From a virus (Duplodnaviria > Caudoviricetes), in IMG/VR virus record IMGVR_UViG_3300040816_000922, positions 1-53,578 of that record: a DNA stretch of 53,578 bases. One strand, 5' to 3'. Positions 1 through 53,578 of the stretch are shown piece by piece (positions within the stretch are counted from its first letter, which is position 1; every line of letters begins with the position of its first letter). The notes beneath the pieces are model-generated. The model was not told the origin of the DNA. It worked only from the letters and a program-made list of their open reading frames with translations, and ran no database searches. A program made the translations under genes and the position numbers.

Positions 1-248
1 GGGGCGGCAAGGGTCCTTCACGCAAATTATCTATACGGCAAAGATGGTCGGTCGCTACCGGATTGTTTCGGTAGACGATGGGTCCAGCCATTGCGTGTCG
101 GTCCCGGCGCATAGCTTCGATATGAGCGACAAGAGCATCAACAAAGCCTTGTCCGCTGCCTATAAATATATGTGCGTTCAGGTGTTCAGCATTCCCCTCG
201 AAGGGATGGAAGACCAGGACGCAGACCACATCGAGCCCTCCCCCCAGC
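1..248. repeat. Direct terminal repeat copy 1 (circular-assembly overlap)
   Basis: 1-248 is identical to 53331-53578, and the ERF reading frame runs through the junction. Confidence 0.97.
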
Positions 249-436
249 TCGAAGCTGCTCCCGATGACGTTGACAAGTTGCGCGACGCCATCCGGGGCAG
301 CGCCTCTCTCGACGATCTGCAAAAGGCATTCGCCACCGCCTATCGCTATGCAGGGAATCGGAAGAAGGCTGAGCTCCAGGAGGAGTTTAAGAGCCTGTAC
401 GACACACGAAAGGCAGCCTTTGAAGAGGCAGCGTAA
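1..436 (+). CDS. erf: ERF-family ssDNA annealing protein, 3' part (gene starts at 53101; ~221 aa in total)
   Basis: C-terminal DKSINKALSAAYKY...FSIPLEG..D.D motif, in frame with the N-terminal part at 53101. Confidence 0.85.
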   Translation, partial: GRQGSFTQIIYTAKMVGRYRIVSVDDGSSHCVSVPAHSFDMSDKSINKALSAAYKYMCVQVFSIPLEGMEDQDADHIEPSPQLEAAPDDVDKLRDAIRGSASLDDLQKAFATAYRYAGNRKKAELQEEFKSLYDTRKAAFEEAA

Positions 437-1365
437 TGGTTGCTGTACAGCAGGGCTCCGAAGCGTGGCATCAGCTACGGGACGGGAAGGTTACCGGCTC
501 TAGGGTCGGCGCCATTCTCGGGCACAACCCGTACCAAAAGCCCGACGCCGTGATGCGCGAAATGGTTCGAGCACACTTCGGTGCAGAGCGGGAGTTTGTG
601 GGCAACGAAGCCACGGCGCACGGGCACATCAAAGAGCCTGAGGCTCGGTCCTTTTACGAGGTACTGACCGGCACCCAGGTCGATGAAACCGACATGATTC
701 AGCACCCCGAGCACGATTGGATCGGGGTGTCTCCTGACGGTCTGGTCGGCATCGACGGGGGATTAGAGATCAAGTGTCCGTATTGGGCTAAGCGCCCATA
801 CACCATGGCGCAGAAGCAGTATTACTACGATCAGGTGCAGCTGTTTATCTGGACCGCTGGCATCGAGTGGTGCGACTTCCTCTGCTACTTCTCGCCGGAC
901 AAGTACCACCTCGAGCGCGTCACCCTGAGCCAAGACTGGATCAAGGAAAGCCTCCCTGTCCTGGAAGCATTCATCCAGGAGTACCAGGCGGTGATCAAGT
1001 CCAGGAAGCGCGCAGAAAAGTATCTCCGGGACGACACCAGCAACGCGGAGCAGGTGCAGGACAGCAGGCTCACGCGCCTGGCGGAGCTGATCCTCGAAGC
1101 GCAGGTGCTCGAAGAGAAGCTAGCCCCCATGACGAAAGAGATCCGCGAGCTCCGCTCGGCGGTCGGAAAAGATCACGGCACTTGCACCAACGGAGTGGTG
1201 CTTGTGAAGGCGGTCCAAAAGCAAGGCGCTGTTGATTGGCAGCGAGTTGCCGAAGCCGCAATGAGCGTCCCCGGTGCCAGGGATGTTGTCGGGGACCTCA
1301 ATAACTGGCGGAAGGAAGGCACTACCGCATACAGCACTGCCCTACTCAAAGGAGATGTCGAATGA
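436..1365 (+). CDS. YqaJ/lambda-exonuclease-family recombination nuclease
   Basis: QGSEAWHQLR, VTGSR, SPDGLV..LEIKCP and YYDQVQ motifs; lies between erf and ssb. Confidence 0.92.
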   Translation: MVAVQQGSEAWHQLRDGKVTGSRVGAILGHNPYQKPDAVMREMVRAHFGAEREFVGNEATAHGHIKEPEARSFYEVLTGTQVDETDMIQHPEHDWIGVSPDGLVGIDGGLEIKCPYWAKRPYTMAQKQYYYDQVQLFIWTAGIEWCDFLCYFSPDKYHLERVTLSQDWIKESLPVLEAFIQEYQAVIKSRKRAEKYLRDDTSNAEQVQDSRLTRLAELILEAQVLEEKLAPMTKEIRELRSAVGKDHGTCTNGVVLVKAVQKQGAVDWQRVAEAAMSVPGARDVVGDLNNWRKEGTTAYSTALLKGDVE

Positions 1366-1766
1366 GTGGCGTCAATAAAGCCATCGTGATCGGAAACCTT
1401 GGGGCTGACCCCGTGGTCCGGCACACCCAGCAAGGCAAAGCCATCGCAAACCTTCGCGTTGCAACGTCCGAGTCCTGGAAAGGTCAGGACGGCTCGAAGC
1501 AGGAGAACACTACCTGGCACACGGTGGTCTGCTTCGGTCGCACCGCTGAGATCGCAGGACAGTACCTTAGCAAGGGCTCCAAGGTATTCGTCGAGGGACG
1601 GATGCAGCACGGGACCTACACCGACAAGGAAGGGAACGAGCGCGCTAGCTTCGAGATCGTCGCTCAGAACCTTCAGTTCCTGGACGCCAAGGGTGGCGGC
1701 GGCGGCAGCGCCCCTGCTCCCAAGCAGGACAACGGCGGTGACTTCAACGACGACATCCCCTTTTAA
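1362..1766 (+). CDS. ssb: Single-stranded DNA-binding protein
   Basis: VNKAIVIGNLGADP, TTWHTVV, KGSKVFVEG and C-terminal DDIPF. Confidence 0.97.
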   Translation: MSGVNKAIVIGNLGADPVVRHTQQGKAIANLRVATSESWKGQDGSKQENTTWHTVVCFGRTAEIAGQYLSKGSKVFVEGRMQHGTYTDKEGNERASFEIVAQNLQFLDAKGGGGGSAPAPKQDNGGDFNDDIPF

Positions 1767-1768
1767 CT

Positions 1769-2149
1769 ATGGCTCTAGTTCTGACCAGAGGAAGGAATCG
1801 AGCTCTCTACCTAGGTGAAGAGCTTGACCCGAGGAACATGGAGGAGACCTTTGATCACAAGGTCACCGTCCTGGATCTGAGTGAGCCCGACCCGGGCTCT
1901 CCCCTATGGGTCAGGCTCGCCATCTCTACGCGCATCGGAGAGGACCTCATTTCGCACGAGGTCGATCTCGATGCCGAAAAGCTTTGGGTGGATCTGTCGT
2001 CAGACAAAGGCACCCCTACAAGAATGAGCCTTGTGAAGGTCGAGAACATGCTTGGGAAAAACCAGGAGCTCGCAGTGTGCGCGCGCCTTGCCTTCGAGGC
2101 TCCCAGGTCGGTGCGGATCATCCGCGACAACGCAGTCAAATGGGACTAA
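1769..2149 (+). CDS. CsrA/RsmA-like protein, about double length
   Basis: N-terminus LVLTR..RALYLGE and C-terminus ARLAFEAPRSVRIIRD match the two ends of CsrA (LILTRRVGETLMIGD / VRIGVNAPKEVSVHRE). Confidence 0.6.
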   Translation: MALVLTRGRNRALYLGEELDPRNMEETFDHKVTVLDLSEPDPGSPLWVRLAISTRIGEDLISHEVDLDAEKLWVDLSSDKGTPTRMSLVKVENMLGKNQELAVCARLAFEAPRSVRIIRDNAVKWD

Positions 2150-2153
2150 GGAT

Positions 2154-2402
2154 ATGGACAAGATCTTTGTTGGTAACGCCTTGGTAGATCTAGGTTCGGT
2201 GGACGAGCCAATCAAGGAAATGATCGTCACCATCCGGGAGATGGATAAAGAGCTGGCGCGAGAGTTTGATCGCATTACCCTGCTCCGGAAATCTAGGAAC
2301 CTTTTGTTTAGCCAGCTCGAGCAGCAGATCCCCAAGCGCCGTGGTCGTCCGCCTCGAGTCGATGCGAAATTCCCCCGGCTAGGCAAGACTCTTTCGATAT
2401 AA
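2154..2402 (+). CDS. Small coiled-coil protein with AT-hook-like KRRGRPPR motif
   Basis: AAGGA RBS before ATG 2154; 82 aa; directly upstream of the integrase. Confidence 0.65.
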   Translation: MDKIFVGNALVDLGSVDEPIKEMIVTIREMDKELAREFDRITLLRKSRNLLFSQLEQQIPKRRGRPPRVDAKFPRLGKTLSI

Positions 2403-2563
2403 GACGGAATCCCTTATGCCAAAACGGTATCAAAACGTTCTGGCTGCACGAATCAGTTTCGTTTAGGTTTAATACATTGCAGAACAGAAGTGGCGTGAAG
2501 CGAATGGATCAACTAGCCTTATCAGCGCATGGCGTTAAGTCCTCTCGAGGAGAGGATAAAACT

Positions 2564-3394
2564 ATGCAGAAAACGTTGGGAAGGGCTGTTGATCGTTGGC
2601 TGAAGATCAGGGAGCGCAAGTGTAAGAACCCGAAGTGGGTTGGCTATGACCGAACCTACACCGCGTTCTTCCTTGAGAAGCTGGGGGCAGACACCCTCCT
2701 CTCTGACATTCGGCGGTCAGACATAGCGGAGATCCGGGATGAAATGCTCGAGGAGCGTTGCCCGGCAACAGTGAACCGCTACATGACCACGCTGCGCTCG
2801 ATCCTAAATATGGCTCGAGATGATTGGGAATGGATTGATCGCGTTCCCAAGATCGAACGGCTGGAGGAGAAGGCAAGGCAGAACTTCATTACCAGGGAGC
2901 AGGCTCGAACTCTGATCGAGCTCTTGCCCGAGCACCTGGCAGCGATGGTTCGCTTTGTTCTCGCCACCGGCTTACGCAGCGCTAACGTTCGCAACCTCCG
3001 CTGGGATCAGGTGGACATCCGGCAGAAGTATCTGGAGATCCCTGGGGAGGAAATGAAAAACGGGAGAGTGTTCTCGGCACCGTTGAACTCGACGGCTATC
3101 GAGGTGCTCCTCGGACAGTACGGGAAACATCAGGAGTACGTTTTCCCGTACAAGGGAAAGCCGGTATCTCAATGCAACACGAGGGCTTTCCGAGAAGCTT
3201 GCCGTAGGGCGGGGATTCCTGGAACCAGGTTCCATGACCTTCGGCATAGCTGGGCTAGTTGGCACATTCAAGCCGGAACCCATACCGCCAAACTCAGAGA
3301 GCTCGGCGGTTGGAGCGACGACAAGATGGTGCAACGCTATGCCCACCTGAACCGACGCCATCTAGAAGAAGATGTGGAGGTCACAGCTTTTTGA
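2564..3394 (+). CDS. int: Tyrosine recombinase / phage integrase
   Basis: Catalytic R (TGLR), K (MKN), HDLRH, GGW, RYAH; GAGGA RBS before ATG 2564; attP immediately downstream. Confidence 0.95.
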   Translation: MQKTLGRAVDRWLKIRERKCKNPKWVGYDRTYTAFFLEKLGADTLLSDIRRSDIAEIRDEMLEERCPATVNRYMTTLRSILNMARDDWEWIDRVPKIERLEEKARQNFITREQARTLIELLPEHLAAMVRFVLATGLRSANVRNLRWDQVDIRQKYLEIPGEEMKNGRVFSAPLNSTAIEVLLGQYGKHQEYVFPYKGKPVSQCNTRAFREACRRAGIPGTRFHDLRHSWASWHIQAGTHTAKLRELGGWSDDKMVQRYAHLNRRHLEEDVEVTAF

Positions 3395-3474
3395 TCTAAA
3401 TGTTTCAGAGACTACAACCTACCATTTGGTTTGGACCCCGAAGGGGTAGGTAAGTCGCTGAATCTATTTAGATT

Positions 3475-3526
<52 letters not shown>

Positions 3527-3560
3527 ACAAATAACTTGTTTGTTTTCAAGGACTTACGCC

Positions 3561-3767
3561 ATGCGAGCAAAAGAAAGAGGTAAGGGGGCAGTCTCTCTCG
3601 ACACCCTCATGGGTCCGCCAAACCCTGCGCTCCGGTCTGATACCTGCCCGGAGTGCTTGGGTGCGGGGGAGATCCCCTTGCCGCTCTCTTTCATGCCAGT
3701 AGCTCGATGCCTTGAGTGCTTTGGAACAGGCGAAGTGCCGCCAATGGATTGGCTCGACGATGCTTAG
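3561..3767 (+). CDS. Small DnaJ-type zinc-finger protein
   Basis: Two CxxCxGxG motifs (CPECLGAG, CLECFGTG). Confidence 0.7.
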   Translation: MRAKERGKGAVSLDTLMGPPNPALRSDTCPECLGAGEIPLPLSFMPVARCLECFGTGEVPPMDWLDDA

Positions 3768-3945
3768 CCTCGTCACCACAGGGATCCTTCTTCTCTGCGT
3801 CGTTTGGTTATCGGTGCGGCTGCACCGGCTCGAGCAAGAGGTCAGCTACATGCTTTCCGATCTGCTCGATTCCCAAATGGAAATCGCGGAGACACTCCAT
3901 GAAAAGCAATTTGGCAGTTACATGCGAGGTGAGGACGTTCTATGA
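3760..3945 (+). CDS. Small membrane-anchored protein
   Basis: N-terminal hydrophobic helix followed by coiled coil; overlaps the preceding gene. Confidence 0.6.
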   Translation: MLSLVTTGILLLCVVWLSVRLHRLEQEVSYMLSDLLDSQMEIAETLHEKQFGSYMRGEDVL

Positions 3946-4144
3946 CATTGAACCGGCTGACGGAGGACTGTCAGTCACAGTAAACACCGACGGCATAAAG
4001 CTCGAGGTGTTCCTAACAGCAGAGGAGGTAGATGAATTTATCGGGCTGGCGAAACTAGCCATGGACACCGCCCAGGCAACAACGAATTTAGAGAGGGGGC
4101 GATCACTCGTCTCCTCCGCCCGCAACCCAAGACCGAACGCGTGA
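3929..4144 (+). CDS. Hypothetical protein
   Basis: GTG start; fills the operon gap; protein-like composition. Confidence 0.5.
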   Translation: MRTFYDIEPADGGLSVTVNTDGIKLEVFLTAEEVDEFIGLAKLAMDTAQATTNLERGRSLVSSARNPRPNA

Positions 4145-4156
4145 GGGGGTGGGCAC

Positions 4157-4444
4157 ATGAGAGGGGAAGGAACGAAGAAGAAGTGGAAGGCTATTGCCTG
4201 GATCCGAGTGCATGGCTGCCAGTTTAGTGTGGAGCAGGCTTCGAGTATCTGGTCCACGCCAGTCGCCACCATGCGGGACTGGTACTGGATTGCTGACATT
4301 CAAAGCCCGGGCAGCCACCACAATAGTTTCTCTGAGGGGCTAGCCAACCGGCTCGCCTCTGCCGCCAGCGGTGACTTTGGCAGGGTGCTGCGCCAGATCC
4401 GCCGGGAGCGAAGAGCAGCACGCAAAGCGCTGGGAGGCGCCTGA
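4157..4444 (+). CDS. Hypothetical basic protein (possible HTH)
   Basis: ORF in tight operon arrangement with a G-rich RBS. Confidence 0.55.
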   Translation: MRGEGTKKKWKAIAWIRVHGCQFSVEQASSIWSTPVATMRDWYWIADIQSPGSHHNSFSEGLANRLASAASGDFGRVLRQIRRERRAARKALGGA

Positions 4445-4446
4445 AC

Positions 4447-4824
4447 ATGGATGTTCGAGAAATGCCTTACGACAAGTTTGTCGGAGCCCTGCTGGCTAGC
4501 CCTGAGTCGGTGAAGCTGAACGTCGAGGTGATGAACCGCGACGAGGTGGATCTCCTGCACGCGGCGGTCGGTATCGCTACGGAGGCAGGCGAGCTCCTCG
4601 ATGCGATGAAGAAGTCGGCGTTCTACGGTCACAAGCTGGACTGGGAAAACGTCCTGGAAGAGCTCGGCGACATATTGTTCTATCTGACGGCGGCGAAGAA
4701 CGTGGTCTCGAAGCGAATGCCCGGGAGGGACATTCAGGCTGAGAACCGCATCAAGCTGTCAAAGCGGTACCCGTCTGGCTCCTTCAGCTCTGCTGATGCC
4801 AGGGCGCGGGCGGACAAGGCTTAG
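4447..4824 (+). CDS. MazG-like nucleoside triphosphate pyrophosphohydrolase
   Basis: TEAGELLD..KK, EELGDILFY and N..KL.KRYP motifs. Confidence 0.9.
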   Translation: MDVREMPYDKFVGALLASPESVKLNVEVMNRDEVDLLHAAVGIATEAGELLDAMKKSAFYGHKLDWENVLEELGDILFYLTAAKNVVSKRMPGRDIQAENRIKLSKRYPSGSFSSADARARADKA

Positions 4825-5026
4825 TGGGTTATCCCCCTACAGGAGAGGGGTGAAGGCATACCTGCGGGGGGATCCGCCCACGGCGAACCCGTACTCGGAG
4901 CTCGAGATTCGCAAGCGTTGCGAGTGGAGCGCGGGGTACTGGGACACAGACACAGAGCAGAACGGTTACCGCCAGGTCTACAGGGTGCCGTGCTGGTCTG
5001 CTGAGAAGTCTGAGAAGCGAGTCTAG
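4796..5026 (+). CDS. Rmf/CrpP-fold small protein
   Basis: YRRGVKAYLRG...NPY......R.EWSAGYWD resembles the RMF pattern RGYQAG..G....CPY......WLGGW. Confidence 0.55.
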   Translation: MPGRGRTRLSGLSPYRRGVKAYLRGDPPTANPYSELEIRKRCEWSAGYWDTDTEQNGYRQVYRVPCWSAEKSEKRV

Positions 5027-5118
5027 CCAGGCTACGGTTTTCAGGTGGACCTTGCACCATGACGGCACCGGCGCTTCTGCCCGTTGCCGCCGGACGGCGC
5101 GGCTCCGACAAGTCGCAT

Positions 5119-5164
5119 GGACCCCCGGGGGACCCCTCCCTCTCCCGCCCCTGGGGGTCCGCTT
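5119..5164. terminator. Hairpin between convergent operons
   Basis: GGACCCCCGGGGG (5119-5131) pairs with CCCCTGGGGGTCC (5148-5160). Confidence 0.55.
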
Positions 5165-8100
5165 TAATCTTCAGCGGTTTCCTTGGTGAAGCGAGCGTTG
5201 AAGCGGCGATACACCTTGTACTCCCGCTCAACCATCTGCTCCTCGTATTCCTCGAAGCGCTCCTCGCTCATGTACTTCTCGGCGCTGCGCTTAGCTTTCC
5301 GGATCGAGCGAAGCTGCTTCTCCGCAGATTTCAAAGCCCCGGCAAGGCGAAGAACGCTGGCGTTCTCTCTTGAGAACTCGAGCCGCTCTTTCCCTCTGAG
5401 GGAATCCTTCTGATCTACGACCCGCAGAATCTCGTTGCGGTTGGTGTAGAAGGAATCCAGGTGCTCGTACTTTGAGGGCTGACCGTAGACTGCTCTCAGC
5501 AAGGGATACTGCCGAGCCTCAAGCTTCTCAACATCGCCAGTAAATGCGGCGCCGCCGAAGTTGATGAGGCGCATCCCAAACCGTCCGGCGCCCCCAGCAT
5601 AGAAGCCAACAATGTGATCGATGGCGTCCGGCGCAATATCAACCATGCCGGGGATATGTTTCTCCCCGCCGCTGATCTCGTTTAAGAACTGAGCAATCGC
5701 AATCGATGCTTCGCTGGTGTTCGGTCGGTGCAGCAAACTGTTCGGCAAATGCTCCTGATTCGGATACCGCCGGGGCAGGATGCTTGAGCCCCAGTGGTTC
5801 TCGTTGATCGCAAGCTGAACCCAGGGCTGAGCAATAGTAGGAGATGCGGACTTGATCGCCGTTCGAGTGATCCCGTTGGGTGACGCGGATACAGACAGTG
5901 GCGAGAAGCTGCCTAGGAACGCTCCGAAAACATTATTCACCGCATCGAGAGGCGTCTTGCGCGGGCTGAATGCCGCGTCCGTCAGCTCCGTCCCAATGAC
6001 ATGGAGCACAGAAAAGCCGTAAGGGAGGGGGATCTTAAAATAATCCTCCCCGTCCAGCGGATTCATGAAGATCATGTTCCGATCTTTCTCGTGCTGAGGA
6101 ATCATGTCGTAGTGGAGATTCCCCTCATCGTCCTCTCCGCTGATCATGCGATTCATCACAGCTAGACCGACCGACACGCCTACGCTCGCCATTGCAAGGC
6201 GCTGCGCAGCCGTCATGGTGCCTTGCTTAGTCTTTCCGGTAAGGCTTCGGATGACGTTCATGTTCCCCTGCACGGCGGCGTTGAAGAACATATAGAACGA
6301 ATTGATCCAGGCGGTAGATTCACCTCGACGGTTAAAGTTGACCGTTAGGTTCTTCGCCAAGTCTGCTGCACGCTCGGCGGACACTCCCTGTTGCCGGGCG
6401 GCGACATAGGCTGATAGCCGGGCAGCGTTCTCGAAAGCGCCGTTAAAGTCCTGGATAAAGTCCATGACCTTTCTGGCGCCGCGCTTGGCGTCAATCATGC
6501 TCGACTTGCCGTTAATCCTAGTAAGCGAGTCGATGCGGCTTGCTTCCTTCTCGAGATCCAGCAGGTTTGCCCAGCCGGTCATGCCGCCGAACTCCCTGAA
6601 CTCTTGGGCGTATCGATCAAACAGGACCTGCTCTGGGGTGCTGCCGCCCTTCCCTCGCGCGCTCCGCCAGAACGCTCGACCGCTAGCGATCCAGTTTTTC
6701 GGGATCTGACCGGCAATCTTTTTGCCCTCAACCCTGCCATCCGAGCGAGTCTGCTCCGCAAGGGCGTTGTACATAGCGGTGAACAGGTCGCGAGGAGCGT
6801 TCACAAGGAAGAAGGCTGGGTTGTATGTCGTCGATAGCTGGGAAAGGGCGCGGGTAAATCCGCCCAGGTACTGCACAACCAGCTTGTTCGCTTCTTCGCT
6901 ATTCGTGGCACCAGCGTTTTGCATGGCGCGATTGACCAGCGGATCCTTGAGCTCGATGAAGTAGGTGCCGCCGTCAATCTTAGCCATCATGAAGCGCTTA
7001 TCGCCGTTATCTTGGCGACGAGCAGTCCGCATATTGATGCGCTGGCGGACGATGCCGCCTCCGGGACCAGGCATCTCCTCGAGGGGACCATTGCCTTCTG
7101 CGTATACCTTCCAGCTCGTGGAGTCCGGGTACTCGAGGGTGAGGTCTAGCATAGAGACCGCCACCTCGTTCTTGCGGATCCGCATCGCCTTTTCTTGAGC
7201 AAGGCGAAGGCTGTTCAAGACGGGGTTAGCAGCCTTGGTTCTCCGACCTAGCGCAGCCATCGTTTCGCTGCCGCCAATAGAGAAGCCTGCGCCGGTCCTG
7301 GCGCCGCCCACGACGGGGGTCTTCATCTCTTCGGCGAAGCCTTGGAGGGGGACGTAGAACTTGAAAGAAGATTCCCACTTAACCTGGGTTTCCTCGTCAA
7401 TCATCCCTGCCTCATTGAGCCGGTCGCGGGCGTCCTGAAGGATGCCGTACATAACCTGGCTAGCCCTGCGGAGCTCCTCCGTCTTGCCCTCCTGGTCGAA
7501 GCGCAGAAGGATCTGATCCGCCTCTTGGTTGGTCATGCCCGATCCGCCATCATCCATCGGCTCAGGGGGCTGGCTTCTTGGGTTCCTGCCTTCCGCCACG
7601 GCTTGCTCGTGGCGCGCAATCGCCTCCCGACGCTTTTCCGCAATGAACTGATTACGCTCAGGGGCGTGCATCGCGTACATATAGAGCCCGAGCTCCTCGA
7701 GGCTAAGCCCGGCGTCCTTGAGGATCGGGACAGCGCGCTCGAACATCTGCTCGATGCGTCGGAAGTCTTCCCCAACCTTCCCGTAGTACAGGGTTTCCTT
7801 TAGGGAAACATCGACAGCCTCGTCAAGCTGGTCTAAACCATTGACCTCTTTGACCTTCTCGAGCTGAAGGCGGACGCGGAGCATCTTGTCCTGGATCTTG
7901 CGAAGGAATGCCTCGGTCCTGGTTTCATCATCCAGGTTGTAGAGGTTCGACGGTTCGCGATCAGAAAGCATTCCGCCTTCTGCCCGGGCGCTCTCGTAGT
8001 TAAAGTTGAGCCCGCTTTGAACAGGGTCGGGAGCTTCGTTTAATTCTGAGCTCTCTCGTGGGATAGCCTGTCCCTGATCTCCGCCCAGCGCGGATTCGGC

Positions 8101-11100
8101 TTCCCGTCCCTGATAAAAGAGTTGATCTTGTCGATTAGGGCTTTGGTCGTTCCGCTGAGCGCCGCCGTCTTGATCTCGCCCGACGGAACCGGGTGCCCGA
8201 ACTTCGCTTCGTACAAAGCCATCGCCCGCTGGAGTGGATTCTCTGCGGCGATTCGAGTCCAGTTGAACGCCATTTCTTCCTCCGTTGAACCGCTGAGAAG
8301 CGGTCTCTGCCGCATCCTGGATGACGGCAAAGGTCTGCGGCATGTTGCGGCGCAGCGCCTCGCGGTCAGTGTAATAGAGAGCATAGGACTGAGCAAAAAG
8401 CTCCCGGGCAATAAGCACCTGATCCTCTTGCGAGATCTGCCCTCCGCCGTCCTTGAGCATCCCCTCAATCAGGTTAAGGGGGTAGGTGTAATACTCAGAG
8501 AGCTCGCCGCCCTGCCACTGCTCGGCAGCCTCATTGAACAAGGGCTTGCCATCGACAATGAGCTCCCCGTTCTGCTGCTGCGCCTGGAACCCAAAGGAGC
8601 TTTGGACCATGCGGGCGGCAAGTCCCCTGCCCTGCGCCATGTTGAAGTCAACGGCGTGACCCACCTCGTGGGCAAGGGTGGACCGGAGAACCCGCCGGAG
8701 GCTTTGCTTGTACTCGCTGCGATCCCCTGAGGTGTCGCTTGCCAGGTCGGCAAACAGCTGAGAGTTAATCCCGACAACGCCAGCCTGGTAGTCAAAATAG
8801 CCAACCGTGCCGTCCGTGGTGTCGAAGGAAACGATGCCGTTCTGAGCCAGGTTGCCGATCAGATCGGTCGTGATACCGATCTCGGATAGATCCTCCATTG
8901 CTGCCGCGAGCTCGTTGCGGGCAAAGGAAGGGATCTGGTTTCCGCGATAGCCATTGGAGACAACATCCTCCGCCTGGCTGTATACAACCGAATCAGGGGT
9001 TCCTACCGAGGCTGCTCGGATGAATCGGACCTTGGGGATAGAGGTAATTCGCCCGGCATATCGGAAGCTTCCGGGGCTCTGCTCGAAGTCGATGCGCTTG
9101 AAGAGCGACGGGCTATCCGGTCCTTCTTCAGGAACTCGATTGCCTCCCTCGGGAGCAGCATCGGCGGCTCGTCCGGGTGCTTCAGGTTCGCGTTGTGCGT
9201 TGCTACTGCCAGCATCCGGTAGAACATCCGGTCGGTTAGCTGGCTGCGCGAAGAGGTCTTGGGGTTGTCCTGCATTATTCAGCCTCTCGAAGTTTTCAAT
9301 CGCAGAATCAACGATCTGATCAGTTGACGGCGCCTCGAGCTCCTCTCCAAACAGGCTTCCCGACTGCGAGGATTGATTCGCGGTTTCAAGGAATCGTCCC
9401 ATATCGGAGAGCAAAGAGCTCATCTTTTTGGCGGACCGCTTGTTTGCATCCAGCTGCTTGGCGAGAGTCGCGCTTACGGGGTCAATATCCCCAAACATCC
9501 CGGTCTGTGCAGCCAGATCTTCGACCGACCTATTCTCTCGGCGAGATTGCTGCAAGAGCTCAACCGCTCCTACAACCTTGGACACCAGATCACTGCTTAG
9601 GGTAGACCCCTCGGCTTCGAGCGCCCGAGCCCGAGCGAATACCGGAGCCGCTGTCTGCAATGCGTTCAGGACATTTTTGACATCCGGGTTAGTGTCCTCG
9701 GTGGCGACCGTAACCAGGCGAGCGTCACCATACGCCCTGGCGAAAACTGCATTCCGGATTCGGTTGACTAGAGCAGGCGTTGGGCGCCCGTCGCTTTGCA
9801 GTAAGCCTGATGCTTGGGTGGTCCCGAGCTCTGCCGAAAACTTTGATAGGAACCTGGCGTTGGATGCCGTATCAATCTCGCCGTTTTCGCCTGGAGCAAA
9901 GGAGGTCATCATCTCGTCAGAGATCATGTTTGCGTCTGCGAGCGCCTGCTCCGAAGGGGACATAGCGGCAATGGCGGACACGTTGGCGTCGCGGGTAAAC
10001 GCCTTTCGAGCGTCTACGGATAGGTCTCGAGTCCGGCGGCGGACGAGTACCGGGTTCGGAACAGAGTTGATCTGCTCCTCCGAAACTCCGCGCTGCTTAG
10101 CCTGCTCTCGCACCCAGGCAGCATATTCCCCCGCCTTGCCCCGTTGATACGCGAGCTGGAGGGCAGCCGCTCGACCATTGCCGCTCTCAACCACAAGATC
10201 GGGACCAACAACCGGGGCGCCGTCCTCTGCCCGCCCGGTGTCTCCAAGCTGCTCTGGAACCAGGGTGTTAGCAATCTCCTGGATCTGGACAAGGCTTGCC
10301 TGACGCGAGCGGTCCCGAGGCTGTAGTTCTGCCGGGTAAGCAGGGTTCACGCTGCCGTCGAATCTATTACTTGAGATCAGCTGGCTTGCATCGACGACCG
10401 CCCACTCCGCCTCAAACTCTTGAGCCTTGGAAGTCCTCACCCGAGCAGGGAGCCCGGTAAGGATTGGCGCGCCAGCGGTAGAAGCAGGCGCCTGGCTTTC
10501 CGCACCAGTAAGCCTGATGCCCCCGGTAAAATCAGGATCGATCAGACCCTGGTCAGCCAGGTCCTTTAAGACAGCCTGAGTCGGGTTAAAGCCGGTCCGA
10601 AGCCCGTTCTGAACATCGCTAACGGTAGGGTTTTCCGTGCTCCTAATGATCTCGAGAGCTTGCTGCGCCTGGGAGGCTACCGGCGCCTGGGCAATCGGAG
10701 CGTCTTGGTCAGCCTGTTCGACGGTATCTCTTGCAGAAAGCTGGATAGATGGCTGAGCTGGCGGATCTGGCAGTCCTTTCGGAATAAGATCTTTTTGCCC
10801 GGGAGCTGCGATATTGAGCTCTTGCAGCTTGCGAAGGCGCCGAAGGTTCTCCTGCTGCCTGGGGGTTAGGCTCCCCTCGTTACGGTCAGGCGTTCCCTCA
10901 AGGGGCGCGGTGCCCTGAGTCTCCGGGGCTGTATCGCTAGGGGGATTTTGAGGCGGCGCGGTAAGCCTTCTTGCTCCTGCGGTTACCCCAAGCTGCGCGC
11001 CACCACCCACAATCGTCGCGATTGAGGTAATCAGCTGGCGCTCTGCTTGAATTTCCCCAGCCCTTCCGTAATCCCCTTCATCGATTGCTTGCTCGAGCTC

Positions 11101-11934
11101 AGGGTCTAAGCCATTGGAGTAGGCATTGAGCGATTGGAAGAAAGTGGCGAGCTGCTCGCCAGGGATCTCGGTAAGCGCAAAGTCCCTCAGGGTTTTGGTA
11201 ATCTCCTGGCGCCCTTCTCCGCCCTTCCCGCCTAACGCGCGAACCAGGACCATGTTAGGGAGAACCTCGGTAGCTGCCTCAATTACCGCGTCAACCCCGG
11301 CATAGTTTGCCGCCTGGCTATGGTCTAGCCCCTCTGCTCGAGCCGTTGCGTAGCTATCCCCCGCCACAAGCGCGGACGCGCCCGTGGTGGCAACGGTGGG
11401 GCTGCGGGTAGCAAGAGCTGCAACCATCGTCGGCAGGTTTTGGGCAAAGGACACTACCCCGGAACGCACCCCTTCCTGCATTACGGAAAGGTTTTCAGGT
11501 CGGACGCTTGCGACTTCCCGGTCTATTTCCTGTGCCCGGGCAATCTGAGACTGCGCATCTTCCCTAAGCTGAGCCCCTAGCGGCGTCCGACTAATGATTT
11601 CCCTAACAGCATCCTGCGCAAGGTTGTACGCAGCAGCAGGACCCATCGTGTATCTTCCGGGCAGGCTAAGGGGGTCAGGCTCAGGTGCTGTCCCGAGATC
11701 GCTAGCCAGCCCTGCCCCAATCCCCCTGTAACTTTTTTCGGTTGCAAGGGCTATTTCTGACCCTAGCCCAGAGGCAATCCCGGAAAAGAACCCCTCGCTC
11801 TCAGGACGAACGGGCTCCGAGCCCAGACCGGACTCAACCTCATTCATGATGTCTTCGAGAGAGCGAGGAGTTTTTTGCTCCGGCGCCTTCTCCACTTCAT
11901 CCATGATAGAGCCGAGGCTGGGTCTCGTTGCCAT
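5164..11934 (-). CDS. Large polyvalent internal-virion/ejection protein (FtsK-gamma-like wHTH, DdrB-like ParB, HExxH zincin, LPD38), ~2256 aa
   Basis: ParB motifs QPRDR..GAPVV..VESGNGR; LAHEVGH; C-terminal YDMIPQHEKDRN..YFKIPLPYG; last gene of the virion block; ATG 11934 follows the upstream stop. Confidence 0.88.
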   Translation of the reverse strand: MATRPSLGSIMDEVEKAPEQKTPRSLEDIMNEVESGLGSEPVRPESEGFFSGIASGLGSEIALATEKSYRGIGAGLASDLGTAPEPDPLSLPGRYTMGPAAAYNLAQDAVREIISRTPLGAQLREDAQSQIARAQEIDREVASVRPENLSVMQEGVRSGVVSFAQNLPTMVAALATRSPTVATTGASALVAGDSYATARAEGLDHSQAANYAGVDAVIEAATEVLPNMVLVRALGGKGGEGRQEITKTLRDFALTEIPGEQLATFFQSLNAYSNGLDPELEQAIDEGDYGRAGEIQAERQLITSIATIVGGGAQLGVTAGARRLTAPPQNPPSDTAPETQGTAPLEGTPDRNEGSLTPRQQENLRRLRKLQELNIAAPGQKDLIPKGLPDPPAQPSIQLSARDTVEQADQDAPIAQAPVASQAQQALEIIRSTENPTVSDVQNGLRTGFNPTQAVLKDLADQGLIDPDFTGGIRLTGAESQAPASTAGAPILTGLPARVRTSKAQEFEAEWAVVDASQLISSNRFDGSVNPAYPAELQPRDRSRQASLVQIQEIANTLVPEQLGDTGRAEDGAPVVGPDLVVESGNGRAAALQLAYQRGKAGEYAAWVREQAKQRGVSEEQINSVPNPVLVRRRTRDLSVDARKAFTRDANVSAIAAMSPSEQALADANMISDEMMTSFAPGENGEIDTASNARFLSKFSAELGTTQASGLLQSDGRPTPALVNRIRNAVFARAYGDARLVTVATEDTNPDVKNVLNALQTAAPVFARARALEAEGSTLSSDLVSKVVGAVELLQQSRRENRSVEDLAAQTGMFGDIDPVSATLAKQLDANKRSAKKMSSLLSDMGRFLETANQSSQSGSLFGEELEAPSTDQIVDSAIENFERLNNAGQPQDLFAQPANRPDVLPDAGSSNAQREPEAPGRAADAAPEGGNRVPEEGPDSPSLFKRIDFEQSPGSFRYAGRITSIPKVRFIRAASVGTPDSVVYSQAEDVVSNGYRGNQIPSFARNELAAAMEDLSEIGITTDLIGNLAQNGIVSFDTTDGTVGYFDYQAGVVGINSQLFADLASDTSGDRSEYKQSLRRVLRSTLAHEVGHAVDFNMAQGRGLAARMVQSSFGFQAQQQNGELIVDGKPLFNEAAEQWQGGELSEYYTYPLNLIEGMLKDGGGQISQEDQVLIARELFAQSYALYYTDREALRRNMPQTFAVIQDAAETASQRFNGGRNGVQLDSNRRRESTPAGDGFVRSEVRAPGSVGRDQDGGAQRNDQSPNRQDQLFYQGREAESALGGDQGQAIPRESSELNEAPDPVQSGLNFNYESARAEGGMLSDREPSNLYNLDDETRTEAFLRKIQDKMLRVRLQLEKVKEVNGLDQLDEAVDVSLKETLYYGKVGEDFRRIEQMFERAVPILKDAGLSLEELGLYMYAMHAPERNQFIAEKRREAIARHEQAVAEGRNPRSQPPEPMDDGGSGMTNQEADQILLRFDQEGKTEELRRASQVMYGILQDARDRLNEAGMIDEETQVKWESSFKFYVPLQGFAEEMKTPVVGGARTGAGFSIGGSETMAALGRRTKAANPVLNSLRLAQEKAMRIRKNEVAVSMLDLTLEYPDSTSWKVYAEGNGPLEEMPGPGGGIVRQRINMRTARRQDNGDKRFMMAKIDGGTYFIELKDPLVNRAMQNAGATNSEEANKLVVQYLGGFTRALSQLSTTYNPAFFLVNAPRDLFTAMYNALAEQTRSDGRVEGKKIAGQIPKNWIASGRAFWRSARGKGGSTPEQVLFDRYAQEFREFGGMTGWANLLDLEKEASRIDSLTRINGKSSMIDAKRGARKVMDFIQDFNGAFENAARLSAYVAARQQGVSAERAADLAKNLTVNFNRRGESTAWINSFYMFFNAAVQGNMNVIRSLTGKTKQGTMTAAQRLAMASVGVSVGLAVMNRMISGEDDEGNLHYDMIPQHEKDRNMIFMNPLDGEDYFKIPLPYGFSVLHVIGTELTDAAFSPRKTPLDAVNNVFGAFLGSFSPLSVSASPNGITRTAIKSASPTIAQPWVQLAINENHWGSSILPRRYPNQEHLPNSLLHRPNTSEASIAIAQFLNEISGGEKHIPGMVDIAPDAIDHIVGFYAGGAGRFGMRLINFGGAAFTGDVEKLEARQYPLLRAVYGQPSKYEHLDSFYTNRNEILRVVDQKDSLRGKERLEFSRENASVLRLAGALKSAEKQLRSIRKAKRSAEKYMSEERFEEYEEQMVEREYKVYRRFNARFTKETAED
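8040..8273 (-). CDS. Nested 77-aa gene in the +1 frame of the polyvalent protein, after the zincin domain (candidate immunity/inhibitor)
   Basis: GGAGG-AAGAA-ATG RBS; globular-looking product, while the host frame is a polar linker with several CGA codons. Confidence 0.7.
   Translation of the reverse strand: MAFNWTRIAAENPLQRAMALYEAKFGHPVPSGEIKTAALSGTTKALIDKINSFIRDGKPNPRWAEIRDRLSHERAQN
9003..9275 (-). CDS. Nested 90-aa gene in the +1 frame, after the ParB region (candidate partner/immunity)
   Basis: GAGAGG-7nt-ATG; helical-looking first ~55 aa; host-frame codons here mostly end in A/T. Confidence 0.55.
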   Translation of the reverse strand: MQDNPKTSSRSQLTDRMFYRMLAVATHNANLKHPDEPPMLLPREAIEFLKKDRIARRSSSASTSSRAPEASDMPGELPLSPRSDSSEQPR

Positions 11935-11935
11935 A

Positions 11936-13297
11936 TTACTGATCGCCCCCTGCGCCCAAGACTTCTTGATAACGACCGTAGATCTCTTGAATTTGCGCAG
12001 GGTTGTAATTGCGAATCCGTTCGAGCTGCGCGTCAATCTGTTGAGGCGACTTCGTAAGGTACTCGCGCTGCGCCTCTTGCATGAGGAAAAAGCGCATTTC
12101 ATTAATACCTAGGTCTCGCTCTGCCCCTGCTGCCGAAGGCGCCGTGTCTCTCGGGAGGAGATTGCTCGGGACCACGCGCGAATACTCTTTGTCGAGTGCG
12201 TCATCAACGAAGTAACTGATGGGAAGCTCGGGACCAAGAAGGTCCGGGTCTTCGATCCCGTTGCGTCGAGTCATATAGGCTTTGTATGCCTCCTCTCCGC
12301 GCCTTTCCGCAGCAGAAAATCTATCCGGATCTGCCTTTCGGACCTGGTCGAGGAGGGCTCTCTTCATGGAGGGGTCCTCCTTCACCGCCGCTTGCACCAT
12401 GCTCAACCCGATAACAGGATTGATAATGTCTTCGAGGCGAATGTCGGCAGCTGGAGCGTTAGGGTCAGTGCTGCGTCCTACGGTAATCGGCGCCTCATAG
12501 GACCCGCCTTCTGCATCCACCTTGAGGTTAAGGCGCAGAACTGGAGCTCCGTCCTCTTCCTGCCCCACAACCTCATAGCTCACAACGTCAGCGTTGGTGA
12601 TCACGCCGTTGCGCCCGACCGCCCCTTGGATAGCCTTTAGGTTTGCGTCCATTCCAAGGTTCAGGGCATCAAGAAGCTCAGAGCTGTTCGCCTGCAAGGG
12701 TTTTTCCCCGCGAACAAAGCCCATAGCATTTTCGATGCGCCCCGCCGCTGCTTGGCTAAGCATAGCGGTGGGATGCAGTGCAGACCCTTCGGTAAGCTTT
12801 AGCCCCTGAAGCACCGATTCCGTCACCCCCTGCCCACTTGGATCCAGCATGGGAAGCCACTGAGTGAATCCTCTTCGTGCCGCATCAAGGCGTGCAGCAG
12901 TCTGGCTTTGCTCAAGGTCAAACTCGGTTTTGCTAGTGCTTGCTGCGGAAGAAGCCTCCTGCGCGCGGCTTGCCGCGATTCGCGCGGCTGACTCATCTCC
13001 AGCTCGAGCATCTTGCCTGAACGCGAGCGTGTTCTCGTAACCAGCTTGGCGCATATCGAATAAGGCTTTATCCCGAGCAGCGAGTGCGGCTTGCTCTGCG
13101 GCGGTGGCTTCTCGATCCGCCTGCTCGCGCATGTACTTCCGATACTCCTCATCCGCGCTAGCTTCTTGAACGGCTAGCTCGTAACGCTGCTTGAGATTTT
13201 CCGCATTTGCAGCGTCAGCCGCCTGGCGACGCTTGCGCTCTTCCATGTCGTTGACTAAGCCGTAGCCTGAGGTAAATCCTGCTGCAAAGCCGCCCAT
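11936..13297 (-). CDS. Internal virion/ejection protein (453 aa)
   Basis: MGGFAAGFTSGYGL N-terminus, coiled coil, position in ejectosome cluster. Confidence 0.75.
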   Translation of the reverse strand: MGGFAAGFTSGYGLVNDMEERKRRQAADAANAENLKQRYELAVQEASADEEYRKYMREQADREATAAEQAALAARDKALFDMRQAGYENTLAFRQDARAGDESAARIAASRAQEASSAASTSKTEFDLEQSQTAARLDAARRGFTQWLPMLDPSGQGVTESVLQGLKLTEGSALHPTAMLSQAAAGRIENAMGFVRGEKPLQANSSELLDALNLGMDANLKAIQGAVGRNGVITNADVVSYEVVGQEEDGAPVLRLNLKVDAEGGSYEAPITVGRSTDPNAPAADIRLEDIINPVIGLSMVQAAVKEDPSMKRALLDQVRKADPDRFSAAERRGEEAYKAYMTRRNGIEDPDLLGPELPISYFVDDALDKEYSRVVPSNLLPRDTAPSAAGAERDLGINEMRFFLMQEAQREYLTKSPQQIDAQLERIRNYNPAQIQEIYGRYQEVLGAGGDQ

Positions 13298-13309
13298 CCT
13301 TGAGCCTCC

Positions 13310-13924
13310 TTAGTCGAACATCTTGCCGACGAGGTACGCCCCGCCGAGCGCCAGAAGCACCCAGGGTGCTGCTGCTGCCATTCCTGCTGCTGCCGTGGTC
13401 CCTGCGGCTGTGGCGGCTGCCGTCGTCCCCGCTGCCGCTGCGGTTCCGGCTGCTGCTCCCCCCGCTGCGGTAGCTCCAGCTGCACCTGCCGCACCTGCCG
13501 CTCCGGCTCCAGCCGCTGCTCCGCCCGCCGCTCCAGCACCAACACCGCCTGCGGCTGCTGCGCCTCCTGCCGCCGCGCTTCCAGCGCCAGCTGCACCCGC
13601 GCCTGCCGCGCTAGCACCGGCTCCAGCTGAAGCCCCTCCGAAAGCGCTGTTTAGCGCTGCCAAGTCCCCGGCAATCTTCTGACCGAATACACCTTTGGCT
13701 GCCAGGCTTCGGGCTCCAGCATTTAGAGCCGCGCCTGCCCCAGTCGCGATCTTCGGACCAAATACCGCCGTCCCGATCCCGCCTACCGCAGCCTGCTGGG
13801 AGCGCACGTTCGCTTCCATCTGATCTCGAGCTGCTCGGCGCTGGGTTTCGACAGCGCTTAGATCTGCGAGCCCCCGGTTTGCTTGGGCTAGCGTTTCGCG
13901 CCCGGTCCCGATCAATCCTGCCAT
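13310..13924 (-). CDS. Ala/Gly-rich pilot/ejection protein with C-terminal TM helix
   Basis: Long A/G low-complexity tract followed by PWVLLALGGAYLVG. Confidence 0.7.
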   Translation of the reverse strand: MAGLIGTGRETLAQANRGLADLSAVETQRRAARDQMEANVRSQQAAVGGIGTAVFGPKIATGAGAALNAGARSLAAKGVFGQKIAGDLAALNSAFGGASAGAGASAAGAGAAGAGSAAAGGAAAAGGVGAGAAGGAAAGAGAAGAAGAAGATAAGGAAAGTAAAAGTTAAATAAGTTAAAGMAAAAPWVLLALGGAYLVGKMFD

Positions 13925-14517
13925 TAGGACAATCCTCCGAAGTCTCGCTTCGCCCCGACCGCCGTGTTCGCGGTGCCGGACATAAGCGACATCTGCCGGT
14001 CCCGAGCTCGCATACGGGTGTCTCGAAGCCCGCCTACCAGGTCAGATACCAGGTTGTTGCTGACATTGGGGTCTGCGCTGCCGGAGAGCCCTAGGCGCTG
14101 GCGGTCCCGGGCAGCCTGCCCTTGGACGTTGATCGCCGCTCCGGTAATCGCGTCCCGGCTCCGCGCCAGATCCAGGTTCAGCCCTGCGCCCTGGTTCATA
14201 ACCTCGTTGACCAGGCGATCCTCCACCGGAGCGAAGCGGTTCAGGTAATCGTTGAACTGCTCTTTGATAATGTTTGCCCGGGTGTCGGCTGCCGCAATGC
14301 TGCCCGTATCCCCATAACGCTCGCGCACCACCAGGTTCGAGTAGGTAGAAGGCGGCGGCGGATTAAACGTGTAAGTCGAGGGGTTGCCGTAGAGCTCCTG
14401 GCTTGCGGGCATGTTCCCAGGCTGGACTGCTGGACCACGCGTTTGCTGAAGCCCATCGATCAGCTGGGTGGGAAACCCAGGCAGGGTCCGGAGATAGTTG
14501 GCAATGTACTCGTCCAT
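13924..14517 (-). CDS. Putative internal virion protein
   Basis: YLNRFAPVEDRL motif resembling the neighbouring gene; operon context. Confidence 0.65.
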   Translation of the reverse strand: MDEYIANYLRTLPGFPTQLIDGLQQTRGPAVQPGNMPASQELYGNPSTYTFNPPPPSTYSNLVVRERYGDTGSIAAADTRANIIKEQFNDYLNRFAPVEDRLVNEVMNQGAGLNLDLARSRDAITGAAINVQGQAARDRQRLGLSGSADPNVSNNLVSDLVGGLRDTRMRARDRQMSLMSGTANTAVGAKRDFGGLS

Positions 14518-14520
14518 CCT

Positions 14521-15084
14521 TTAGGTCCCCCGATTCTGATAAAGCCCGACGCCTACGCCGGTCGCCGCGCCCGCCACCTCGAGAGGGGCAATCGCTCGGC
14601 TGAGTCCAGCCCTCGCCTGGCTTTCCGCCTGGGCGTTGAGCTGGGCGGTCGCCTGACCCATCGACTGGACAGCATCGGTAGCCTGGTTCTGCCCAAGGGC
14701 AACCACGTTCTGCACCGCGCCGAAGCCACGATCCGTTTGCCCCACTAGAGCTCCGGCGATCCCCTGCCCCATGGCTCGTTGCTGAGCTCGGTCCAGGGCT
14801 CGGCTGGCACCACGGTAAGCACCGGAGCTCGGGTCGACTCCGCGAGCCACCAGGTTGGCGCCAAGAGTGTCTCGAGCCTGGTCGAACTGGGGTTGGAAGG
14901 CAGCGCTTGCCTGACCTGCCACTTCACCGTACTGCCCGGGAGAGCGCATGAGGAAGGCGTCCCGAATGAACTGGTTCTCCATCGGCGCAAACACATCCTG
15001 GTAGCGCTGGAACCGGCTGAGCATTACCTGTGCTAGGGCTTTGTCAGCGTTGGTTTCGGTATCCGGGGCGTCTTTCATTCCCAT
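14521..15084 (-). CDS. Putative internal virion protein
   Basis: YQDVFAPMEN..ARGVDPSSG; Gly/Ala-rich C-terminus. Confidence 0.7.
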   Translation of the reverse strand: MGMKDAPDTETNADKALAQVMLSRFQRYQDVFAPMENQFIRDAFLMRSPGQYGEVAGQASAAFQPQFDQARDTLGANLVARGVDPSSGAYRGASRALDRAQQRAMGQGIAGALVGQTDRGFGAVQNVVALGQNQATDAVQSMGQATAQLNAQAESQARAGLSRAIAPLEVAGAATGVGVGLYQNRGT

Positions 15085-15485
15085 CAGATTTCGCCTCTAT
15101 AGATCGTCATGTCGGGCTTGAGCCCCATCTTTTCCGCGATCCGGCTAAACCCCTTACGGTCTGACCAGAACTCGATGAACTTGAAGTCTGCGTCGCGCCC
15201 GATCTGCTGAATGTCTGACCAGTACCGCTCAATCGCGTTTCCGCTCTTTGACCAGCCGAACCAGACCAGGAGGTAAGGCTCTTCGCTGTACTGGCGACGG
15301 GCTCCCTTGAGGATCACAAACTCCTGCCCTTGCCCAAGCAGGAACCAGGCTTTCCCCTCCTCAACCTCTCTCCGCACATGCAGAGGGTCTAAGCCCCCGC
15401 CGAGCTCAAGAAGGATCGGGCTGACCCAGCTCCAGTTTTCCCCGATAGATCCGGGGTTTAACTGGCTTGATTTTAGGGAGGACAC
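15084..15485 (-). CDS. GNAT-fold-like virion-associated protein
   Basis: IEFWSDRKGFSR motif; position before the ejection genes as in P22-like podophages. Confidence 0.55.
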   Translation of the reverse strand: MSSLKSSQLNPGSIGENWSWVSPILLELGGGLDPLHVRREVEEGKAWFLLGQGQEFVILKGARRQYSEEPYLLVWFGWSKSGNAIERYWSDIQQIGRDADFKFIEFWSDRKGFSRIAEKMGLKPDMTIYRGEI

Positions 15486-15491
15486 CTGAGA

Positions 15492-15710
15492 TCAGCCTCC
15501 GCCGTGGCTTGGGTTTTCAGCACCTCGTGGTATGCGGTGTGCAATCGAATTCACAAGGATCGCCAGCTCTTTGAACGCTTCTTTCAAATCCGTATCCGGC
15601 ATCGCATCGACCTTCGCCCGGATCTGGGCGGGGGTCATGCAAGCCCAATCGCAGCAGTCCAGGCTCTGGCATCTCTCGTGGTGCGCGACCTTGTGTATCT
15701 GCTTACGCAT
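15492..15710 (-). CDS. Hypothetical protein (tail-associated)
   Basis: Coupled ORF in the tail operon. Confidence 0.55.
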   Translation of the reverse strand: MRKQIHKVAHHERCQSLDCCDWACMTPAQIRAKVDAMPDTDLKEAFKELAILVNSIAHRIPRGAENPSHGGG

Positions 15711-16113
15711 CGGGGATCTCGATCACCCCGGCATGCTCGAGGTAGAGGGGGTGGTTGGCGATAAAGTTGAAGGCGCCAGGTCCATCGAACTCAATGGAGA
15801 GGTGCCCGTCAGCCAGCTCTACCGTCGAATTGTCGAACTCGAACCAGACCTGTGTGTTCTCGGGGAAGGTCAGCTCTACCTCCCACCCTCCGAAAACCTC
15901 TTGAGGATCACTGACTGTGACCGGGAGAGCGGGACGCGGGACTAGGGTTAAGGTCTCAAGATCGACCTTGAGCATGGTTAGGTCTTCCCCAGGCAGAACC
16001 TCGATCCGACCGATCCCGGCAATCTCCGGCAGAGGTGTGCCAATGGCGACGGTAGTCGTGCCAAGAATCGCGCCATCCGCAGTCCGGTATTTGACGTATG
16101 TCACCGTGCTCAT
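15703..16113 (-). CDS. Tail fibre/tip accessory protein
   Basis: ATGA-coupled to the tail tip gene; beta-rich. Confidence 0.6.
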   Translation of the reverse strand: MSTVTYVKYRTADGAILGTTTVAIGTPLPEIAGIGRIEVLPGEDLTMLKVDLETLTLVPRPALPVTVSDPQEVFGGWEVELTFPENTQVWFEFDNSTVELADGHLSIEFDGPGAFNFIANHPLYLEHAGVIEIPDA

Positions 16114-19100
16114 CGCTGGACTCCCATTGCGATAATTGATGCGTCATAGAGATAGACCTGAAACGCCTTCACCTCCATCGAGAAGGTGTAGGTCCCTGCG
16201 GCGAGATCCCGCTGGATCGTGCCGCTGTGGACTGCGCCGGTATTGAAGCTGGGGATGTACTCAATCTGTGTACTGCCCTGAAGCAGACGGACGTTGTAGT
16301 TGGTCGCGCCGCTGCCCTGAGCGTTCGTACGCGTAAACCACATGAGGATGATCCTGCCAGGGACATCCAGAGTGACGGTTACCTGAGGAAGACCGTTAGT
16401 GGGACCAACCCACCCAGTGTAATAGTTGTTGACGTATATCGAAGAGATGCTCAGGTCATCGTAGGCAGGGACAATGACCGCGTTGCCCTTGATCTGGAGC
16501 GTGTCAACGTAGGCATCGCCAGTGAAGATCTTGTTGCCGTCAATTAGCGTAGAAGTCGGACGGGTCCAAGTGTTCACCCTGCTGCTGGCATATGCTCCGG
16601 CGGATGCCTGATCTCTTACAGAGCTGGCAATACTTCCCGCTACCCGGGCTGTGTCGTAGGAAGTATGGGAAGCCGTTACGTCAGCATACTCGTCCGGCTT
16701 GTAGTTCCCAGAAACTTGGGTCCGGTAGTCGGCAGAATTTGAGGTAGCCAGAGCCCCTTGGTTGGCGATATTTGCAGCTGTGTTTTCGGAGGTTTTATCC
16801 GCGAAATCACCTGGCTTCCCATAACCCGAAACTTGATTCTGCCACGCCACTGACGATTGAGTTGCTAGGGAGCCTTGCCCTGAGATGGCGGCGGCTGTGT
16901 TTTCAGACGTTTTATCAGCGCCGTTGGCGACGTTTAGGTCGGCTCGCGCATTCGCTGCATCGGTCGAGGTCAGGAATCTCACCGCGCCCCGGAAGATCCC
17001 GCCGTTAAACTCGACGCTGCCGTTGCGTAGAATCCTCCAGCCACTTGTCCCGGACGAGAAGTTAGAGGACTGAATCTTGTCCCCAATCGAAAGATCGAAG
17101 ATATTCGCAATCCCGATCCTGGCGGCAGCGAGGGTTCCGTATGCTGCTGTTAGGTTGTCAAGGAAGCCATCTTTGATCTTCGCGACCTCAATAGTCGCGT
17201 CTTGGATTGCCGCTGTTTTTATATAGGTCTTGCCCCCGGTCACGATGAAGGGAACAAGGTCGTCCGTATTGGTGGGCAGGCTAGAATCATAGATGGCAAA
17301 CCGATCTGCCTGGATATAAAGGCGAGTCGATGTCCCGTCGTTGAGGATCCCGATGCCGCCGACCAGTTCGCCCACCTGAGTCTTAGTCGTCCAGCGCGCT
17401 CCCGCTCCATCCCAGGATCGCGCCTGAGTCTGAACGTAAGCGGCGTCTCCGCCTAGAGTCGAATAAACCTGCTGGGTAGCCGTGGCAATCGCTGCGCTCT
17501 TCGCCGTAGCGATAGCCTCGTCCATTTGCGTGACGCCAGCTTTACCGTTTATCACCCCGTCCTGAGTGGAAAACCTGGCGTTGATGTTTGAGAACTGGCT
17601 GACCTGCGAGGCGTAGATCGTAGACTTCGCGGTATTTAACTGCTCTATCGTGGCTCGTGCGTTTATCTGCTCTTGCTGGCTGTTGAACGCTGCATTGATG
17701 TTTGTGTACTCAGTCACAGCAGCTTGCTTAGCAGTGGCTATGGCATCCGTCAGCTGCTGAGATGTCGCTCTATTGCCAATGGCTGTATTCGCGCTCTCAA
17801 TCGCGTCATCCACCTCGCCAAACTTTGCGGCGATGGTCGTAAACTGTGTGACATTTGACGCATAGATATTCGCAACCGCGTTTGTTAAGTCCAGAGAGGT
17901 CGCTTTGTTCTGGAGGGCTGAGTTGACAGTCCCGAACTGTGCATTGATGTTCGTGAATTGGCTAACTGCCGAAGAGTAAATGTTGGTCTTCGCGTCATTG
18001 AGCTGCTGAATGGTTGCGCGATTCCCGACGGCGGTGTCAACGGAGTCAAACTTGGCGTCGATCTCTGTGAAGGCGCTCACCTGTGCGCCGTAAATGGTTG
18101 AGACTGCCTGGGTCAGGCTCGCCGCAGATGCTTTGGACGTAAGCCCCGTAGTGGTGTTGTTTACCGTAGATGACAGCTGCGTAAGGCTTTGCGAAAGAGC
18201 GCTTATGCCATCTTCTGTGTCATCAACCCTTGAGGTAACGTCTGAAAGATCGGAAGCAACTCCTGCGATTGCGCCGCCAAGGGAATCGTATTCACCAATC
18301 TTTTCCCAATAGCTTGTGTTGGTCGGGACGACGCTCGAGGTCGCCTGGATGCACTTGTAGATTGCGCCGTTATATTTCACCAGATCGTCGATAGCGTACG
18401 ACGTTCCGGACGCCCAGGTAGGTAAGCCCTCAAGATCAGCTATGGAAGCCTGGAGAGAGGTGATTGCGCTTTGACGCGCCGCCGTCTCCGTCGCGATCCG
18501 GGAATTTACCGAACCCACCACCGTAGCGTCGGCGTCGATAAGATCAATTCTGCTTGCGAGGTCTGAGAAGAGTTGGTCCTCTCGAATCTCATTGGTAAGG
18601 GCTGTGAGAACCTTTGTGACGTTGATCGCTGTCTGAAGCTCAAGACCTGAGGTGCTGTGAAACTGCCCCGCTACCCCGGCAGTGGAGACAAAGCGGATCC
18701 AGAAATACTTAGTCGTGTCGATGTCCATATCGACAAGGAAGACGGACAGAGCCCCGAAAGCGGATCCGTATTTCGTTGCCGCAGAGATGTCGTCAGAGTC
18801 GTGCCAGTACACCTCGGTGTATGCGTGGTTCGAGTAGGTGGGCTCATCCCAAGAAAGAACTGCGTACTCGAAGCCCGCTCGCCCGGTGAAGCCTGTGGGG
18901 ATAGGCGGCACATCAAAATTGTTGTCCCCTTCAGCAGGGACCCCGCCGATCCCCCTGAAACCCTCGCGAAGATCCTTGAGGAAGTCGTCCCCCAGAGCGT
19001 CTCGGAAGGTGACAGCACGATCAAGCTCGTTGCCTCTCTGCCCCTGGAGCACGCCGACAGCTTCCCGGGTCTTCTCGGCAAACTGCACGATCTCCTTCGT

Positions 19101-19148
19101 TGCGCGAAGGACCGGCGGGATGACAGGCTTCTTGGGAGCGTTAGCCAT
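16110..19148 (-). CDS. Tail tip/host-specificity fibre protein (DUF1983-like) with CBM5/12-type module and helical repeats
   Basis: GELVGGIGI..IQADRFAI..PFIV.GG.TYIK.A.IQDATI motif; TWASGTSYAIDDLVKYNG.IYKC...W. Confidence 0.82.
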   Translation of the reverse strand: MANAPKKPVIPPVLRATKEIVQFAEKTREAVGVLQGQRGNELDRAVTFRDALGDDFLKDLREGFRGIGGVPAEGDNNFDVPPIPTGFTGRAGFEYAVLSWDEPTYSNHAYTEVYWHDSDDISAATKYGSAFGALSVFLVDMDIDTTKYFWIRFVSTAGVAGQFHSTSGLELQTAINVTKVLTALTNEIREDQLFSDLASRIDLIDADATVVGSVNSRIATETAARQSAITSLQASIADLEGLPTWASGTSYAIDDLVKYNGAIYKCIQATSSVVPTNTSYWEKIGEYDSLGGAIAGVASDLSDVTSRVDDTEDGISALSQSLTQLSSTVNNTTTGLTSKASAASLTQAVSTIYGAQVSAFTEIDAKFDSVDTAVGNRATIQQLNDAKTNIYSSAVSQFTNINAQFGTVNSALQNKATSLDLTNAVANIYASNVTQFTTIAAKFGEVDDAIESANTAIGNRATSQQLTDAIATAKQAAVTEYTNINAAFNSQQEQINARATIEQLNTAKSTIYASQVSQFSNINARFSTQDGVINGKAGVTQMDEAIATAKSAAIATATQQVYSTLGGDAAYVQTQARSWDGAGARWTTKTQVGELVGGIGILNDGTSTRLYIQADRFAIYDSSLPTNTDDLVPFIVTGGKTYIKTAAIQDATIEVAKIKDGFLDNLTAAYGTLAAARIGIANIFDLSIGDKIQSSNFSSGTSGWRILRNGSVEFNGGIFRGAVRFLTSTDAANARADLNVANGADKTSENTAAAISGQGSLATQSSVAWQNQVSGYGKPGDFADKTSENTAANIANQGALATSNSADYRTQVSGNYKPDEYADVTASHTSYDTARVAGSIASSVRDQASAGAYASSRVNTWTRPTSTLIDGNKIFTGDAYVDTLQIKGNAVIVPAYDDLSISSIYVNNYYTGWVGPTNGLPQVTVTLDVPGRIILMWFTRTNAQGSGATNYNVRLLQGSTQIEYIPSFNTGAVHSGTIQRDLAAGTYTFSMEVKAFQVYLYDASIIAMGVQR

Positions 19149-20774
19149 CTACAGCTCCCTCGCGGACTCGAACACGGCAATCTCGTGTATCTGACCGGAT
19201 ACACCGGACACCTCGACCTCGAACTCTCTGCCCTTGTATCCAGCGGGGAGGCGGAAATACTGCTCATTGCTGACAGTCTGGGTGTGCTTTAGGCTGCCGT
19301 CCGCCCACATCTTGAAGGTGATCGGGTAAGCATCGGCATCAACCTTTGCTACTCCCGGGCAGAAAGGTCGCGGAGCTCTAAACACCTTGCTCTTCCAGCT
19401 GGTGCTCCTAGTCCCCGAGCCTCTCGCAAACTTGTAAAGCGAGCCGTCGATAACGAGGTACAGGGTTCCGTCTGACGGATCTGCGTAGCCAGCCTGAGCG
19501 TAGAAGTCGAGAGGGATGAAGGCTGCTTTGCCGCCGCGAGGGTCAAGAATAAACCCGCCCTCGTTCAGCCCCTGCTTGTAGAAGCCTATGTACTTCCCTT
19601 CCCATCGGTAGGCATGAAGCGTTTCCGGAAGATAAGCCTGCCACTGGTCTCGCGTGAGAAGAGCCTCGGTCAGGTTATCAGCGCCATCGCCTTTGACCGC
19701 GATCAGCCCCTCCGGACTTGCATAGATTGCATAGCCGCCCATATCAACAATGCTGCGCTTAGAGCTGCAAGCAAGCGGCTGGTCAATGATGACCAGAGAG
19801 CGGGACGTTGGGTTGGTCCCCGTTGCGACGTAGGGCTTGCCCGTGGTGCAAACCAAGACCCCAACATCTATTTCCGCGAGCCCAACAATGTCGAACTCCG
19901 TAACTAACTGGTATTCCTCTGGCCAGGCATGCGGGAGGTTTGGCTCAGAGAAGCACAAGGTCTTGCCGGTGAAGCCCGTGGCGGTTCCGTCGGTAAGGGC
20001 GAGGAGTCCCAGCAGTTGTCCATCGGGATGATCGGCTGTGACCTCATCGGGCGGTGCTTCCCAGGTCGTCGTCGGGATGATCTCTGCGAGATCTTCGTCC
20101 AGGGTCGTGTCGGCATAGGTGCTCGCTGCAAGAGAAACGTCAGCGACGAAACGGTACTCACCGTTCGCGTCAGTCCTATACAACCGCTTTCCAATGAAAT
20201 TGTAGTTCCCGCTCGGGAGAGTCGGGAAAGTGACGGTGACCGTCTCTCCTTCCGTGACTTCGATAACGTCCCCTACCGCCACTGCTGCCGGGGGTCCCTC
20301 TTCCCCGTAGGTGGTCACTATAGTGAACGTATACGCACGCTCTTGTGCGACCGCTCCTTCTATCCCCGTGCCAGAGATAGCCGTCGTGACGTTGCTAGAG
20401 GGTCGCGGCACGCCAAGCCGATAGTGACCTGTTGGATAGGTAGACCCGGAGATAAAGGTCGTCAGATCTGCCATCCTGGGATAGGACTCGCCAGTCCAAT
20501 ACAGCCGCTTCGAGGGATCCTGTGCAATCGGGGAACGGATGATGTCAACGTCTTCATCCCAAGCCGCCCACTTTGTGTCGGTGACTGGGAAGATGGTCTC
20601 AGTGTATTGGTCAATCCCAGACACAGAGCCGATTGACTCGTCATCCGGAAGAGGCTCCAAGGTTCCGCTATCGAGAAGCGCGTTCAGAGCATCCTGCGCC
20701 ATATCTTCCGGGAGCAGGCGGGGGTTTGCCCTAGGAGCGATTCCCCCAAATGTGCTGATACGAAGACCCGCCAT
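19149..20774 (-). CDS. Tail tubular/head-stabilisation (nozzle-like) protein
   Basis: ISTFGGIAPR..PRLLP, FSEP.LPHAWP, WKSKVF and FRLPAG motifs. Confidence 0.75.
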   Translation of the reverse strand: MAGLRISTFGGIAPRANPRLLPEDMAQDALNALLDSGTLEPLPDDESIGSVSGIDQYTETIFPVTDTKWAAWDEDVDIIRSPIAQDPSKRLYWTGESYPRMADLTTFISGSTYPTGHYRLGVPRPSSNVTTAISGTGIEGAVAQERAYTFTIVTTYGEEGPPAAVAVGDVIEVTEGETVTVTFPTLPSGNYNFIGKRLYRTDANGEYRFVADVSLAASTYADTTLDEDLAEIIPTTTWEAPPDEVTADHPDGQLLGLLALTDGTATGFTGKTLCFSEPNLPHAWPEEYQLVTEFDIVGLAEIDVGVLVCTTGKPYVATGTNPTSRSLVIIDQPLACSSKRSIVDMGGYAIYASPEGLIAVKGDGADNLTEALLTRDQWQAYLPETLHAYRWEGKYIGFYKQGLNEGGFILDPRGGKAAFIPLDFYAQAGYADPSDGTLYLVIDGSLYKFARGSGTRSTSWKSKVFRAPRPFCPGVAKVDADAYPITFKMWADGSLKHTQTVSNEQYFRLPAGYKGREFEVEVSGVSGQIHEIAVFESAREL

Positions 20775-21208
20775 TACTTCTTCTCCTTCATAGCCGTCGC
20801 CATCTGAGCCATGTGCGGCGCGATCTTCTCAATGCCACGGGAGCCGATATAGCCGCCGATGCCGATGGTCAGAAGATCAAACAGGGAGTCGATGAGCTGG
20901 GGGTTTTCAACAAGGTAGGTCGGCGCCTGACCAAAGAAGACAAGCCCGAGCAGGACCGAGAACCAGATCATGGTCAGCGGACGCCAGGAGCGCTGAAGCC
21001 AGTTGCCCGACGACATTTCCGCCGTCAGGGTCTTGGCTTGCATCTCCGCGACCTTCGCTTCGTAGTCCAGAACCTTCGCCTGGAACTCAGCCTGAGCTGA
21101 GAACAGAGCGTTCTTCAGCGCCCCGCGCTCCTCGTCCGAGGTATGCAGGTTGTCGATGATGTCAGCCGCCGGGCGTAGAACCCCGGAGACCCAAGATGGG
21201 ATGGACAT
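20774..21208 (-). CDS. 3TM holin (GTA-release type)
   Basis: IIDNLHTSDEER, WLQRSWRP, GGYIGSRGIEK; hydrophobic helices. Confidence 0.85.
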   Translation of the reverse strand: MSIPSWVSGVLRPAADIIDNLHTSDEERGALKNALFSAQAEFQAKVLDYEAKVAEMQAKTLTAEMSSGNWLQRSWRPLTMIWFSVLLGLVFFGQAPTYLVENPQLIDSLFDLLTIGIGGYIGSRGIEKIAPHMAQMATAMKEKK

Positions 21209-21224
21209 CCTTGTCCCTCCTCAA

Positions 21225-21518
21225 TCACCACTTTTCTTTGTGAGACCAATACCTTGCGCTGAGCTTGCTTGGGCTGGAGTCTTGGGCGTTGTGCCTCGCG
21301 TAGTAAGCCTTCCGCCTAGCCTTTTCCTTGGCTGAAGTCGGGTTACTGCCAGCGCCCCGGACTCCCTGCTGCCCAAACCGAACAAGCTTGTACTCGTCGC
21401 CTTCCTTAGCCATCACAACGTGAGACTTAGTGGGATGGCGAGGAGTGCGCTTCGGCTGATTGACACCAGAGAGCCCGTTCTCCTGCATCAAGCGCTTTAC
21501 GCGCTCAGGGACGCTCAC
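21225..21518 (-). CDS. Small basic phage protein (PKRTP.HPTKSH..RFGQQG..ARH..SARYWS family)
   Basis: Motif pattern recalled from marine phage proteins; GTGA-coupled to the upstream microprotein. Confidence 0.75.
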   Translation of the reverse strand: MSVPERVKRLMQENGLSGVNQPKRTPRHPTKSHVVMAKEGDEYKLVRFGQQGVRGAGSNPTSAKEKARRKAYYARHNAQDSSPSKLSARYWSHKEKW

Positions 21519-21610
21519 TTCTTAGGCTTCGCCGGGGGCTTAGCTGCGGGGGGCGGAGCGATCACCATCGCACCACACTTCGGGCACTTCTTGCCTTTTT
21601 GATAAGCCAT
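21515..21610 (-). CDS. 31-aa Lys/Pro-rich CxxC microprotein (not in the ORF track)
   Basis: AGGAGG RBS; MAYQKGKKCPKCGAMVIAPPPAAKPPAKPKK; stop overlaps the next GTG. Confidence 0.65.
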   Translation of the reverse strand: MAYQKGKKCPKCGAMVIAPPPAAKPPAKPKK

Positions 21611-21622
21611 CCTGACCTCCTG

Positions 21623-21808
21623 TCAGTGTTCCGTTTGGGACGGAAGCTCCGCATCCTGCGGCATAGCAGCCTGAGCGTCTTGCACCTGCGGTTGAGCTTG
21701 CTGCTGGATCTCTCCAATGATCTGAGCTACAGCATCATACGGCTGCTTGCTGAGAGCGAAGAGGACCACGTTGAGTTGTTCCATCGAGAAAGAAACGTTG
21801 ATTTCCAC
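21623..21808 (-). CDS. Hypothetical protein (ALSKQPY..VAQII..IQQQ family)
   Basis: AGGAG RBS; common small phage protein pattern. Confidence 0.7.
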   Translation of the reverse strand: MEINVSFSMEQLNVVLFALSKQPYDAVAQIIGEIQQQAQPQVQDAQAAMPQDAELPSQTEH

Positions 21809-21878
21809 GGTGACTCCTGTCTGTGAAGCGCCGTCTTAGCGCCAATCAATTTTCCTATGCCGCAAGGTTCACAGCAAA

Positions 21879-22409
21879 TTAAATGTACCTAAATCTTAGG
21901 GTTGCGATGCTTGCCCCGCCCTTATCCTCAACGGAATCAACGGTCACTTCGTAGAAGGATTCAGCCCCTGGTTTGTTCAGGTGATAGACCATGATCGAGC
22001 TGTCGTTGATGCAAGAGATTTTGTATCCGAGAACGCCCCACTCTTCCCGGAAATAATCCCGGCACTGCTCAATGTAGGGCTGGCTGTAGAGCCAGGACTT
22101 AGATCCGTCGGCATCGGGACCGTAGATCGCCATGACCCAGGTTATGTAGTCCTCGTCCATGCCGTTGATCGAGCCAACAGCAATGTGGATGGGAGTACCG
22201 TCCTTACGCCACAGCACCATCTTCGTGTTCGGTAGATCAGACAGCTCTTGAAAACGAGTGCGCACCGCCTCGCGCTTAGCATCCTCCGTGCCAGGGTCCC
22301 CGAGCAGAGACCAATGGAACGTGCCGCCTTCCATATACGGCAGGCTCGCGGAGAATAGATTGTCAAACTCCGCACCAGCGACCGACGTGATCTCTTCGAT
22401 GGTGATCAA
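21879..22409 (-). CDS. Hypothetical protein
   Basis: TTG start coupled to the adhesin gene stop. Confidence 0.6.
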   Translation of the reverse strand: MITIEEITSVAGAEFDNLFSASLPYMEGGTFHWSLLGDPGTEDAKREAVRTRFQELSDLPNTKMVLWRKDGTPIHIAVGSINGMDEDYITWVMAIYGPDADGSKSWLYSQPYIEQCRDYFREEWGVLGYKISCINDSSIMVYHLNKPGAESFYEVTVDSVEDKGGASIATLRFRYI

Positions 22410-22837
22410 GTCTTACGCCCCCCGTAGAACTGGCTCATGGAGATCGTTCCGCTGCTAGGGATGCTTGTGTTGACCGTTGTGCTCGTCGAGCCGGTGCGGC
22501 GAATCTGGTAGTAGTAGTTGGTGCCGGTTTTATCGCTGATCGTATTCCACAAACTGCCAACGTCGTAGGTGTATCCGCCGACAGTGATGCTGCTGCCAGA
22601 GCCGCTGCCTACATTCGTGCCGTTCCACCAAGCTTGATAGGTGCTGGTCCCCGAGTAGATTATCCAAGACCACAGGGGCGAAAACTGCCCGTACCAGCCA
22701 GTGGTGCTGCTCGAGCTGATTGTCGTCGGCACATAGGAGCCCCCCCGATAATACTCAGACATCGAGATCGGGTTGGCTCCGCCAAACTCCCCCTGCACCT
22801 GAGAGAGGGAGATGGCGCCTGACGTCTGGAGCGCCAT
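22406..22837 (-). CDS. Tail-fibre tip adhesin-like protein
   Basis: Conserved MALQTSGAISLS..EFGG.NPISMSEYY and IPSSGTISMSQFYG ends around a variable aromatic core. Confidence 0.7.
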   Translation of the reverse strand: MALQTSGAISLSQVQGEFGGANPISMSEYYRGGSYVPTTISSSSTTGWYGQFSPLWSWIIYSGTSTYQAWWNGTNVGSGSGSSITVGGYTYDVGSLWNTISDKTGTNYYYQIRRTGSTSTTVNTSIPSSGTISMSQFYGGRKT

Positions 22838-23115
22838 TACTCAGCCGGGGCTGAGATCACGCCAGCAGCGATCTTCTGCTCCACGCCTCGTGCCACTTCG
22901 CCGATGCGCACCAGGGTGGCGTCAGCGTCGTAGTTGCCGTCAGCGTCGAAGCAGACGTTCACCTCACGCTGGTGGGTGATCGTCCCATCGGTGAAGGTCA
23001 CGCTGATCGAGCGCGTAGCCACCTGCTCGGTGGTCGCCTCTTCGCCTTCAGCGGCAGGCATCTCCACCGTGCGGAAGCCGGTGTATTCCTCGTTGAGGGT
23101 GTAGGAAACAGCCAT
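22837..23115 (-). CDS. Tail fibre-associated protein
   Basis: TAATG-coupled in the fibre cluster. Confidence 0.6.
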   Translation of the reverse strand: MAVSYTLNEEYTGFRTVEMPAAEGEEATTEQVATRSISVTFTDGTITHQREVNVCFDADGNYDADATLVRIGEVARGVEQKIAAGVISAPAE

Positions 23116-23117
23116 CG

Positions 23118-23477
23118 TTATGCTCCTTGTTCCATGCCGGGGGGTAGTTCAGCGGGCGCCCAGGGAAGCTGGTCGTCTATGCTGTCTCTTGCGTCCATCT
23201 GCTCTTGAATTTTTCTTTGGATAAAGTGGTCAACATCAAGCGCCCGGGTGCCTGTTACGCGACCCTGAATCCAAGCCAAAACATCAGCCTCGGTTAGTGA
23301 TGCAAAATCAATATAGGAGTCGCTAGTCGGATCGCCGTCGTTCAGCTCGTCCACCATGCTAAACATCGCCGTTCGACCGCTTTCATCGGTTCCGGTTTTA
23401 CTCCAATACACTTCAGTCACCGTCCCAGAAGCATCTCGGCGAAGCCTCAAAATCTTCCACTCATAGGTAATAGCCAT
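23118..23477 (-). CDS. Tail fibre assembly/associated protein
   Basis: MAITYEWKI..YIDFASLTEADVLAW..LPW motif typical downstream of fibres. Confidence 0.7.
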   Translation of the reverse strand: MAITYEWKILRLRRDASGTVTEVYWSKTGTDESGRTAMFSMVDELNDGDPTSDSYIDFASLTEADVLAWIQGRVTGTRALDVDHFIQRKIQEQMDARDSIDDQLPWAPAELPPGMEQGA

Positions 23478-26400
23478 TACTTGCTCTCCAGTTGAGCTTT
23501 GAGGTCGTTCACCTCTGCTTTCAGTTCCTTAATCGCCTCGATAAGCAAAGCGACCATGTTCCCGTAGGCAACCGCTTTGTTGCCCTCTTCGCCAGAAACA
23601 ACCTCCGGCAGAACCAGCTCCACTTCCTGAGCAACCACGCCAGCTTGGCGCGTTTCAGGCATGGTTCCTGTTAGGGGGTCAGGTTTGTAATCGGTTCTGT
23701 CATAGGTATAGCCATTGAGCTGGCACACCTTGGACAGCGCGTCAGGAATCACCTCAAGGTTGGTTTTAACCGCTCGGTCTGAGTAGGCGGTTATGTTGTA
23801 GGCGGTCCAGATACCCGTTCCGAGCGCCCAGACAAGGCTTCCAGCCTCTCTTCCCTGAAGCTGGTGACTTAGCCCCGCAATAGCCTGATTGGTCCCGGTG
23901 CCAACGTTAGGGTGGGTATAGGACATCCCATAAGCGTTACCTACGCCGGTTCCATCTGACGCTAGCTTGTACGACGTACTCATCATCCAAACGTGCTGGT
24001 AGCGGTACGAGCTGTAGACCCCGTATACGCCTTCGCCGTAATTCTGGTCACAGACAATTCTGTTGGTGGAGAACATGCTCCCACCTGACATGTACTGGCT
24101 GTTACCATTCATGTACATGGTGCCGTACAGCCAGTTGGTGCCTGTGCTGTAGATGCCAGCGGGGTGGTAGCTCGCTTCCCCCGTTCCCCCTACGTTGCCG
24201 TTGCCTCGGTAAGCGTAGGAATACGTCGTATTGTCAATATTTACGTTGTTGCTGCCATCCGCCACAGACATGACTTTAGCTGCGCCACTGCGGCTCGGAG
24301 CATCGTCATAGAAGCGAGTTCCGTTGTAGCCGTAGTACCCTCCAATCTTTATGCCTGTGTGGTATCCAACATGAAGGTCAGGGTAAGGGTTAGACCAAGC
24401 TCCTCCTTCTTGGAAGATTCCATAGCTTATAGTTCCGTGACTTGAGTTACCGCCTTCGCCACTAAACCTCAGGACGCTGATACGACGGTCTTCGTTGTCT
24501 TTCCAAAAAGTGCTGTGGTGGTACCCGTCCAGCGTGTCGGCGTCTAGACCTGAGCCAGAGCCGTCGTTGCCGCTGTCCCACATGGTGTATTGAGTAGAGC
24601 CTTCATACCGAATGAAGGAGCCCGAGCTTGGTAAGCGCATCCGCCAACCGGCACCACTGTTTAGCCACCCAGCGTTGTGGCTGCTGTCTGCATAGATATG
24701 CGCACGAGAGGTGCCTGTAGTGTTCAGCTCGATCTGGCAGTAAGTGGCTTCCCCTGATCGAAGTCGCATATTCCCGGTTGCCGTCGGGTGGATATGCCAT
24801 CCCGCGCCGGTGTTGGCACTCCAGTAAAGACCAGCACCGTTGCTGCTTTGAAAGTCAATCCAATTTCCCGCTTGGTAATAGGTGGTTCCCTGCTTGTGGA
24901 TGAAATTAGTCGCTGGAGCATAGCGAATATAGCCGTCGTTAGAGCAATAGACTCGATCCGGTGCGGTAGCCGATCCCATCTGCCCAGAGGTAGTGTTTAT
25001 CCAGCCTGCTTGGATATAGCCATTTGAGTCTGTGCGGACAACTTTATTGACTTCATTGTTACGCCCGGTGTGCAGTTGGAGCCCATCGAGAAGGTCTGCA
25101 TCTAAGCCAGAGCCAGAGCCGTCGTTGCCTTGGTGATAGTAAACATTCCCGCTGGGACCACCGTTTCTGAAAGTTTGATCGCCGTGATTAAAGGTAAACC
25201 TTTGCGTCCAAGAATTGTTGTTATACCCAGCGATTGAGTAGAGAGTGTAGTTTCCGCTGCCATCCTGATGGTGCAGCCAGCCGTATGGCTGAGAGGCGTC
25301 ACCGCGAGTCTCCCAGGAAGGATAGGTTCCCTGGATAACGAATTGACCGTTGTAGGTTCCCTGCCCCCAGTTGTTGGCAAGAATCAACGATGCACTTGAA
25401 GTGGCTTGTGTGTCTGAGCGCAGGAAGCTGCTGCTATTGAGACCATCAACGGTGTCTGCGTCTAAGCCAGAGCCGGAGCCGTCGTTGGCAGAAGTCCAAA
25501 CGGTTTTCCACGATTGCCATGTACCGTTAAGCCTGCCGCGTACTGCAAGATTGCCGGTGCGATAGTCACCAAAAATCTGGTGAACCCAGGCGGTACTATA
25601 TGCTTGTGAGTACAAGGCTCCGTCTGTCTGCCCAAAAAGAGATACAGAGTTTATGTAGCCAGTTCCGTTCTCTTGGACATAATCGGGACCTATGCCATTT
25701 GAGCTATTCCCGTTTCGGAAAGAGATGCCGTCGATGTTGCTAGCGCTGCTTACTGACTGAGAGCCAATATTTCCAGTCGTAATAGCAGTGCTCGCGGGCT
25801 GGTAATAAGAGCCATGCTGCCCGTCAAGCAGATCAGCATCTAACCCCGAGCCAGAGCCGTCGTTGGCGTCAGTCCAGATGGTGCGCCAGGAGGACCACGA
25901 AGTGTTGTAGCCCCGGGTGTACGGCTGGCCAGAAACGAAGTGAGTCGCTAGCTGACCTGTGACGTTCCCATCGTTTCCAAAAGTTACGATTGCGTGGTGT
26001 GCGTTTGTCGGATTGCTGGAATTGGGGTCTACCCTTCTGCTTGAGGGGGTGGTGTAGTTTGGGCTTGTTGTGTCCGAAAGTTGCCGCATGAACCCAGCTG
26101 CCTGAACACCATCAAGCAGGTCTGCATCTAAGCCTGACCCAGAGCCGTCATTACCCGCCCGCCAGTAGGGGTCGGTGGTCCCTCCTCCGATGTAGTTGTA
26201 TATCTGACCGTCGAAGTGAACAGGCTGATTGAAGTAAAACTTGCCTCTGTCCGTTGAGAAGTGGCTATACGTCCCGTTCATAGGACCAATATCTACATAG
26301 CCACTATTGGTCGTTATGCGTAAAGCGTTGCCAGAGCCTTGGCTTAGGGCGGTGTTAGCGTTGTTTACGCGGATGTCGCTGCTTGTGATGCTTCCATTAA

Positions 26401-28324
26401 AGACGACGTCGTTGCTGCTGTAGGGGTAGTAGAAAACCTCGGTTCGCGTTCCGGCATCTAAACGATAAAAGGTAATTGCGTCCGATGTTTCTCCGCTGAC
26501 AAATGCGGGGGACCCATCGCCGTTATATGAGATGCCCCCGCCGTAGTTATCGGCTTGTCCTACCTCAATCGCGCCGGTTCCCTGACCGTCTCCGTTCGCC
26601 CTGATTAACGCCAATCCTTCGTTATCACACTTTACGCTGAGCGTTGTGCTGGTGCCGTTGTCTACCGTGAGGTTCCCGCTGATTGTGTCGCTGGTGTCAG
26701 ACCGCAGGAACTGTGAGCTATTCAGTCCATCAAGAAGATCAGCGTCTAAGCCAGAGCCGGAGCCGTCGTTGGCTGCGTGCCAGATTCGGTACTTAGCTGC
26801 GCCTCTGGACCAGCCGCCCCAGAACAAATCATTAGTGGTGCCGTCAAGACCGAAATAGCCTGCGTAGTCACCTGAAACGTGGAACGTCATAAAGGCGTCA
26901 GTATTTGCGGTAGGCGAATACACCTCTAAGCTGGATTGACTACCACTGGTAGATGCTCCGTTTGTGTTGGAGTACCAGCTAGTTTTGCTGGTATAGGCGA
27001 TGCTCTGATTAGTGTCACTACGAAGGAGTACGCTGCCCTGAATGCCGTCAACGGTGTCAGCATCAAGACCTGATCCGACGCCGTCCACCGTCTTTATTTT
27101 TGTCAGAACGTCAGCAGCGGTGTAGGAAGATGAAGGCAGCTTTGCATCGAGCGCAGCCTGGAGCCCGTCCACATTAGCGATGACGTGGTTGTGGCTGTCG
27201 TCAGCAATCGTGGTGGCAAGAGTCGCATTCGCAGAGCCGTCCCAGGAGACAGAGCCCGTAACGTCCCCAGATAGAGCTAGGGTTCGGCTAGTCGTCCAGG
27301 CATCTGCGTTGGGGTGGTAGCCGTCAGTGAATACGCGGTCCCCAGAGGTATAGTTCGCTCCACCGTTCGGGTTGTGACGAAGTGCGCCCTGCACCTCAGA
27401 CATATAGGCGTCGGCGCCGAACCCGGACTTATTGTCCGTTCCCGTACCTTCCCCGAGCTCAAGGCGCTCCGCCAGGACCTCAATTATGTAGGCACCAGAA
27501 TGGTCAATGGAGATATGGGGCTTGCCGTTAGCCCCAACAATGAATTCAGGGTGGTTGCTGCTTACCCCGCTTTGGTAGGTGACATTAACCTTCCACGTTC
27601 CGTTCTCATTCCAGTAAACGGCAGTCGCGCTCTGGTCCGTGCCAGTCGCGGAGATATGGGCGTGGAAGCGATACGCACCACCATTCGGAAGCGAGTTGCC
27701 ATCGTGGTAGAGCAGCTCTTCTGGGTTGTTTAACGAAACGGTGTAGTTCCGCTTCCAGACGTGAAGGTCGTCAGAAATAGAGTAACCGCCTTCCGCGAAG
27801 ACAAGTCGTCCGGTAAGCGTGTCGCCGGTAACGTTTACGAAGCGAGTATCGGCTTCCGTCTCTGTGTAATAGCGCCCGTCGTGAGTGTGGCTGTCGTCAG
27901 TCACGGTAACGGTTAATGTCGCGCTAGCAAGATCTGCTAGCGTTACTGAGCCAGAGGCATCCCCTGCCAGGGTTATCACCGGATCTGGCTTGTTCTGAAC
28001 GTCAGCCCAAAGGGTGACGCTCGCCTCGTCCGCGAGATCGTTAAGAAGCGCAGCGGTTACCCGGAGCTGGACGAAATCCCCAGAAGAGAATGCCTGGGCA
28101 GTGGTCCCGTCCTGACCCCGAGTAACCGTCAGCGTGTTTGAGGAAATCGCCGTGACTTTGACGATCTCAAGATTCCCAGACGTATCCTCTAACGTGACAT
28201 AGGTGTGGTCTCCAGGCGTAAGCGCTGGGAACACTGACCCGTCAGCAACCGAAATACTGGTTGCAGCAGCGGTTATGCCGCTAGCTAGAGTCGTCTGAGC
28301 ATTATTTGAGAATCGAATCGCCAT
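23477..28324 (-). CDS. Long tail fibre with C-terminal peptidase S74 intramolecular chaperone
   Basis: Seven DG(S/V)GSGLDAD(L/T)(L/V)DG repeats; YSDRAVKTNL..GVVAQEVE.VLPE..LIEAIKEL. Confidence 0.92.
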   Translation of the reverse strand: MAIRFSNNAQTTLASGITAAATSISVADGSVFPALTPGDHTYVTLEDTSGNLEIVKVTAISSNTLTVTRGQDGTTAQAFSSGDFVQLRVTAALLNDLADEASVTLWADVQNKPDPVITLAGDASGSVTLADLASATLTVTVTDDSHTHDGRYYTETEADTRFVNVTGDTLTGRLVFAEGGYSISDDLHVWKRNYTVSLNNPEELLYHDGNSLPNGGAYRFHAHISATGTDQSATAVYWNENGTWKVNVTYQSGVSSNHPEFIVGANGKPHISIDHSGAYIIEVLAERLELGEGTGTDNKSGFGADAYMSEVQGALRHNPNGGANYTSGDRVFTDGYHPNADAWTTSRTLALSGDVTGSVSWDGSANATLATTIADDSHNHVIANVDGLQAALDAKLPSSSYTAADVLTKIKTVDGVGSGLDADTVDGIQGSVLLRSDTNQSIAYTSKTSWYSNTNGASTSGSQSSLEVYSPTANTDAFMTFHVSGDYAGYFGLDGTTNDLFWGGWSRGAAKYRIWHAANDGSGSGLDADLLDGLNSSQFLRSDTSDTISGNLTVDNGTSTTLSVKCDNEGLALIRANGDGQGTGAIEVGQADNYGGGISYNGDGSPAFVSGETSDAITFYRLDAGTRTEVFYYPYSSNDVVFNGSITSSDIRVNNANTALSQGSGNALRITTNSGYVDIGPMNGTYSHFSTDRGKFYFNQPVHFDGQIYNYIGGGTTDPYWRAGNDGSGSGLDADLLDGVQAAGFMRQLSDTTSPNYTTPSSRRVDPNSSNPTNAHHAIVTFGNDGNVTGQLATHFVSGQPYTRGYNTSWSSWRTIWTDANDGSGSGLDADLLDGQHGSYYQPASTAITTGNIGSQSVSSASNIDGISFRNGNSSNGIGPDYVQENGTGYINSVSLFGQTDGALYSQAYSTAWVHQIFGDYRTGNLAVRGRLNGTWQSWKTVWTSANDGSGSGLDADTVDGLNSSSFLRSDTQATSSASLILANNWGQGTYNGQFVIQGTYPSWETRGDASQPYGWLHHQDGSGNYTLYSIAGYNNNSWTQRFTFNHGDQTFRNGGPSGNVYYHQGNDGSGSGLDADLLDGLQLHTGRNNEVNKVVRTDSNGYIQAGWINTTSGQMGSATAPDRVYCSNDGYIRYAPATNFIHKQGTTYYQAGNWIDFQSSNGAGLYWSANTGAGWHIHPTATGNMRLRSGEATYCQIELNTTGTSRAHIYADSSHNAGWLNSGAGWRMRLPSSGSFIRYEGSTQYTMWDSGNDGSGSGLDADTLDGYHHSTFWKDNEDRRISVLRFSGEGGNSSHGTISYGIFQEGGAWSNPYPDLHVGYHTGIKIGGYYGYNGTRFYDDAPSRSGAAKVMSVADGSNNVNIDNTTYSYAYRGNGNVGGTGEASYHPAGIYSTGTNWLYGTMYMNGNSQYMSGGSMFSTNRIVCDQNYGEGVYGVYSSYRYQHVWMMSTSYKLASDGTGVGNAYGMSYTHPNVGTGTNQAIAGLSHQLQGREAGSLVWALGTGIWTAYNITAYSDRAVKTNLEVIPDALSKVCQLNGYTYDRTDYKPDPLTGTMPETRQAGVVAQEVELVLPEVVSGEEGNKAVAYGNMVALLIEAIKELKAEVNDLKAQLESK

Positions 28325-28349
28325 AGCGTCCTCTTAGTGCAGAAGGGGT

Positions 28350-28781
28350 TTAGCTGACAGTCACGGTCCAGGTGATCGTGATCGAGTCATTCGCCCCTTT
28401 GTTCACTACCGCAAAGGTCGTTCGGCAAAGCATGTCGCCACCGCTCGAGGCGTTGAAAAGACCAGCCTCTACGATTGCCCCGGTGCCAGTGCCCGCAGCG
28501 AAGGACGCGACATAAACTACGTCTGCGCCGGTAACCGTGGTGCTGGTGAGCGTTACCCGAGCAGCCTCAGACCCAAGGGTCGTGTTGCCTGCCGCAGGAG
28601 AGGTGCTATCAGTGCCGATTGCCATGTGGGACATCTCATTGGACGACACACCTGCCATCCGAGAAGCCACAAACTCTTTGCCAGCCGTCACAACGAGGTT
28701 GGGGACCTCGCGCACCGTCTGACCGTTGACCGCGATGGTCAGCTTGCCTTTCAGGCTGAGATCATCCTTGATCATTGCCAT
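28350..28781 (-). CDS. Tail/collar structural protein
   Basis: NLVVTAG..SHMAIGT..EAGLFNASSGG.ML motif. Confidence 0.75.
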   Translation of the reverse strand: MAMIKDDLSLKGKLTIAVNGQTVREVPNLVVTAGKEFVASRMAGVSSNEMSHMAIGTDSTSPAAGNTTLGSEAARVTLTSTTVTGADVVYVASFAAGTGTGAIVEAGLFNASSGGDMLCRTTFAVVNKGANDSITITWTVTVS

Positions 28782-28787
28782 ACCTCG

Positions 28788-30032
28788 TTAGTTGAGCGGC
28801 GCCGCGTTCAAAGTGCTCCCGCCCAATGCCTTGGCGCCTTCAAACACATGCAGGGCGAGAGTTTCGTTTACGGTCGGGCTGTCCTCGAGGGACTTGCCGA
28901 CCGCCAAGATTTGATCGTCTGCAAACGAGAACACGTTGGTTTTGGTCTCAACGTGCTGCTCCGCGACGGAGATCAGATCGTCAACGGTGAACGCATCGGT
29001 AAAGGTTCTGGAGAACGATACCGTGCGGGAAAGAGAGTCCGTGACGATGGTGGTTTCTGTTTTCGGCAGAAGGATCGAGAGAACATCCTGATCCCCCATG
29101 CCCAGGCTCTCTGAGAGCGCCTTGGCGCCGTCGTAAGAGAGCGCCTCACTCATGGTGGGGGCGTCATCTAACGCCTTGCCTGCCGCCCAGGACAGCTCCT
29201 CAGAGGGGGCTACGTCATCACTAAAGCCCCGGACAAAGACAACATCCCTGCTGAACGTGTCTGCCACGGAGAACCCGTCGTCCGCGACGGTTGCGTAATC
29301 AAGTGCCAGCTCTTCGCCTAGGTTCGCCGCGTCAGCGTAAGCCGCATCGAAATCAAACAGGTGGTCCTCTGAAAGCGCAGGGGCGTCGAAAAACCCCTTT
29401 CCGGTGAGGATAGTCTGAGAATCACCAAGCGGACCAAAGGCGTCACTAAATACGGTCGCGAAGCTGAGAGCGTGATCCTCAACGATCAGGGGCTGATCTG
29501 CCGCTATCGTTGAGTAATCCAGCGCGTGATCCTCAGAGATCACAGCCTGATCGAAGTACCCGGGCTCGATGTCTAGGAACTGGGAGTCAGCGAAGGAGAC
29601 CGACTCAACAAAATCTCGGAAGATCTCCAGGCGAAGGATCACGTTATCCAGCATGACCGCTTCGTCTTGCTCGACCTTGCCTGTCAGAAGAACAAGCTCT
29701 TCTATCAGCTCGCCAAGCTGATCATTAAACGGCTTGCCGACCTCAAGGGATGGGAGATCAGAAAGCCCAAAGTTGTCCCGGAGGTAGCGGTTCAAGGCGC
29801 CCACGAGGAGCGCGATGTTCGTCGCGGAGACAGATACCCAGCTGGTCAGCGCAGCCGGGGCGCTAAAGCCGATGAAGGATGCCAGCTCTCGAAGGGCGAG
29901 AGACGCCCGAACATCGAGGCGCTTCACCTCAGGAGCAGTGACCTGCTCAAGCTTTATGTTGGCGGCAGAGAGCCTCGGCGCGTCAACCGATAGCGTTACG
30001 CGGCGCCAGCCAGTGACTAGCGCCCGCAACAT
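28788..30032 (-). CDS. Acidic repeat-containing virion protein
   Basis: Recurring D...SED..L(D/S)(Y/F) and GK..(D/E)D units with ~19-aa period. Confidence 0.7.
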   Translation of the reverse strand: MLRALVTGWRRVTLSVDAPRLSAANIKLEQVTAPEVKRLDVRASLALRELASFIGFSAPAALTSWVSVSATNIALLVGALNRYLRDNFGLSDLPSLEVGKPFNDQLGELIEELVLLTGKVEQDEAVMLDNVILRLEIFRDFVESVSFADSQFLDIEPGYFDQAVISEDHALDYSTIAADQPLIVEDHALSFATVFSDAFGPLGDSQTILTGKGFFDAPALSEDHLFDFDAAYADAANLGEELALDYATVADDGFSVADTFSRDVVFVRGFSDDVAPSEELSWAAGKALDDAPTMSEALSYDGAKALSESLGMGDQDVLSILLPKTETTIVTDSLSRTVSFSRTFTDAFTVDDLISVAEQHVETKTNVFSFADDQILAVGKSLEDSPTVNETLALHVFEGAKALGGSTLNAAPLN

Positions 30033-30406
30033 TAGTCGAAGTCCTCCCGGACCCGAATGCGGATCAGGTCATAAACCGTTTGCACACCCCCGGTGGCAAA
30101 GGTGACCTCAAGCTCCCCCTCGAAGATCCCCGCTTCCGTTAGCCCGCCACCGGAGAAGTCAGTGATGCACTCCCCTCCTTCGGCGTCGCTGACCGTGCAA
30201 GTCAACGTTGTAGTCACAGTGCTGGAGCCCGCCTGCCGAAGGCGAAGGCGGACGGTGCATCCGGTGAGATCGATCAGCTCCCAGGTGTCAGGATCTTGGG
30301 GGTCAAGCTCGAACCCCTCCCGCGCCTTGTTGCTGTCCTTCAGCGTGAAGGTCAGCTCAGGGAGAGTGTCGCCAGCTACGAGATCAAGGGTTTCGCTGTA
30401 AGCCAT
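30032..30406 (-). CDS. BppU N-terminal-like Ig-fold tail protein
   Basis: GDTLPEL.FTLKD..IDLTG..G.FEGELEVTF motif. Confidence 0.7.
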   Translation of the reverse strand: MAYSETLDLVAGDTLPELTFTLKDSNKAREGFELDPQDPDTWELIDLTGCTVRLRLRQAGSSTVTTTLTCTVSDAEGGECITDFSGGGLTEAGIFEGELEVTFATGGVQTVYDLIRIRVREDFD

Positions 30407-30408
30407 AG

Positions 30409-31029
30409 CTAGAATCCAAAGGGTCGGTAGTTGGCTCGAAGGGAAGCGCCGCCAAAACCAAACTTGACCACGCGCTGGATACGCGAGGTCTCCCGCTCGT
30501 AGCGCCGCTCGAAGAAGATCGCCCTATCAGTGTCCGTCCAGGCAACGTCAGCCTGGAGGAGAACCCGGGCAAGAGCGCCAGCAATGATTGCGTCCTTGTA
30601 TTCGTAGCCAATCGTGTCCGGGATGGACCCAGCTGAACGCAAGGGCTTGAGCGAGTAGATGACCTTCGCCGTTTCGTTCTCCGACGGGATCGGAGCAACA
30701 TAGAACAGAGTGTTGTCCGGGGAGCCGTAATACTTGGGCTTGCCTCCGGTATCAGCGATCTGAACCTTGCGAATGTCCTCAAAGCTCGCTGCCGCCATCT
30801 CTTCCTGACCGCGCATCACCTGAAGAATGTGATTGACCTCAAAGCCTCGAGGCGCGCTCAAGCTGTACTCATCGATGTTGGCGACAAAGAAAATGTCTTC
30901 CTCGACCTTGTACGCATCGGTGCGCATGAGGAAGTCGATGGCTGCGTCCCGAAGCCCCTCGTCCAAAATGAACTCAGGGCACCCGGGAGCTAGCCGACGC
31001 ATTTCAGGATAAAGGTCTTCCCACTTCAT
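30409..31029 (-). CDS. Head-tail adaptor-like protein
   Basis: PGCP..LRDAAIDF..PIP..LKP..IIAGALARVL pattern. Confidence 0.7.
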   Translation of the reverse strand: MKWEDLYPEMRRLAPGCPEFILDEGLRDAAIDFLMRTDAYKVEEDIFFVANIDEYSLSAPRGFEVNHILQVMRGQEEMAAASFEDIRKVQIADTGGKPKYYGSPDNTLFYVAPIPSENETAKVIYSLKPLRSAGSIPDTIGYEYKDAIIAGALARVLLQADVAWTDTDRAIFFERRYERETSRIQRVVKFGFGGASLRANYRPFGF

Positions 31030-31041
31030 CGGGGTCCCCTA

Positions 31042-31737
31042 TTAGGCTCGACCTTGATTCCGGTCAGGACCAGCAGGCGCAGGCGTCACGGCAGCGTCAA
31101 TCTGCATCTTCACGCCGAGGCTGTTGGCGAAGTTTTGAAGGTGCAGCTGCGCTCGCTCGAGGTTCCCTGCGTACTCCGTGTCCTTCGAGTAAGCCCGGAA
31201 CAGGACGTAATCCAGAAGCGGGTTGGAGTAAACGTCGTCCAGCCCGATCACCGTGGTGGTGATATCACTGAGATCATTGTCGTCACCCGTGCTCGAAACG
31301 ATAGCCGTCGGCGCCGTGCTGTACACGATCTCGATCTGCACAGTGTCCTGGGGCTTCTGGTACAGATAAAAAGTCTTCGGATCCCGGGGGTCATACACGA
31401 AGTGCTTGACCTCGAGCGCGCCAGACGAAGGCTCGTTGTGCCAGGTAGGCAGCTGCTCATCCAAAACCTGGCGGCTCACCTGGGTGATAACCCGACCGTT
31501 CACGTTGCGAACAACGTCGATCAGGCGGAGCGCCGCAGCAGGCAGCGTCTGCTTGCTCGAAGCCGCACAGGTGAAGTTCTCATTCACCGTCTTGGCGTCC
31601 GGGCGGTGCAGCACCACCTCGCGTTGCGCGTCGTTGAAATAGTCGAGCAGCTCGCCTTTCGTCCAACGGACATTGCTAGTGTCCTGAATGATGCGGCTGG
31701 CACGATCCAGAATATCGAGGACCTTTACGGTAGCCAT
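31042..31737 (-). CDS. Head-tail adaptor (DUF6682-like)
   Basis: QD..NVRWT..ELL.YFNDAQ..RPDA and DYVLFRAYSKD motifs. Confidence 0.8.
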   Translation of the reverse strand: MATVKVLDILDRASRIIQDTSNVRWTKGELLDYFNDAQREVVLHRPDAKTVNENFTCAASSKQTLPAAALRLIDVVRNVNGRVITQVSRQVLDEQLPTWHNEPSSGALEVKHFVYDPRDPKTFYLYQKPQDTVQIEIVYSTAPTAIVSSTGDDNDLSDITTTVIGLDDVYSNPLLDYVLFRAYSKDTEYAGNLERAQLHLQNFANSLGVKMQIDAAVTPAPAGPDRNQGRA

Positions 31738-31739
31738 TA

Positions 31740-32000
31740 CTAATCACTCCACTCGATGATTTCGAGATCGGGGTTGCCCTGAAATAGGGGGTTCCAGCCG
31801 AACTCATTGCCAGTCTTGATGTTCCGAACACGCTTCGGGGCGCGCTCCTTCATCGGCTCAGGCTCGGGAGCTAAACCCCCGTTCCTGCGCAGATTTTCTA
31901 ATTCGTGCATGAGAGCTGCATGCTTCTTGGTGAGATCGAGGGCGACCCCGAACTCCTCCATAGCCGTCTCAAAGATCTCGTCCTTGGTCATGTAACTCAT
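31740..32000 (-). CDS. Hypothetical protein
   Basis: ATGA-coupled in the head operon. Confidence 0.65.
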   Translation of the reverse strand: MSYMTKDEIFETAMEEFGVALDLTKKHAALMHELENLRRNGGLAPEPEPMKERAPKRVRNIKTGNEFGWNPLFQGNPDLEIIEWSD

Positions 32001-32254
32001 GCGGTCCTGTGCCTCCGGGTCGTCCGCCGGGCGCTAGCCGTCTGGCGGCTATGCTGCTTACCCTTCTTGGTGTCCTCGCGCTTCTTTCTCGTCGTCGCCG
32101 CATATTCCTCTTTCGACATAGCGGCAATCGCCTTCTTCGGGAGGTAGCGCTCTCCCGTAGCACTGGGACCCTGAGTCGAGTTTTTCCCGCTCCTGGTCCT
32201 CCACTCCTGCTCAGTCCACTTCTTCAGGGACTTCTGGGTCTTCTTGACCGCCAT
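31997..32254 (-). CDS. Basic protein, C-terminal half of DUF5872-like family
   Basis: SLKKWTEQEW.T..ERYLPKKA..KK...GKQ. Confidence 0.75.
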   Translation of the reverse strand: MAVKKTQKSLKKWTEQEWRTRSGKNSTQGPSATGERYLPKKAIAAMSKEEYAATTRKKREDTKKGKQHSRQTASARRTTRRHRTA

Positions 32255-32439
32255 CAGTCTCGATACCCCCCGCCGTTCGCCTTGTACTCACGAGCCAGCA
32301 TTTGGGCTTTCCTGGCGGACCACTGCCCGGGCTTGCCGCCCTTGTCGCCAGCGAGGATCTTTTCGTAAAGACGCTTCCGCATAGCGGGCTTGGTGTAGTT
32401 GCCTGCCTCGTTTACGCGGGACTTCTTCTGTACAGCCAT
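32254..32439 (-). CDS. Basic protein, N-terminal half of DUF5872-like family
   Basis: YTKP..GDKGGKPGQWSARKAQMLA.EYK..GGGY. Confidence 0.8.
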   Translation of the reverse strand: MAVQKKSRVNEAGNYTKPAMRKRLYEKILAGDKGGKPGQWSARKAQMLAREYKANGGGYRD

Positions 32440-32454
32440 AGATCCTCCAGAAAC

Positions 32455-32476
32455 GGGGTCCCCCGAAGGGGACCCC
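32455..32476 (-). terminator. cUUCGg hairpin after the capsid gene (partial terminator/stabiliser)
   Basis: GGGGTCCCC-TTCG-GGGGACCCC followed by GTTTCT. Confidence 0.7.
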
Positions 32477-32484
32477 TAGCCTGC

Positions 32485-33339
32485 TTAGGCAGACTTGAGC
32501 TTCAGCAGAACGCCGCAGTCGGGGGTCACGACCTTGTAGCCGTAGACCTTGAGACCACGCACGCCGTCACCGAAGGTGCTCTCAAGCCGCACGGTCTCCG
32601 TCTTCACGAACTGAGAAGCGAAGGTTGCGAACTTGGGATGACCTGCAAGGCAGAAGGTCTTGCCATCGTCAGCGCCGCCGGAGCTATCCACGTTGAGCAG
32701 GTTGGAGGACATGACCTTGAAGCGGTCGATGTTCCCCACCACGCCATTGCGGATCGGAGAAGCGCTGTCGCCCGTCAGGTAGGCGAGCTTGAGGTCAGAC
32801 TTCTTCAGCATCTCAATCGCCCACGGGGGGAGAAGAATGAAGCGGTCGGAGTCAGGGATGTTCAGCTCGTCCATGCGGCGAGCAGCCTCAAGCACTGCAT
32901 CGAGGATCGTGGAAGCCGTAACGGCACCATCGTCCACGGTGCTGGTTGCGCCGGTCACGACGTTCGCGAGGAAGTCGGTCTCGACGGCAATGCGCATGGA
33001 CTCGGAAGCATCCTTGGAAGCCTCGGTCCAGTAAGCGATGTCGCTTTGTGCGCGCTGGATGTCATCCACCTTGAACGCGTAGCTCTTCGCCTTGTCGATG
33101 AGGAGCTCGATGTTCGAGGTCGTAACGTCCTGGTAGGAGATCGTGCCAGTGTAGTCGGCAACGGTCACGTTCGGGACGGTGCGGATGATCACCTTGTCGC
33201 CCTGCCCGGAGATCTCACCTTCGTAGTCGGTGTTCGAGACCATGGGAAGAACGGAACTTGCGTAGAACTTTGCTTGCAACTTCTTGGAGAAAATCTCCGG
33301 GACGAAGTTAGCAGCACCACCAGTCGGAAAAGCAGCCAT
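32485..33339 (-). CDS. Major capsid protein (P22 coat-like)
   Basis: FVPEIFSKKL..NTDYEGEI..GDKV.I, FGDGVRGL.VYG.KV; GGAGG RBS. Confidence 0.92.
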   Translation of the reverse strand: MAAFPTGGAANFVPEIFSKKLQAKFYASSVLPMVSNTDYEGEISGQGDKVIIRTVPNVTVADYTGTISYQDVTTSNIELLIDKAKSYAFKVDDIQRAQSDIAYWTEASKDASESMRIAVETDFLANVVTGATSTVDDGAVTASTILDAVLEAARRMDELNIPDSDRFILLPPWAIEMLKKSDLKLAYLTGDSASPIRNGVVGNIDRFKVMSSNLLNVDSSGGADDGKTFCLAGHPKFATFASQFVKTETVRLESTFGDGVRGLKVYGYKVVTPDCGVLLKLKSA

Positions 33340-33371
33340 GTGTCACCTCCAATGTGATCACAAAAGTTGAT

Positions 33372-34322
33372 TTATCCCCTGACCCGACCTTCGAGCATGG
33401 CTTTGTCGATCTCAGCTTCGTACTTCAGAAACTCGTCTGTAGTCATTCGCTGAATATCGGACATCGACCAGACCTTCTTGCCTGCGTCAGGGTCCGGTTT
33501 GCGCGCCTTGGGCAGCTTCGGCTCGGAGACTTTCCGCGCCTGTTCCACCTTCGCTTCGCGCTTCACCTGCGGCTTGACGACCATTCCCATTGCATCTTTG
33601 TAGCGAGTCAGGAGCTCATTCACTTCGTCTGCACTTCCTTCCCCGGCAATGCGTTGCCAGGTCGGGCTTTGCCGCTCGAGCCAGCCTTCCCAATCCTCAG
33701 TGGCGATAACCTCTGAGAAGTCAGGATGGACAGCCCTGATGGCTGCAAAATGTGCGTCGAGGACAGCTTTTTGATCTCGCTCCTCAATGCTTGAAACGGT
33801 CTCTCCCACGCGACCCTCGAGAACTTGTAGGCGCTTAATCAGGGGTCCTACCACTTCCGGGTAGTCCTTCATAAGCTGCTCTAGGTCCTTGTCCCCGAGC
33901 TCCGTGGTCGGCTCAGCACTGCTCGCCTTGGTCTTGGCTGAACGTTCCAGATCGCTGATGCGTTGCTCAGCTTCCTTCAGGTCCTTCCGTAACCGCGACG
34001 CCTCCTGCGTTGCCTTTGTCATCCGCGCCTGGGCATTCTTGTAGCGCTCCTCCCAAACACTGGAGGGGGCATCCTCCTGGGAGTCAGAGTCCTCTGCTTC
34101 GCCGCTTTCTGCTTCGGGCTCTGGATCAGTGTCCGCAGCCTCCACCGTTTCCTCCTGATCAGAGGGGGTGGGTTCCTCGGATTCCTGCTGCTCAGTCGGC
34201 GTTTCCTCCTCGGCTTCCTCCGTCGATTCGTCCGATTCGGGGGCGTTCTGAGCCGCCATCATCTGTTGAAACAATTCGTCTGCTTCGCGCTCCAATGCTT
34301 CAGGATCGACCTTTGCCATCAC
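33372..34322 (-). CDS. Capsid scaffolding protein
   Basis: Acidic N-terminus, WEERYKNAQ coiled coil, HPDF, C-terminal AMLEGRV; located before the capsid gene. Confidence 0.85.
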   Translation of the reverse strand: MMAKVDPEALEREADELFQQMMAAQNAPESDESTEEAEEETPTEQQESEEPTPSDQEETVEAADTDPEPEAESGEAEDSDSQEDAPSSVWEERYKNAQARMTKATQEASRLRKDLKEAEQRISDLERSAKTKASSAEPTTELGDKDLEQLMKDYPEVVGPLIKRLQVLEGRVGETVSSIEERDQKAVLDAHFAAIRAVHPDFSEVIATEDWEGWLERQSPTWQRIAGEGSADEVNELLTRYKDAMGMVVKPQVKREAKVEQARKVSEPKLPKARKPDPDAGKKVWSMSDIQRMTTDEFLKYEAEIDKAMLEGRVRG

Positions 34323-34371
34323 TGGCTCCTTTCAACCGGGGCACCATCCGTGGTGCGTATCCGAATGAGCG

Positions 34372-34608
34372 CTATTTGCGCTCGCCTTTGAGAACTCGCT
34401 CTGCGATGTCCTCAATTTCTAGGAAGAAGCCAAGCTCCTTGGCTCTTCCCTGGAGCCGCTGGTAACCATCCCCAGCGGTTTCCAATTCATTCCTTACGGC
34501 TTCACGCCGCTGGCGGAGCTCCTGGAGGAGGTCCTCCCATTGGTCCGGGCACCGCGCCCGGAGGAACAGGACCGCCTGCGCCGCCTTGGGCGAGAGCCAT
34601 TGCCGCAT
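34372..34608 (-). CDS. Small head-associated protein overlapping the portal 3' end
   Basis: AGGAGG RBS inside the portal gene; RLQGRAKEL motif. Confidence 0.75.
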   Translation of the reverse strand: MRQWLSPKAAQAVLFLRARCPDQWEDLLQELRQRREAVRNELETAGDGYQRLQGRAKELGFFLEIEDIAERVLKGERK

Positions 34609-36511
34609 TGATTTCCTCCTGAGAAATCAGCGCACGCTCGGGATCAATGTCCATCGAACGCGCAATGTCCTGGATGATCTCGCGCCAGTTGAGGATGCTC
34701 GCCACGGGACCGGCTTGACCGGCGATCTGCATGAACTGGAGCAGGCGCTGGCTCTGGATCTCCTTCTGGACCAGAGCGGTGCTACCCCGCGCGATCACCC
34801 GGAAGTCGCCCTTGACGTACTCCTTGTCGTTCCACTCCATGTTCCACGCATAGAGGGACTGCATCATCGGCTCGAGCATGTAGTCATCGATGTTCTTGAT
34901 CGTGCTCTTGAGCGCGATATTCGCGTTGTTCATGAGCATCGACACGCCGGTCGCCGTCTTGTTCATCGAATCGGTCTGCTGCCCGTGGGTGTAGGACGGC
35001 AGAGAGGTCGTTTCGTCAGCAAAACGGCGGAAGAGCTCGATGATGTTCCCGAGCCCGCTGTTGTTCGTGTTCGCCTGGTAGAAGCGAACCATGGGAGCTC
35101 CAGGGTCGCCCCCTTCCCGGAGGAAGATCCGCCAGGGGTGGAGGTCCTGGGGGTCTTCCCCAGCCGCCAGCAGGTCCGTATTCACCTCGACCATGGGACC
35201 GGAGCTGATTGCCTGGTTATCCAGGAAGATCCGGATCGCCGCATTCATGGTGCTCTGGCTGTCACGCATCATGCGCGGCACGCCGATACCCCAGAACTGG
35301 TGCGGAACCTTCTCGTAAGGCGCAATGTGGTACGGAATTTTACCGTCCGGGATGGGCGAGATGCGCGCCATCAGGACTTCGCCGTTCGCAATCCACACAT
35401 TCGCGGCGTATTCGGCGTCTTCCTCGAGGACGATGACCGGATCGTTCATATCCGCCAGCTCGTCCTCGGTAAGCTCCTCAAAATCGTCGATGGACATGCC
35501 CACGCCGACCTCTAAGAGCTCTGCTCCGGAGAGGGATCCCCAGAACTCGAGCACCTCATAGCGGTGTTCGCTGCCGTATACGGTGTTAAGCCCCGCCATT
35601 TCGCGGCGCTCCCGCTCGTGGTCCTTCTCGTAGTAGGTCCCTTTGCGGTTATCGCGGATGATTCGGTCCACGGAGTCCGTATCGAACCCGGGCAGATCCC
35701 CGAGCTCGCGGAAATGCTTGCGCGAAAGCCGGTGACGGCGGAAAAACGCAGAGCAATCCTCCATCGAGGTGGAGTACGGCTCCGGATAGCAGTCAAAGAT
35801 CGACACGCTCTCGAAGTCAGGCTTGGGCACCTCCTCATACATGAGGGCGTGCATGCCATCTTCGCTCTTCAGGTAGCGCTTGCGCCGGTCAACGCGGGTT
35901 CCGCCAGCCTTGATGCAGCCGGATCCGAAGATCACGAGCTCCATGAGGGTCTCTTTGAGCATCTGCTCGACGTTCGCCTCGACCATCTGGTCTTCGACTT
36001 CGATCTCCATCTCCGCCGCAGCCATCGCGGCGTCCTCGTTGATCTCTTTCTGGATCGCCTTGCGGAGCTCGTTGCGCCGCGCAGCAATGAGGTCAGGGTA
36101 TGCCTCGCCTGCGACCTGCATGATTTCCATCAATGCGGTCTGCTTGATCTTGGCTTCCTTGACCGGGTCGATTTCGGCGACCGGAGTCGGCGTAAAGCTG
36201 AACCAGCGCTCGCCACGCTGGAAGAGAAGGTCAACGATACGGCTGTAGGCACTCATGACCTTGGTCCGAGTCAGCCCGATATAGACACGAGAGCGGTTCG
36301 GGTCCAGCCTTTCCAGGACATCACGCTCATATTGCGCGTTGTACTGGCGCAGATCCCGCAGCCACTCGTCCTCAATGGTGTCCCGGGCGTCCTCGAACTC
36401 CTTGAACATCGTTTGGAGTCGAGCTCCCAGGCTCGCCATCGCGACGCTATCGTCGCCCTCTTCCTCAAAAGGGGCGGGGCGGTCGTCCATGACCTCTTCT
36501 AACTGGTCCAT
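34502..36511 (-). CDS. Portal protein
   Basis: TRTKV..AY, FWGIGVP, KTATGVSMLM motifs; TGATG-coupled to terL. Confidence 0.9.
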   Translation of the reverse strand: MDQLEEVMDDRPAPFEEEGDDSVAMASLGARLQTMFKEFEDARDTIEDEWLRDLRQYNAQYERDVLERLDPNRSRVYIGLTRTKVMSAYSRIVDLLFQRGERWFSFTPTPVAEIDPVKEAKIKQTALMEIMQVAGEAYPDLIAARRNELRKAIQKEINEDAAMAAAEMEIEVEDQMVEANVEQMLKETLMELVIFGSGCIKAGGTRVDRRKRYLKSEDGMHALMYEEVPKPDFESVSIFDCYPEPYSTSMEDCSAFFRRHRLSRKHFRELGDLPGFDTDSVDRIIRDNRKGTYYEKDHERERREMAGLNTVYGSEHRYEVLEFWGSLSGAELLEVGVGMSIDDFEELTEDELADMNDPVIVLEEDAEYAANVWIANGEVLMARISPIPDGKIPYHIAPYEKVPHQFWGIGVPRMMRDSQSTMNAAIRIFLDNQAISSGPMVEVNTDLLAAGEDPQDLHPWRIFLREGGDPGAPMVRFYQANTNNSGLGNIIELFRRFADETTSLPSYTHGQQTDSMNKTATGVSMLMNNANIALKSTIKNIDDYMLEPMMQSLYAWNMEWNDKEYVKGDFRVIARGSTALVQKEIQSQRLLQFMQIAGQAGPVASILNWREIIQDIARSMDIDPERALISQEEINAAMALAQGGAGGPVPPGAVPGPMGGPPPGAPPAA

Positions 36512-38139
36512 CAGTACCCCGCTGAAGTCGGTGCGTTCCAACGCTCACGCTTTTCCCGGCGGTAGCGCTTCCTCGGCATGGTGTTGAGCCCATGCAACGC
36601 AATGGCATACGCCATCACACAATCGTCGTGACACCCCTGCTGGGCGTTGATACGTCCCGCGTCGTCAATGACCAGGGTTCGCATCTCCTCAAGGGTTTCG
36701 CGATCCACAATCCCCGACTCCCCTTGCCGCAGCAGCGCGCGAAGGTTGTCGAGAATCAGGGGCTTGGTCTTCGAGGTTGTCAAAAACCCAGCCCGCCTCG
36801 TCGTCTTGTCTGCATAGGCACCATCCAAGGTGTGATCCACATACAGACTCGAATAACCCAGGTCCTGAAGCCGTCTGATCAGCGTCAGACCGTGGTTATT
36901 GCGCTCGATTATTAGGTAAGCCTTTGAAAACCTGCGTCCAAGTTGGACAACAGTCTCAGCAAATTCGTATGGGTCCACATGCCCGCGCCACGTTGCGCAC
37001 TGGTTGCCCTCCTGGTCGAGCACCTGGCAGACCGTGTAGTCCCCATGCACAAGCCCTTCCGATACGTCGATGCCGATGCAATAGGCTTGCTCATGCCTGG
37101 GCTCGATAAACTCTGCGTAGCGACCGTGGGGGTTGTCGTAGATCTGCCCCGTGTCAGCAATGATTTCCCCGCGCAGCCGGGGGGAGAAGCACTCAATGGC
37201 GGCGCGCTCGATGTCCTTCTCGTCGATGAAGCGGCGCCCGCTGAAGAGGAACGCTTCCTCTGGGGTCGAGGGGTACTCCTGGCGGAAAAGATCCTCAGAG
37301 CCAAGCTCATCCATCTTCCTCCGCCTAAACATGATCTGCTCAGGGGATAGCTTGTATAACCCCATCAACCGATCTTCGTCCGGCGTCGCCTTAAAGTACG
37401 GGTTCACCTTCGCCCGATACTCCGGCATCCAGAACCAGGGGATGAACACTACCTGCCAGTCCCCCTCCCCCCTCAGGGACCTCATGATCTGCGTATGGAA
37501 CCAATCCCCTACCCCATTCGCCGTGGACTCGAGGATCACCTCCGAGCCCGTAGGGGGCGCTGTCTGAAGAAGACCAGCAACGATCTCGTTCTGATGGGGA
37601 TAAAAAGCCACCTCTGAGCCGTGGACGAAGCGGTTAGTGCCCGACCGACCAACCTCGACTGAGCGCGCCGTACCAATCCGGTAGCTGGAATTGAGGTCAG
37701 CAAACTCGAGACCCGTGATGGTGCTCGACTTCAGAGGTGGGGAAAACATGGGGTCCGGCACGTTGTCATAAAACGTCCGAACCATGCGGAAGAGGTTCGC
37801 CGTGGCATCCGAAAGGTGAGATAGAACGAAGGCATTGCTGTTCTTCGTCCCCGTCACCTTCCAGAAGAAGCGCCCCTCGGTGTAAGTGGAGATACCTACC
37901 TGCCGCGCCTTTATAACCAGAGCACGCACATAACCCTTCTCCTTCCACTGGCGCTCGAGGAGAGAGTCCATCAACAGCTGCCCGCGATTCAGCTTGAACG
38001 GCACGATAGAGCCGTCCTTCCCCACTACCCGGAGCACATGCTGAGCGTAGAGGGGAAAGCTCGTCTTGAGCTTCTGAAGCGCCTGGAGCTTTTCGTTCAG
38101 AGCAGAACCCCAAGCATCCGACCCAGGGTCCCGATCCAA
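36511..38139 (-). CDS. terL: Terminase large subunit
   Basis: KARQVGIST Walker A, HGSEVAF Walker B, LESTANG, GIDVSEG, HDD nuclease motif; start codon uncertain. Confidence 0.95.
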   Translation of the reverse strand: MDRDPGSDAWGSALNEKLQALQKLKTSFPLYAQHVLRVVGKDGSIVPFKLNRGQLLMDSLLERQWKEKGYVRALVIKARQVGISTYTEGRFFWKVTGTKNSNAFVLSHLSDATANLFRMVRTFYDNVPDPMFSPPLKSSTITGLEFADLNSSYRIGTARSVEVGRSGTNRFVHGSEVAFYPHQNEIVAGLLQTAPPTGSEVILESTANGVGDWFHTQIMRSLRGEGDWQVVFIPWFWMPEYRAKVNPYFKATPDEDRLMGLYKLSPEQIMFRRRKMDELGSEDLFRQEYPSTPEEAFLFSGRRFIDEKDIERAAIECFSPRLRGEIIADTGQIYDNPHGRYAEFIEPRHEQAYCIGIDVSEGLVHGDYTVCQVLDQEGNQCATWRGHVDPYEFAETVVQLGRRFSKAYLIIERNNHGLTLIRRLQDLGYSSLYVDHTLDGAYADKTTRRAGFLTTSKTKPLILDNLRALLRQGESGIVDRETLEEMRTLVIDDAGRINAQQGCHDDCVMAYAIALHGLNTMPRKRYRREKRERWNAPTSAGY

Positions 38140-38348
38140 ATCCGGATCCCGTTCGCCGTGTGCTCAACGTCAAAGCGGAAGAAGTCGGTCGAATCCATGG
38201 GAGACTGGATCGCCCCAATGGATACGCCGAAAGACCGGACGTTGATCCCGGTAGCCGCCCGCCAGCGAAGAGACACAAGGCTCAGCTCGAACTCGCCGCC
38301 GCGCAGCATCATGGCGGGACTCGCCCCGCGTATAACTTCAAATTTCAT
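38097..38348 (-). CDS. Hypothetical protein
   Basis: GGAG RBS; coupled ORF. Confidence 0.55.
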   Translation of the reverse strand: MKFEVIRGASPAMMLRGGEFELSLVSLRWRAATGINVRSFGVSIGAIQSPMDSTDFFRFDVEHTANGIRIWIGTLGRMLGVLL

Positions 38349-38571
38349 TCTCAATCTCCTCAAGAACCGCCGCCGCAATGCGGTCGAAGTCCTTGCCGCT
38401 CAGCTGGTCCGTAACGTCCAGCTCGCCCACATACACCCGGATCTCTAGCTCCGCATCCCAGCCCTCGTGGCACAGCTCAGGGATCGCCGTGTAAACCCCA
38501 CTGCGCCCGGGCACATAGTCCAAGACCTCCACCTTCATCGAGATCTCTTGGTCAAGCTCTACGGATTGCAT
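38338..38571 (-). CDS. Hypothetical acidic protein
   Basis: GGAGG RBS; protein-like composition. Confidence 0.65.
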   Translation of the reverse strand: MQSVELDQEISMKVEVLDYVPGRSGVYTAIPELCHEGWDAELEIRVYVGELDVTDQLSGKDFDRIAAAVLEEIENEI

Positions 38572-38682
38572 GCGCCAGCCTCCTCGAACGCGCTATCCAA
38601 TTCTTCTCAGCGGACTCCCAGCCCAGCTCCTCGCCCACCTTCTCCACCGCATCCGCGATCTCCTCGCGGACAATTCGGCGGA

Positions 38683-38892
38683 TCAGAGCACCGAGTCCAT
38701 CATCACAGTCTCCGCCGCCCTCAAGGCGAAGATCGCCTCCGCTATCTCCATCGCTGTAGTCCCGAGGACAATAGACCCGTGTTTCGTAATGCCCACCGCT
38801 ACGCATTGCTCTACCCCCGCTTCGACCATCTTGTCGATTAGCTCTTGAGGAGAGGTCCCGTTCCCTGGAAACCGCACCACGTTGTCAGTCAC
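38683..38892 (-). CDS. Hypothetical protein (DNVVRFP start)
   Basis: GGAGG RBS before GTG; common phage N-terminal motif. Confidence 0.6.
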   Translation of the reverse strand: MTDNVVRFPGNGTSPQELIDKMVEAGVEQCVAVGITKHGSIVLGTTAMEIAEAIFALRAAETVMMDSVL

Positions 38893-39052
38893 GCCATTCC
38901 TCCCAGAGCCATGTAAGGCAAACGACCAAGCCCGCAAACCACATGGGGAGGATGACGACTCTCGTTGAGATCTCCGCTCCATCAATCTGAAAACTTGCAA
39001 GAACAATGGTTGCGACGTAGCAACCCAGAACCAGCCAATGAACCGCACTCAC
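38885..39052 (-). CDS. Small two-TM membrane protein
   Basis: GTGA-coupled; two hydrophobic segments. Confidence 0.55.
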   Translation of the reverse strand: MSAVHWLVLGCYVATIVLASFQIDGAEISTRVVILPMWFAGLVVCLTWLWEEWRD

Positions 39053-39282
39053 TTCTCGACAAAGAACGGAAAGATCACCTCCGCCCTCCAAGCTCGCCGG
39101 TTCCCAGGCAAACGCTCCTGAGGCGGCAACTGACCACGCCGGACCATCGAACGAACCGTCTGCGGCGAAAGCCCCCGAACATCCGCAAAATCCTTAGACT
39201 CAACCCACTCCCCCAGGAAGTGCCGGAGCGGCTTCCCGGTCAGGATCGTTTCCGCCAGGTACGCAATTTCCTTACTCAACAC
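39049..39282 (-). CDS. AlpA/excisionase-like winged-HTH protein
   Basis: KDFADVRGLSPQTVRSMVRRGQLP..RRAW pattern; GGAGG RBS. Confidence 0.7.
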   Translation of the reverse strand: MLSKEIAYLAETILTGKPLRHFLGEWVESKDFADVRGLSPQTVRSMVRRGQLPPQERLPGNRRAWRAEVIFPFFVEK

Positions 39283-39640
39283 CTTCCTCCAGAGAACGGT
39301 TACCAGGGACAGCTGCCCCCTCAGGACAGTTTTCAGCGGATACTTCCCGGGCTTCGGAACACTTTTCTGCGCCAACCTGTAAGGACTCGTTACAAGTTGC
39401 GACCCCTCTTGCCTTTGCTATTGCAGCGCGGGCTGCTACGCGAGCAGGGTCATCTGACACAGCTGGCACGCCTGCGGTGCGCTCAAGATTTTCCAAAGCC
39501 TTCAGCAACTCCTTGTTCTGGTCCTCTAGCCCTTTGATGCGCGCAGCCTGCACGTTCAGGATCACGCCATCGCCTGCTTTGAGGGCGTCGTCCATCGTGA
39601 CGTAATAGCGCTCGTCGTCGCGCCTAATCTTCCAGCTCAT
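39272..39640 (-). CDS. Hypothetical protein
   Basis: ELLKALE..ARAAIAKARG motif typical of phage accessory genes. Confidence 0.65.
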   Translation of the reverse strand: MSWKIRRDDERYYVTMDDALKAGDGVILNVQAARIKGLEDQNKELLKALENLERTAGVPAVSDDPARVAARAAIAKARGVATCNESLQVGAEKCSEAREVSAENCPEGAAVPGNRSLEEGVE

Positions 39641-39697
39641 CGCTCGCTGTCAGCTCCCGTCATTTCGTATACCCAAAGGGGACTAAATCGAACAAAG

Positions 39698-39868
39698 TCA
39701 CTCGTCCAACCCAAGGCGCGCCATGATCAAAATCGCGCCAGCAAGGTCGATAGCCTCAACAGGCGTCATGAGGATGTCCTTGTGCTCGGGGGTGACCTTC
39801 ACTAGCCCGTCCTGCTCGAGCTCAATCCGAACCCTGTCCCCGTCCATGTCCAACTCAACAGCTTCCAT
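39698..39868 (-). CDS. Hypothetical 56-aa protein (not in the ORF track)
   Basis: AGGAGG RBS; MEAVELDMDGDRVRIELEQ...ARLGLDE. Confidence 0.65.
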   Translation of the reverse strand: MEAVELDMDGDRVRIELEQDGLVKVTPEHKDILMTPVEAIDLAGAILIMARLGLDE

Positions 39869-40305
39869 ACCGCCTCCTAACGCCCCGTATCGTGGGGCTG
39901 ACGGCTAAGTCACCGGGAGAGAAGAAGACCCAGCCCCAGCTGCGGGTGTTGTTTCGTATGCGCTCACGACCGCCCGCTGCGCGAGCCAACCACACGAAAG
40001 CGTGGATGCGGTAATCATGAAAGCGATTCGCTCGGTTGTAACCCCTACGGGACCAAAAGGGTCCTAGGTACATGGGTACAATGGGGGGTTTTTGGGTACT
40101 AAGGGATGGGTTTTTTTAATTTTTGGGGTGGGTGTTGTGAGGGGCATACCTCCTAACGCGCGGGCGGGTGGGGGGGGGACCCGTGCGCGCGCGTACCCCC
40201 CCGTGCGGGCGCCCAGGCACGCGCGAAGATGCCGCCAGACCGACCACAACCTGCCCTAGGTTGCAGTCGGGAAGGCTAAGTCGCTGTTTCTGTTGACGTT
40301 TTCCG

Positions 40306-40971
40306 CTAGATCTCCGACCAGTTCGCGAGCTCCTCGCCCGCTCCGCCCCCGTTTCGCGCCTCTTCGCGGATGCGCTCCGCCTGTCCCTCGATGGTTTCCC
40401 GGGCAATGTCCGCCCAGGCGAGCCCCTGGTGCGTGTGCCTGACCTCCTCAGGGGCAAACGCGCCTATTGCCCGCGCCATATCCTCGAGGGCGCGCAGCCG
40501 ATCCTGGGTTTTCTGGCTCGGGGAGTCGGCGATATCCCGCCAGGACCGCATCAGGTAACCCCTCCCAACCCCCGCCGCGATCCTCTGTTCCTCCATTTCC
40601 CTCACGATGGCGTCCTGGACATGAGCCCGCCTCAGCATCCGGTAGGCTTGCGTGCCTGCCCCTGCCGGAGCGTACCCGGCTCGAATGGCTGCCCCGGTAG
40701 CGTCAGCCCCTCCGCCTCTCATGTACTCCAGGACGAAAGCAGCTTCCCTGGGTTTCATTTCCTGGCGAGCCACCATCCCCTCGAGCCATCCCTTTGACCT
40801 GTACTCCTGGAACCATTGAAAAGCGTCCTCGGGTTCTCTGTCTTCCTCCCCTTCTACGTCTACCAGGAAAGCATCCCCGGCAGGTGCGCCCACTGGGTTT
40901 TTTTCCGCCGCTTCCCTCTCGGCACGAGCCGCCGCTAGTTCGCTGAAAGCTTCCCTTTCTTTCTGTGCCAT
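40306..40971 (-). CDS. terS: Terminase small subunit
   Basis: REAAFVLEY...ATGAAIRAGYA....AYRMLR..VQDAI HTH; DRLRALE; GGAGG RBS. Confidence 0.88.
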   Translation of the reverse strand: MAQKEREAFSELAAARAEREAAEKNPVGAPAGDAFLVDVEGEEDREPEDAFQWFQEYRSKGWLEGMVARQEMKPREAAFVLEYMRGGGADATGAAIRAGYAPAGAGTQAYRMLRRAHVQDAIVREMEEQRIAAGVGRGYLMRSWRDIADSPSQKTQDRLRALEDMARAIGAFAPEEVRHTHQGLAWADIARETIEGQAERIREEARNGGGAGEELANWSEI

Positions 40972-41003
40972 CCGGTTTCCTCCCGGTTCTATCAATTCCC
41001 GCC

Positions 41004-41032
41004 GTTATAGCAAAACATTCTAGGAGGACCAA
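41004..41032 (-). promoter_or_regulatory. sigma70-type promoter for terS
   Basis: TTGGTC-N17-TATAAC with extended TG. Confidence 0.55.
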
Positions 41033-41130
41033 AGGGAAAGCATTCCCCCCTGGGTACAGCGAGAGTATGCTCCTTCCCACTGAAAGCGATTCTTTCAGTG
41101 CGACACCCTTTCAACAATGGAGCACGACCA

Positions 41131-41499
41131 ATGCAAACGACCCAGACCAGCCAGCCGCAAAATAGCGCCCTCCTCATCCAGGACCGCGACAGCCTAAACA
41201 GCGCCTTTCTCGGGGTCCTTACCCTTGCCCGGGAGGTCGGCGTGAATTCCGCGTTCCGACTCCTCGAGCTCCGGGGCGGAGTGTTCTGCCCCCAGGACCA
41301 GAGCTTGATCGAGCTCGAGCTTCGGGACTATTTCGTGAACAGCGACATGCCCGCTCTCCTCGCCCTAGACGGGCAAACCCTCTCAATTCTTTACGGGCTC
41401 GCCGCCCGCGCCGCCATGCACCGAGCGCTTGAGGTTGAGCATGCTCACCGCGCCTTCCGGGTGCAGGCGCAAGCGATCGTTTCCCAGGAGGAGGCATAA
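41131..41499 (+). CDS. Hypothetical early protein
   Basis: GGAG RBS; first gene of the + strand cluster. Confidence 0.6.
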   Translation: MQTTQTSQPQNSALLIQDRDSLNSAFLGVLTLAREVGVNSAFRLLELRGGVFCPQDQSLIELELRDYFVNSDMPALLALDGQTLSILYGLAARAAMHRALEVEHAHRAFRVQAQAIVSQEEA

Positions 41500-41502
41500 G
41501 CC

Positions 41503-42393
41503 ATGGCTAAGCAAACCACTCACGAAATCGTGACCGCCCATATCGTCGCCGCCATCGAAGCAGGCGCGCCCACCTTTCAAATGCCTTGGATTCGGGGCGC
41601 CGCCGCTGGCGCTCCCGTGAACGTCGCCAGCCGCAAGGCTTACCGGGGAATCAATACCCTGATGCTCTGGGGCGCCGGGATGCAGTACACCTCGAGCACC
41701 TGGGGAACCTTTAAGCAGTGGAAAGACAAGGGCGCCAGCGTCCGGAAGGGTGAGAAGGGAACCCCCGTGGTGTTCTTTAAGAAACTCGACGTCACCAAGG
41801 AGAACGCCCAGGGCGAGCAGGAGCAGCGCCAGGTCGCACTGATCCGGCACTCATTCGTCTTTAACGCCGACCAGGTGGACGGGTACGAAGCACCCGAGGC
41901 GCCGGAGCCCCGCCAGGACCTCACCGAGCGCCTGGCGAACGTGGACCGTTTCTGCGCTAACACGGGAGCACGCATCGAGCATGGTGGCGTGCGGGCTTTC
42001 TACCGCCCGAGCACGGACCATATCCAGATGCCCCCTCGAGAGCTTTTTACCGGCACCGACACGAGCACCGCCACGGAATCTTACTACTCGGTCCTCCTTC
42101 ACGAGCTCACCCACTGGACGGGAGCCCGTCACCGGGTGGACCGCCTCGAGCTCAAGAGCCGTAAGGGCTACGCCTTCGAGGAGCTAGTGGCAGAGCTCGG
42201 CGCCGCGATGCTTTGCCAGTCCCTCGAGATCACCCCCGAGCCCCGCCCGGATCATGCCGCCTACCTCGCAAGCTGGCTCGAAGCGCTGAAGAACGACGAC
42301 CGCGCCATCTTCAAAGCCGCCGCCGAGGCGCAAAAGGCTTGCGACTACCTCGAGGCACTCCAGGCAGCCAACACCAACCAGGAGGCGGCGTAA
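41503..42393 (+). CDS. ardC: ArdC antirestriction protein (ssDNA-binding domain + zincin metallopeptidase)
   Basis: PW..YRGIN.L.L, WGTFKQW...VRKGEKG, VFNADQ, HELTHWTG, YAFEELVAELGA, HAAYL.SW. Confidence 0.95.
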   Translation: MAKQTTHEIVTAHIVAAIEAGAPTFQMPWIRGAAAGAPVNVASRKAYRGINTLMLWGAGMQYTSSTWGTFKQWKDKGASVRKGEKGTPVVFFKKLDVTKENAQGEQEQRQVALIRHSFVFNADQVDGYEAPEAPEPRQDLTERLANVDRFCANTGARIEHGGVRAFYRPSTDHIQMPPRELFTGTDTSTATESYYSVLLHELTHWTGARHRVDRLELKSRKGYAFEELVAELGAAMLCQSLEITPEPRPDHAAYLASWLEALKNDDRAIFKAAAEAQKACDYLEALQAANTNQEAA

Positions 42394-42413
42394 GCCGCCC
42401 AGGAGCCGAGCCA

Positions 42414-43253
42414 ATGAACCCCTTTGCCCAGTCCCTCGCCCTCACCCTGGGGGCGATCCTCGAGAGCCACGAGAAGCACCACAACGCCGCCCTCCTCGCC
42501 CTAAGCGAGCGAGTCCGCCGCGCAGCCGCAGCCCTAAATGATGGGCTCGAGCCCACCGCAGACCGGAACGGCATGATGCACGCCCCTTGCGACGGGTACC
42601 TTTGGAGATACCAGGACGGCGACCAGGAGATCACGGAGCGCTATATGGGGGGGCAGTTCCTCCCGACCCCGAGCGAGACCGAGAAGCTCCGGCAGCGCTT
42701 TAGCGTGCGCGGCGCCCTTCGCCTCGAGCGCGTGCCCCTCGAGCTCGCCGAGGAGCTTTTCCGGGAGACCCTGCACCTTCGCCGCCCTGGGGTTTTCTCC
42801 CTGGGGCTGGGGCAGGAGTTCGACACCCCCGACGACGGGCGATGCTGCCATCTCTACCTCGAGACCAGGAGCGCCGCTGCCCGGGAATCCTTCGCGGAGT
42901 TCATTGACGAGCAGGTCTACGCACCCCGACGCGCCGAGCTCGAAGAGCGCGAGAAGGCAGAGCGGGAAGCCTTCGAGAACGCCGAGCCCTGCCCCGAGGG
43001 TCGCGTGACTGTCACCGGAAAGCTTCTCGGATGGAAAACCCAGGAAACCCGCTACGGCACCACCTGCCGCTGCCTGGTCCAGGACCGCCGAGGCTTCAAG
43101 GTATGGGGAACCCTGCCCCGGGCATGGGATGAAGCGAAGAGAGGCTCCCCCGTGACTTTCTCCGCCGAGCTCACCCCCTCCCGGGATGATCCCAGGTTCG
43201 GGTTTTTCAAGCGCCCCACCAAGGCGCAGATTCTCGAGGAGGAGGCAGCATGA
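42414..43253 (+). CDS. Hypothetical early protein with C-terminal OB-fold-like domain
   Basis: HAPCDGY, GGQFLP, PEGRVTVTG..GFKVWGT..FGFFKRPTKA. Confidence 0.7.
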   Translation: MNPFAQSLALTLGAILESHEKHHNAALLALSERVRRAAAALNDGLEPTADRNGMMHAPCDGYLWRYQDGDQEITERYMGGQFLPTPSETEKLRQRFSVRGALRLERVPLELAEELFRETLHLRRPGVFSLGLGQEFDTPDDGRCCHLYLETRSAAARESFAEFIDEQVYAPRRAELEEREKAEREAFENAEPCPEGRVTVTGKLLGWKTQETRYGTTCRCLVQDRRGFKVWGTLPRAWDEAKRGSPVTFSAELTPSRDDPRFGFFKRPTKAQILEEEAA

Positions 43254-43549
43254 GAGCTTTCCTGGTCACCTTCGAGCGCTTCACCCCGGAATCCCTCGAG
43301 CACGGCGAGGCGGAAGAGTCCGGCGTGCTGTACGAGAGCGCCAGCCTAAGGGAGGCGGTGGAGGAGCTCAGCTACGCCGCCGCCGGAATCCACGCGAGCG
43401 AACACCCCGCCGTTTCCCCCGCGTGGATCACGGGCGCCTATACGCACAACGACCCAGGCACGGGGGAATTTGGGAACCTCTCCTTGCATTTCCCCGCCCA
43501 TATCACCCCCGCATCCCGGCGCCGCGTGCTGCGCCTGTTGCAGCGATAG
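43250..43549 (+). CDS. Hypothetical early protein
   Basis: TPESLEHGEAEESG..SLHFP..ITPASRRR; GGAGG RBS. Confidence 0.7.
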   Translation: MRAFLVTFERFTPESLEHGEAEESGVLYESASLREAVEELSYAAAGIHASEHPAVSPAWITGAYTHNDPGTGEFGNLSLHFPAHITPASRRRVLRLLQR

Positions 43550-43560
43550 GAGCCGAGCCC

Positions 43561-43920
43561 ATGAGCCGCAAACAATCTCACCGCGTGGTCATGATCTACG
43601 ACGCGAGCCACGCCTGGCTCCGCGTCCGAGCCTGGCACCTCGCCCGCCTGGGGATCGCCCAGCAGATCAGCCGCTACAGCTACGAGGATCGGCAGGGGTA
43701 CGCCTACCTAGAAGAGGACTGCGACGCCCCCCGGTTCCTCGCCGCCGCCGAGGCTGCCGGGGAACCCGTGACCGTGACGGAGCGCGACGACGGGGGGCGC
43801 TCCCGGGTCCGGGACCTGGACGCCTACGAGCCGCCGAGCCTCGAGCAGAGGCTAGCCGCAGCCCTCGAGGCGCAGCCCCTCACCCGAAAAATCGAAACTC
43901 AAACCGCCTTTTCGTTCTGA
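43561..43920 (+). CDS. Conserved early protein (D.SHAWL..ISRYSY..YLEEDCD)
   Basis: Motif recalled from phage/plasmid leading-region proteins; AGGAG RBS. Confidence 0.75.
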   Translation: MSRKQSHRVVMIYDASHAWLRVRAWHLARLGIAQQISRYSYEDRQGYAYLEEDCDAPRFLAAAEAAGEPVTVTERDDGGRSRVRDLDAYEPPSLEQRLAAALEAQPLTRKIETQTAFSF

Positions 43921-43940
43921 TACGCCCGGAGATTGACGCC

Positions 43941-44117
43941 ATGCAAAAGCATTCGCCGTTGTTTTACTCGCTCACCATCGCCAACCACCGCGCGGACCTG
44001 GACCTGCTAGCCCAGCGCTTCGAGCACCGCCGGGGACTCACCCGGCTTTGGTTCCTGGCTCAGGCTTTCCGCCTTTCCTGGAAGATTGCAGCCCTTGAAC
44101 AGGAGGCGCAGGCATGA
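43941..44117 (+). CDS. Hypothetical protein
   Basis: GGAG RBS; coupled to the next gene. Confidence 0.55.
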   Translation: MQKHSPLFYSLTIANHRADLDLLAQRFEHRRGLTRLWFLAQAFRLSWKIAALEQEAQA

Positions 44118-44530
44118 GCAAGGCAAGGGAAGCCGCCGCCTTCATCCGAGAGCTGCACCAGCGCCACGCCAGGACGGCAAGGCGCCAGGGGCGGATGCTC
44201 TCCGCCTTTCGCAAGACCTACCGGGACGCCATGCCCGAGGACCCGCTAGCCAAGAGGCAAGCCATGCTCGAGGCGGTGAAGCATTGCCAGGACGCGGGGC
44301 GGGTGTGCCTGGTCGCTACCTATTCGAGGTGGGGAGAGGACGCAGTGCATAGGGTCCGAGCCGTCCCCTTCTATGGGGTATGGACCACCGCGAAGCTTTG
44401 GCTCGAGGACGGGGGGTGCTCGAGGGTCAGAGTGTCCAGACCGATTCCCGGGCAGGCAAAGCTGCGCCTTGTTTTTTCCCGCGACGACACGCCAAAAACC
44501 CCAGTCAGTGACAGGAGATTGACGCGATGA
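44114..44530 (+). CDS. Hypothetical protein
   Basis: AGGAGG RBS; ATGA coupling. Confidence 0.65.
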   Translation: MSKAREAAAFIRELHQRHARTARRQGRMLSAFRKTYRDAMPEDPLAKRQAMLEAVKHCQDAGRVCLVATYSRWGEDAVHRVRAVPFYGVWTTAKLWLEDGGCSRVRVSRPIPGQAKLRLVFSRDDTPKTPVSDRRLTR

Positions 44531-44709
44531 AATCTAGCCAGACGAGCTCAGATATTAAGCAGATCCTCCGGGACGGGAAGGTCTACTGGAGCCACCCTTT
44601 GGACAGCCGATTGTGGGAGGACCGCCTGGCGTGCGAAACGGACTACAGATTTTCGCTGGACTGGCAGCGCTCAGAGGATTGCTGGAGCAGCCCCACGGTT
44701 TACGACTAG
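44527..44709 (+). CDS. Hypothetical protein
   Basis: AGGAG RBS; ATGA coupling. Confidence 0.55.
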   Translation: MKSSQTSSDIKQILRDGKVYWSHPLDSRLWEDRLACETDYRFSLDWQRSEDCWSSPTVYD

Positions 44710-44716
44710 CCCGGGG

Positions 44717-44887
44717 CTAGCCTTCCCGGATGGGCGCCAGCGATGGCGCCTTATCTCGCAGCGCTTCCATGATCGCCGCCTTTACCCTTCGAGCAACGGA
44801 GGCATCCGTGGTCACCATCTCAAACTCGAGGCGCAGTGTCCCGTCCTCTTCGTCCCTGTCTGTTTCCGTGACGTTGAAGCTAAGCAT
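44717..44887 (-). CDS. Hypothetical protein
   Basis: Coupled to the end of the HNH-like gene. Confidence 0.5.
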   Translation of the reverse strand: MLSFNVTETDRDEEDGTLRLEFEMVTTDASVARRVKAAIMEALRDKAPSLAPIREG

Positions 44888-45398
44888 CCCATGCCTTCCT
44901 TTCGTTATCAGCGACGGAGCGGCAGAACATGACAAACTCATCAATGTGCAAGCGCCCTCGCATCATGTTGATTTTGGTGCAGACCAGCATCACGTTGTCT
45001 TTACTGTAAGGACCATCCATCGCCATCCGGTCAACCGACGCATTGAAGTAGGAGCGGGACTCGGCGCCCTGGCGGTGATGGGTCAGAGGCAAGCCGCTCA
45101 GCGCACAGATCCCGTCCTGTTCTCGCCAGAGCTCGAGGAGCTGGGACCAATCCAGGGTGCAGACAAGATTCTTTTTCTTTGCCCGGTAGCGGACAGCGGT
45201 CGCCAGGGTTTTGAGGTAGGACTCGACGCTTTCCGCGTCGCGCTTTCGATTCCGATCAGAGGCGCAGGTATAGCAGCGGGAGGTTATGACGCCGGATTCT
45301 TTCGTGAAGAACCTATCGAGCGGGAGCTCGAGGCGGCAGCCCGTGCAGACCTTTACACCTCTGCGCGTATAGTTTTCGCGCGAATCAATAGGCGACAT
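44880..45398 (-). CDS. HNH/EndoVII-like Zn-binding endonuclease
   Basis: CTGC..CYTC Zn finger; QDGICALSG, SVDR...Y.KDNV.LVC..IN. Confidence 0.78.
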   Translation of the reverse strand: MSPIDSRENYTRRGVKVCTGCRLELPLDRFFTKESGVITSRCYTCASDRNRKRDAESVESYLKTLATAVRYRAKKKNLVCTLDWSQLLELWREQDGICALSGLPLTHHRQGAESRSYFNASVDRMAMDGPYSKDNVMLVCTKINMMRGRLHIDEFVMFCRSVADNERKAWDA

Positions 45399-45808
45399 GC
45401 GTCCCCCTCCCCGAGGGTGTGCATTAGGTCCCGGAAGGTTTCCCGGCTCGAGGTGACCATGAGCTCGACGGGGTGAAACTCCCTGCCCACGGCGATGCAG
45501 CCCTCAACATTCCGCGCCCAATTGCCAGGGTGAACCATGATCCAGGTACGCCCGGGCACATTGAGAACTTCCCAGCCCTCCTCGAAATCTCCGCCACTTG
45601 TCTTTGACACTACTGGAGATTGACGCAATGCCATTTCGTACATCCCTTCCGGAATGCAGGAAACGTGAGGGGTGTTGTCGAGCCAGGGGCGCTCGATGGT
45701 GCAGCACTGGAAAAGCACCTGGCTGCCATCGTTTGCCGGGGAAACAGAGAGCTCGCCGAGCGTAGCGTTCGGCGTGTAATAGCGGTGCAGAACCAGCTGG
45801 AGATCCAT
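45353..45808 (-). CDS. DUF5675-family putative endolysin
   Basis: TLGEL..TIERPW..SCIPEG.Y..VPGR..I.VHPGN...EGCIAVG. Confidence 0.82.
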   Translation of the reverse strand: MDLQLVLHRYYTPNATLGELSVSPANDGSQVLFQCCTIERPWLDNTPHVSCIPEGMYEMALRQSPVVSKTSGGDFEEGWEVLNVPGRTWIMVHPGNWARNVEGCIAVGREFHPVELMVTSSRETFRDLMHTLGEGDACRLLIRAKTIRAEV

Positions 45809-45975
45809 CAGGACCGCCGGTTCATGTCATTGAAGAGATCGAACAGGACCCGGATTTTTTCTTTCATGGTTTCTTGGTCGGCGTGCATCTTCGCAAGAAC
45901 GATGACGACGCTGATAAACCCCGCAGCCACTGGCCAGAGGTTCAAAAGCAACTCAAGGCGGAGTGAGTCGTCCAT
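45808..45975 (-). CDS. 55-aa single-TM protein, holin/antiholin candidate (not in the ORF track)
   Basis: MDDSLRLELLLNLWPVAAGFISVVIVLAK...; TGATG-coupled on both sides. Confidence 0.65.
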   Translation of the reverse strand: MDDSLRLELLLNLWPVAAGFISVVIVLAKMHADQETMKEKIRVLFDLFNDMNRRS

Positions 45976-46301
45976 CAAAGGATCTTGTCACCGAACCCTA
46001 AGGCGCCCAGCCCGGCTGCGATGACTACCCACCAGGCGCGCTCGATCAGACCGAGCGCGGGGGCGTGCTTACTTTGGGTTGCTTCGAGGGATCGGATCCG
46101 AGACTCGTGATCTTCGAGCCGCTCTTCCGATTGGGACTGACGGTGCCCCAGGGAGGTTTCAATTCGCGTGAGTCGCTCCATGATTTCTCGATTCGTTTCA
46201 ATAAGCATCGGCAACGCAGCAGCGACATCCTTAATCTCGCTTTCTAACGTCGCCAATCGGCTAAACACCTGAATCCAAGATGAGTCCGGGGCTTGCGTCA
46301 T
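45975..46301 (-). CDS. Coiled-coil plus C-terminal TM protein (XhlA/holin-like)
   Basis: RLTRIE..LEDHESRIRSLE then WWVVIAAGLG. Confidence 0.7.
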   Translation of the reverse strand: MTQAPDSSWIQVFSRLATLESEIKDVAAALPMLIETNREIMERLTRIETSLGHRQSQSEERLEDHESRIRSLEATQSKHAPALGLIERAWWVVIAAGLGALGFGDKIL

Positions 46302-46353
46302 CGGGCTCAATCCGCTCGAGAATTTGGTGCGCTAACCGTATCTGAACTCAATG

Positions 46354-46388
46354 AAAAAGTTGCTCTCAGATCGAATCGGTTTCACACT
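46354..46388 (+). promoter_or_regulatory. Promoter with 19-bp operator (copy A)
   Basis: TTGCTC-N17-CACACT; TCAGATCGAATCGGTTTCA spans the spacer. Confidence 0.75.
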
Positions 46389-46411
46389 TACACCTGGCGG
46401 AGGAATCAGCT

Positions 46412-46603
46412 ATGAAAATGTCAAGTCTCGAGCTTGTGACTGAGATTGCACGGCACATCCAGGCACGGCACAAAGTGTCCGAGAACCTCGCTTTGAACCT
46501 AGCCGAAGGGGCTATGGTTTATGCGGGATCGAAGGCAGCCCGGCTCGCAATGGATCGCGACGAGGGGCGGTCCCATGAGAACATTGCCTTGGACCAAGAG
46601 TGA
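46412..46603 (+). CDS. Hypothetical protein
   Basis: GGAGG RBS after promoter copy A. Confidence 0.6.
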   Translation: MKMSSLELVTEIARHIQARHKVSENLALNLAEGAMVYAGSKAARLAMDRDEGRSHENIALDQE

Positions 46604-46913
46604 GCTCGAAATGCTCCGAGCCCTTTGGGGCAAAGAAAATGTTGATGAAATAACGAGCCGAATCAATCACAACCACGGGCGCCGGAGAACCCGAAGAGCG
46701 GTGCAAGTGATGGCGAGTCGGCAGAAGATTACCGAGCCCCTGATCCTGGCTCCGGACGATGAAGCTTTGATCGTCGCCCTCCTCGAGGAACGCAAGGAAG
46801 CAGAGCGCATCGCCAGGATCCTGAGCGACGCGAACATTGCAGACAAGTTTGAGCTGCGCCCCTCAATGATTAAACGAATCCGGCTTTCGATGGATGACGA
46901 ATGGAACTACTGA
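46575..46913 (+). CDS. Myb/GcrA-like HTH regulator
   Basis: PWTKSELEMLRALW..RT..AV..MASR and a C-terminal HTH-like segment. Confidence 0.65.
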   Translation: MRTLPWTKSELEMLRALWGKENVDEITSRINHNHGRRRTRRAVQVMASRQKITEPLILAPDDEALIVALLEERKEAERIARILSDANIADKFELRPSMIKRIRLSMDDEWNY

Positions 46914-47455
46914 AACAGAACGACAAGTTTAAGGAGATGGTCCGGGAGAGCGGGTTTTCCCGGAAGCAGATTGCCGCAATGATGAACCTGTCCCTTGATA
47001 CGGTTCACGCCTACATGGCGACGGATACTCAGAAGAAGTTTAGGGCGGTTGACCCGGGCACGGTGCGGCGCCTTCGAGAGGTTCTCCGCAAAGCCCCTGA
47101 CCCGAAAGCCTATGATTCCTTTGCCAATCTCCAGGATCCGAATAGGGAGTTTCGGCGTTGCGTGCGGGCTCTGAACATGACCAATGAGCAGGTCGCCGAT
47201 CTGCTAGGGGTCTCCCCTACCATGGTCAAAGAATACATGTCGCCCGTGACCAGCAAGATCTTCACCCCGGTGCGCCCGATCTTCACCCAGGCGGTGAGCT
47301 ATGTCCTGTACTGGCAGCAAGAAGCCGAGGAGCGCATTAAGAAGGAGCGGGACCAGGCGATCAAACGCATTAACGATCAGCTGCTGGAAGCAGTCCGCCG
47401 AACGAAGCGGCGGCTCGAGGAAGCTAAGGCGCGGCGCACTTCAGAAAGCGCTTAG
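46901..47455 (+). CDS. Tandem HTH DNA-binding protein
   Basis: Two homologous units: SRKQIAAMMNLSLDTVHAYM and TNEQVADLLGVSPTMVKEYM. Confidence 0.75.
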   Translation: MELLKQNDKFKEMVRESGFSRKQIAAMMNLSLDTVHAYMATDTQKKFRAVDPGTVRRLREVLRKAPDPKAYDSFANLQDPNREFRRCVRALNMTNEQVADLLGVSPTMVKEYMSPVTSKIFTPVRPIFTQAVSYVLYWQQEAEERIKKERDQAIKRINDQLLEAVRRTKRRLEEAKARRTSESA

Positions 47456-47938
47456 GAGCTCCGGCACGGGGCGGTAGATGCGGCGGCATCGAGCGTACAC
47501 CGCGTCCCTATCGACAAAGCGACAGCGCTTCTTGGCGCCTCGGTCCCCCGGGGCAGCAAGCCATAACTCCCTGCCCGCCAGCTCAAGCAAAGCCCTGGCG
47601 TCCTCGAGGCGAAAGAACAACAGCGCCTCACCGTCCCACCATACCCATTCTCTAGCCTGGCATGCCATCAAACCTGAGGGCTTGCCGTACATCTCGAGCT
47701 CAAGCAGAAACCTCCTTGTATTCCTGGAGCGAGCGTCCATTTTTACCTCAATGGTCCAGCCAGTCTCCGGATCCAGGAGATCCCAACCCTTGCTCTTCGG
47801 CGGGGCAAGGTCCATCGCTTTGTGATGGGTCGTCCAGCGAACCACCTGAGCGCAGAGTCTTTCCCACCGTTTGCCCTCTTCAAGGTCCTTAAAGAAGGTG
47901 TTGTGGGTCACGATGGTTACCGTTTGCGCTTTTGCCAC
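47441..47938 (-). CDS. PD-(D/E)XK nuclease-like protein
   Basis: GKRWE..WDL..TIEVK.D..GKPSGL...A..W. Confidence 0.7.
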   Translation of the reverse strand: MAKAQTVTIVTHNTFFKDLEEGKRWERLCAQVVRWTTHHKAMDLAPPKSKGWDLLDPETGWTIEVKMDARSRNTRRFLLELEMYGKPSGLMACQAREWVWWDGEALLFFRLEDARALLELAGRELWLAAPGDRGAKKRCRFVDRDAVYARCRRIYRPVPELLSAF

Positions 47939-48180
47939 AGGTGGCGAACGATCATCTCGACGCGATTTCGCATGGCATTCCCGTCGCGATCCACGGGCAC
48001 ACTTTCCAACGAGATCCGGCGATCTTGCACCGTTGACTTGCCGAGAATCTCAGCTGCCATTGCGCTGGGGAAGGATGCCCAGATCAAAGCGTGGAAGGCA
48101 GGGTCGTAGTGGCGAATGAGGTACGCCTCCCGCTCCTCCTGGGTAGCCAACCTAGCTATCGCACTGGCTGCCTTGATCAC
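47917..48180 (-). CDS. Hypothetical protein
   Basis: GTG start with AGGA RBS; internal repeated R..L..(V/H)..R pattern. Confidence 0.6.
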   Translation of the reverse strand: MIKAASAIARLATQEEREAYLIRHYDPAFHALIWASFPSAMAAEILGKSTVQDRRISLESVPVDRDGNAMRNRVEMIVRHLWQKRKR

Positions 48181-48478
48181 ATCCTGCCCGCGCTCGCATC
48201 TCCGCAACGAGCGCTTCGACTTCAGGTTCAGAACTGACGACGACGATCCAGCCGGACCAGGCTTCGTGGAATCGAACCTGCTCGGGAGTAAGGCGTCTTG
48301 CTGAAGGGGGCTTTGAGCCATCTTTAACCTCTACTAAAACGTTGACGCCGTTAATCGACGCCACCAAGTCCGGGAACCCGCCGCCCACTTGCGAGGTGAC
48401 GCACACTGAACATCCCAGCCTCCGCAGCCGCTGCACTATCTGGGGCTGGTTCGCATCGATCTTCGCCGCTCGCCTCAT
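48152..48478 (-). CDS. VRR-NUC-like Holliday junction resolvase/nuclease
   Basis: AKIDANQ..GGFPDL..LVEVKDG.KPPSARRLTPEQ..FH..W. Confidence 0.85.
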   Translation of the reverse strand: MRRAAKIDANQPQIVQRLRRLGCSVCVTSQVGGGFPDLVASINGVNVLVEVKDGSKPPSARRLTPEQVRFHEAWSGWIVVVSSEPEVEALVAEMRARAGCDQGSQCDS

Positions 48479-48836
48479 CCCTGAGCTCCGGCTCCGAATC
48501 CATTACCCGTTTCTCCGACCAATGAACCCCGTGGTGCTCGCACCAGTGGTGAAGCATCAAGAGGGAACAGGCAGCGTGAATAACGTGGGGCAGCCCAGTC
48601 TCTTCGTCCCGCCATTCCCCTTTGCGCATGGCATTGAGGTGGCGGCGGCAGGCTGCGTAGTACCTGGGAGGTGCGTTCTCGATAGCGAGATAGTTGAAGT
48701 CGGCGTACTTCTTGGCGCCGAAGGTGAGGACCCGGGCAAGATCCTCCTCAAAACATTCGGGAATCAGGTCGTACCTGCTCTTCCCCTGGTCGTCTTTCCG
48801 CCCGCTAGTATCCAATGGGATCATAGCCATCTCCAT
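48351..48836 (-). CDS. dATP/dGTP diphosphohydrolase (DUF5664-like)
   Basis: GRKDDQGK.RYDLIP..VLTFGAKKY..RH..GE..DEETGLPH..HAAC. Confidence 0.88.
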   Translation of the reverse strand: MEMAMIPLDTSGRKDDQGKSRYDLIPECFEEDLARVLTFGAKKYADFNYLAIENAPPRYYAACRRHLNAMRKGEWRDEETGLPHVIHAACSLLMLHHWCEHHGVHWSEKRVMDSEPELRDEASGEDRCEPAPDSAAAAEAGMFSVRHLASGRRVPGLGGVD

Positions 48837-49128
48837 TCAGAACCTTTTCGACAAGCTCCAGGAGCTCTTCCTCTGAGCCGTAGCGCTCCTCGAAGCGCGC
48901 CTTGTAGGGGTGGCGCGAGGTGCAGGCGGGAACATCCACCCCGCTCCGGTGATGCAGGGTGCAGAGCGGCAGCACCTTGAAGTGAGCGCCGGGCTTGGTC
49001 TTGCCATCGAGGTGATGGATCTCTGCCGGGGAGAGCTCGCCATGAAACTCTCGGCAAACGATGCAGCCGATCTCCCTCACCCTGTCCATGTGCTCCCGCT
49101 CGTCGCGGGTCGGCGTCCTGCCTTTCAT
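48805..49128 (-). CDS. Ref-family recombination-enhancement nuclease
   Basis: GCIVC..AEIHH..LPLC..HHR..FEERYGSE.ELL. Confidence 0.85.
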   Translation of the reverse strand: MKGRTPTRDEREHMDRVREIGCIVCREFHGELSPAEIHHLDGKTKPGAHFKVLPLCTLHHRSGVDVPACTSRHPYKARFEERYGSEEELLELVEKVLNGDGYDPIGY

Positions 49129-49129
49129 G

Positions 49130-49468
49130 TCATGCCCCGTATGCTTTGCGCTCCAGGCGCTCTGATGCGCGATAGGTCCGCCATTGCTCGAAGGCAATCT
49201 CCACCGCCTTGGCGTGGGTCTTTAGTGCCGTGACCTCTGCCTTGGCTGCGCCTACCGCAATCCGCGCCTCGTAAACTTCCTGGTCCAGGTCTGCTTCCCT
49301 GGTCTGCGCATTGGCTGCCTTGTGCCCTGCCGCCAGCGCCTCTACCTGCTTGATCGCGATCAGCCGCTTGAGATCTGCCTCTGCCCTATGCTCCCGGGCA
49401 ATCGCATCGTGGATCCTCTTGGCGACTTCCCGCAGTGCGTTAGCGAATCGCTCTTCGTTTTCCACCAC
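49130..49468 (-). CDS. Helical hypothetical protein (possible recombination mediator)
   Basis: Coiled coil ending FEQWRT..ASER. Confidence 0.65.
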   Translation of the reverse strand: MVENEERFANALREVAKRIHDAIAREHRAEADLKRLIAIKQVEALAAGHKAANAQTREADLDQEVYEARIAVGAAKAEVTALKTHAKAVEIAFEQWRTYRASERLERKAYGA

Positions 49469-50369
49469 TGTGTTTTTCTGCCCTCTCGAGCTCCGACATG
49501 AGCTCGTCGTTCCAGTCGGTGCCCGGCTCTACAGGGAAGCGAAGATCAACTGCCACCCCCTTCCCTGCTAGTCGGTGAGCCAGGCGGTAAGCTGCTGCAT
49601 GCCCTGCAAAATTGCGGTCGTTGTCTCCGAAGATCACGATCTTTGAGACCCCCTCCGGGACCTCGAAGCCCTCGAGCAGACTGGTATTCAGGCAAGCCCA
49701 GGTCGGTACGCCGCAGAGCTGGTGAGCAGCAAGCGCTGTCTCTATCCCTTCAGCGACGCCGAGCACCCCCTCGTGCCTGGCTAACCGAACCGCCCCGCCC
49801 CGTAGGTTGGAGCCGCCCAGGATCTTCCGGACCGTAGCCACGGAAGCCTTGCCGCCGTTCTCGAGATAGGTGACATGCCATGCAAGCACTCGGTCACCCT
49901 TCACTATCGGAGCAAGCATGGCAGGGTGCTTTGAGACAACACGCCCCTCCTCTGTGTAGGGGAGCTCCGGGTGCCAGCGCAGGGTGTGAGGAGTGAACAG
50001 CCCCCGGTTGAGCAGATAGCGACTGTTCTTGTTCAAGGACTTAGCTGCCCGGGCATAGCCCCAGATCCAATGCTCCTTCTTTGGGAGCTCTGGCTCGCCG
50101 TCTGCCTTGCCAATGATCTCTTCAACCTTCTTGGCAGCGGTCGCAAAGTCCCAGCCATTGACACACATGAGCAGGTCGAACCCGTCCCGATCCCCGGTCG
50201 AGCACTTGCAGAAGAAGTTCCCGTTGCCGTCTTTGTCAGAGAGCCGATAGCAATCCTTGCCATGCCCATTGGGGCAAGCCTGGTGCTTTACGGTGTTGGT
50301 GTACTCAGGTCCGACAAGCTCGCTAATGATCAGCTTCCACTTGCCGATCGCATGATCCTTGAGCTTCAC
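49440..50369 (-). CDS. Phage primase (Zn-binding + Toprim)
   Basis: KHQACP..G.D.YR..FFCKC..DGFDLL; VAEGIETAL; FGDND; DWND; GTGA-coupled to the helicase. Confidence 0.9.
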   Translation of the reverse strand: MKLKDHAIGKWKLIISELVGPEYTNTVKHQACPNGHGKDCYRLSDKDGNGNFFCKCSTGDRDGFDLLMCVNGWDFATAAKKVEEIIGKADGEPELPKKEHWIWGYARAAKSLNKNSRYLLNRGLFTPHTLRWHPELPYTEEGRVVSKHPAMLAPIVKGDRVLAWHVTYLENGGKASVATVRKILGGSNLRGGAVRLARHEGVLGVAEGIETALAAHQLCGVPTWACLNTSLLEGFEVPEGVSKIVIFGDNDRNFAGHAAAYRLAHRLAGKGVAVDLRFPVEPGTDWNDELMSELERAEKHSGGKRRAIR

Positions 50370-51907
50370 AGCTGCGCCTCCTGCCGGTACTTCTGGCTGC
50401 GCGCCCACTTGATGATCTTGTGCTTGCACCACCCGGAGACAGCCAGGGACGGAGACACGGGATCCACCCAAGTCTTGGGCGGGTAAACCCCAAAGGCTTC
50501 CTTGTATTTGTGAGCAGCCCAGCCTGGCTTGAAGCCCATCTCCACGGCGTAGCCCATCACCTGGGCATACCACTCCTCCCGGGGCAGGTACTCGTGGGGC
50601 TTCATATTTTCTTCGCGATCTCGGCGGATCTCCGCGAGCTCTGCCTCGATGGCTTCCACGCGCTTCGCCCGAACGCGGCGCAGGTTGTGACCACACTCCG
50701 GGCAGGTAGGCTGGGGGCGGATGATCGCCTTGCAGTTAGGGCAATCGAGCTCGGTCAGGCGCTCCTCAACGGACTCGGGGCAGACGCGCTCCTTCCGCTC
50801 GGCATAGGTCTCGTTGCCGTCCAGGCTCCAAGGCTGGTCGTCGTCGATGAATCCAAGGCGCCGTATTACGCCCGTGTGATCGATAAGGATTGCGTCCTCC
50901 TTGTCCTGCCAGGGACGGAGGATCCTTCCCGCAGCCTGGAGGTAGCGGGCAATCGACTTAGTTGGGCGGGCAATGATCCCGCAGCTAACGCTAGGCTCGT
51001 CCCAGCCGTAGGACAAAACATCCACGCTGCAAATCACCTGGGTCTTGCCGCTGCGCATATCTCGCAGGATCTGAGCCCGCTCTTCGTTCGGCGTCTTGCC
51101 GTCCAGGTACGCGCTCGAGATCCCCACGCTCATGAACTCCTGGTGCAGAGCCTGGGCATGCCCACGGTCAACGGCGAACACCACGGTCTTGCGATCCGGG
51201 CAGATGCGCAGCCAGTTTTCCACGACATCCCCGACAAGCTTGGGGTTGTTCATCACCGCAGCCAGATCGTTCTGCTGGTAGTCCCCGGCAAGGGTGCGCA
51301 CCCCCGTCAGGTCCGCCGTGCTGGGCGCGAAGTACCGCACCGGAACTAGGTAGCCGTCGTTCATCAGATCAGCAACGCTCGGTCCCTCAACCATTGCTTG
51401 ATAGATCTGCCCTAGCCCCCTGCCATCAGCTCGGGCAGGTGTCGCAGTCATGCCGACGATCCTGTCCTTCAGGTAGTTGCGCAGAATCGCTCGGGTCATT
51501 TCGCTGAAGGACGCGTGCGCCTCATCCACCACAACCAGGCTAGCCTTCGGGGCTTCCATGCCTGATTGCAGGCGGCGGAACAGGGTGGGAACGCAGGCAA
51601 CGTGGACGGGCTTATCCAGGTCCATGAGCTCGCCCGCCATGAGCAGCCCATGATCAACGCCGAGCTCTTCTAGCTTTGCGCTGGTTTGGTAAACGAGCTC
51701 CCGGCGCGGCGCCAAGAACAGGCAGTTGCCGCCTTGCTTAAACTCCTTCTCGATCAGCAGGCAGCTGGTCAGAGTCTTGCCGCTTCCCGTGGGCATAACG
51801 AACAAGACCCGGGCATGGGATTGGAGCTCCCGTTCCACATCCTGAACGATGCGCTCCTGGTAAGGTCGAGGCGTTGGTCTGCTGTGATACCCGAAGATCT
51901 TGTCCAT
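50366..51907 (-). CDS. SF2 DEAH-box helicase with C-terminal Zn ribbon
   Basis: PRPYQ, MPTGSGKT, DEAH, MTATP, QAAGRILR, CPNC..CPECG. Confidence 0.95.
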   Translation of the reverse strand: MDKIFGYHSRPTPRPYQERIVQDVERELQSHARVLFVMPTGSGKTLTSCLLIEKEFKQGGNCLFLAPRRELVYQTSAKLEELGVDHGLLMAGELMDLDKPVHVACVPTLFRRLQSGMEAPKASLVVVDEAHASFSEMTRAILRNYLKDRIVGMTATPARADGRGLGQIYQAMVEGPSVADLMNDGYLVPVRYFAPSTADLTGVRTLAGDYQQNDLAAVMNNPKLVGDVVENWLRICPDRKTVVFAVDRGHAQALHQEFMSVGISSAYLDGKTPNEERAQILRDMRSGKTQVICSVDVLSYGWDEPSVSCGIIARPTKSIARYLQAAGRILRPWQDKEDAILIDHTGVIRRLGFIDDDQPWSLDGNETYAERKERVCPESVEERLTELDCPNCKAIIRPQPTCPECGHNLRRVRAKRVEAIEAELAEIRRDREENMKPHEYLPREEWYAQVMGYAVEMGFKPGWAAHKYKEAFGVYPPKTWVDPVSPSLAVSGWCKHKIIKWARSQKYRQEAQL

Positions 51908-51914
51908 ATCCCCT

Positions 51915-52197
51915 CTCCATTCCTAGGGCTGCCATTGGCTAGATCGCTAGATCCAGGGCGAACACGAGCTGTCCCAAGCAGGAACCTCTCGCGTTCGCCG
52001 GACTGCCACCGTCTGAGTCGCTGAGTCCTTTGGCGCCGGGGGCTCGGCTGTGGAGCCTGGTGGTCCCCCGGTTCACACTCACCTTTTGCGCGGCGTTGGC
52101 TCGTCCCCTGGTTCCGCTCTCTCCGCCGCGCCATCCGTCTTGCCTTTCGGCTACCCGCCCACGGCTTCATCGAGACCGCCCCTCTCGAGGCGGACCC
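51915..52197 (-). ncRNA. Highly structured leader/ncRNA candidate upstream of the helicase
   Basis: At least five stems, two GNRA tetraloops and G-U pairs that work only on the minus strand; no convincing ORF. Confidence 0.45.
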
Positions 52198-52199
52198 TA

Positions 52200-52228
52200 A
52201 GAATGAAACTGATTCGATCTCATCGCAA
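52200..52228 (-). promoter_or_regulatory. Promoter with 19-bp operator (copy B), driving the replication operon
   Basis: Minus strand TTGCGA-TGAGATCGAATCAGTTT-CATTCT. Confidence 0.75.
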
Positions 52229-52414
52229 ATCTTTTCGATCAGCGTGAGCGTTCAGATTTTTGCGAAACACAATTTTAACGATCGATGCGCAATTTCAGTT
52301 GACTTACTGGTTGCGAATTGAAAGTGTTCGTTGTGGACATAGCTCATGGAACCAGCTATGAAGGGGATGCGCTCACGGCGAGCGCGTTTTGCACGACTTA
52401 GCTTTGCCCGATGA

Positions 52415-52891
52415 ATGGATTCTGACAGGCAAATGGAGATGGAAATGAAGACGGTCAACCAAGCAGAAGCGCGTGCAGCATTTGCGAAGCGCTTTCATGA
52501 AGAACTAGACCGCGTTAGCTACCCCCGCTCCGGCAGGGGAACAATCCTGGCGAAAGATACTGGCGTCACTCACACGGCATCCAATGCGTGGCTGCGTGGC
52601 AGCATGCCCGCTATCTCGAAGCTGGTGGAAATCTGCGATCTTCTAAAACTTGATTTCACCTACCTCTGCACTGGGCGGCGGGTCGATCAAGAAAACCTCA
52701 TTGACGCAGATGTTTTTTCGGAAGCTGTAGCGACGGTCAATCAGTACATAGAAGAAAAAGAAATGCTGTCCGAAGTGGGGATGCAGCGATTGGGCATTCT
52801 GTACATGAGGGCTTATCTCCAACTAATGCAAGGCTCTACGAAAGACCTGCTTTACCGAGACATTGATCTTGCCGCAGGGAGACTTGCGTGA
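52415..52891 (+). CDS. XRE/CI-like HTH repressor without S24 peptidase domain
   Basis: FAKRF..LAKDTGVT..ASNAWLRG.MP..KL..IC..L....YL..G; divergent from the replication operon. Confidence 0.82.
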   Translation: MDSDRQMEMEMKTVNQAEARAAFAKRFHEELDRVSYPRSGRGTILAKDTGVTHTASNAWLRGSMPAISKLVEICDLLKLDFTYLCTGRRVDQENLIDADVFSEAVATVNQYIEEKEMLSEVGMQRLGILYMRAYLQLMQGSTKDLLYRDIDLAAGRLA

Positions 52892-53035
52892 CCCGGGAGG
52901 GAGCGCGGTGTTTGCGAAGGATTTTCTTGAGCAGAACGTTGAGGCTGTTTTATTTGCTGCCGAGCACGTGCTGATCCATAAGGTTCGAGAGAGTCAGCCG
53001 AATGTTTTTTGTTTGATATGCAAAACAAACAAGAG

Positions 53036-53070
53036 AAAAAGTTGCTTTGAGATCGAATCGGTTTCATTAT
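53036..53070 (+). promoter_or_regulatory. Promoter with 19-bp operator (copy C), driving the recombination/int operon
   Basis: TTGCTT-TGAGATCGAATCGGTTT-CATTAT. Confidence 0.78.
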
Positions 53071-53100
53071 CCTCTTCAGTGATGGAGCATGGAGATGGTG

Positions 53101-53578
53101 ATGGAACCGCAGACCCAGGCACTTGGTGTATACCAGGGCATTCACAAGGCAGCAGAGATCCTTGCAAAGAAGGGAATAGGTAAAAACCAGCGCAACCAAG
53201 CGCAGAATTTTTCCTATCGAGGTATCGATGACATCCTAAATGCCGTGTCCTCGGCGCTTGTCGAAGCACGGCTTGTCATCCTCCCTGAAATCGAAGACGC
53301 AGAAATTGTCACCCTGCAAAACGAAAAGCAGGGGCGGCAAGGGTCCTTCACGCAAATTATCTATACGGCAAAGATGGTCGGTCGCTACCGGATTGTTTCG
53401 GTAGACGATGGGTCCAGCCATTGCGTGTCGGTCCCGGCGCATAGCTTCGACATGAGCGACAAGAGCATCAACAAAGCCTTGTCCGCTGCCTATAAATATA
53501 TGTGCGTTCAGGTGTTCAGCATTCCCCTCGAAGGGATGGAAGACCAGGACGCAGACCACATCGAGCCCTCCCCCCAGC
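53101..53578 (+). CDS. erf: ERF-family annealase, 5' part (continues at 1-436; absent from the ORF track)
   Basis: GGAG RBS; MEPQ..VYQGI..GIGKNQRNQAQNFSYRGIDDILNAV, the typical ERF N-terminus. Confidence 0.85.
   Translation, partial: MEPQTQALGVYQGIHKAAEILAKKGIGKNQRNQAQNFSYRGIDDILNAVSSALVEARLVILPEIEDAEIVTLQNEKQGRQGSFTQIIYTAKMVGRYRIVSVDDGSSHCVSVPAHSFDMSDKSINKALSAAYKYMCVQVFSIPLEGMEDQDADHIEPSPQ
53331..53578. repeat. Direct terminal repeat copy 2
   Basis: Identical to 1-248. Confidence 0.97.

Follow-up and report, generated by a model that had tools for sequence, protein, structure and literature searches.

Domain architecture of the giant gene and its relatives

The window, a stretch of 53,578 nucleotides from a virus of the class Caudoviricetes, carries a giant gene on its minus strand (Table 1), with a full open frame that spans positions 5164..12102 (2312 codons). 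Because the homologue P0017 begins at the equivalent position, the ATG at 11934 (M57) is the likely start. Several unrelated conflict-type domains, namely ddrB-ParB, an HExxH peptidase and LPD38, are joined in this single ORF of 2256–2312 amino acids; the first-pass annotation had named these domains. The wHTH that was also listed there is present as a weak match to FtsK_gamma (E = 0.018, 15.2 bits, below the Pfam cut-off of 30.6), and the segment around it is missing from the homologues P0004 (an alignment gap) and P0018.

Table 1. Features of the giant gene and of the ORFs nested within it
Feature	Positions	Strand	Details
Giant polyvalent virion protein gene	5164..11934	–	2256 aa from ATG at 11934; ORF open up to 12102
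wHTH (FtsK_gamma-like), weak	10531..10665	–	aa 480–524
ParB module	9295..10464	–	PHROG match, aa 547–936
ddrB-ParB core	10030–10425	–	Pfam PF18763, aa 560–691, E 4e-36
Nested ORF 1	9003..9275	–	+1 frame, 90 codons, linker 1, main-frame aa 943–1033
Zincin-like metallopeptidase (MPTase) domain	8290..8937	–	about aa 1056–1271
HExxH motif	8656–8670	–	AHEVGH, aa 1144–1149
GGAGG Shine-Dalgarno (SD)-like motif	8279..8283	–	5 nt upstream of ATG at 8273
Nested ORF 2	8040..8273	–	+1 frame, 77 codons + TAA, linker 2, main-frame aa 1277–1354
Main-frame motif EVRAPG in linker 2	8188..8205	–	aa 1300–1305
Conserved C-terminal module	5182..7938	–	aa 1389–2307; common to Vibrio, Stx, Ruegeria and Ralstonia phages
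LPD38	5500–6114	–	Pfam PF18857, aa 1997–2201, E 2e-40

The long ORF encodes a phage-type polyvalent protein, made as a single polypeptide. According to the main text of Iyer, Burroughs, Anand, de Souza and Aravind (2017, PMC5512222), DdrB-ParB and LPD38 are phage-type domains, and phage-type polyvalent proteins, like the one here, are giant single polypeptides that combine DdrB-ParB, a zincin-like MPTase and LPD38. The likeness extends to gene order: the giant gene sits in the virion gene block as the last gene in the virion operon of a temperate phage, with neighboring genes for a terminase, a portal, tail fibers and an internal virion protein, and with integrase and MazG on the opposite strand. 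Judging from its family, the giant protein presumably goes into the virion and is delivered together with the DNA. Six full-length homologues (2190–2272 aa) each keep the single-ORF form, and the C-terminal module is common to 340 phage records; the homologues in Ralstonia and Stx phages carry the annotation DarB-like or LPD5 protein. Relatives of the domain combination with this MPTase subfamily are rare (10 at E ≤ 0.001 among 1.84 billion representatives); architectures that include this MPTase clade may appear in the supplement of PMC5512222. No relative turned up when viral, metagenome and genome contigs were scanned with a segment of the window, with alignments A1 and A4 and with P0021, an exact 27-mer scan of viral contigs gave no match, and blastn and tblastn comparisons of the middle region with phages returned nothing useful.

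The MPTase domain has, in sequence alignment, the HExxH motif and the downstream Glu as third ligand that define a gluzincin. H1145, E1146, H1149 and E1234 are invariant across 14 and across 15 aligned sequences, and D1152 and Y1207 are likewise invariant in the aligned homologues. In the AF2 model (pLDDT 64, pTM 0.71), HExxH lies within a predicted helix (119–147) that is preceded by strands 79–83, 91–94 and 99–103. A Foldseek search with this model of middling confidence placed M34 peptidases as the best matches (E = 0.012–0.2, query TM 0.32–0.41); the domain has no Pfam peptidase match, and a relative, P0027, exhibited a sub-threshold match to Pfam ATLF (24.6 bits compared with a cut-off of 27.4). 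HExxH together with the invariant downstream Glu and Tyr is shared with M34-type gluzincins such as the catalytic domain of anthrax lethal factor and PPEP-1, a Pro-Pro endopeptidase, although at this model quality the likeness is weak. In the main text of PMC5512222, MPTase is the commonest domain of polyvalent proteins and is regarded as their processing protease, not as a terminal toxin. The EVRAPG motif in linker 2 is, by its sequence, a possible processing site, and similar (V/I)R(A/T/S)P motifs were seen by eye after the peptidase domain of distant homologues. Across homologues with an overall divergence of 20–32%, the segment comprising the peptidase domain and linker 2 (about aa 1003–1360) stays together as a block that hardly varies.

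Two nested ORFs in the +1 frame and their chance expectation

The first-pass annotation had also described two RBS-led ORFs in the +1 frame, starting at 9275 (ORF 1) and 8273 (ORF 2), and both were confirmed. They lie on the same strand as the giant gene, each directly after a domain module, and each combines an open frame with an SD-like start signal of its own; that of ORF 1 is GAGG at 9283–9286, with a spacing of 7 nt to the ATG. In both cases the ATG spans a main-frame codon junction, AAT|G. The frame of ORF 2 opens earlier, at an ATG at 8384 that lacks an SD motif.

The presence of these ORFs is not above chance. We found two +1-frame ATG ORFs of at least 77 codons, compared with a mean of 3.2 in whole-gene codon shuffles, and the longest +1-frame ORF was 114 codons, compared with a shuffle mean of 139. 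SD-like matches of at least 4 nt preceded 10 of the 46 +1-frame ATGs, compared with 19% of all gene positions, and matches of at least 5 nt were limited to 2 of the 46. G, D, E, Q, R, P and S abound in the linkers between the domains, whereas codons with a T in second position are scarce there; because only such codons can yield +1 stops, the +1 frame of the linkers is open by composition alone. Accordingly, NTN codons make up 14–18% of the nested regions compared with 24% gene-wide, and after synonymous resampling the +1 frame was still open in 64% (ORF 1) and 30% (ORF 2) of cases. In four homologous giant genes of isolated phages (Ruegeria 45A6, RPZH6, VT2-Sakai), the +1-frame ATG ORFs of at least 70 codons numbered 12, 2, 1 and 4, compared with shuffle means of 11.9, 1.4, 1.9 and 2.9, and SD-like motifs accompanied 5 of these 19 ORFs. 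Since +1 ORFs occur at shuffle frequency in homologous genes, an ORF with an RBS-like string is not in itself evidence of a nested gene.

Three further lines of evidence were evaluated. Codon-usage and GC3 frame plots favored the +1 frame in both linkers; we rejected this signal as evidence of a gene because GC3 of the +1 frame is position 1 of main-frame G/A/D/E/P/Q/R codons, and because the third linker, which has no ATG ORF, behaves alike (all three exhibit low main-frame GC3 and high +1 GC3). The region from –15 to +5 around 8273 was the most open among the 46 +1-frame ATGs, but the real starts of this phage do not exceed background in openness (0.46 compared with 0.48), and accessibility therefore has no power here. 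Synonymous permutation within each nested region gave no signal (ORF 2 LLR, P = 0.12).

Neither nested product had a free-standing relative in a collection of 5.8 billion proteins or in phage and plasmid DNA, and the ORF 1 product had no homologue at all in the same proteins or by tblastn in phage DNA. The ORF 2 product has no Pfam, PHROG or NCBIfam match; a plasmid tblastn match (Rhizobium, E = 0.04) was set aside as chance, as it falls within an enzyme ORF of 681 aa and in the frame of that ORF. Apart from P0007, neither the protein search nor tblastn in phages gave a relative of ORF 2. P0007, from a locus of the same type on another contig, is a 77-aa protein whose call begins at the same ATG; it is 96% identical to the ORF 2 product and differs from it only by E11A, R67K and S71A. 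Over the 77 codons of ORF 2, the main-frame sequence of P0002 shows 10 differences. On the P0007 contig the giant gene is fragmented, and P0011, a 218-aa end piece, lies on an equally long contig; because P0007 was called where the giant gene is fragmented, the call is not independent evidence of a gene. The single-sequence AF2 model of the ORF 2 product consists of four helices (pLDDT 77.8, pTM 0.63), with the five models spanning pLDDT 55 to 78. A fold search with this model gave no match (best E = 1.5), and no signal sequence was seen in the product.

Substitution patterns in the nested regions

We compared 17 close homologue proteins and determined which single-nucleotide changes are silent in the +1 frame. 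The changes were inferred from protein sequences, so that the most diagnostic class, changes silent in the main frame, is visible only via P0007. Gene-wide, 45% of 847 single-nucleotide events were +1-silent. Within ORF 1 the fraction was 17 of 34, equal to the null expectation; moreover, its +1 product is forced to differ at 15–16 of 90 positions in P0004–P0006, and its best-case alignment score to P0021 was not above shuffles (z = 0.29). ORF 1 is most likely a by-product of linker composition. The claim that the nested ORFs are real genes is therefore not supported for ORF 1, whereas for ORF 2 the chances stand at about even.

For ORF 2 (aa 1277–1353), 11 of 13 distinct single-nucleotide amino-acid changes were silent in the +1 frame, and 10 of the 13 fell at main codon position 1. 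The probability of at least 11 silent changes was 0.0046 relative to the gene-wide share and 0.0006–0.0009 under region-specific mutation models, which were tuned to a gene-wide share of 0.43–0.44, near the observed 0.45. In a scan of the five alternative frames, the top signal was the window 1290–1366 (13 of 14 silent, P = 2.9e-4), and the next best, in another frame, had P = 0.0026. The +1-silent share was 2/7 in aa 1155–1276, 11/13 within ORF 2 and 10/23 in aa 1354–1420; as far as these protein sequences tell, the run of +1-silent changes respects the borders of ORF 2. Many different tests were run, and a single P of about 0.001–0.01 is to be discounted somewhat.

The preceding results bear on the possibility that both nested ORFs are untranslated results of linker composition and that the ORF 2 bias reflects sampling noise together with main-frame motif constraint. 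We regard this as a serious possibility, somewhat below an even chance. Linkers poor in hydrophobic residues lack the codons from which +1 stops could arise, and Gly-Gly and Glu-Arg codons produce SD-like strings; the counts and lengths at or below shuffle expectation, the probabilities of an open frame, the four homologous genes, the lack of homologues or families, the permutation result and the GC3 pattern of all three linkers are in line with it. V1301I, A1303T, S1306P and R1309G fall in main-frame stretches that are also kept in distant homologues, and main-frame constraint may account for part of the bias; without V1301I, A1303T and S1306P, 8 of 10 changes are still silent (P about 0.009). 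The other two linkers pooled gave 50 silent changes of 103, and the contrast with ORF 2 is then weaker (an estimated P of about 0.02). However, the ORF 2 bias matches the borders of the ORF and heads the five-frame scan, the SD motif is strong and ideally spaced, and the predicted helical model is fairly confident. In addition, several of the main-frame changes accepted in the region are radical (R to G, G to R, Q to P, I to S and R to S), and this speaks against tight constraint on the main frame as the source of the bias.

An antisense ORF (8122..8730, plus strand), which shares its third positions with the +1 frame, was rejected as the cause of the bias. It covers only main-frame residues up to about 1327, and its frame is silent for 9 of the 13 events, compared with 11 for the +1 frame. 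Position 1 is the sole position that it could read as silent, and of the 7 single-nucleotide changes in aa 1155–1276, the zincin part it would cover, just 2 fall there; the position-1 bias thus stops short of the zincin part. For P0021, a 40%-identical homologue, 42 of 68 +1 residues are attainable compared with 29 of 68 main-frame identities, and as an upper limit for conservation of the +1 frame this does not leave the range seen in control windows (z = 0.7–2.0). The best-case alignment score of ORF 2 against P0021 (z = 7.8 above shuffles) follows from main-frame similarity and was not counted.

Strain variation was also recorded. In the ParB module (9480–9817), 18 of 21 listed strain differences fall at main-frame codon position 3. 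Among the 40 of 109 differing places listed for four read runs, available as Logan contigs, none lies within either nested ORF, and the contig pieces over ORF 2 differ from the window by 0–3 letters. One contig of run X14 has a 1-nt deletion at 8006 that splits the giant gene near linker 2, and P0016 is a split version called from M1407 on a 53457-bp contig.

Interpretation of ORF 2 and comparison with known systems

The explanation we prefer, to which we give just short of an even chance as a whole, combines a polyvalent protein, ORF 1 as a by-product and ORF 2 as an overprinted gene; that ORF 2 is a genuine embedded gene has, on the substitution data, about even odds. ORF 2 would have arisen by overprinting of linker 2, immediately downstream of the peptidase domain, where the main frame would be a tolerant linker. 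Ribosomes would initiate internally at GGAGG-N5-ATG and yield a small protein that is predicted to be helical. That this product acts on the adjacent peptidase is a guess. More specifically, it might be an embedded anti-protease that checks or chaperones the peptidase in the producer and is left behind at packaging, so that processing would be released only after packaging or injection; we consider this improbable.

Ribosomes could instead shift into the +1 frame near GGAGG, giving a truncated wHTH-ParB-peptidase protein with a 77-residue alternative C-terminus and no free protein. In prfB, the +1 shift is stimulated by SD-like elements; here, the +1 frame has no stop from aa 1212 to 1354, and the giant genes split near linker 2 would agree with such a product. 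However, GGA-GGA-AGA-AAT offers neither a slippery sequence nor a stop codon at which to shift, the call of P0007 begins at the ATG, and S1269Y and R1251Q, just before that ATG, are not +1-silent, which fits a start at 8273. We regard frameshifting as very unlikely.

The first-pass annotation had proposed that toxin–immunity cassettes were captured, so that both nested ORFs would be immunity or inhibitor genes neutralizing the domain just upstream (ParB or zincin) in the producer. As in polymorphic toxin–immunity cassettes, each small ORF starts right after a domain; both ORFs have an SD-like motif, and the peptidase domain and linker 2 move together as one block; nevertheless, this proposal is hardly tenable, given that neither product has free-standing relatives in the searched collections, ORF 1 has neither a selection signal nor a counterpart in P0021 and is forced to change in P0004–P0006, homologous genes have no excess of +1 ORFs, and the HExxH domain is an internal, proposed processor of polyvalent proteins (main text of PMC5512222) and not a C-terminal toxin. 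The cassettes also differ in that their small ORF follows the C-terminal enzymatic domain instead of overlapping the gene; here, the ORF 2 product has no immunity-family relatives in Pfam or NCBIfam, and only one of the two nested ORFs shows any sign of selection.

Returning to ORF 2 as an overprinted gene, Rz1 within Rz (the lambda spanins) is a parallel, and occupies the +1 frame of Rz. Like ORF 2, Rz1 and other overprinted viral genes are small same-strand ORFs inside a larger gene with their own start signal (in the passages on such genes in PMC5295617, PMC6139136 and PMC8227390). Rz1, however, is a lipoprotein with a known partner, whereas the predicted 77-aa ORF 2 product has, by its sequence, no visible signal sequence or family. 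The word 'overlapping' is absent from the main text of PMC5512222, which does not discuss embedded genes.

In general, disordered linkers of giant GC-rich genes are expected to yield long SD-led +1 ORFs as a by-product. If translated, the ORF at 8273 would be, to our knowledge, the first embedded gene reported in a polyvalent protein. Such an embedded gene, if the anti-protease reading is true, would be invisible to standard gene callers. Polyvalent proteins are thought to be self-processed by their own metallopeptidase, and ORF 2, if translated, would be a candidate regulator of this processing.

The giant gene and its protein

The window carries the genome of a temperate phage, in which the giant gene, encoding the polyvalent virion protein, ends a minus-strand block of terminase, portal, tail fibre and internal virion protein genes, with integrase and MazG on the opposite strand. 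This stretch also occurred in metagenome runs that 13 studies had produced from estuary and marine samples. The ATG at position 11934 is the probable start of the giant gene; the stop of the upstream gene lies at 11936, immediately before it, and one homologue (P0017) starts at the equivalent methionine. The domain string read by the first-pass annotation was borne out, with ddrB-ParB, HExxH and LPD38 present and a sub-threshold wHTH match. In their treatment of these domains, Iyer et al. 2017 (PMC5512222) list DdrB-ParB and LPD38 as phage-only, and describe a zincin-like MPTase as the commonest domain and a proposed processing enzyme. Both the domains and the gene context of the giant protein fit the phage-type polyvalent proteins of that study.

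Features of the giant gene and its surroundings (aa, residues of the giant protein)
Feature	Position	Strand	Details
Integrase, MazG-like pyrophosphatase	2477-3394, 4447-4824	+	adjoin giant gene
Tail fibre genes, internal virion protein, portal, terminase	16110-38139	-	
Giant ORF	12102 to 5164	-	2312 codons
FtsK_gamma winged helix	aa 480-524		Pfam, sub-threshold
ParB module	aa 547-936		PHROG profile
ddrB-ParB	aa 560-691		Pfam
HExxH domain	between ParB module and C-terminal module		
C-terminal module	aa 1389-2307		PHROG profile
LPD38	aa 1997-2201		Pfam
ORF 1 (linker 1, after ParB)	9275..9003	-	90 codons, +1 frame; GAGG 7 nt before ATG
ORF 2 (linker 2, after the peptidase)	8273..8040	-	77 codons, +1 frame; GGAGG 5 nt before ATG

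Five close full-length relatives showed overall identities of 98, 79, 80, 75 and 68%, and the homologue set for comparisons was extended with other members of their clusters. For the middle region, just ten relatives were found at E ≤ 0.001 among 1.84 billion representatives, and scans of contig collections for DNA relatives found none. The peptidase and linker 2 (approximately 8023-9096, aa 1003-1360) formed a nearly invariant block, approximately 96% identical in relatives that shared just 68-80% identity overall. The edges of this block vary by lineage, a clear mosaic produced by recombination. The weak wHTH segment (10531-10665 and flanks, aa ~476-537) was cleanly absent as a block in the homologues P0004 and P0018, and in these alignments behaves as a putative dispensable inserted module.

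A contig of sequencing run X14 (depth 9) had a single-base deletion at 8006 that would interrupt the giant ORF shortly past linker 2. The C-terminal module stood as a separate gene call, P0016 (906 aa), beginning at M1407 (~7884 downward) on a near-identical 53457-bp contig, and in Ralstonia phage RPZH6 the homologue is encoded as two CDS that overlap. The protein may exist in split alongside fused forms, or these may be assembly errors.

In the peptidase domain, H1145, E1146, H1149, D1152, Y1207 and E1234 were invariant in 14 and in 15 aligned relatives, some just 21-27% identical. The model of aa 1011-1280 (pLDDT 64, pTM 0.71) predicted a three-stranded sheet followed by the HExxH helix. Its best fold matches, which were weak (E 0.012-0.2), were M34 gluzincins (anthrax lethal factor catalytic domain, PPEP-1), and one relative gave a sub-threshold Pfam ATLF match. 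The 45 residues preceding the folded core (8938-9072, aa 1011-1055) did not vary in close homologues and were conserved in part in P0021, a distant relative without ParB, yet were modelled as disordered (pLDDT 23-28); this stretch may serve in docking or resemble a pro-peptide. Some 20-40 residues past the peptidase, distant relatives (P0021, P0027, P0028 and, loosely, others) share a short main-frame motif, (V/I)R(A/T/S)P, after which G, D and E are abundant. The window copy, EVRAPG (8188-8205, aa 1300-1305), may be a polyprotein self-processing site.

Nested reading frames and chance expectation

The two +1-frame ORFs described by the first-pass annotation, each with an RBS-like motif and an ATG spanning an AAT|G junction, were present as claimed; the ORF 2 frame is open earlier, from an ATG at 8384 without an SD. 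Their presence is not above chance. Codon shuffles of the giant gene yielded a mean of 3.2 +1 ATG ORFs of at least 77 codons, compared with 2 observed, and a longest +1 ORF averaging 139 codons, compared with 114 observed. SD-like matches of at least 4 nt accompanied 10 of 46 +1-frame ATGs and occurred at 19% of all positions; matches of at least 5 nt were rarer (2/46 ATGs, 5.9% of positions). A +1 stop can arise only where the second base of a main-frame codon is T (NTN), which encodes a hydrophobic residue, and the nested regions are poor in such codons (14-18% versus 24% gene-wide); this accounts for the placement of the ORFs exactly in the linkers. Synonymous redraws kept it open in 64% (ORF 1) and 30% (ORF 2) of cases.

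In linker 3 (10678-10866, aa 413-475) the +1 frame is open for 62 codons, without an ATG ORF or substitution bias. Its main-frame GC3 was 0.52 against 0.66 expected and its +1 GC3 was high, as in both nested regions; low main-frame GC3 seems common to the linkers of this gene in general.

We also counted +1 ATG ORFs of at least 70 codons in homologous giant genes and compared them with synonymous-shuffle means: 12 in Ruegeria phage 45A6 (mean 11.9), 2 and 1 in the two CDS of RPZH6 (1.4 and 1.9) and 4 in VT2-Sakai (2.9). Many of these 19 ORFs lay in NTN-poor stretches, and 5 had SD-like motifs. Since the counts were as in the shuffles, without excess, the family shows no general nested-gene habit.

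Substitution patterns in the two linkers

For ORF 1, the main frame of homologues P0004-P0006 changed at 27-30 of 90 codons, forcing at least 15-16 +1 residues to differ; the forced-change ratio (0.53-0.55) was approximately 1 sd below control windows (0.65-0.69, sd 0.10-0.12). Among distinct single-nucleotide amino-acid changes, 17 of 34 were potentially +1-silent, compared with 45% of 847 events gene-wide. A search of P0021 for an ORF 1 counterpart found nothing comparable. The product, whose C-terminal half is rich in Ser, Arg and Pro, had no relative in 5.8 billion proteins. ORF 1 is very improbable as a gene and was rated a by-product or noise. At 9232-9237, inside ORF 1, a minor X14 contig (depth 2.7 of 12.4) carried a 1-base insertion and a 1-base deletion, 5 nt apart, which shift both frames over a two-codon stretch; a diverged strain or an effect of the alignment is the probable cause.

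For ORF 2 (aa 1277-1353), 17 homologue sequences gave 13 distinct single-nucleotide amino-acid changes, few in number and inferred from proteins rather than DNA. Ten fell at main codon position 1, the +1 third position, and 11 were +1-silent, including Q1345P (AGG to CGG). The probability of at least 11/13 was 0.0046 against the gene-wide share, one among many tests run; region-specific mutation models, adjusted so that the gene-wide share came to 0.43-0.44 (observed 0.45), put it at 0.0006-0.0009, and it ranged from <0.0001 to 0.006 across all models tried. When all five alternative frames were scanned over the whole gene, the top window was +1, at 1290-1366 (13/14 silent, P = 2.9e-4), and the best window in any other frame reached P = 0.0026. 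The +1-silent changes numbered 2/7 in aa 1155-1276, 11/13 inside ORF 2 and 10/23 in aa 1354-1420, with ten in an unbroken run across 1290-1346, a distribution that fits the ORF 2 borders.

The main frame over ORF 2 is tolerant of change: several radical replacements (R to G, G to R, Q to P, I to S, R to S) were accepted, and P0002, a homologue with 98% overall identity, differed at 10 of 77 codons. In the ParB module, by contrast, 18 of the 21 strain differences listed were main-frame third positions. Of the differences listed from read contigs along the gene, none fell within ORF 1 or ORF 2.

Neither nested product matched a family in Pfam, PHROG or NCBIfam, a solved structure, or phage genomes in six frames. 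The single relative of the ORF 2 product, P0007 (77 aa, 96% identical, called from the same ATG), showed three +1 changes only (E11A, R67K, S71A), one of them main-frame-silent. The giant gene seems fragmented on its contig, since a 218-aa end piece comes from a contig of equal length, so this gene call is not independent evidence. A single-sequence AF2 model of the ORF 2 product had four helices (pLDDT 77.8, pTM 0.63); the five models spread over pLDDT 55-78, and a fold search matched no known fold.

Constraint on the main frame itself must be weighed here. Some ORF 2 changes fall in main-frame motifs recurring in distant relatives (NGGRNG, VR(A/S)xGxVG, QDGGA and GREAxS in P0021; (V/I)R(A/T/S)P past the peptidase in P0027 and P0028), which suggests that the main frame has short functional motifs of its own, perhaps including a processing site. 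With three such events dropped, 8/10 were still +1-silent (P ~0.009). Against the two other linkers (50/103 silent), the contrast was weaker (P ~0.02, an estimate). Synonymous permutation within the ORF 2 region was null, and the P0021 upper bound on +1 conservation lay inside the range of control windows. We give ORF 2 about even odds of being translated and under selection as a gene; on these sequence comparisons an embedded gene is credible here but unproven.

Implications for the proposed immunity system

Each nested ORF had been proposed to be a captured immunity gene inhibiting the preceding domain of the injected protein. This idea fails because ORF 1 is noise, no free-standing relatives were found in the protein, phage and plasmid collections searched, and homologous genes have no excess of +1 ORFs; an inhibitor or immunity system of nested ORFs is unsupported. 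That the peptidase travels jointly with linker 2 is accounted for equally well by ordinary phage mosaicism. The giant protein is a further member of an already known kind, the phage-type polyvalent proteins, and its peptidase, which lies internally and probably acts in self-processing, is not a toxin placed at the terminus.

Follow-up and report, generated by a model that had tools for sequence, protein, structure and literature searches.

The Rz1 gene of phage lambda is read in the +1 frame relative to Rz. In the literature on this pair, the o-spanin gene is described as lying wholly within the i-spanin gene in another reading frame, and the two products form a complex (PMC5295617, PMC6139136). 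Polymorphic toxin systems offer a second comparison, and PMC3482391 sets out their toxin-then-immunity gene order and its recombination logic. A third comes from the polyvalent proteins of phages, whose zincin-like metallopeptidases (MPTases) are proposed by Iyer et al. 2017 (PMC5512222) to autoprocess the polyprotein or to attack host proteins. Nested genes and peptidase-inhibitor pairs are each of a kind that is already known.

The locus described here lies in a viral DNA of 53,578 nucleotides (IMG/VR record IMGVR_UViG_3300040816_000922), the whole of which is referred to below as the window. It consists of a small open reading frame (ORF) nested within the gene for a large polyvalent protein (the "host" ORF), and its features are as follows, with evidence in brackets.

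5164-12102, minus strand: host ORF, a 2312-residue large polyvalent protein (Pfam LPD38 and ddrB-ParB, PHROG matches)
10030-10425, minus strand: ddrB-like ParB domain, host residues 560-691 (Pfam PF18763, E 4.2e-36, above cut-off)
8274-9102, minus strand: zincin-like metallopeptidase domain, host residues 1001-1276 (HExxH and ELFAQ read directly)
8274-8283, minus strand: Shine-Dalgarno-like GGAGG (8279-8283) and 5-base spacer AAGAA (read from the sequence)
8040-8273, minus strand: nested 77-codon gene, ATG 8271-8273, TAA 8040-8042, in the +1 frame of the host ORF
8040-8274, minus strand: host-frame linker, residues 1277-1354, of low complexity, fast evolving and stop-free, overprinted on the nested gene
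5500-6114, minus strand: LPD38 domain, host residues 1997-2201 (Pfam PF18857, E 2.1e-40, above cut-off)

The host protein is matched by PHROG families 14770, 616 and 5143 and, like the polyvalent proteins of Iyer et al., combines ddrB-ParB and LPD38 domains above the Pfam cut-offs with an HExxH domain. The motifs of the latter are where the first-pass annotation had placed them, with HEVGH at 8656-8670 (residues 1145-1149, including H1145 and H1149) and then ELFAQ (residues 1234-1238; codon of E1234 at 8401-8403). Leads from the Atlas point to Peptidase_M90 and ATLF clusters, and a Pfam ATLF match over residues 1233-1263 (E 0.0017) stays below threshold at 18.6 bits, the cut-off being 27.4. 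The zincin fold was not confirmed by a single-sequence AF2 model (pLDDT 36) or by Pfam, where matches fall below the cut-offs, and none of the Pfam polyvalent-MPTase models matches the domain. In PMC5512222 a nested gene for an MPTase partner is not described; "overlapping" and "linker" occur there 0 times, and the passage with "inhibitor" concerns inhibitory pyrophosphate.

Translation of the minus strand of 8040-8273 gives 77 residues and a TAA, identical to the sequence quoted in the first-pass annotation, whose account of position, start signal and boundaries also holds: the ORF begins where the zincin domain ends (8273/8274) and spans the linker, covering host residues 1277-1354. Its GGAGG and AAGAA spacer sit within host codons G1274-G1275-R1276-N1277, and host residues 1273-1278 around them are unchanged in all six relatives. 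GGAGG or GGAG stands at comparable spacing before several probable gene starts of the same phage; with GGAGG-N4-8-ATG occurring 22 times across the window, however, the ribosome-binding site carries no significance on its own. The stretch is contained in 19 runs, none of which is on record as RNA. As with Rz/Rz1, a small phage gene lies fully inside a larger gene of the same strand in another frame, here with predicted partner products; unlike Rz/Rz1, the container codes for a polyvalent protein of the virion, or an injected one, and not for a lysis protein, the nested protein carries no lipoprotein signal, and the nested frame is apparently the older of the two and under more constraint, with the host frame as filler. 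The locus also resembles the polymorphic toxin-immunity pairs, including those with zincin toxins (Tox-MPTase1-5), in having a small gene directly 3' of a peptidase coding region, a predicted binding and a cassette-like arrangement. It differs from them in that the small gene does not follow a stop codon and is instead overprinted by the continuing host ORF, and in that the large protein is a phage polyvalent protein and not a secreted RHS or T6SS toxin.

The nested protein belongs to a family of small proteins. A phmmer search of 1.84 billion representatives returned 14 matches at E<=1e-3, 8 of them small (71-134 residues) and aligned over almost their full length; one of these, P0011, is 96% identical and the other 7 are 30-47% identical (E 6.9e-12 to 8.4e-4). 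The 6 matches longer than 134 residues each align in several stretches, two of them (P0017 and P0019) being repeat proteins. With a profile, 25 proteins of 69-125 residues were found (E 3e-29 to 2e-14), so that the HMMER scan and profile search together yield about 25 small relatives at 34-47% identity to the nested protein, none of which has a Pfam domain or a name. Their N-termini fall within a few residues of the nested start, and they share the motif Y..FGH.VPS.E.K.AA..G...W; in an alignment of 29 sequences every member has Y21, P30, K35, A37 and W63, and conservation of F25, G26, H27 and G41 is 90% or higher. When viral, metagenome and genome contigs were scanned with the motif pattern, no true family member emerged.

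Substitutions in the overlap follow the nested frame. The relatives' DNA differs there from the window at 8 positions, 5 of them silent in the hidden frame and 1 silent in the host frame; when host amino-acid changes explicable by a single base change are added, 9 of the 12 variable sites are synonymous in the hidden frame, where 22.8% are expected (binomial p 1.8e-4), and 1 in the host frame. Host codon position 3 takes 30 of the 32 listed differences in the flanks versus 2 of the 8 in the overlap (Fisher p 1.8e-4). In a diverged relative the hidden protein, P0011, departs from the nested one at 3 of 77 residues, and the matching host protein, P0004, shows 10 differences in the 78 residues of the linker. 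These counts are small because host residues 1000-1360, in which the zincin domain and the nested gene form one highly conserved mosaic block with relatives diverging on both sides, are 91-98% identical in protein sequence among the close relatives, which are not independent lineages. Codon usage agrees in direction: the log-odds over the overlap is 0.34 for the hidden frame versus 0.015 for the host frame, and among all 78-codon windows of the 2312-codon host gene the host-frame score reaches its gene-wide minimum of -0.04 at ~8280 (mean 0.42, sd 0.18) and the +1-frame score its gene-wide maximum of 0.365 at ~8303. From these comparisons it appears that purifying selection in the overlap acts on the nested frame and that the host frame is constrained merely to stay open. 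Family, substitution pattern and codon usage strongly support the first-pass annotation's "hidden gene", and the nested ORF is very probably a genuine one.

What the nested protein does can be approached through structure prediction. The AF2 monomer model (29-row alignment) has five helices with pLDDT 70.9 and disordered tails (residues 1-7 and 71-77, pLDDT <50). Co-folding with zincin residues 1000-1276, which had been suggested from the outset, gave an ipSAE of 0.88 (runs of 0.90, 0.88 and 0.85) versus 0.00 for the best of 3 controls. In a calibration that holds only roughly, since the analyst's own alignments were used, 58 of 80 solved complexes attained that mark, as did 2 of 110 mismatched pairs. 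The three runs share at least 88% of contacts, and the nested partner has pLDDT of at least 89, its tails now being ordered at 90-92. The predicted interface comprises H1145, H1149, E1234, Y1207 and 1180-1183 of the zincin and residues 1-9, 30-41 and 69-77 of the nested protein, ~145 contacts that engage nearly every segment of its 77 residues. In this model the conserved core 30-41 (with invariant K35), the most conserved segment of the family, and a C-terminal HE motif would face both HEVGH histidines and E1234, and residues 3-6 pair with the zincin strand 1180-1183. On these predictions we think it probable that the nested protein binds the zincin domain. The serralysin inhibitors APRin and Inh are beta-barrel periplasmic proteins that put a terminal segment into the metallopeptidase cleft; the model, in which residues 3-6 add a strand next to the cleft and conserved residues lie close to the zinc ligands, may be comparable, although the nested protein is all-helical (AF2) and of about 77 residues. 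The first-pass annotation had read it as a cognate peptidase inhibitor or immunity protein; the gene itself stands, and the inhibitory role, for which the support is predictive, has prospects that we would put at about even or slightly below.

A function unrelated to the zincin (anti-defence, regulatory or in virion assembly), with the linker merely an available stretch that could be overprinted, seems rather unlikely. In its favour, the small family is wider than the detectable zincin clade, which fits poorly with a strictly cognate pair. Host residues 1080-1480 searched against proteins of 1271-4046 residues gave the 5 close relatives and 2 weak partial matches, host residues 1000-1276 gave no zincin homologue among proteins of 30-1270 residues, and tblastn of the zincin against phage records gave no distant one, the word-based searches being of limited sensitivity. 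Fold searches, too, came up empty: neither by sequence nor by fold does any solved structure match the nested protein, and Pfam, PDB and fold searches matched it to no known inhibitor family or fold and, in Pfam, to no described immunity family. The likeness to small proteins downstream of phage toxin domains that the first-pass annotation suggested was likewise not borne out in Pfam, PHROG, PADLOC or PDB, or by a significant fold match. Against an unrelated role stand the co-folding score and its controls, the position of the most conserved segment at the predicted interface, and the conserved mosaic block that the zincin domain and the nested gene share.

That the nested protein binds the zincin as a positive partner, i.e., as a missing subdomain, activator, substrate-selecting subunit or folding chaperone, is in our judgement unlikely. 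The co-fold score, a model confidence rather than a measurement, does not distinguish an inhibitor from a subunit with an activating or a structural role; for 77 residues the interface is very large and would equally suit an obligate subunit, as would tails that become ordered in the complex, and the conserved H72-E73 near the metal site could complete the site rather than block it. However, the predicted contacts cover both HEVGH histidines, E1234 and the strand beside the cleft, and occlusion is the simpler reading because they sit where substrate would lie. Moreover, among the phmmer matches there is no relative in which the small domain is fused in frame to a peptidase.

The host frame over the nested gene is R/Q/G/D-rich, as had been remarked from the sequence: residues R/Q/G/D/S/E/N/P/K make up 76% of the linker versus 56% of the whole host protein, and CGA codons number 4 in its 78 codons versus 25 in the other 2234. 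Its 78 residues show 11 amino-acid changes among 5 close relatives, so little constraint that, taken with the lowest codon score of the gene, the host ORF might be regarded as separate units (an N-terminal gene with the zincin at its end, then the small gene, then a C-terminal gene for LPD38) with the read-through unselected. In the contig of one run a base is missing at 8006, with the host frame then ending near 7835 in silico, and there is a record, from a 53,457-base contig, of a 906-residue protein that starts at host M1407. We hold such a division to be improbable. The missing base may reflect faulty assembly. The host frame runs open through the window, and 5 relatives of 2190-2272 residues have it intact. 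A stop-free host frame arises in just 0.55% of 100,000 synonymous recodings of the hidden frame (mean 4.5 stops), and none of the 23 hidden codons at risk of a host-frame stop follows a codon with T in third position. The one length difference just past the overlap in P0007 and P0008 is one whole codon, and PHROG families have the C-terminal module inside larger proteins (profile positions 2518-3423 of 3427). The host frame across the overlap thus seems to be kept open.

Openness of the nested frame is by itself only mildly unusual, in a test that carries ascertainment bias because the site was first noticed as lying inside a long ORF. Of 9625 windows in the phage's long ORFs, 645 (6.7%) have the +1 frame open over 79 codons, and for 143 codons, the stop-to-stop length of the nested frame, the figure is 24 of 7961, the nested site included. 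In this DNA of 58% G+C, with same-strand ORFs of 80-111 residues elsewhere in the host gene, the frame could be an untranslated chance opening and its "homologues" wrong-frame calls on fragments of related large genes; many of them come from contigs of 335-1900 bases, and P0011 was called on a contig with a fragmented large gene. This is very improbable and largely refuted, for the family shows protein-like conservation at 34-47% identity with common start and end points, some members lie on contigs of 10-149 kb, and the searches with the host residues turned up no large protein with a matching linker or zincin at that distance. The homologues, the substitutions that spare the hidden frame while striking the host frame, and the codon usage together place the nested ORF beyond chance. 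It is scarcely credible that the segment once was, or under some conditions is, an in-frame domain rather than an independent gene, whether reached through programmed frameshifting or put out of frame by two compensating indels: the hidden frame does stay open over the 65 codons that precede the ATG (142 codons if counted from an upstream TTG to the stop), a rare length, but the upstream translation is rich in Arg, Cys and Leu and not protein-like, the family members are free-standing in size and start at the same point, the ORF has its own GGAGG-N5-ATG and TAA, no long protein among the phmmer matches carries the domain in frame, and the arrangement is kept in 5 relatives.

The explanation that we favour, a genuine, separately initiated nested gene whose product is a probable zincin inhibitor, has in its entirety about an even chance of being right. 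The gene lies between the coding regions for the zincin domain and the C-terminal LPD38 module. Ribosomes initiating at the internal GGAGG-N5-ATG on the shared mRNA would make a 77-residue helical protein, while those in the host frame would traverse the same DNA to make a disordered linker whose sequence is nearly irrelevant. As to origin, we infer that a peptidase-then-immunity gene pair may have come first, and that the upstream ORF was then extended across the small gene in a different frame and so became fused to the downstream module. The small protein would clamp over the active-site cleft of the adjacent zincin domain. Most likely it would serve as a cognate inhibitor, either as a safety catch or for immunity, and may keep the peptidase from acting in the producing cell, or in a lysogen, before packaging or delivery of the polyvalent protein.

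The virus record from which the window is taken (IMG/VR; completeness rating 97%) carries on its minus strand a complete ORF, with its own start codon and ribosome-binding site, that lies inside another and much larger ORF. The features of the nested gene and of its host are these.

8040-8273, minus strand: nested gene in the +1 frame of the 2312-codon ORF at 5164-12102, by translation; ATG at 8271-8273, TAA at 8040-8042
Five bases upstream of this ATG, minus strand: Shine-Dalgarno-like GGAGG, by sequence
Host residues 560-691, minus strand: ddrB-ParB domain (PF18763; Pfam, E 4.2e-36, above the cut-off)
Host residues 1997-2201, minus strand: LPD38 domain (PF18857; Pfam, E 2.1e-40, above the cut-off)

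Judged by its sequence, the host ORF is a large polyvalent protein: it is giant and multidomain, combines LPD38 with ddrB-ParB, and is sited among virion and tail genes. The nested gene spans host residues 1277-1354, a linker that in the host reading consists to 76% of R, Q, G, D, S, E, N, P and K and in which 4 of 78 codons are CGA, compared with 25 of 2234 in the rest of the host ORF. Its ATG stands one codon past host residue 1276, the end of the zincin block, which is the immediate 3' position in which a cognate inhibitor would be sought. The first-pass annotation had described this arrangement accurately in every particular (GGAGG, 5-base spacer and ATG; the HEVGH and ELFAQ motifs; the linker composition and the CGA codons), and the 77 residues it quoted are the exact translation of 8040-8273 on the minus strand, followed by TAA. 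A scan of 7800-8700 found no promoter-like and no terminator-like sites, and an internal promoter for the nested gene is neither supported nor needed.

The openness of the nested frame is by itself weak evidence for a gene. Across the long ORFs of this phage, in DNA of about 58% G+C, 645 of 9625 intervals have a +1 frame free of stops for 79 codons and 24 of 7961 have one free of stops for 143 codons, and the combination of GGAGG, four to eight bases and ATG occurs 22 times in the window. Two antisense ORFs also lie opposite the host gene, at 8122-8730 (plus strand, 202 aa) and 9428-10147 (plus strand, 239 aa); such lengths look common in G+C-rich DNA. Four other lines, namely homologues, selection, codon usage and fold, are strong evidence that the nested ORF exceeds chance, and on their showing the nested gene is very probably real. 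With regard to codon usage, a log-odds model trained on the remaining long ORFs of the phage gives the host frame its whole-gene minimum (-0.04; mean 0.42, sd 0.18) at about 8280 and the +1 frame its whole-gene maximum (0.365) at about 8303, and inside the overlap the hidden frame scores 0.34 versus 0.015 for the host frame. With regard to fold, an AF2 model built on the family alignment predicts five helices with floppy tails (pLDDT 70.9). The stretch occurs in 19 sequencing runs, of which none is on record as RNA.

The homologues come from a full HMMER scan with the 77 residues against 1.84 billion representative proteins (E<=1e-3), which returned 14 matches, eight of them small proteins (71-134 aa) that align across almost their full length. 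One of the eight, P0011, is 96% identical to the hidden protein, and the other seven are 30-47% identical (E 6.9e-12 to 8.4e-4). The remaining six matches are long proteins with three to nine matching stretches each; P0017 and P0019, the two of these that were read, consist of repeats and carry a short motif that is similar. A homologue search had been put forward in the first-pass annotation as a check on its claim, and a family of about 25 small relatives was indeed recovered, the profile search yielding 25 proteins of 69-125 aa (E 3e-29 to 2e-14), none with a Pfam domain or a name in its source. In a 29-sequence alignment the residues Y21, P30, K35, A37 and W63 are invariant, F25, G26, H27 and G41 are at least 90% conserved, and the family members have start and end points in common. 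The tandem repeat of P0017 is built on the unit ..ALAIYE.AYGENHPS.., which we take to be TPR-like and which resembles the family's AMxLY..FGHPVPS; a TPR identity for the family was rejected, as no member has a Pfam TPR match and the motif is present in single copy.

Pfam assigns a family to none of the 29 members, and the hidden protein is without a match in PHROGs or PADLOC; the best match in a PDB profile search with its family has an E of 0.52, Foldseek with its model against the PDB and BFVD gives nothing at E<=0.001, and the best ESM Atlas score, 0.81, is at chance level. Neither by sequence nor by fold, therefore, does it match an inhibitor, immunity or defence family in Pfam, PHROGs, PADLOC or the PDB. 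A search of viral contigs for loci like those of the family proteins P0012 and P0014 gave pattern matches and no relative. A degenerate DNA pattern for Y-x3-FGH-x-[VI]P-x4-K-x-A, with the six-frame ORFs of its matches checked by hmmsearch, gave 0 stretches of viral contigs, 28 of metagenome contigs and 19 of genome contigs; hmmsearch recognized no true member among them, and apart from the window's own locus the matches extended over little of the profile beyond the motif itself. Against phage records, tblastn gave only matches at E of at least 2 with P0001 as query and none with the family protein P0032. In two of the runs, X18 and X19, short contigs (545 nt and 164 nt) align with the nested gene over its conserved core only (window 8158-8202, nine differences) and then become unlike the window. 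By hand translation in the hidden frame, the loose end beyond the match reads ..AMKAYKQ.., and it looks as though these samples contain a second and diverged member of the family. Three family proteins (P0034, P0035 and P0044) are called with 40-55 extra N-terminal residues that are unlike a protein, so that, as in the window, their frame apparently stays free of stops for some distance before the conserved start, a weak hint that these genes may also lie inside other coding sequence.

Selection was assessed in five proteins closely related to the host protein (2190-2272 aa) and in DNA from four public runs. The host-frame linkers of the five relatives differ at 11 positions, each explicable by one base change, and nine of the 11 differences are synonymous in the hidden frame, most of them where host codon position 1 coincides with hidden position 3. 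In the DNA of the four runs, eight differing overlap sites stand among the differences listed, five hidden-synonymous and one host-synonymous. When the two sets are pooled, 9 of 12 variable sites are hidden-synonymous, against 22.8% expected (p 1.8e-4), and 1 of 12 is host-synonymous. Host position 3 accounts for 30 of the 32 differences listed in the host-only flanks; in the overlap the figure is 2 of 8 (Fisher p 1.8e-4). A further 24 differences lie beyond those listed. X12 and X18 leave parts of the stretch uncovered, a gap to which no meaning is attached. The hidden protein of one diverged relative (P0011) departs from that of the window at 3 of 77 residues; in P0004, the matching host variant, 10 of the 78 residues in the linker differ. 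The nested frame is under purifying selection that can be told apart from the selection on the host frame in this small sample of close relatives (91-98% protein identity in the block of host residues 1000-1360), and the substitutions indicate that the hidden frame is under amino-acid constraint in the overlap. The claim of the first-pass annotation that a gene is hidden here is borne out by small homologues, by substitutions that are mostly synonymous in the hidden frame, and by codon usage that favors that frame.

The host frame seems to be kept as well. At 23 hidden codons a T at the end of the codon before would produce a stop in the host frame, and in no case is that T present; of 100000 synonymous recodings drawn by phage codon usage, 0.55% leave the host frame open, with a mean of 4.5 stops expected, in a test that is biased by the site having been noticed for lying in a long ORF. 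No stop interrupts the host frame in the window or in the five relatives. Both frames appear to be functional, with this ascertainment bias and a possible split variant as caveats, and we conclude from the sequences that the region is dual-coding, the host frame being constrained only to stay open, as a disordered linker. One contig from run X12 (depth 9) has lost a single base at 8006, a short way beyond the stop of the nested gene on its 3' side, and its host frame ends in silico near 7835; a 906-aa protein (P0055), on a record from a 53,457-base contig, starts at host M1407 (7884). The gap at 8006 and the 906-aa protein may represent a split form of the polyvalent gene, or assembly errors.

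The putative zincin domain that precedes the nested gene has its HExxH motif, HEVGH, at host residues 1145-1149 (8656-8670), with H1145, E1146, G1148 and H1149 invariant in six of six sequences and V1147 changed to M in P0004. ELFAQ follows at host residues 1234-1238, and its E1234, a candidate third metal ligand, falls within a sub-threshold ATLF match (E 0.0017; 18.6 bits versus a cut-off of 27.4). Atlas searches offered Peptidase_M90 and ATLF clusters as leads only, a single-sequence AF2 model of the domain was unusable (pLDDT 36), and a PDB sequence search with the domain gave no match. No relatives of the host region were found by blastn in phage records or in viral contigs, and no distant zincin homologues by tblastn against phage records or among shorter proteins. 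Among the relatives, host residues 1000-1360 (window 8023-9105) are 91-98% identical, and the sequence on either side only 55-84%, which points to the zincin and the linker with its small gene as a distinct mosaic unit, and to modular exchange of the block.

The zincin (host residues 1000-1276, 6-row alignment) and the hidden protein (29-row alignment) were co-folded, with ipSAE values of 0.90, 0.88 and 0.85 (median 0.88) and 0.00 for the best of three controls; the mark is reached by 58 of 80 solved complexes and 2 of 110 mismatched pairs, a calibration that holds only roughly here because our own alignments were used. Agreement between the three predictions covers at least 88% of their contacts, with a partner pLDDT of at least 89. 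The predicted interface involves H1145, H1149, E1234, Y1207 and strand 1180-1183 of the zincin and, on the partner, residues 1-9, the most conserved segment (30-41) and the C-terminal residues 69-77, with K35 placed against E1234 and Y1207, and E73 against 1230 and 1234. As a prediction, the co-fold supports binding over the catalytic cleft, and it seems reasonably likely that the hidden protein binds the adjacent zincin.

What such binding would accomplish is a further question, on which the first-pass annotation had proposed a cognate peptidase inhibitor or immunity protein. The co-folding check speaks for this proposal (0.88 versus 0.00, with an interface at the cleft), as a prediction. The likeness that it saw to small helical proteins encoded downstream of phage toxin or peptidase domains was not borne out in Pfam, PHROGs, PADLOC or the PDB. 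According to Iyer et al. 2017 (PMC5512222), no domain is commoner in polyvalent proteins than the zincin MPTase, which is proposed to autoprocess these proteins either ahead of packaging or once they are injected; a partner that keeps the cleft closed until its time comes, as the hidden protein might, is therefore a sensible mechanism. In the order of its parts, a peptidase domain and then the gene of a small predicted binder, the locus matches polymorphic toxin cassettes, for which toxin-then-immunity order is described in PMC3482391. The role of cognate inhibitor or immunity protein is the one we favor, at close to an even chance, because of the modelled cleft interface, the autoprocessing proposal, the toxin-then-immunity order and the mosaic block. 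An activating or structural subunit of the zincin is a live alternative reading of the same predicted contact, and a function unrelated to the zincin, against which the co-fold can be set, is live too.

An inhibitor or immunity protein could have come to lie where it does if the peptidase ORF had read through a former immunity gene and become fused to the downstream module. The fuller version of this history strikes us as rather unlikely: the zincin and the small gene would be a captured peptidase/immunity cassette, the immunity gene overprinted by read-through fusion to a virion-delivery module, such that the polyvalent "warhead" of the phage carries its own antidote gene in its linker. The phage also encodes an integrase (phrog_1), a RecE-like exonuclease, an internal virion protein (phrog_511) and two large tail-fibre proteins, PHROG annotation supplying phrog_1 and phrog_511. 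The five genes occupy these positions.

2504-3394, plus strand
436-1365, plus strand
19149-20774, minus strand
16110-19148, minus strand
23477-28324, minus strand

Given the integrase, the phage is probably temperate. The polyvalent gene stands at the end of the virion block, and the ends of the record (1-248 and 53331-53578) form a 248-base direct repeat with one mismatch, the first 120 bases exact, which suggests a terminal repeat or a circular overlap, though the record is classed as "linear". Under the captured-cassette history, the antidote would set the timing of the injected protein's self-processing, and because the phage also encodes an integrase it is conceivable that a lysogen might use it to neutralize the incoming peptidase of related superinfecting phages.

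The nearest known arrangement is the embedded Rz1-in-Rz spanin pair (PMC5295617, PMC6139136), and the nearest functional logic for a zincin with a nested gene is that of a toxin-immunity pair. No nested partner gene in a polyvalent protein was found in print, within a literature search of main texts; in the text of Iyer et al. 2017 (PMC5512222) the words "overlapping" and "linker" occur 0 times, the "inhibitor" passage concerns inhibitory pyrophosphate and not a peptidase inhibitor, and autoprocessing is proposed with its regulator not described. The nested gene and the toxin-immunity pair are known kinds, and the present case, as we read the sequences, would join them and rests on an unnamed protein family.

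To our knowledge, same-strand nested genes are not reported by gene callers, and this family of about 25 proteins, which is without a name, is in this phage invisible to annotation. The case is an unusually clean one, in that selection acts on the nested frame while the same DNA forms a free-form but open linker of a giant host protein, and it offers a concrete route for fusing two genes across a third. Hidden partner genes should, it is suggested, also be sought in the linkers of further giant proteins from phages and plasmids; if distant members of the family are also nested, they would constitute a recurrent and so far unannotated gene layer inside polyvalent proteins. For the polyvalent proteins themselves, the nested gene provides a testable answer to the question of how their zincin peptidases may be held in check until delivery.
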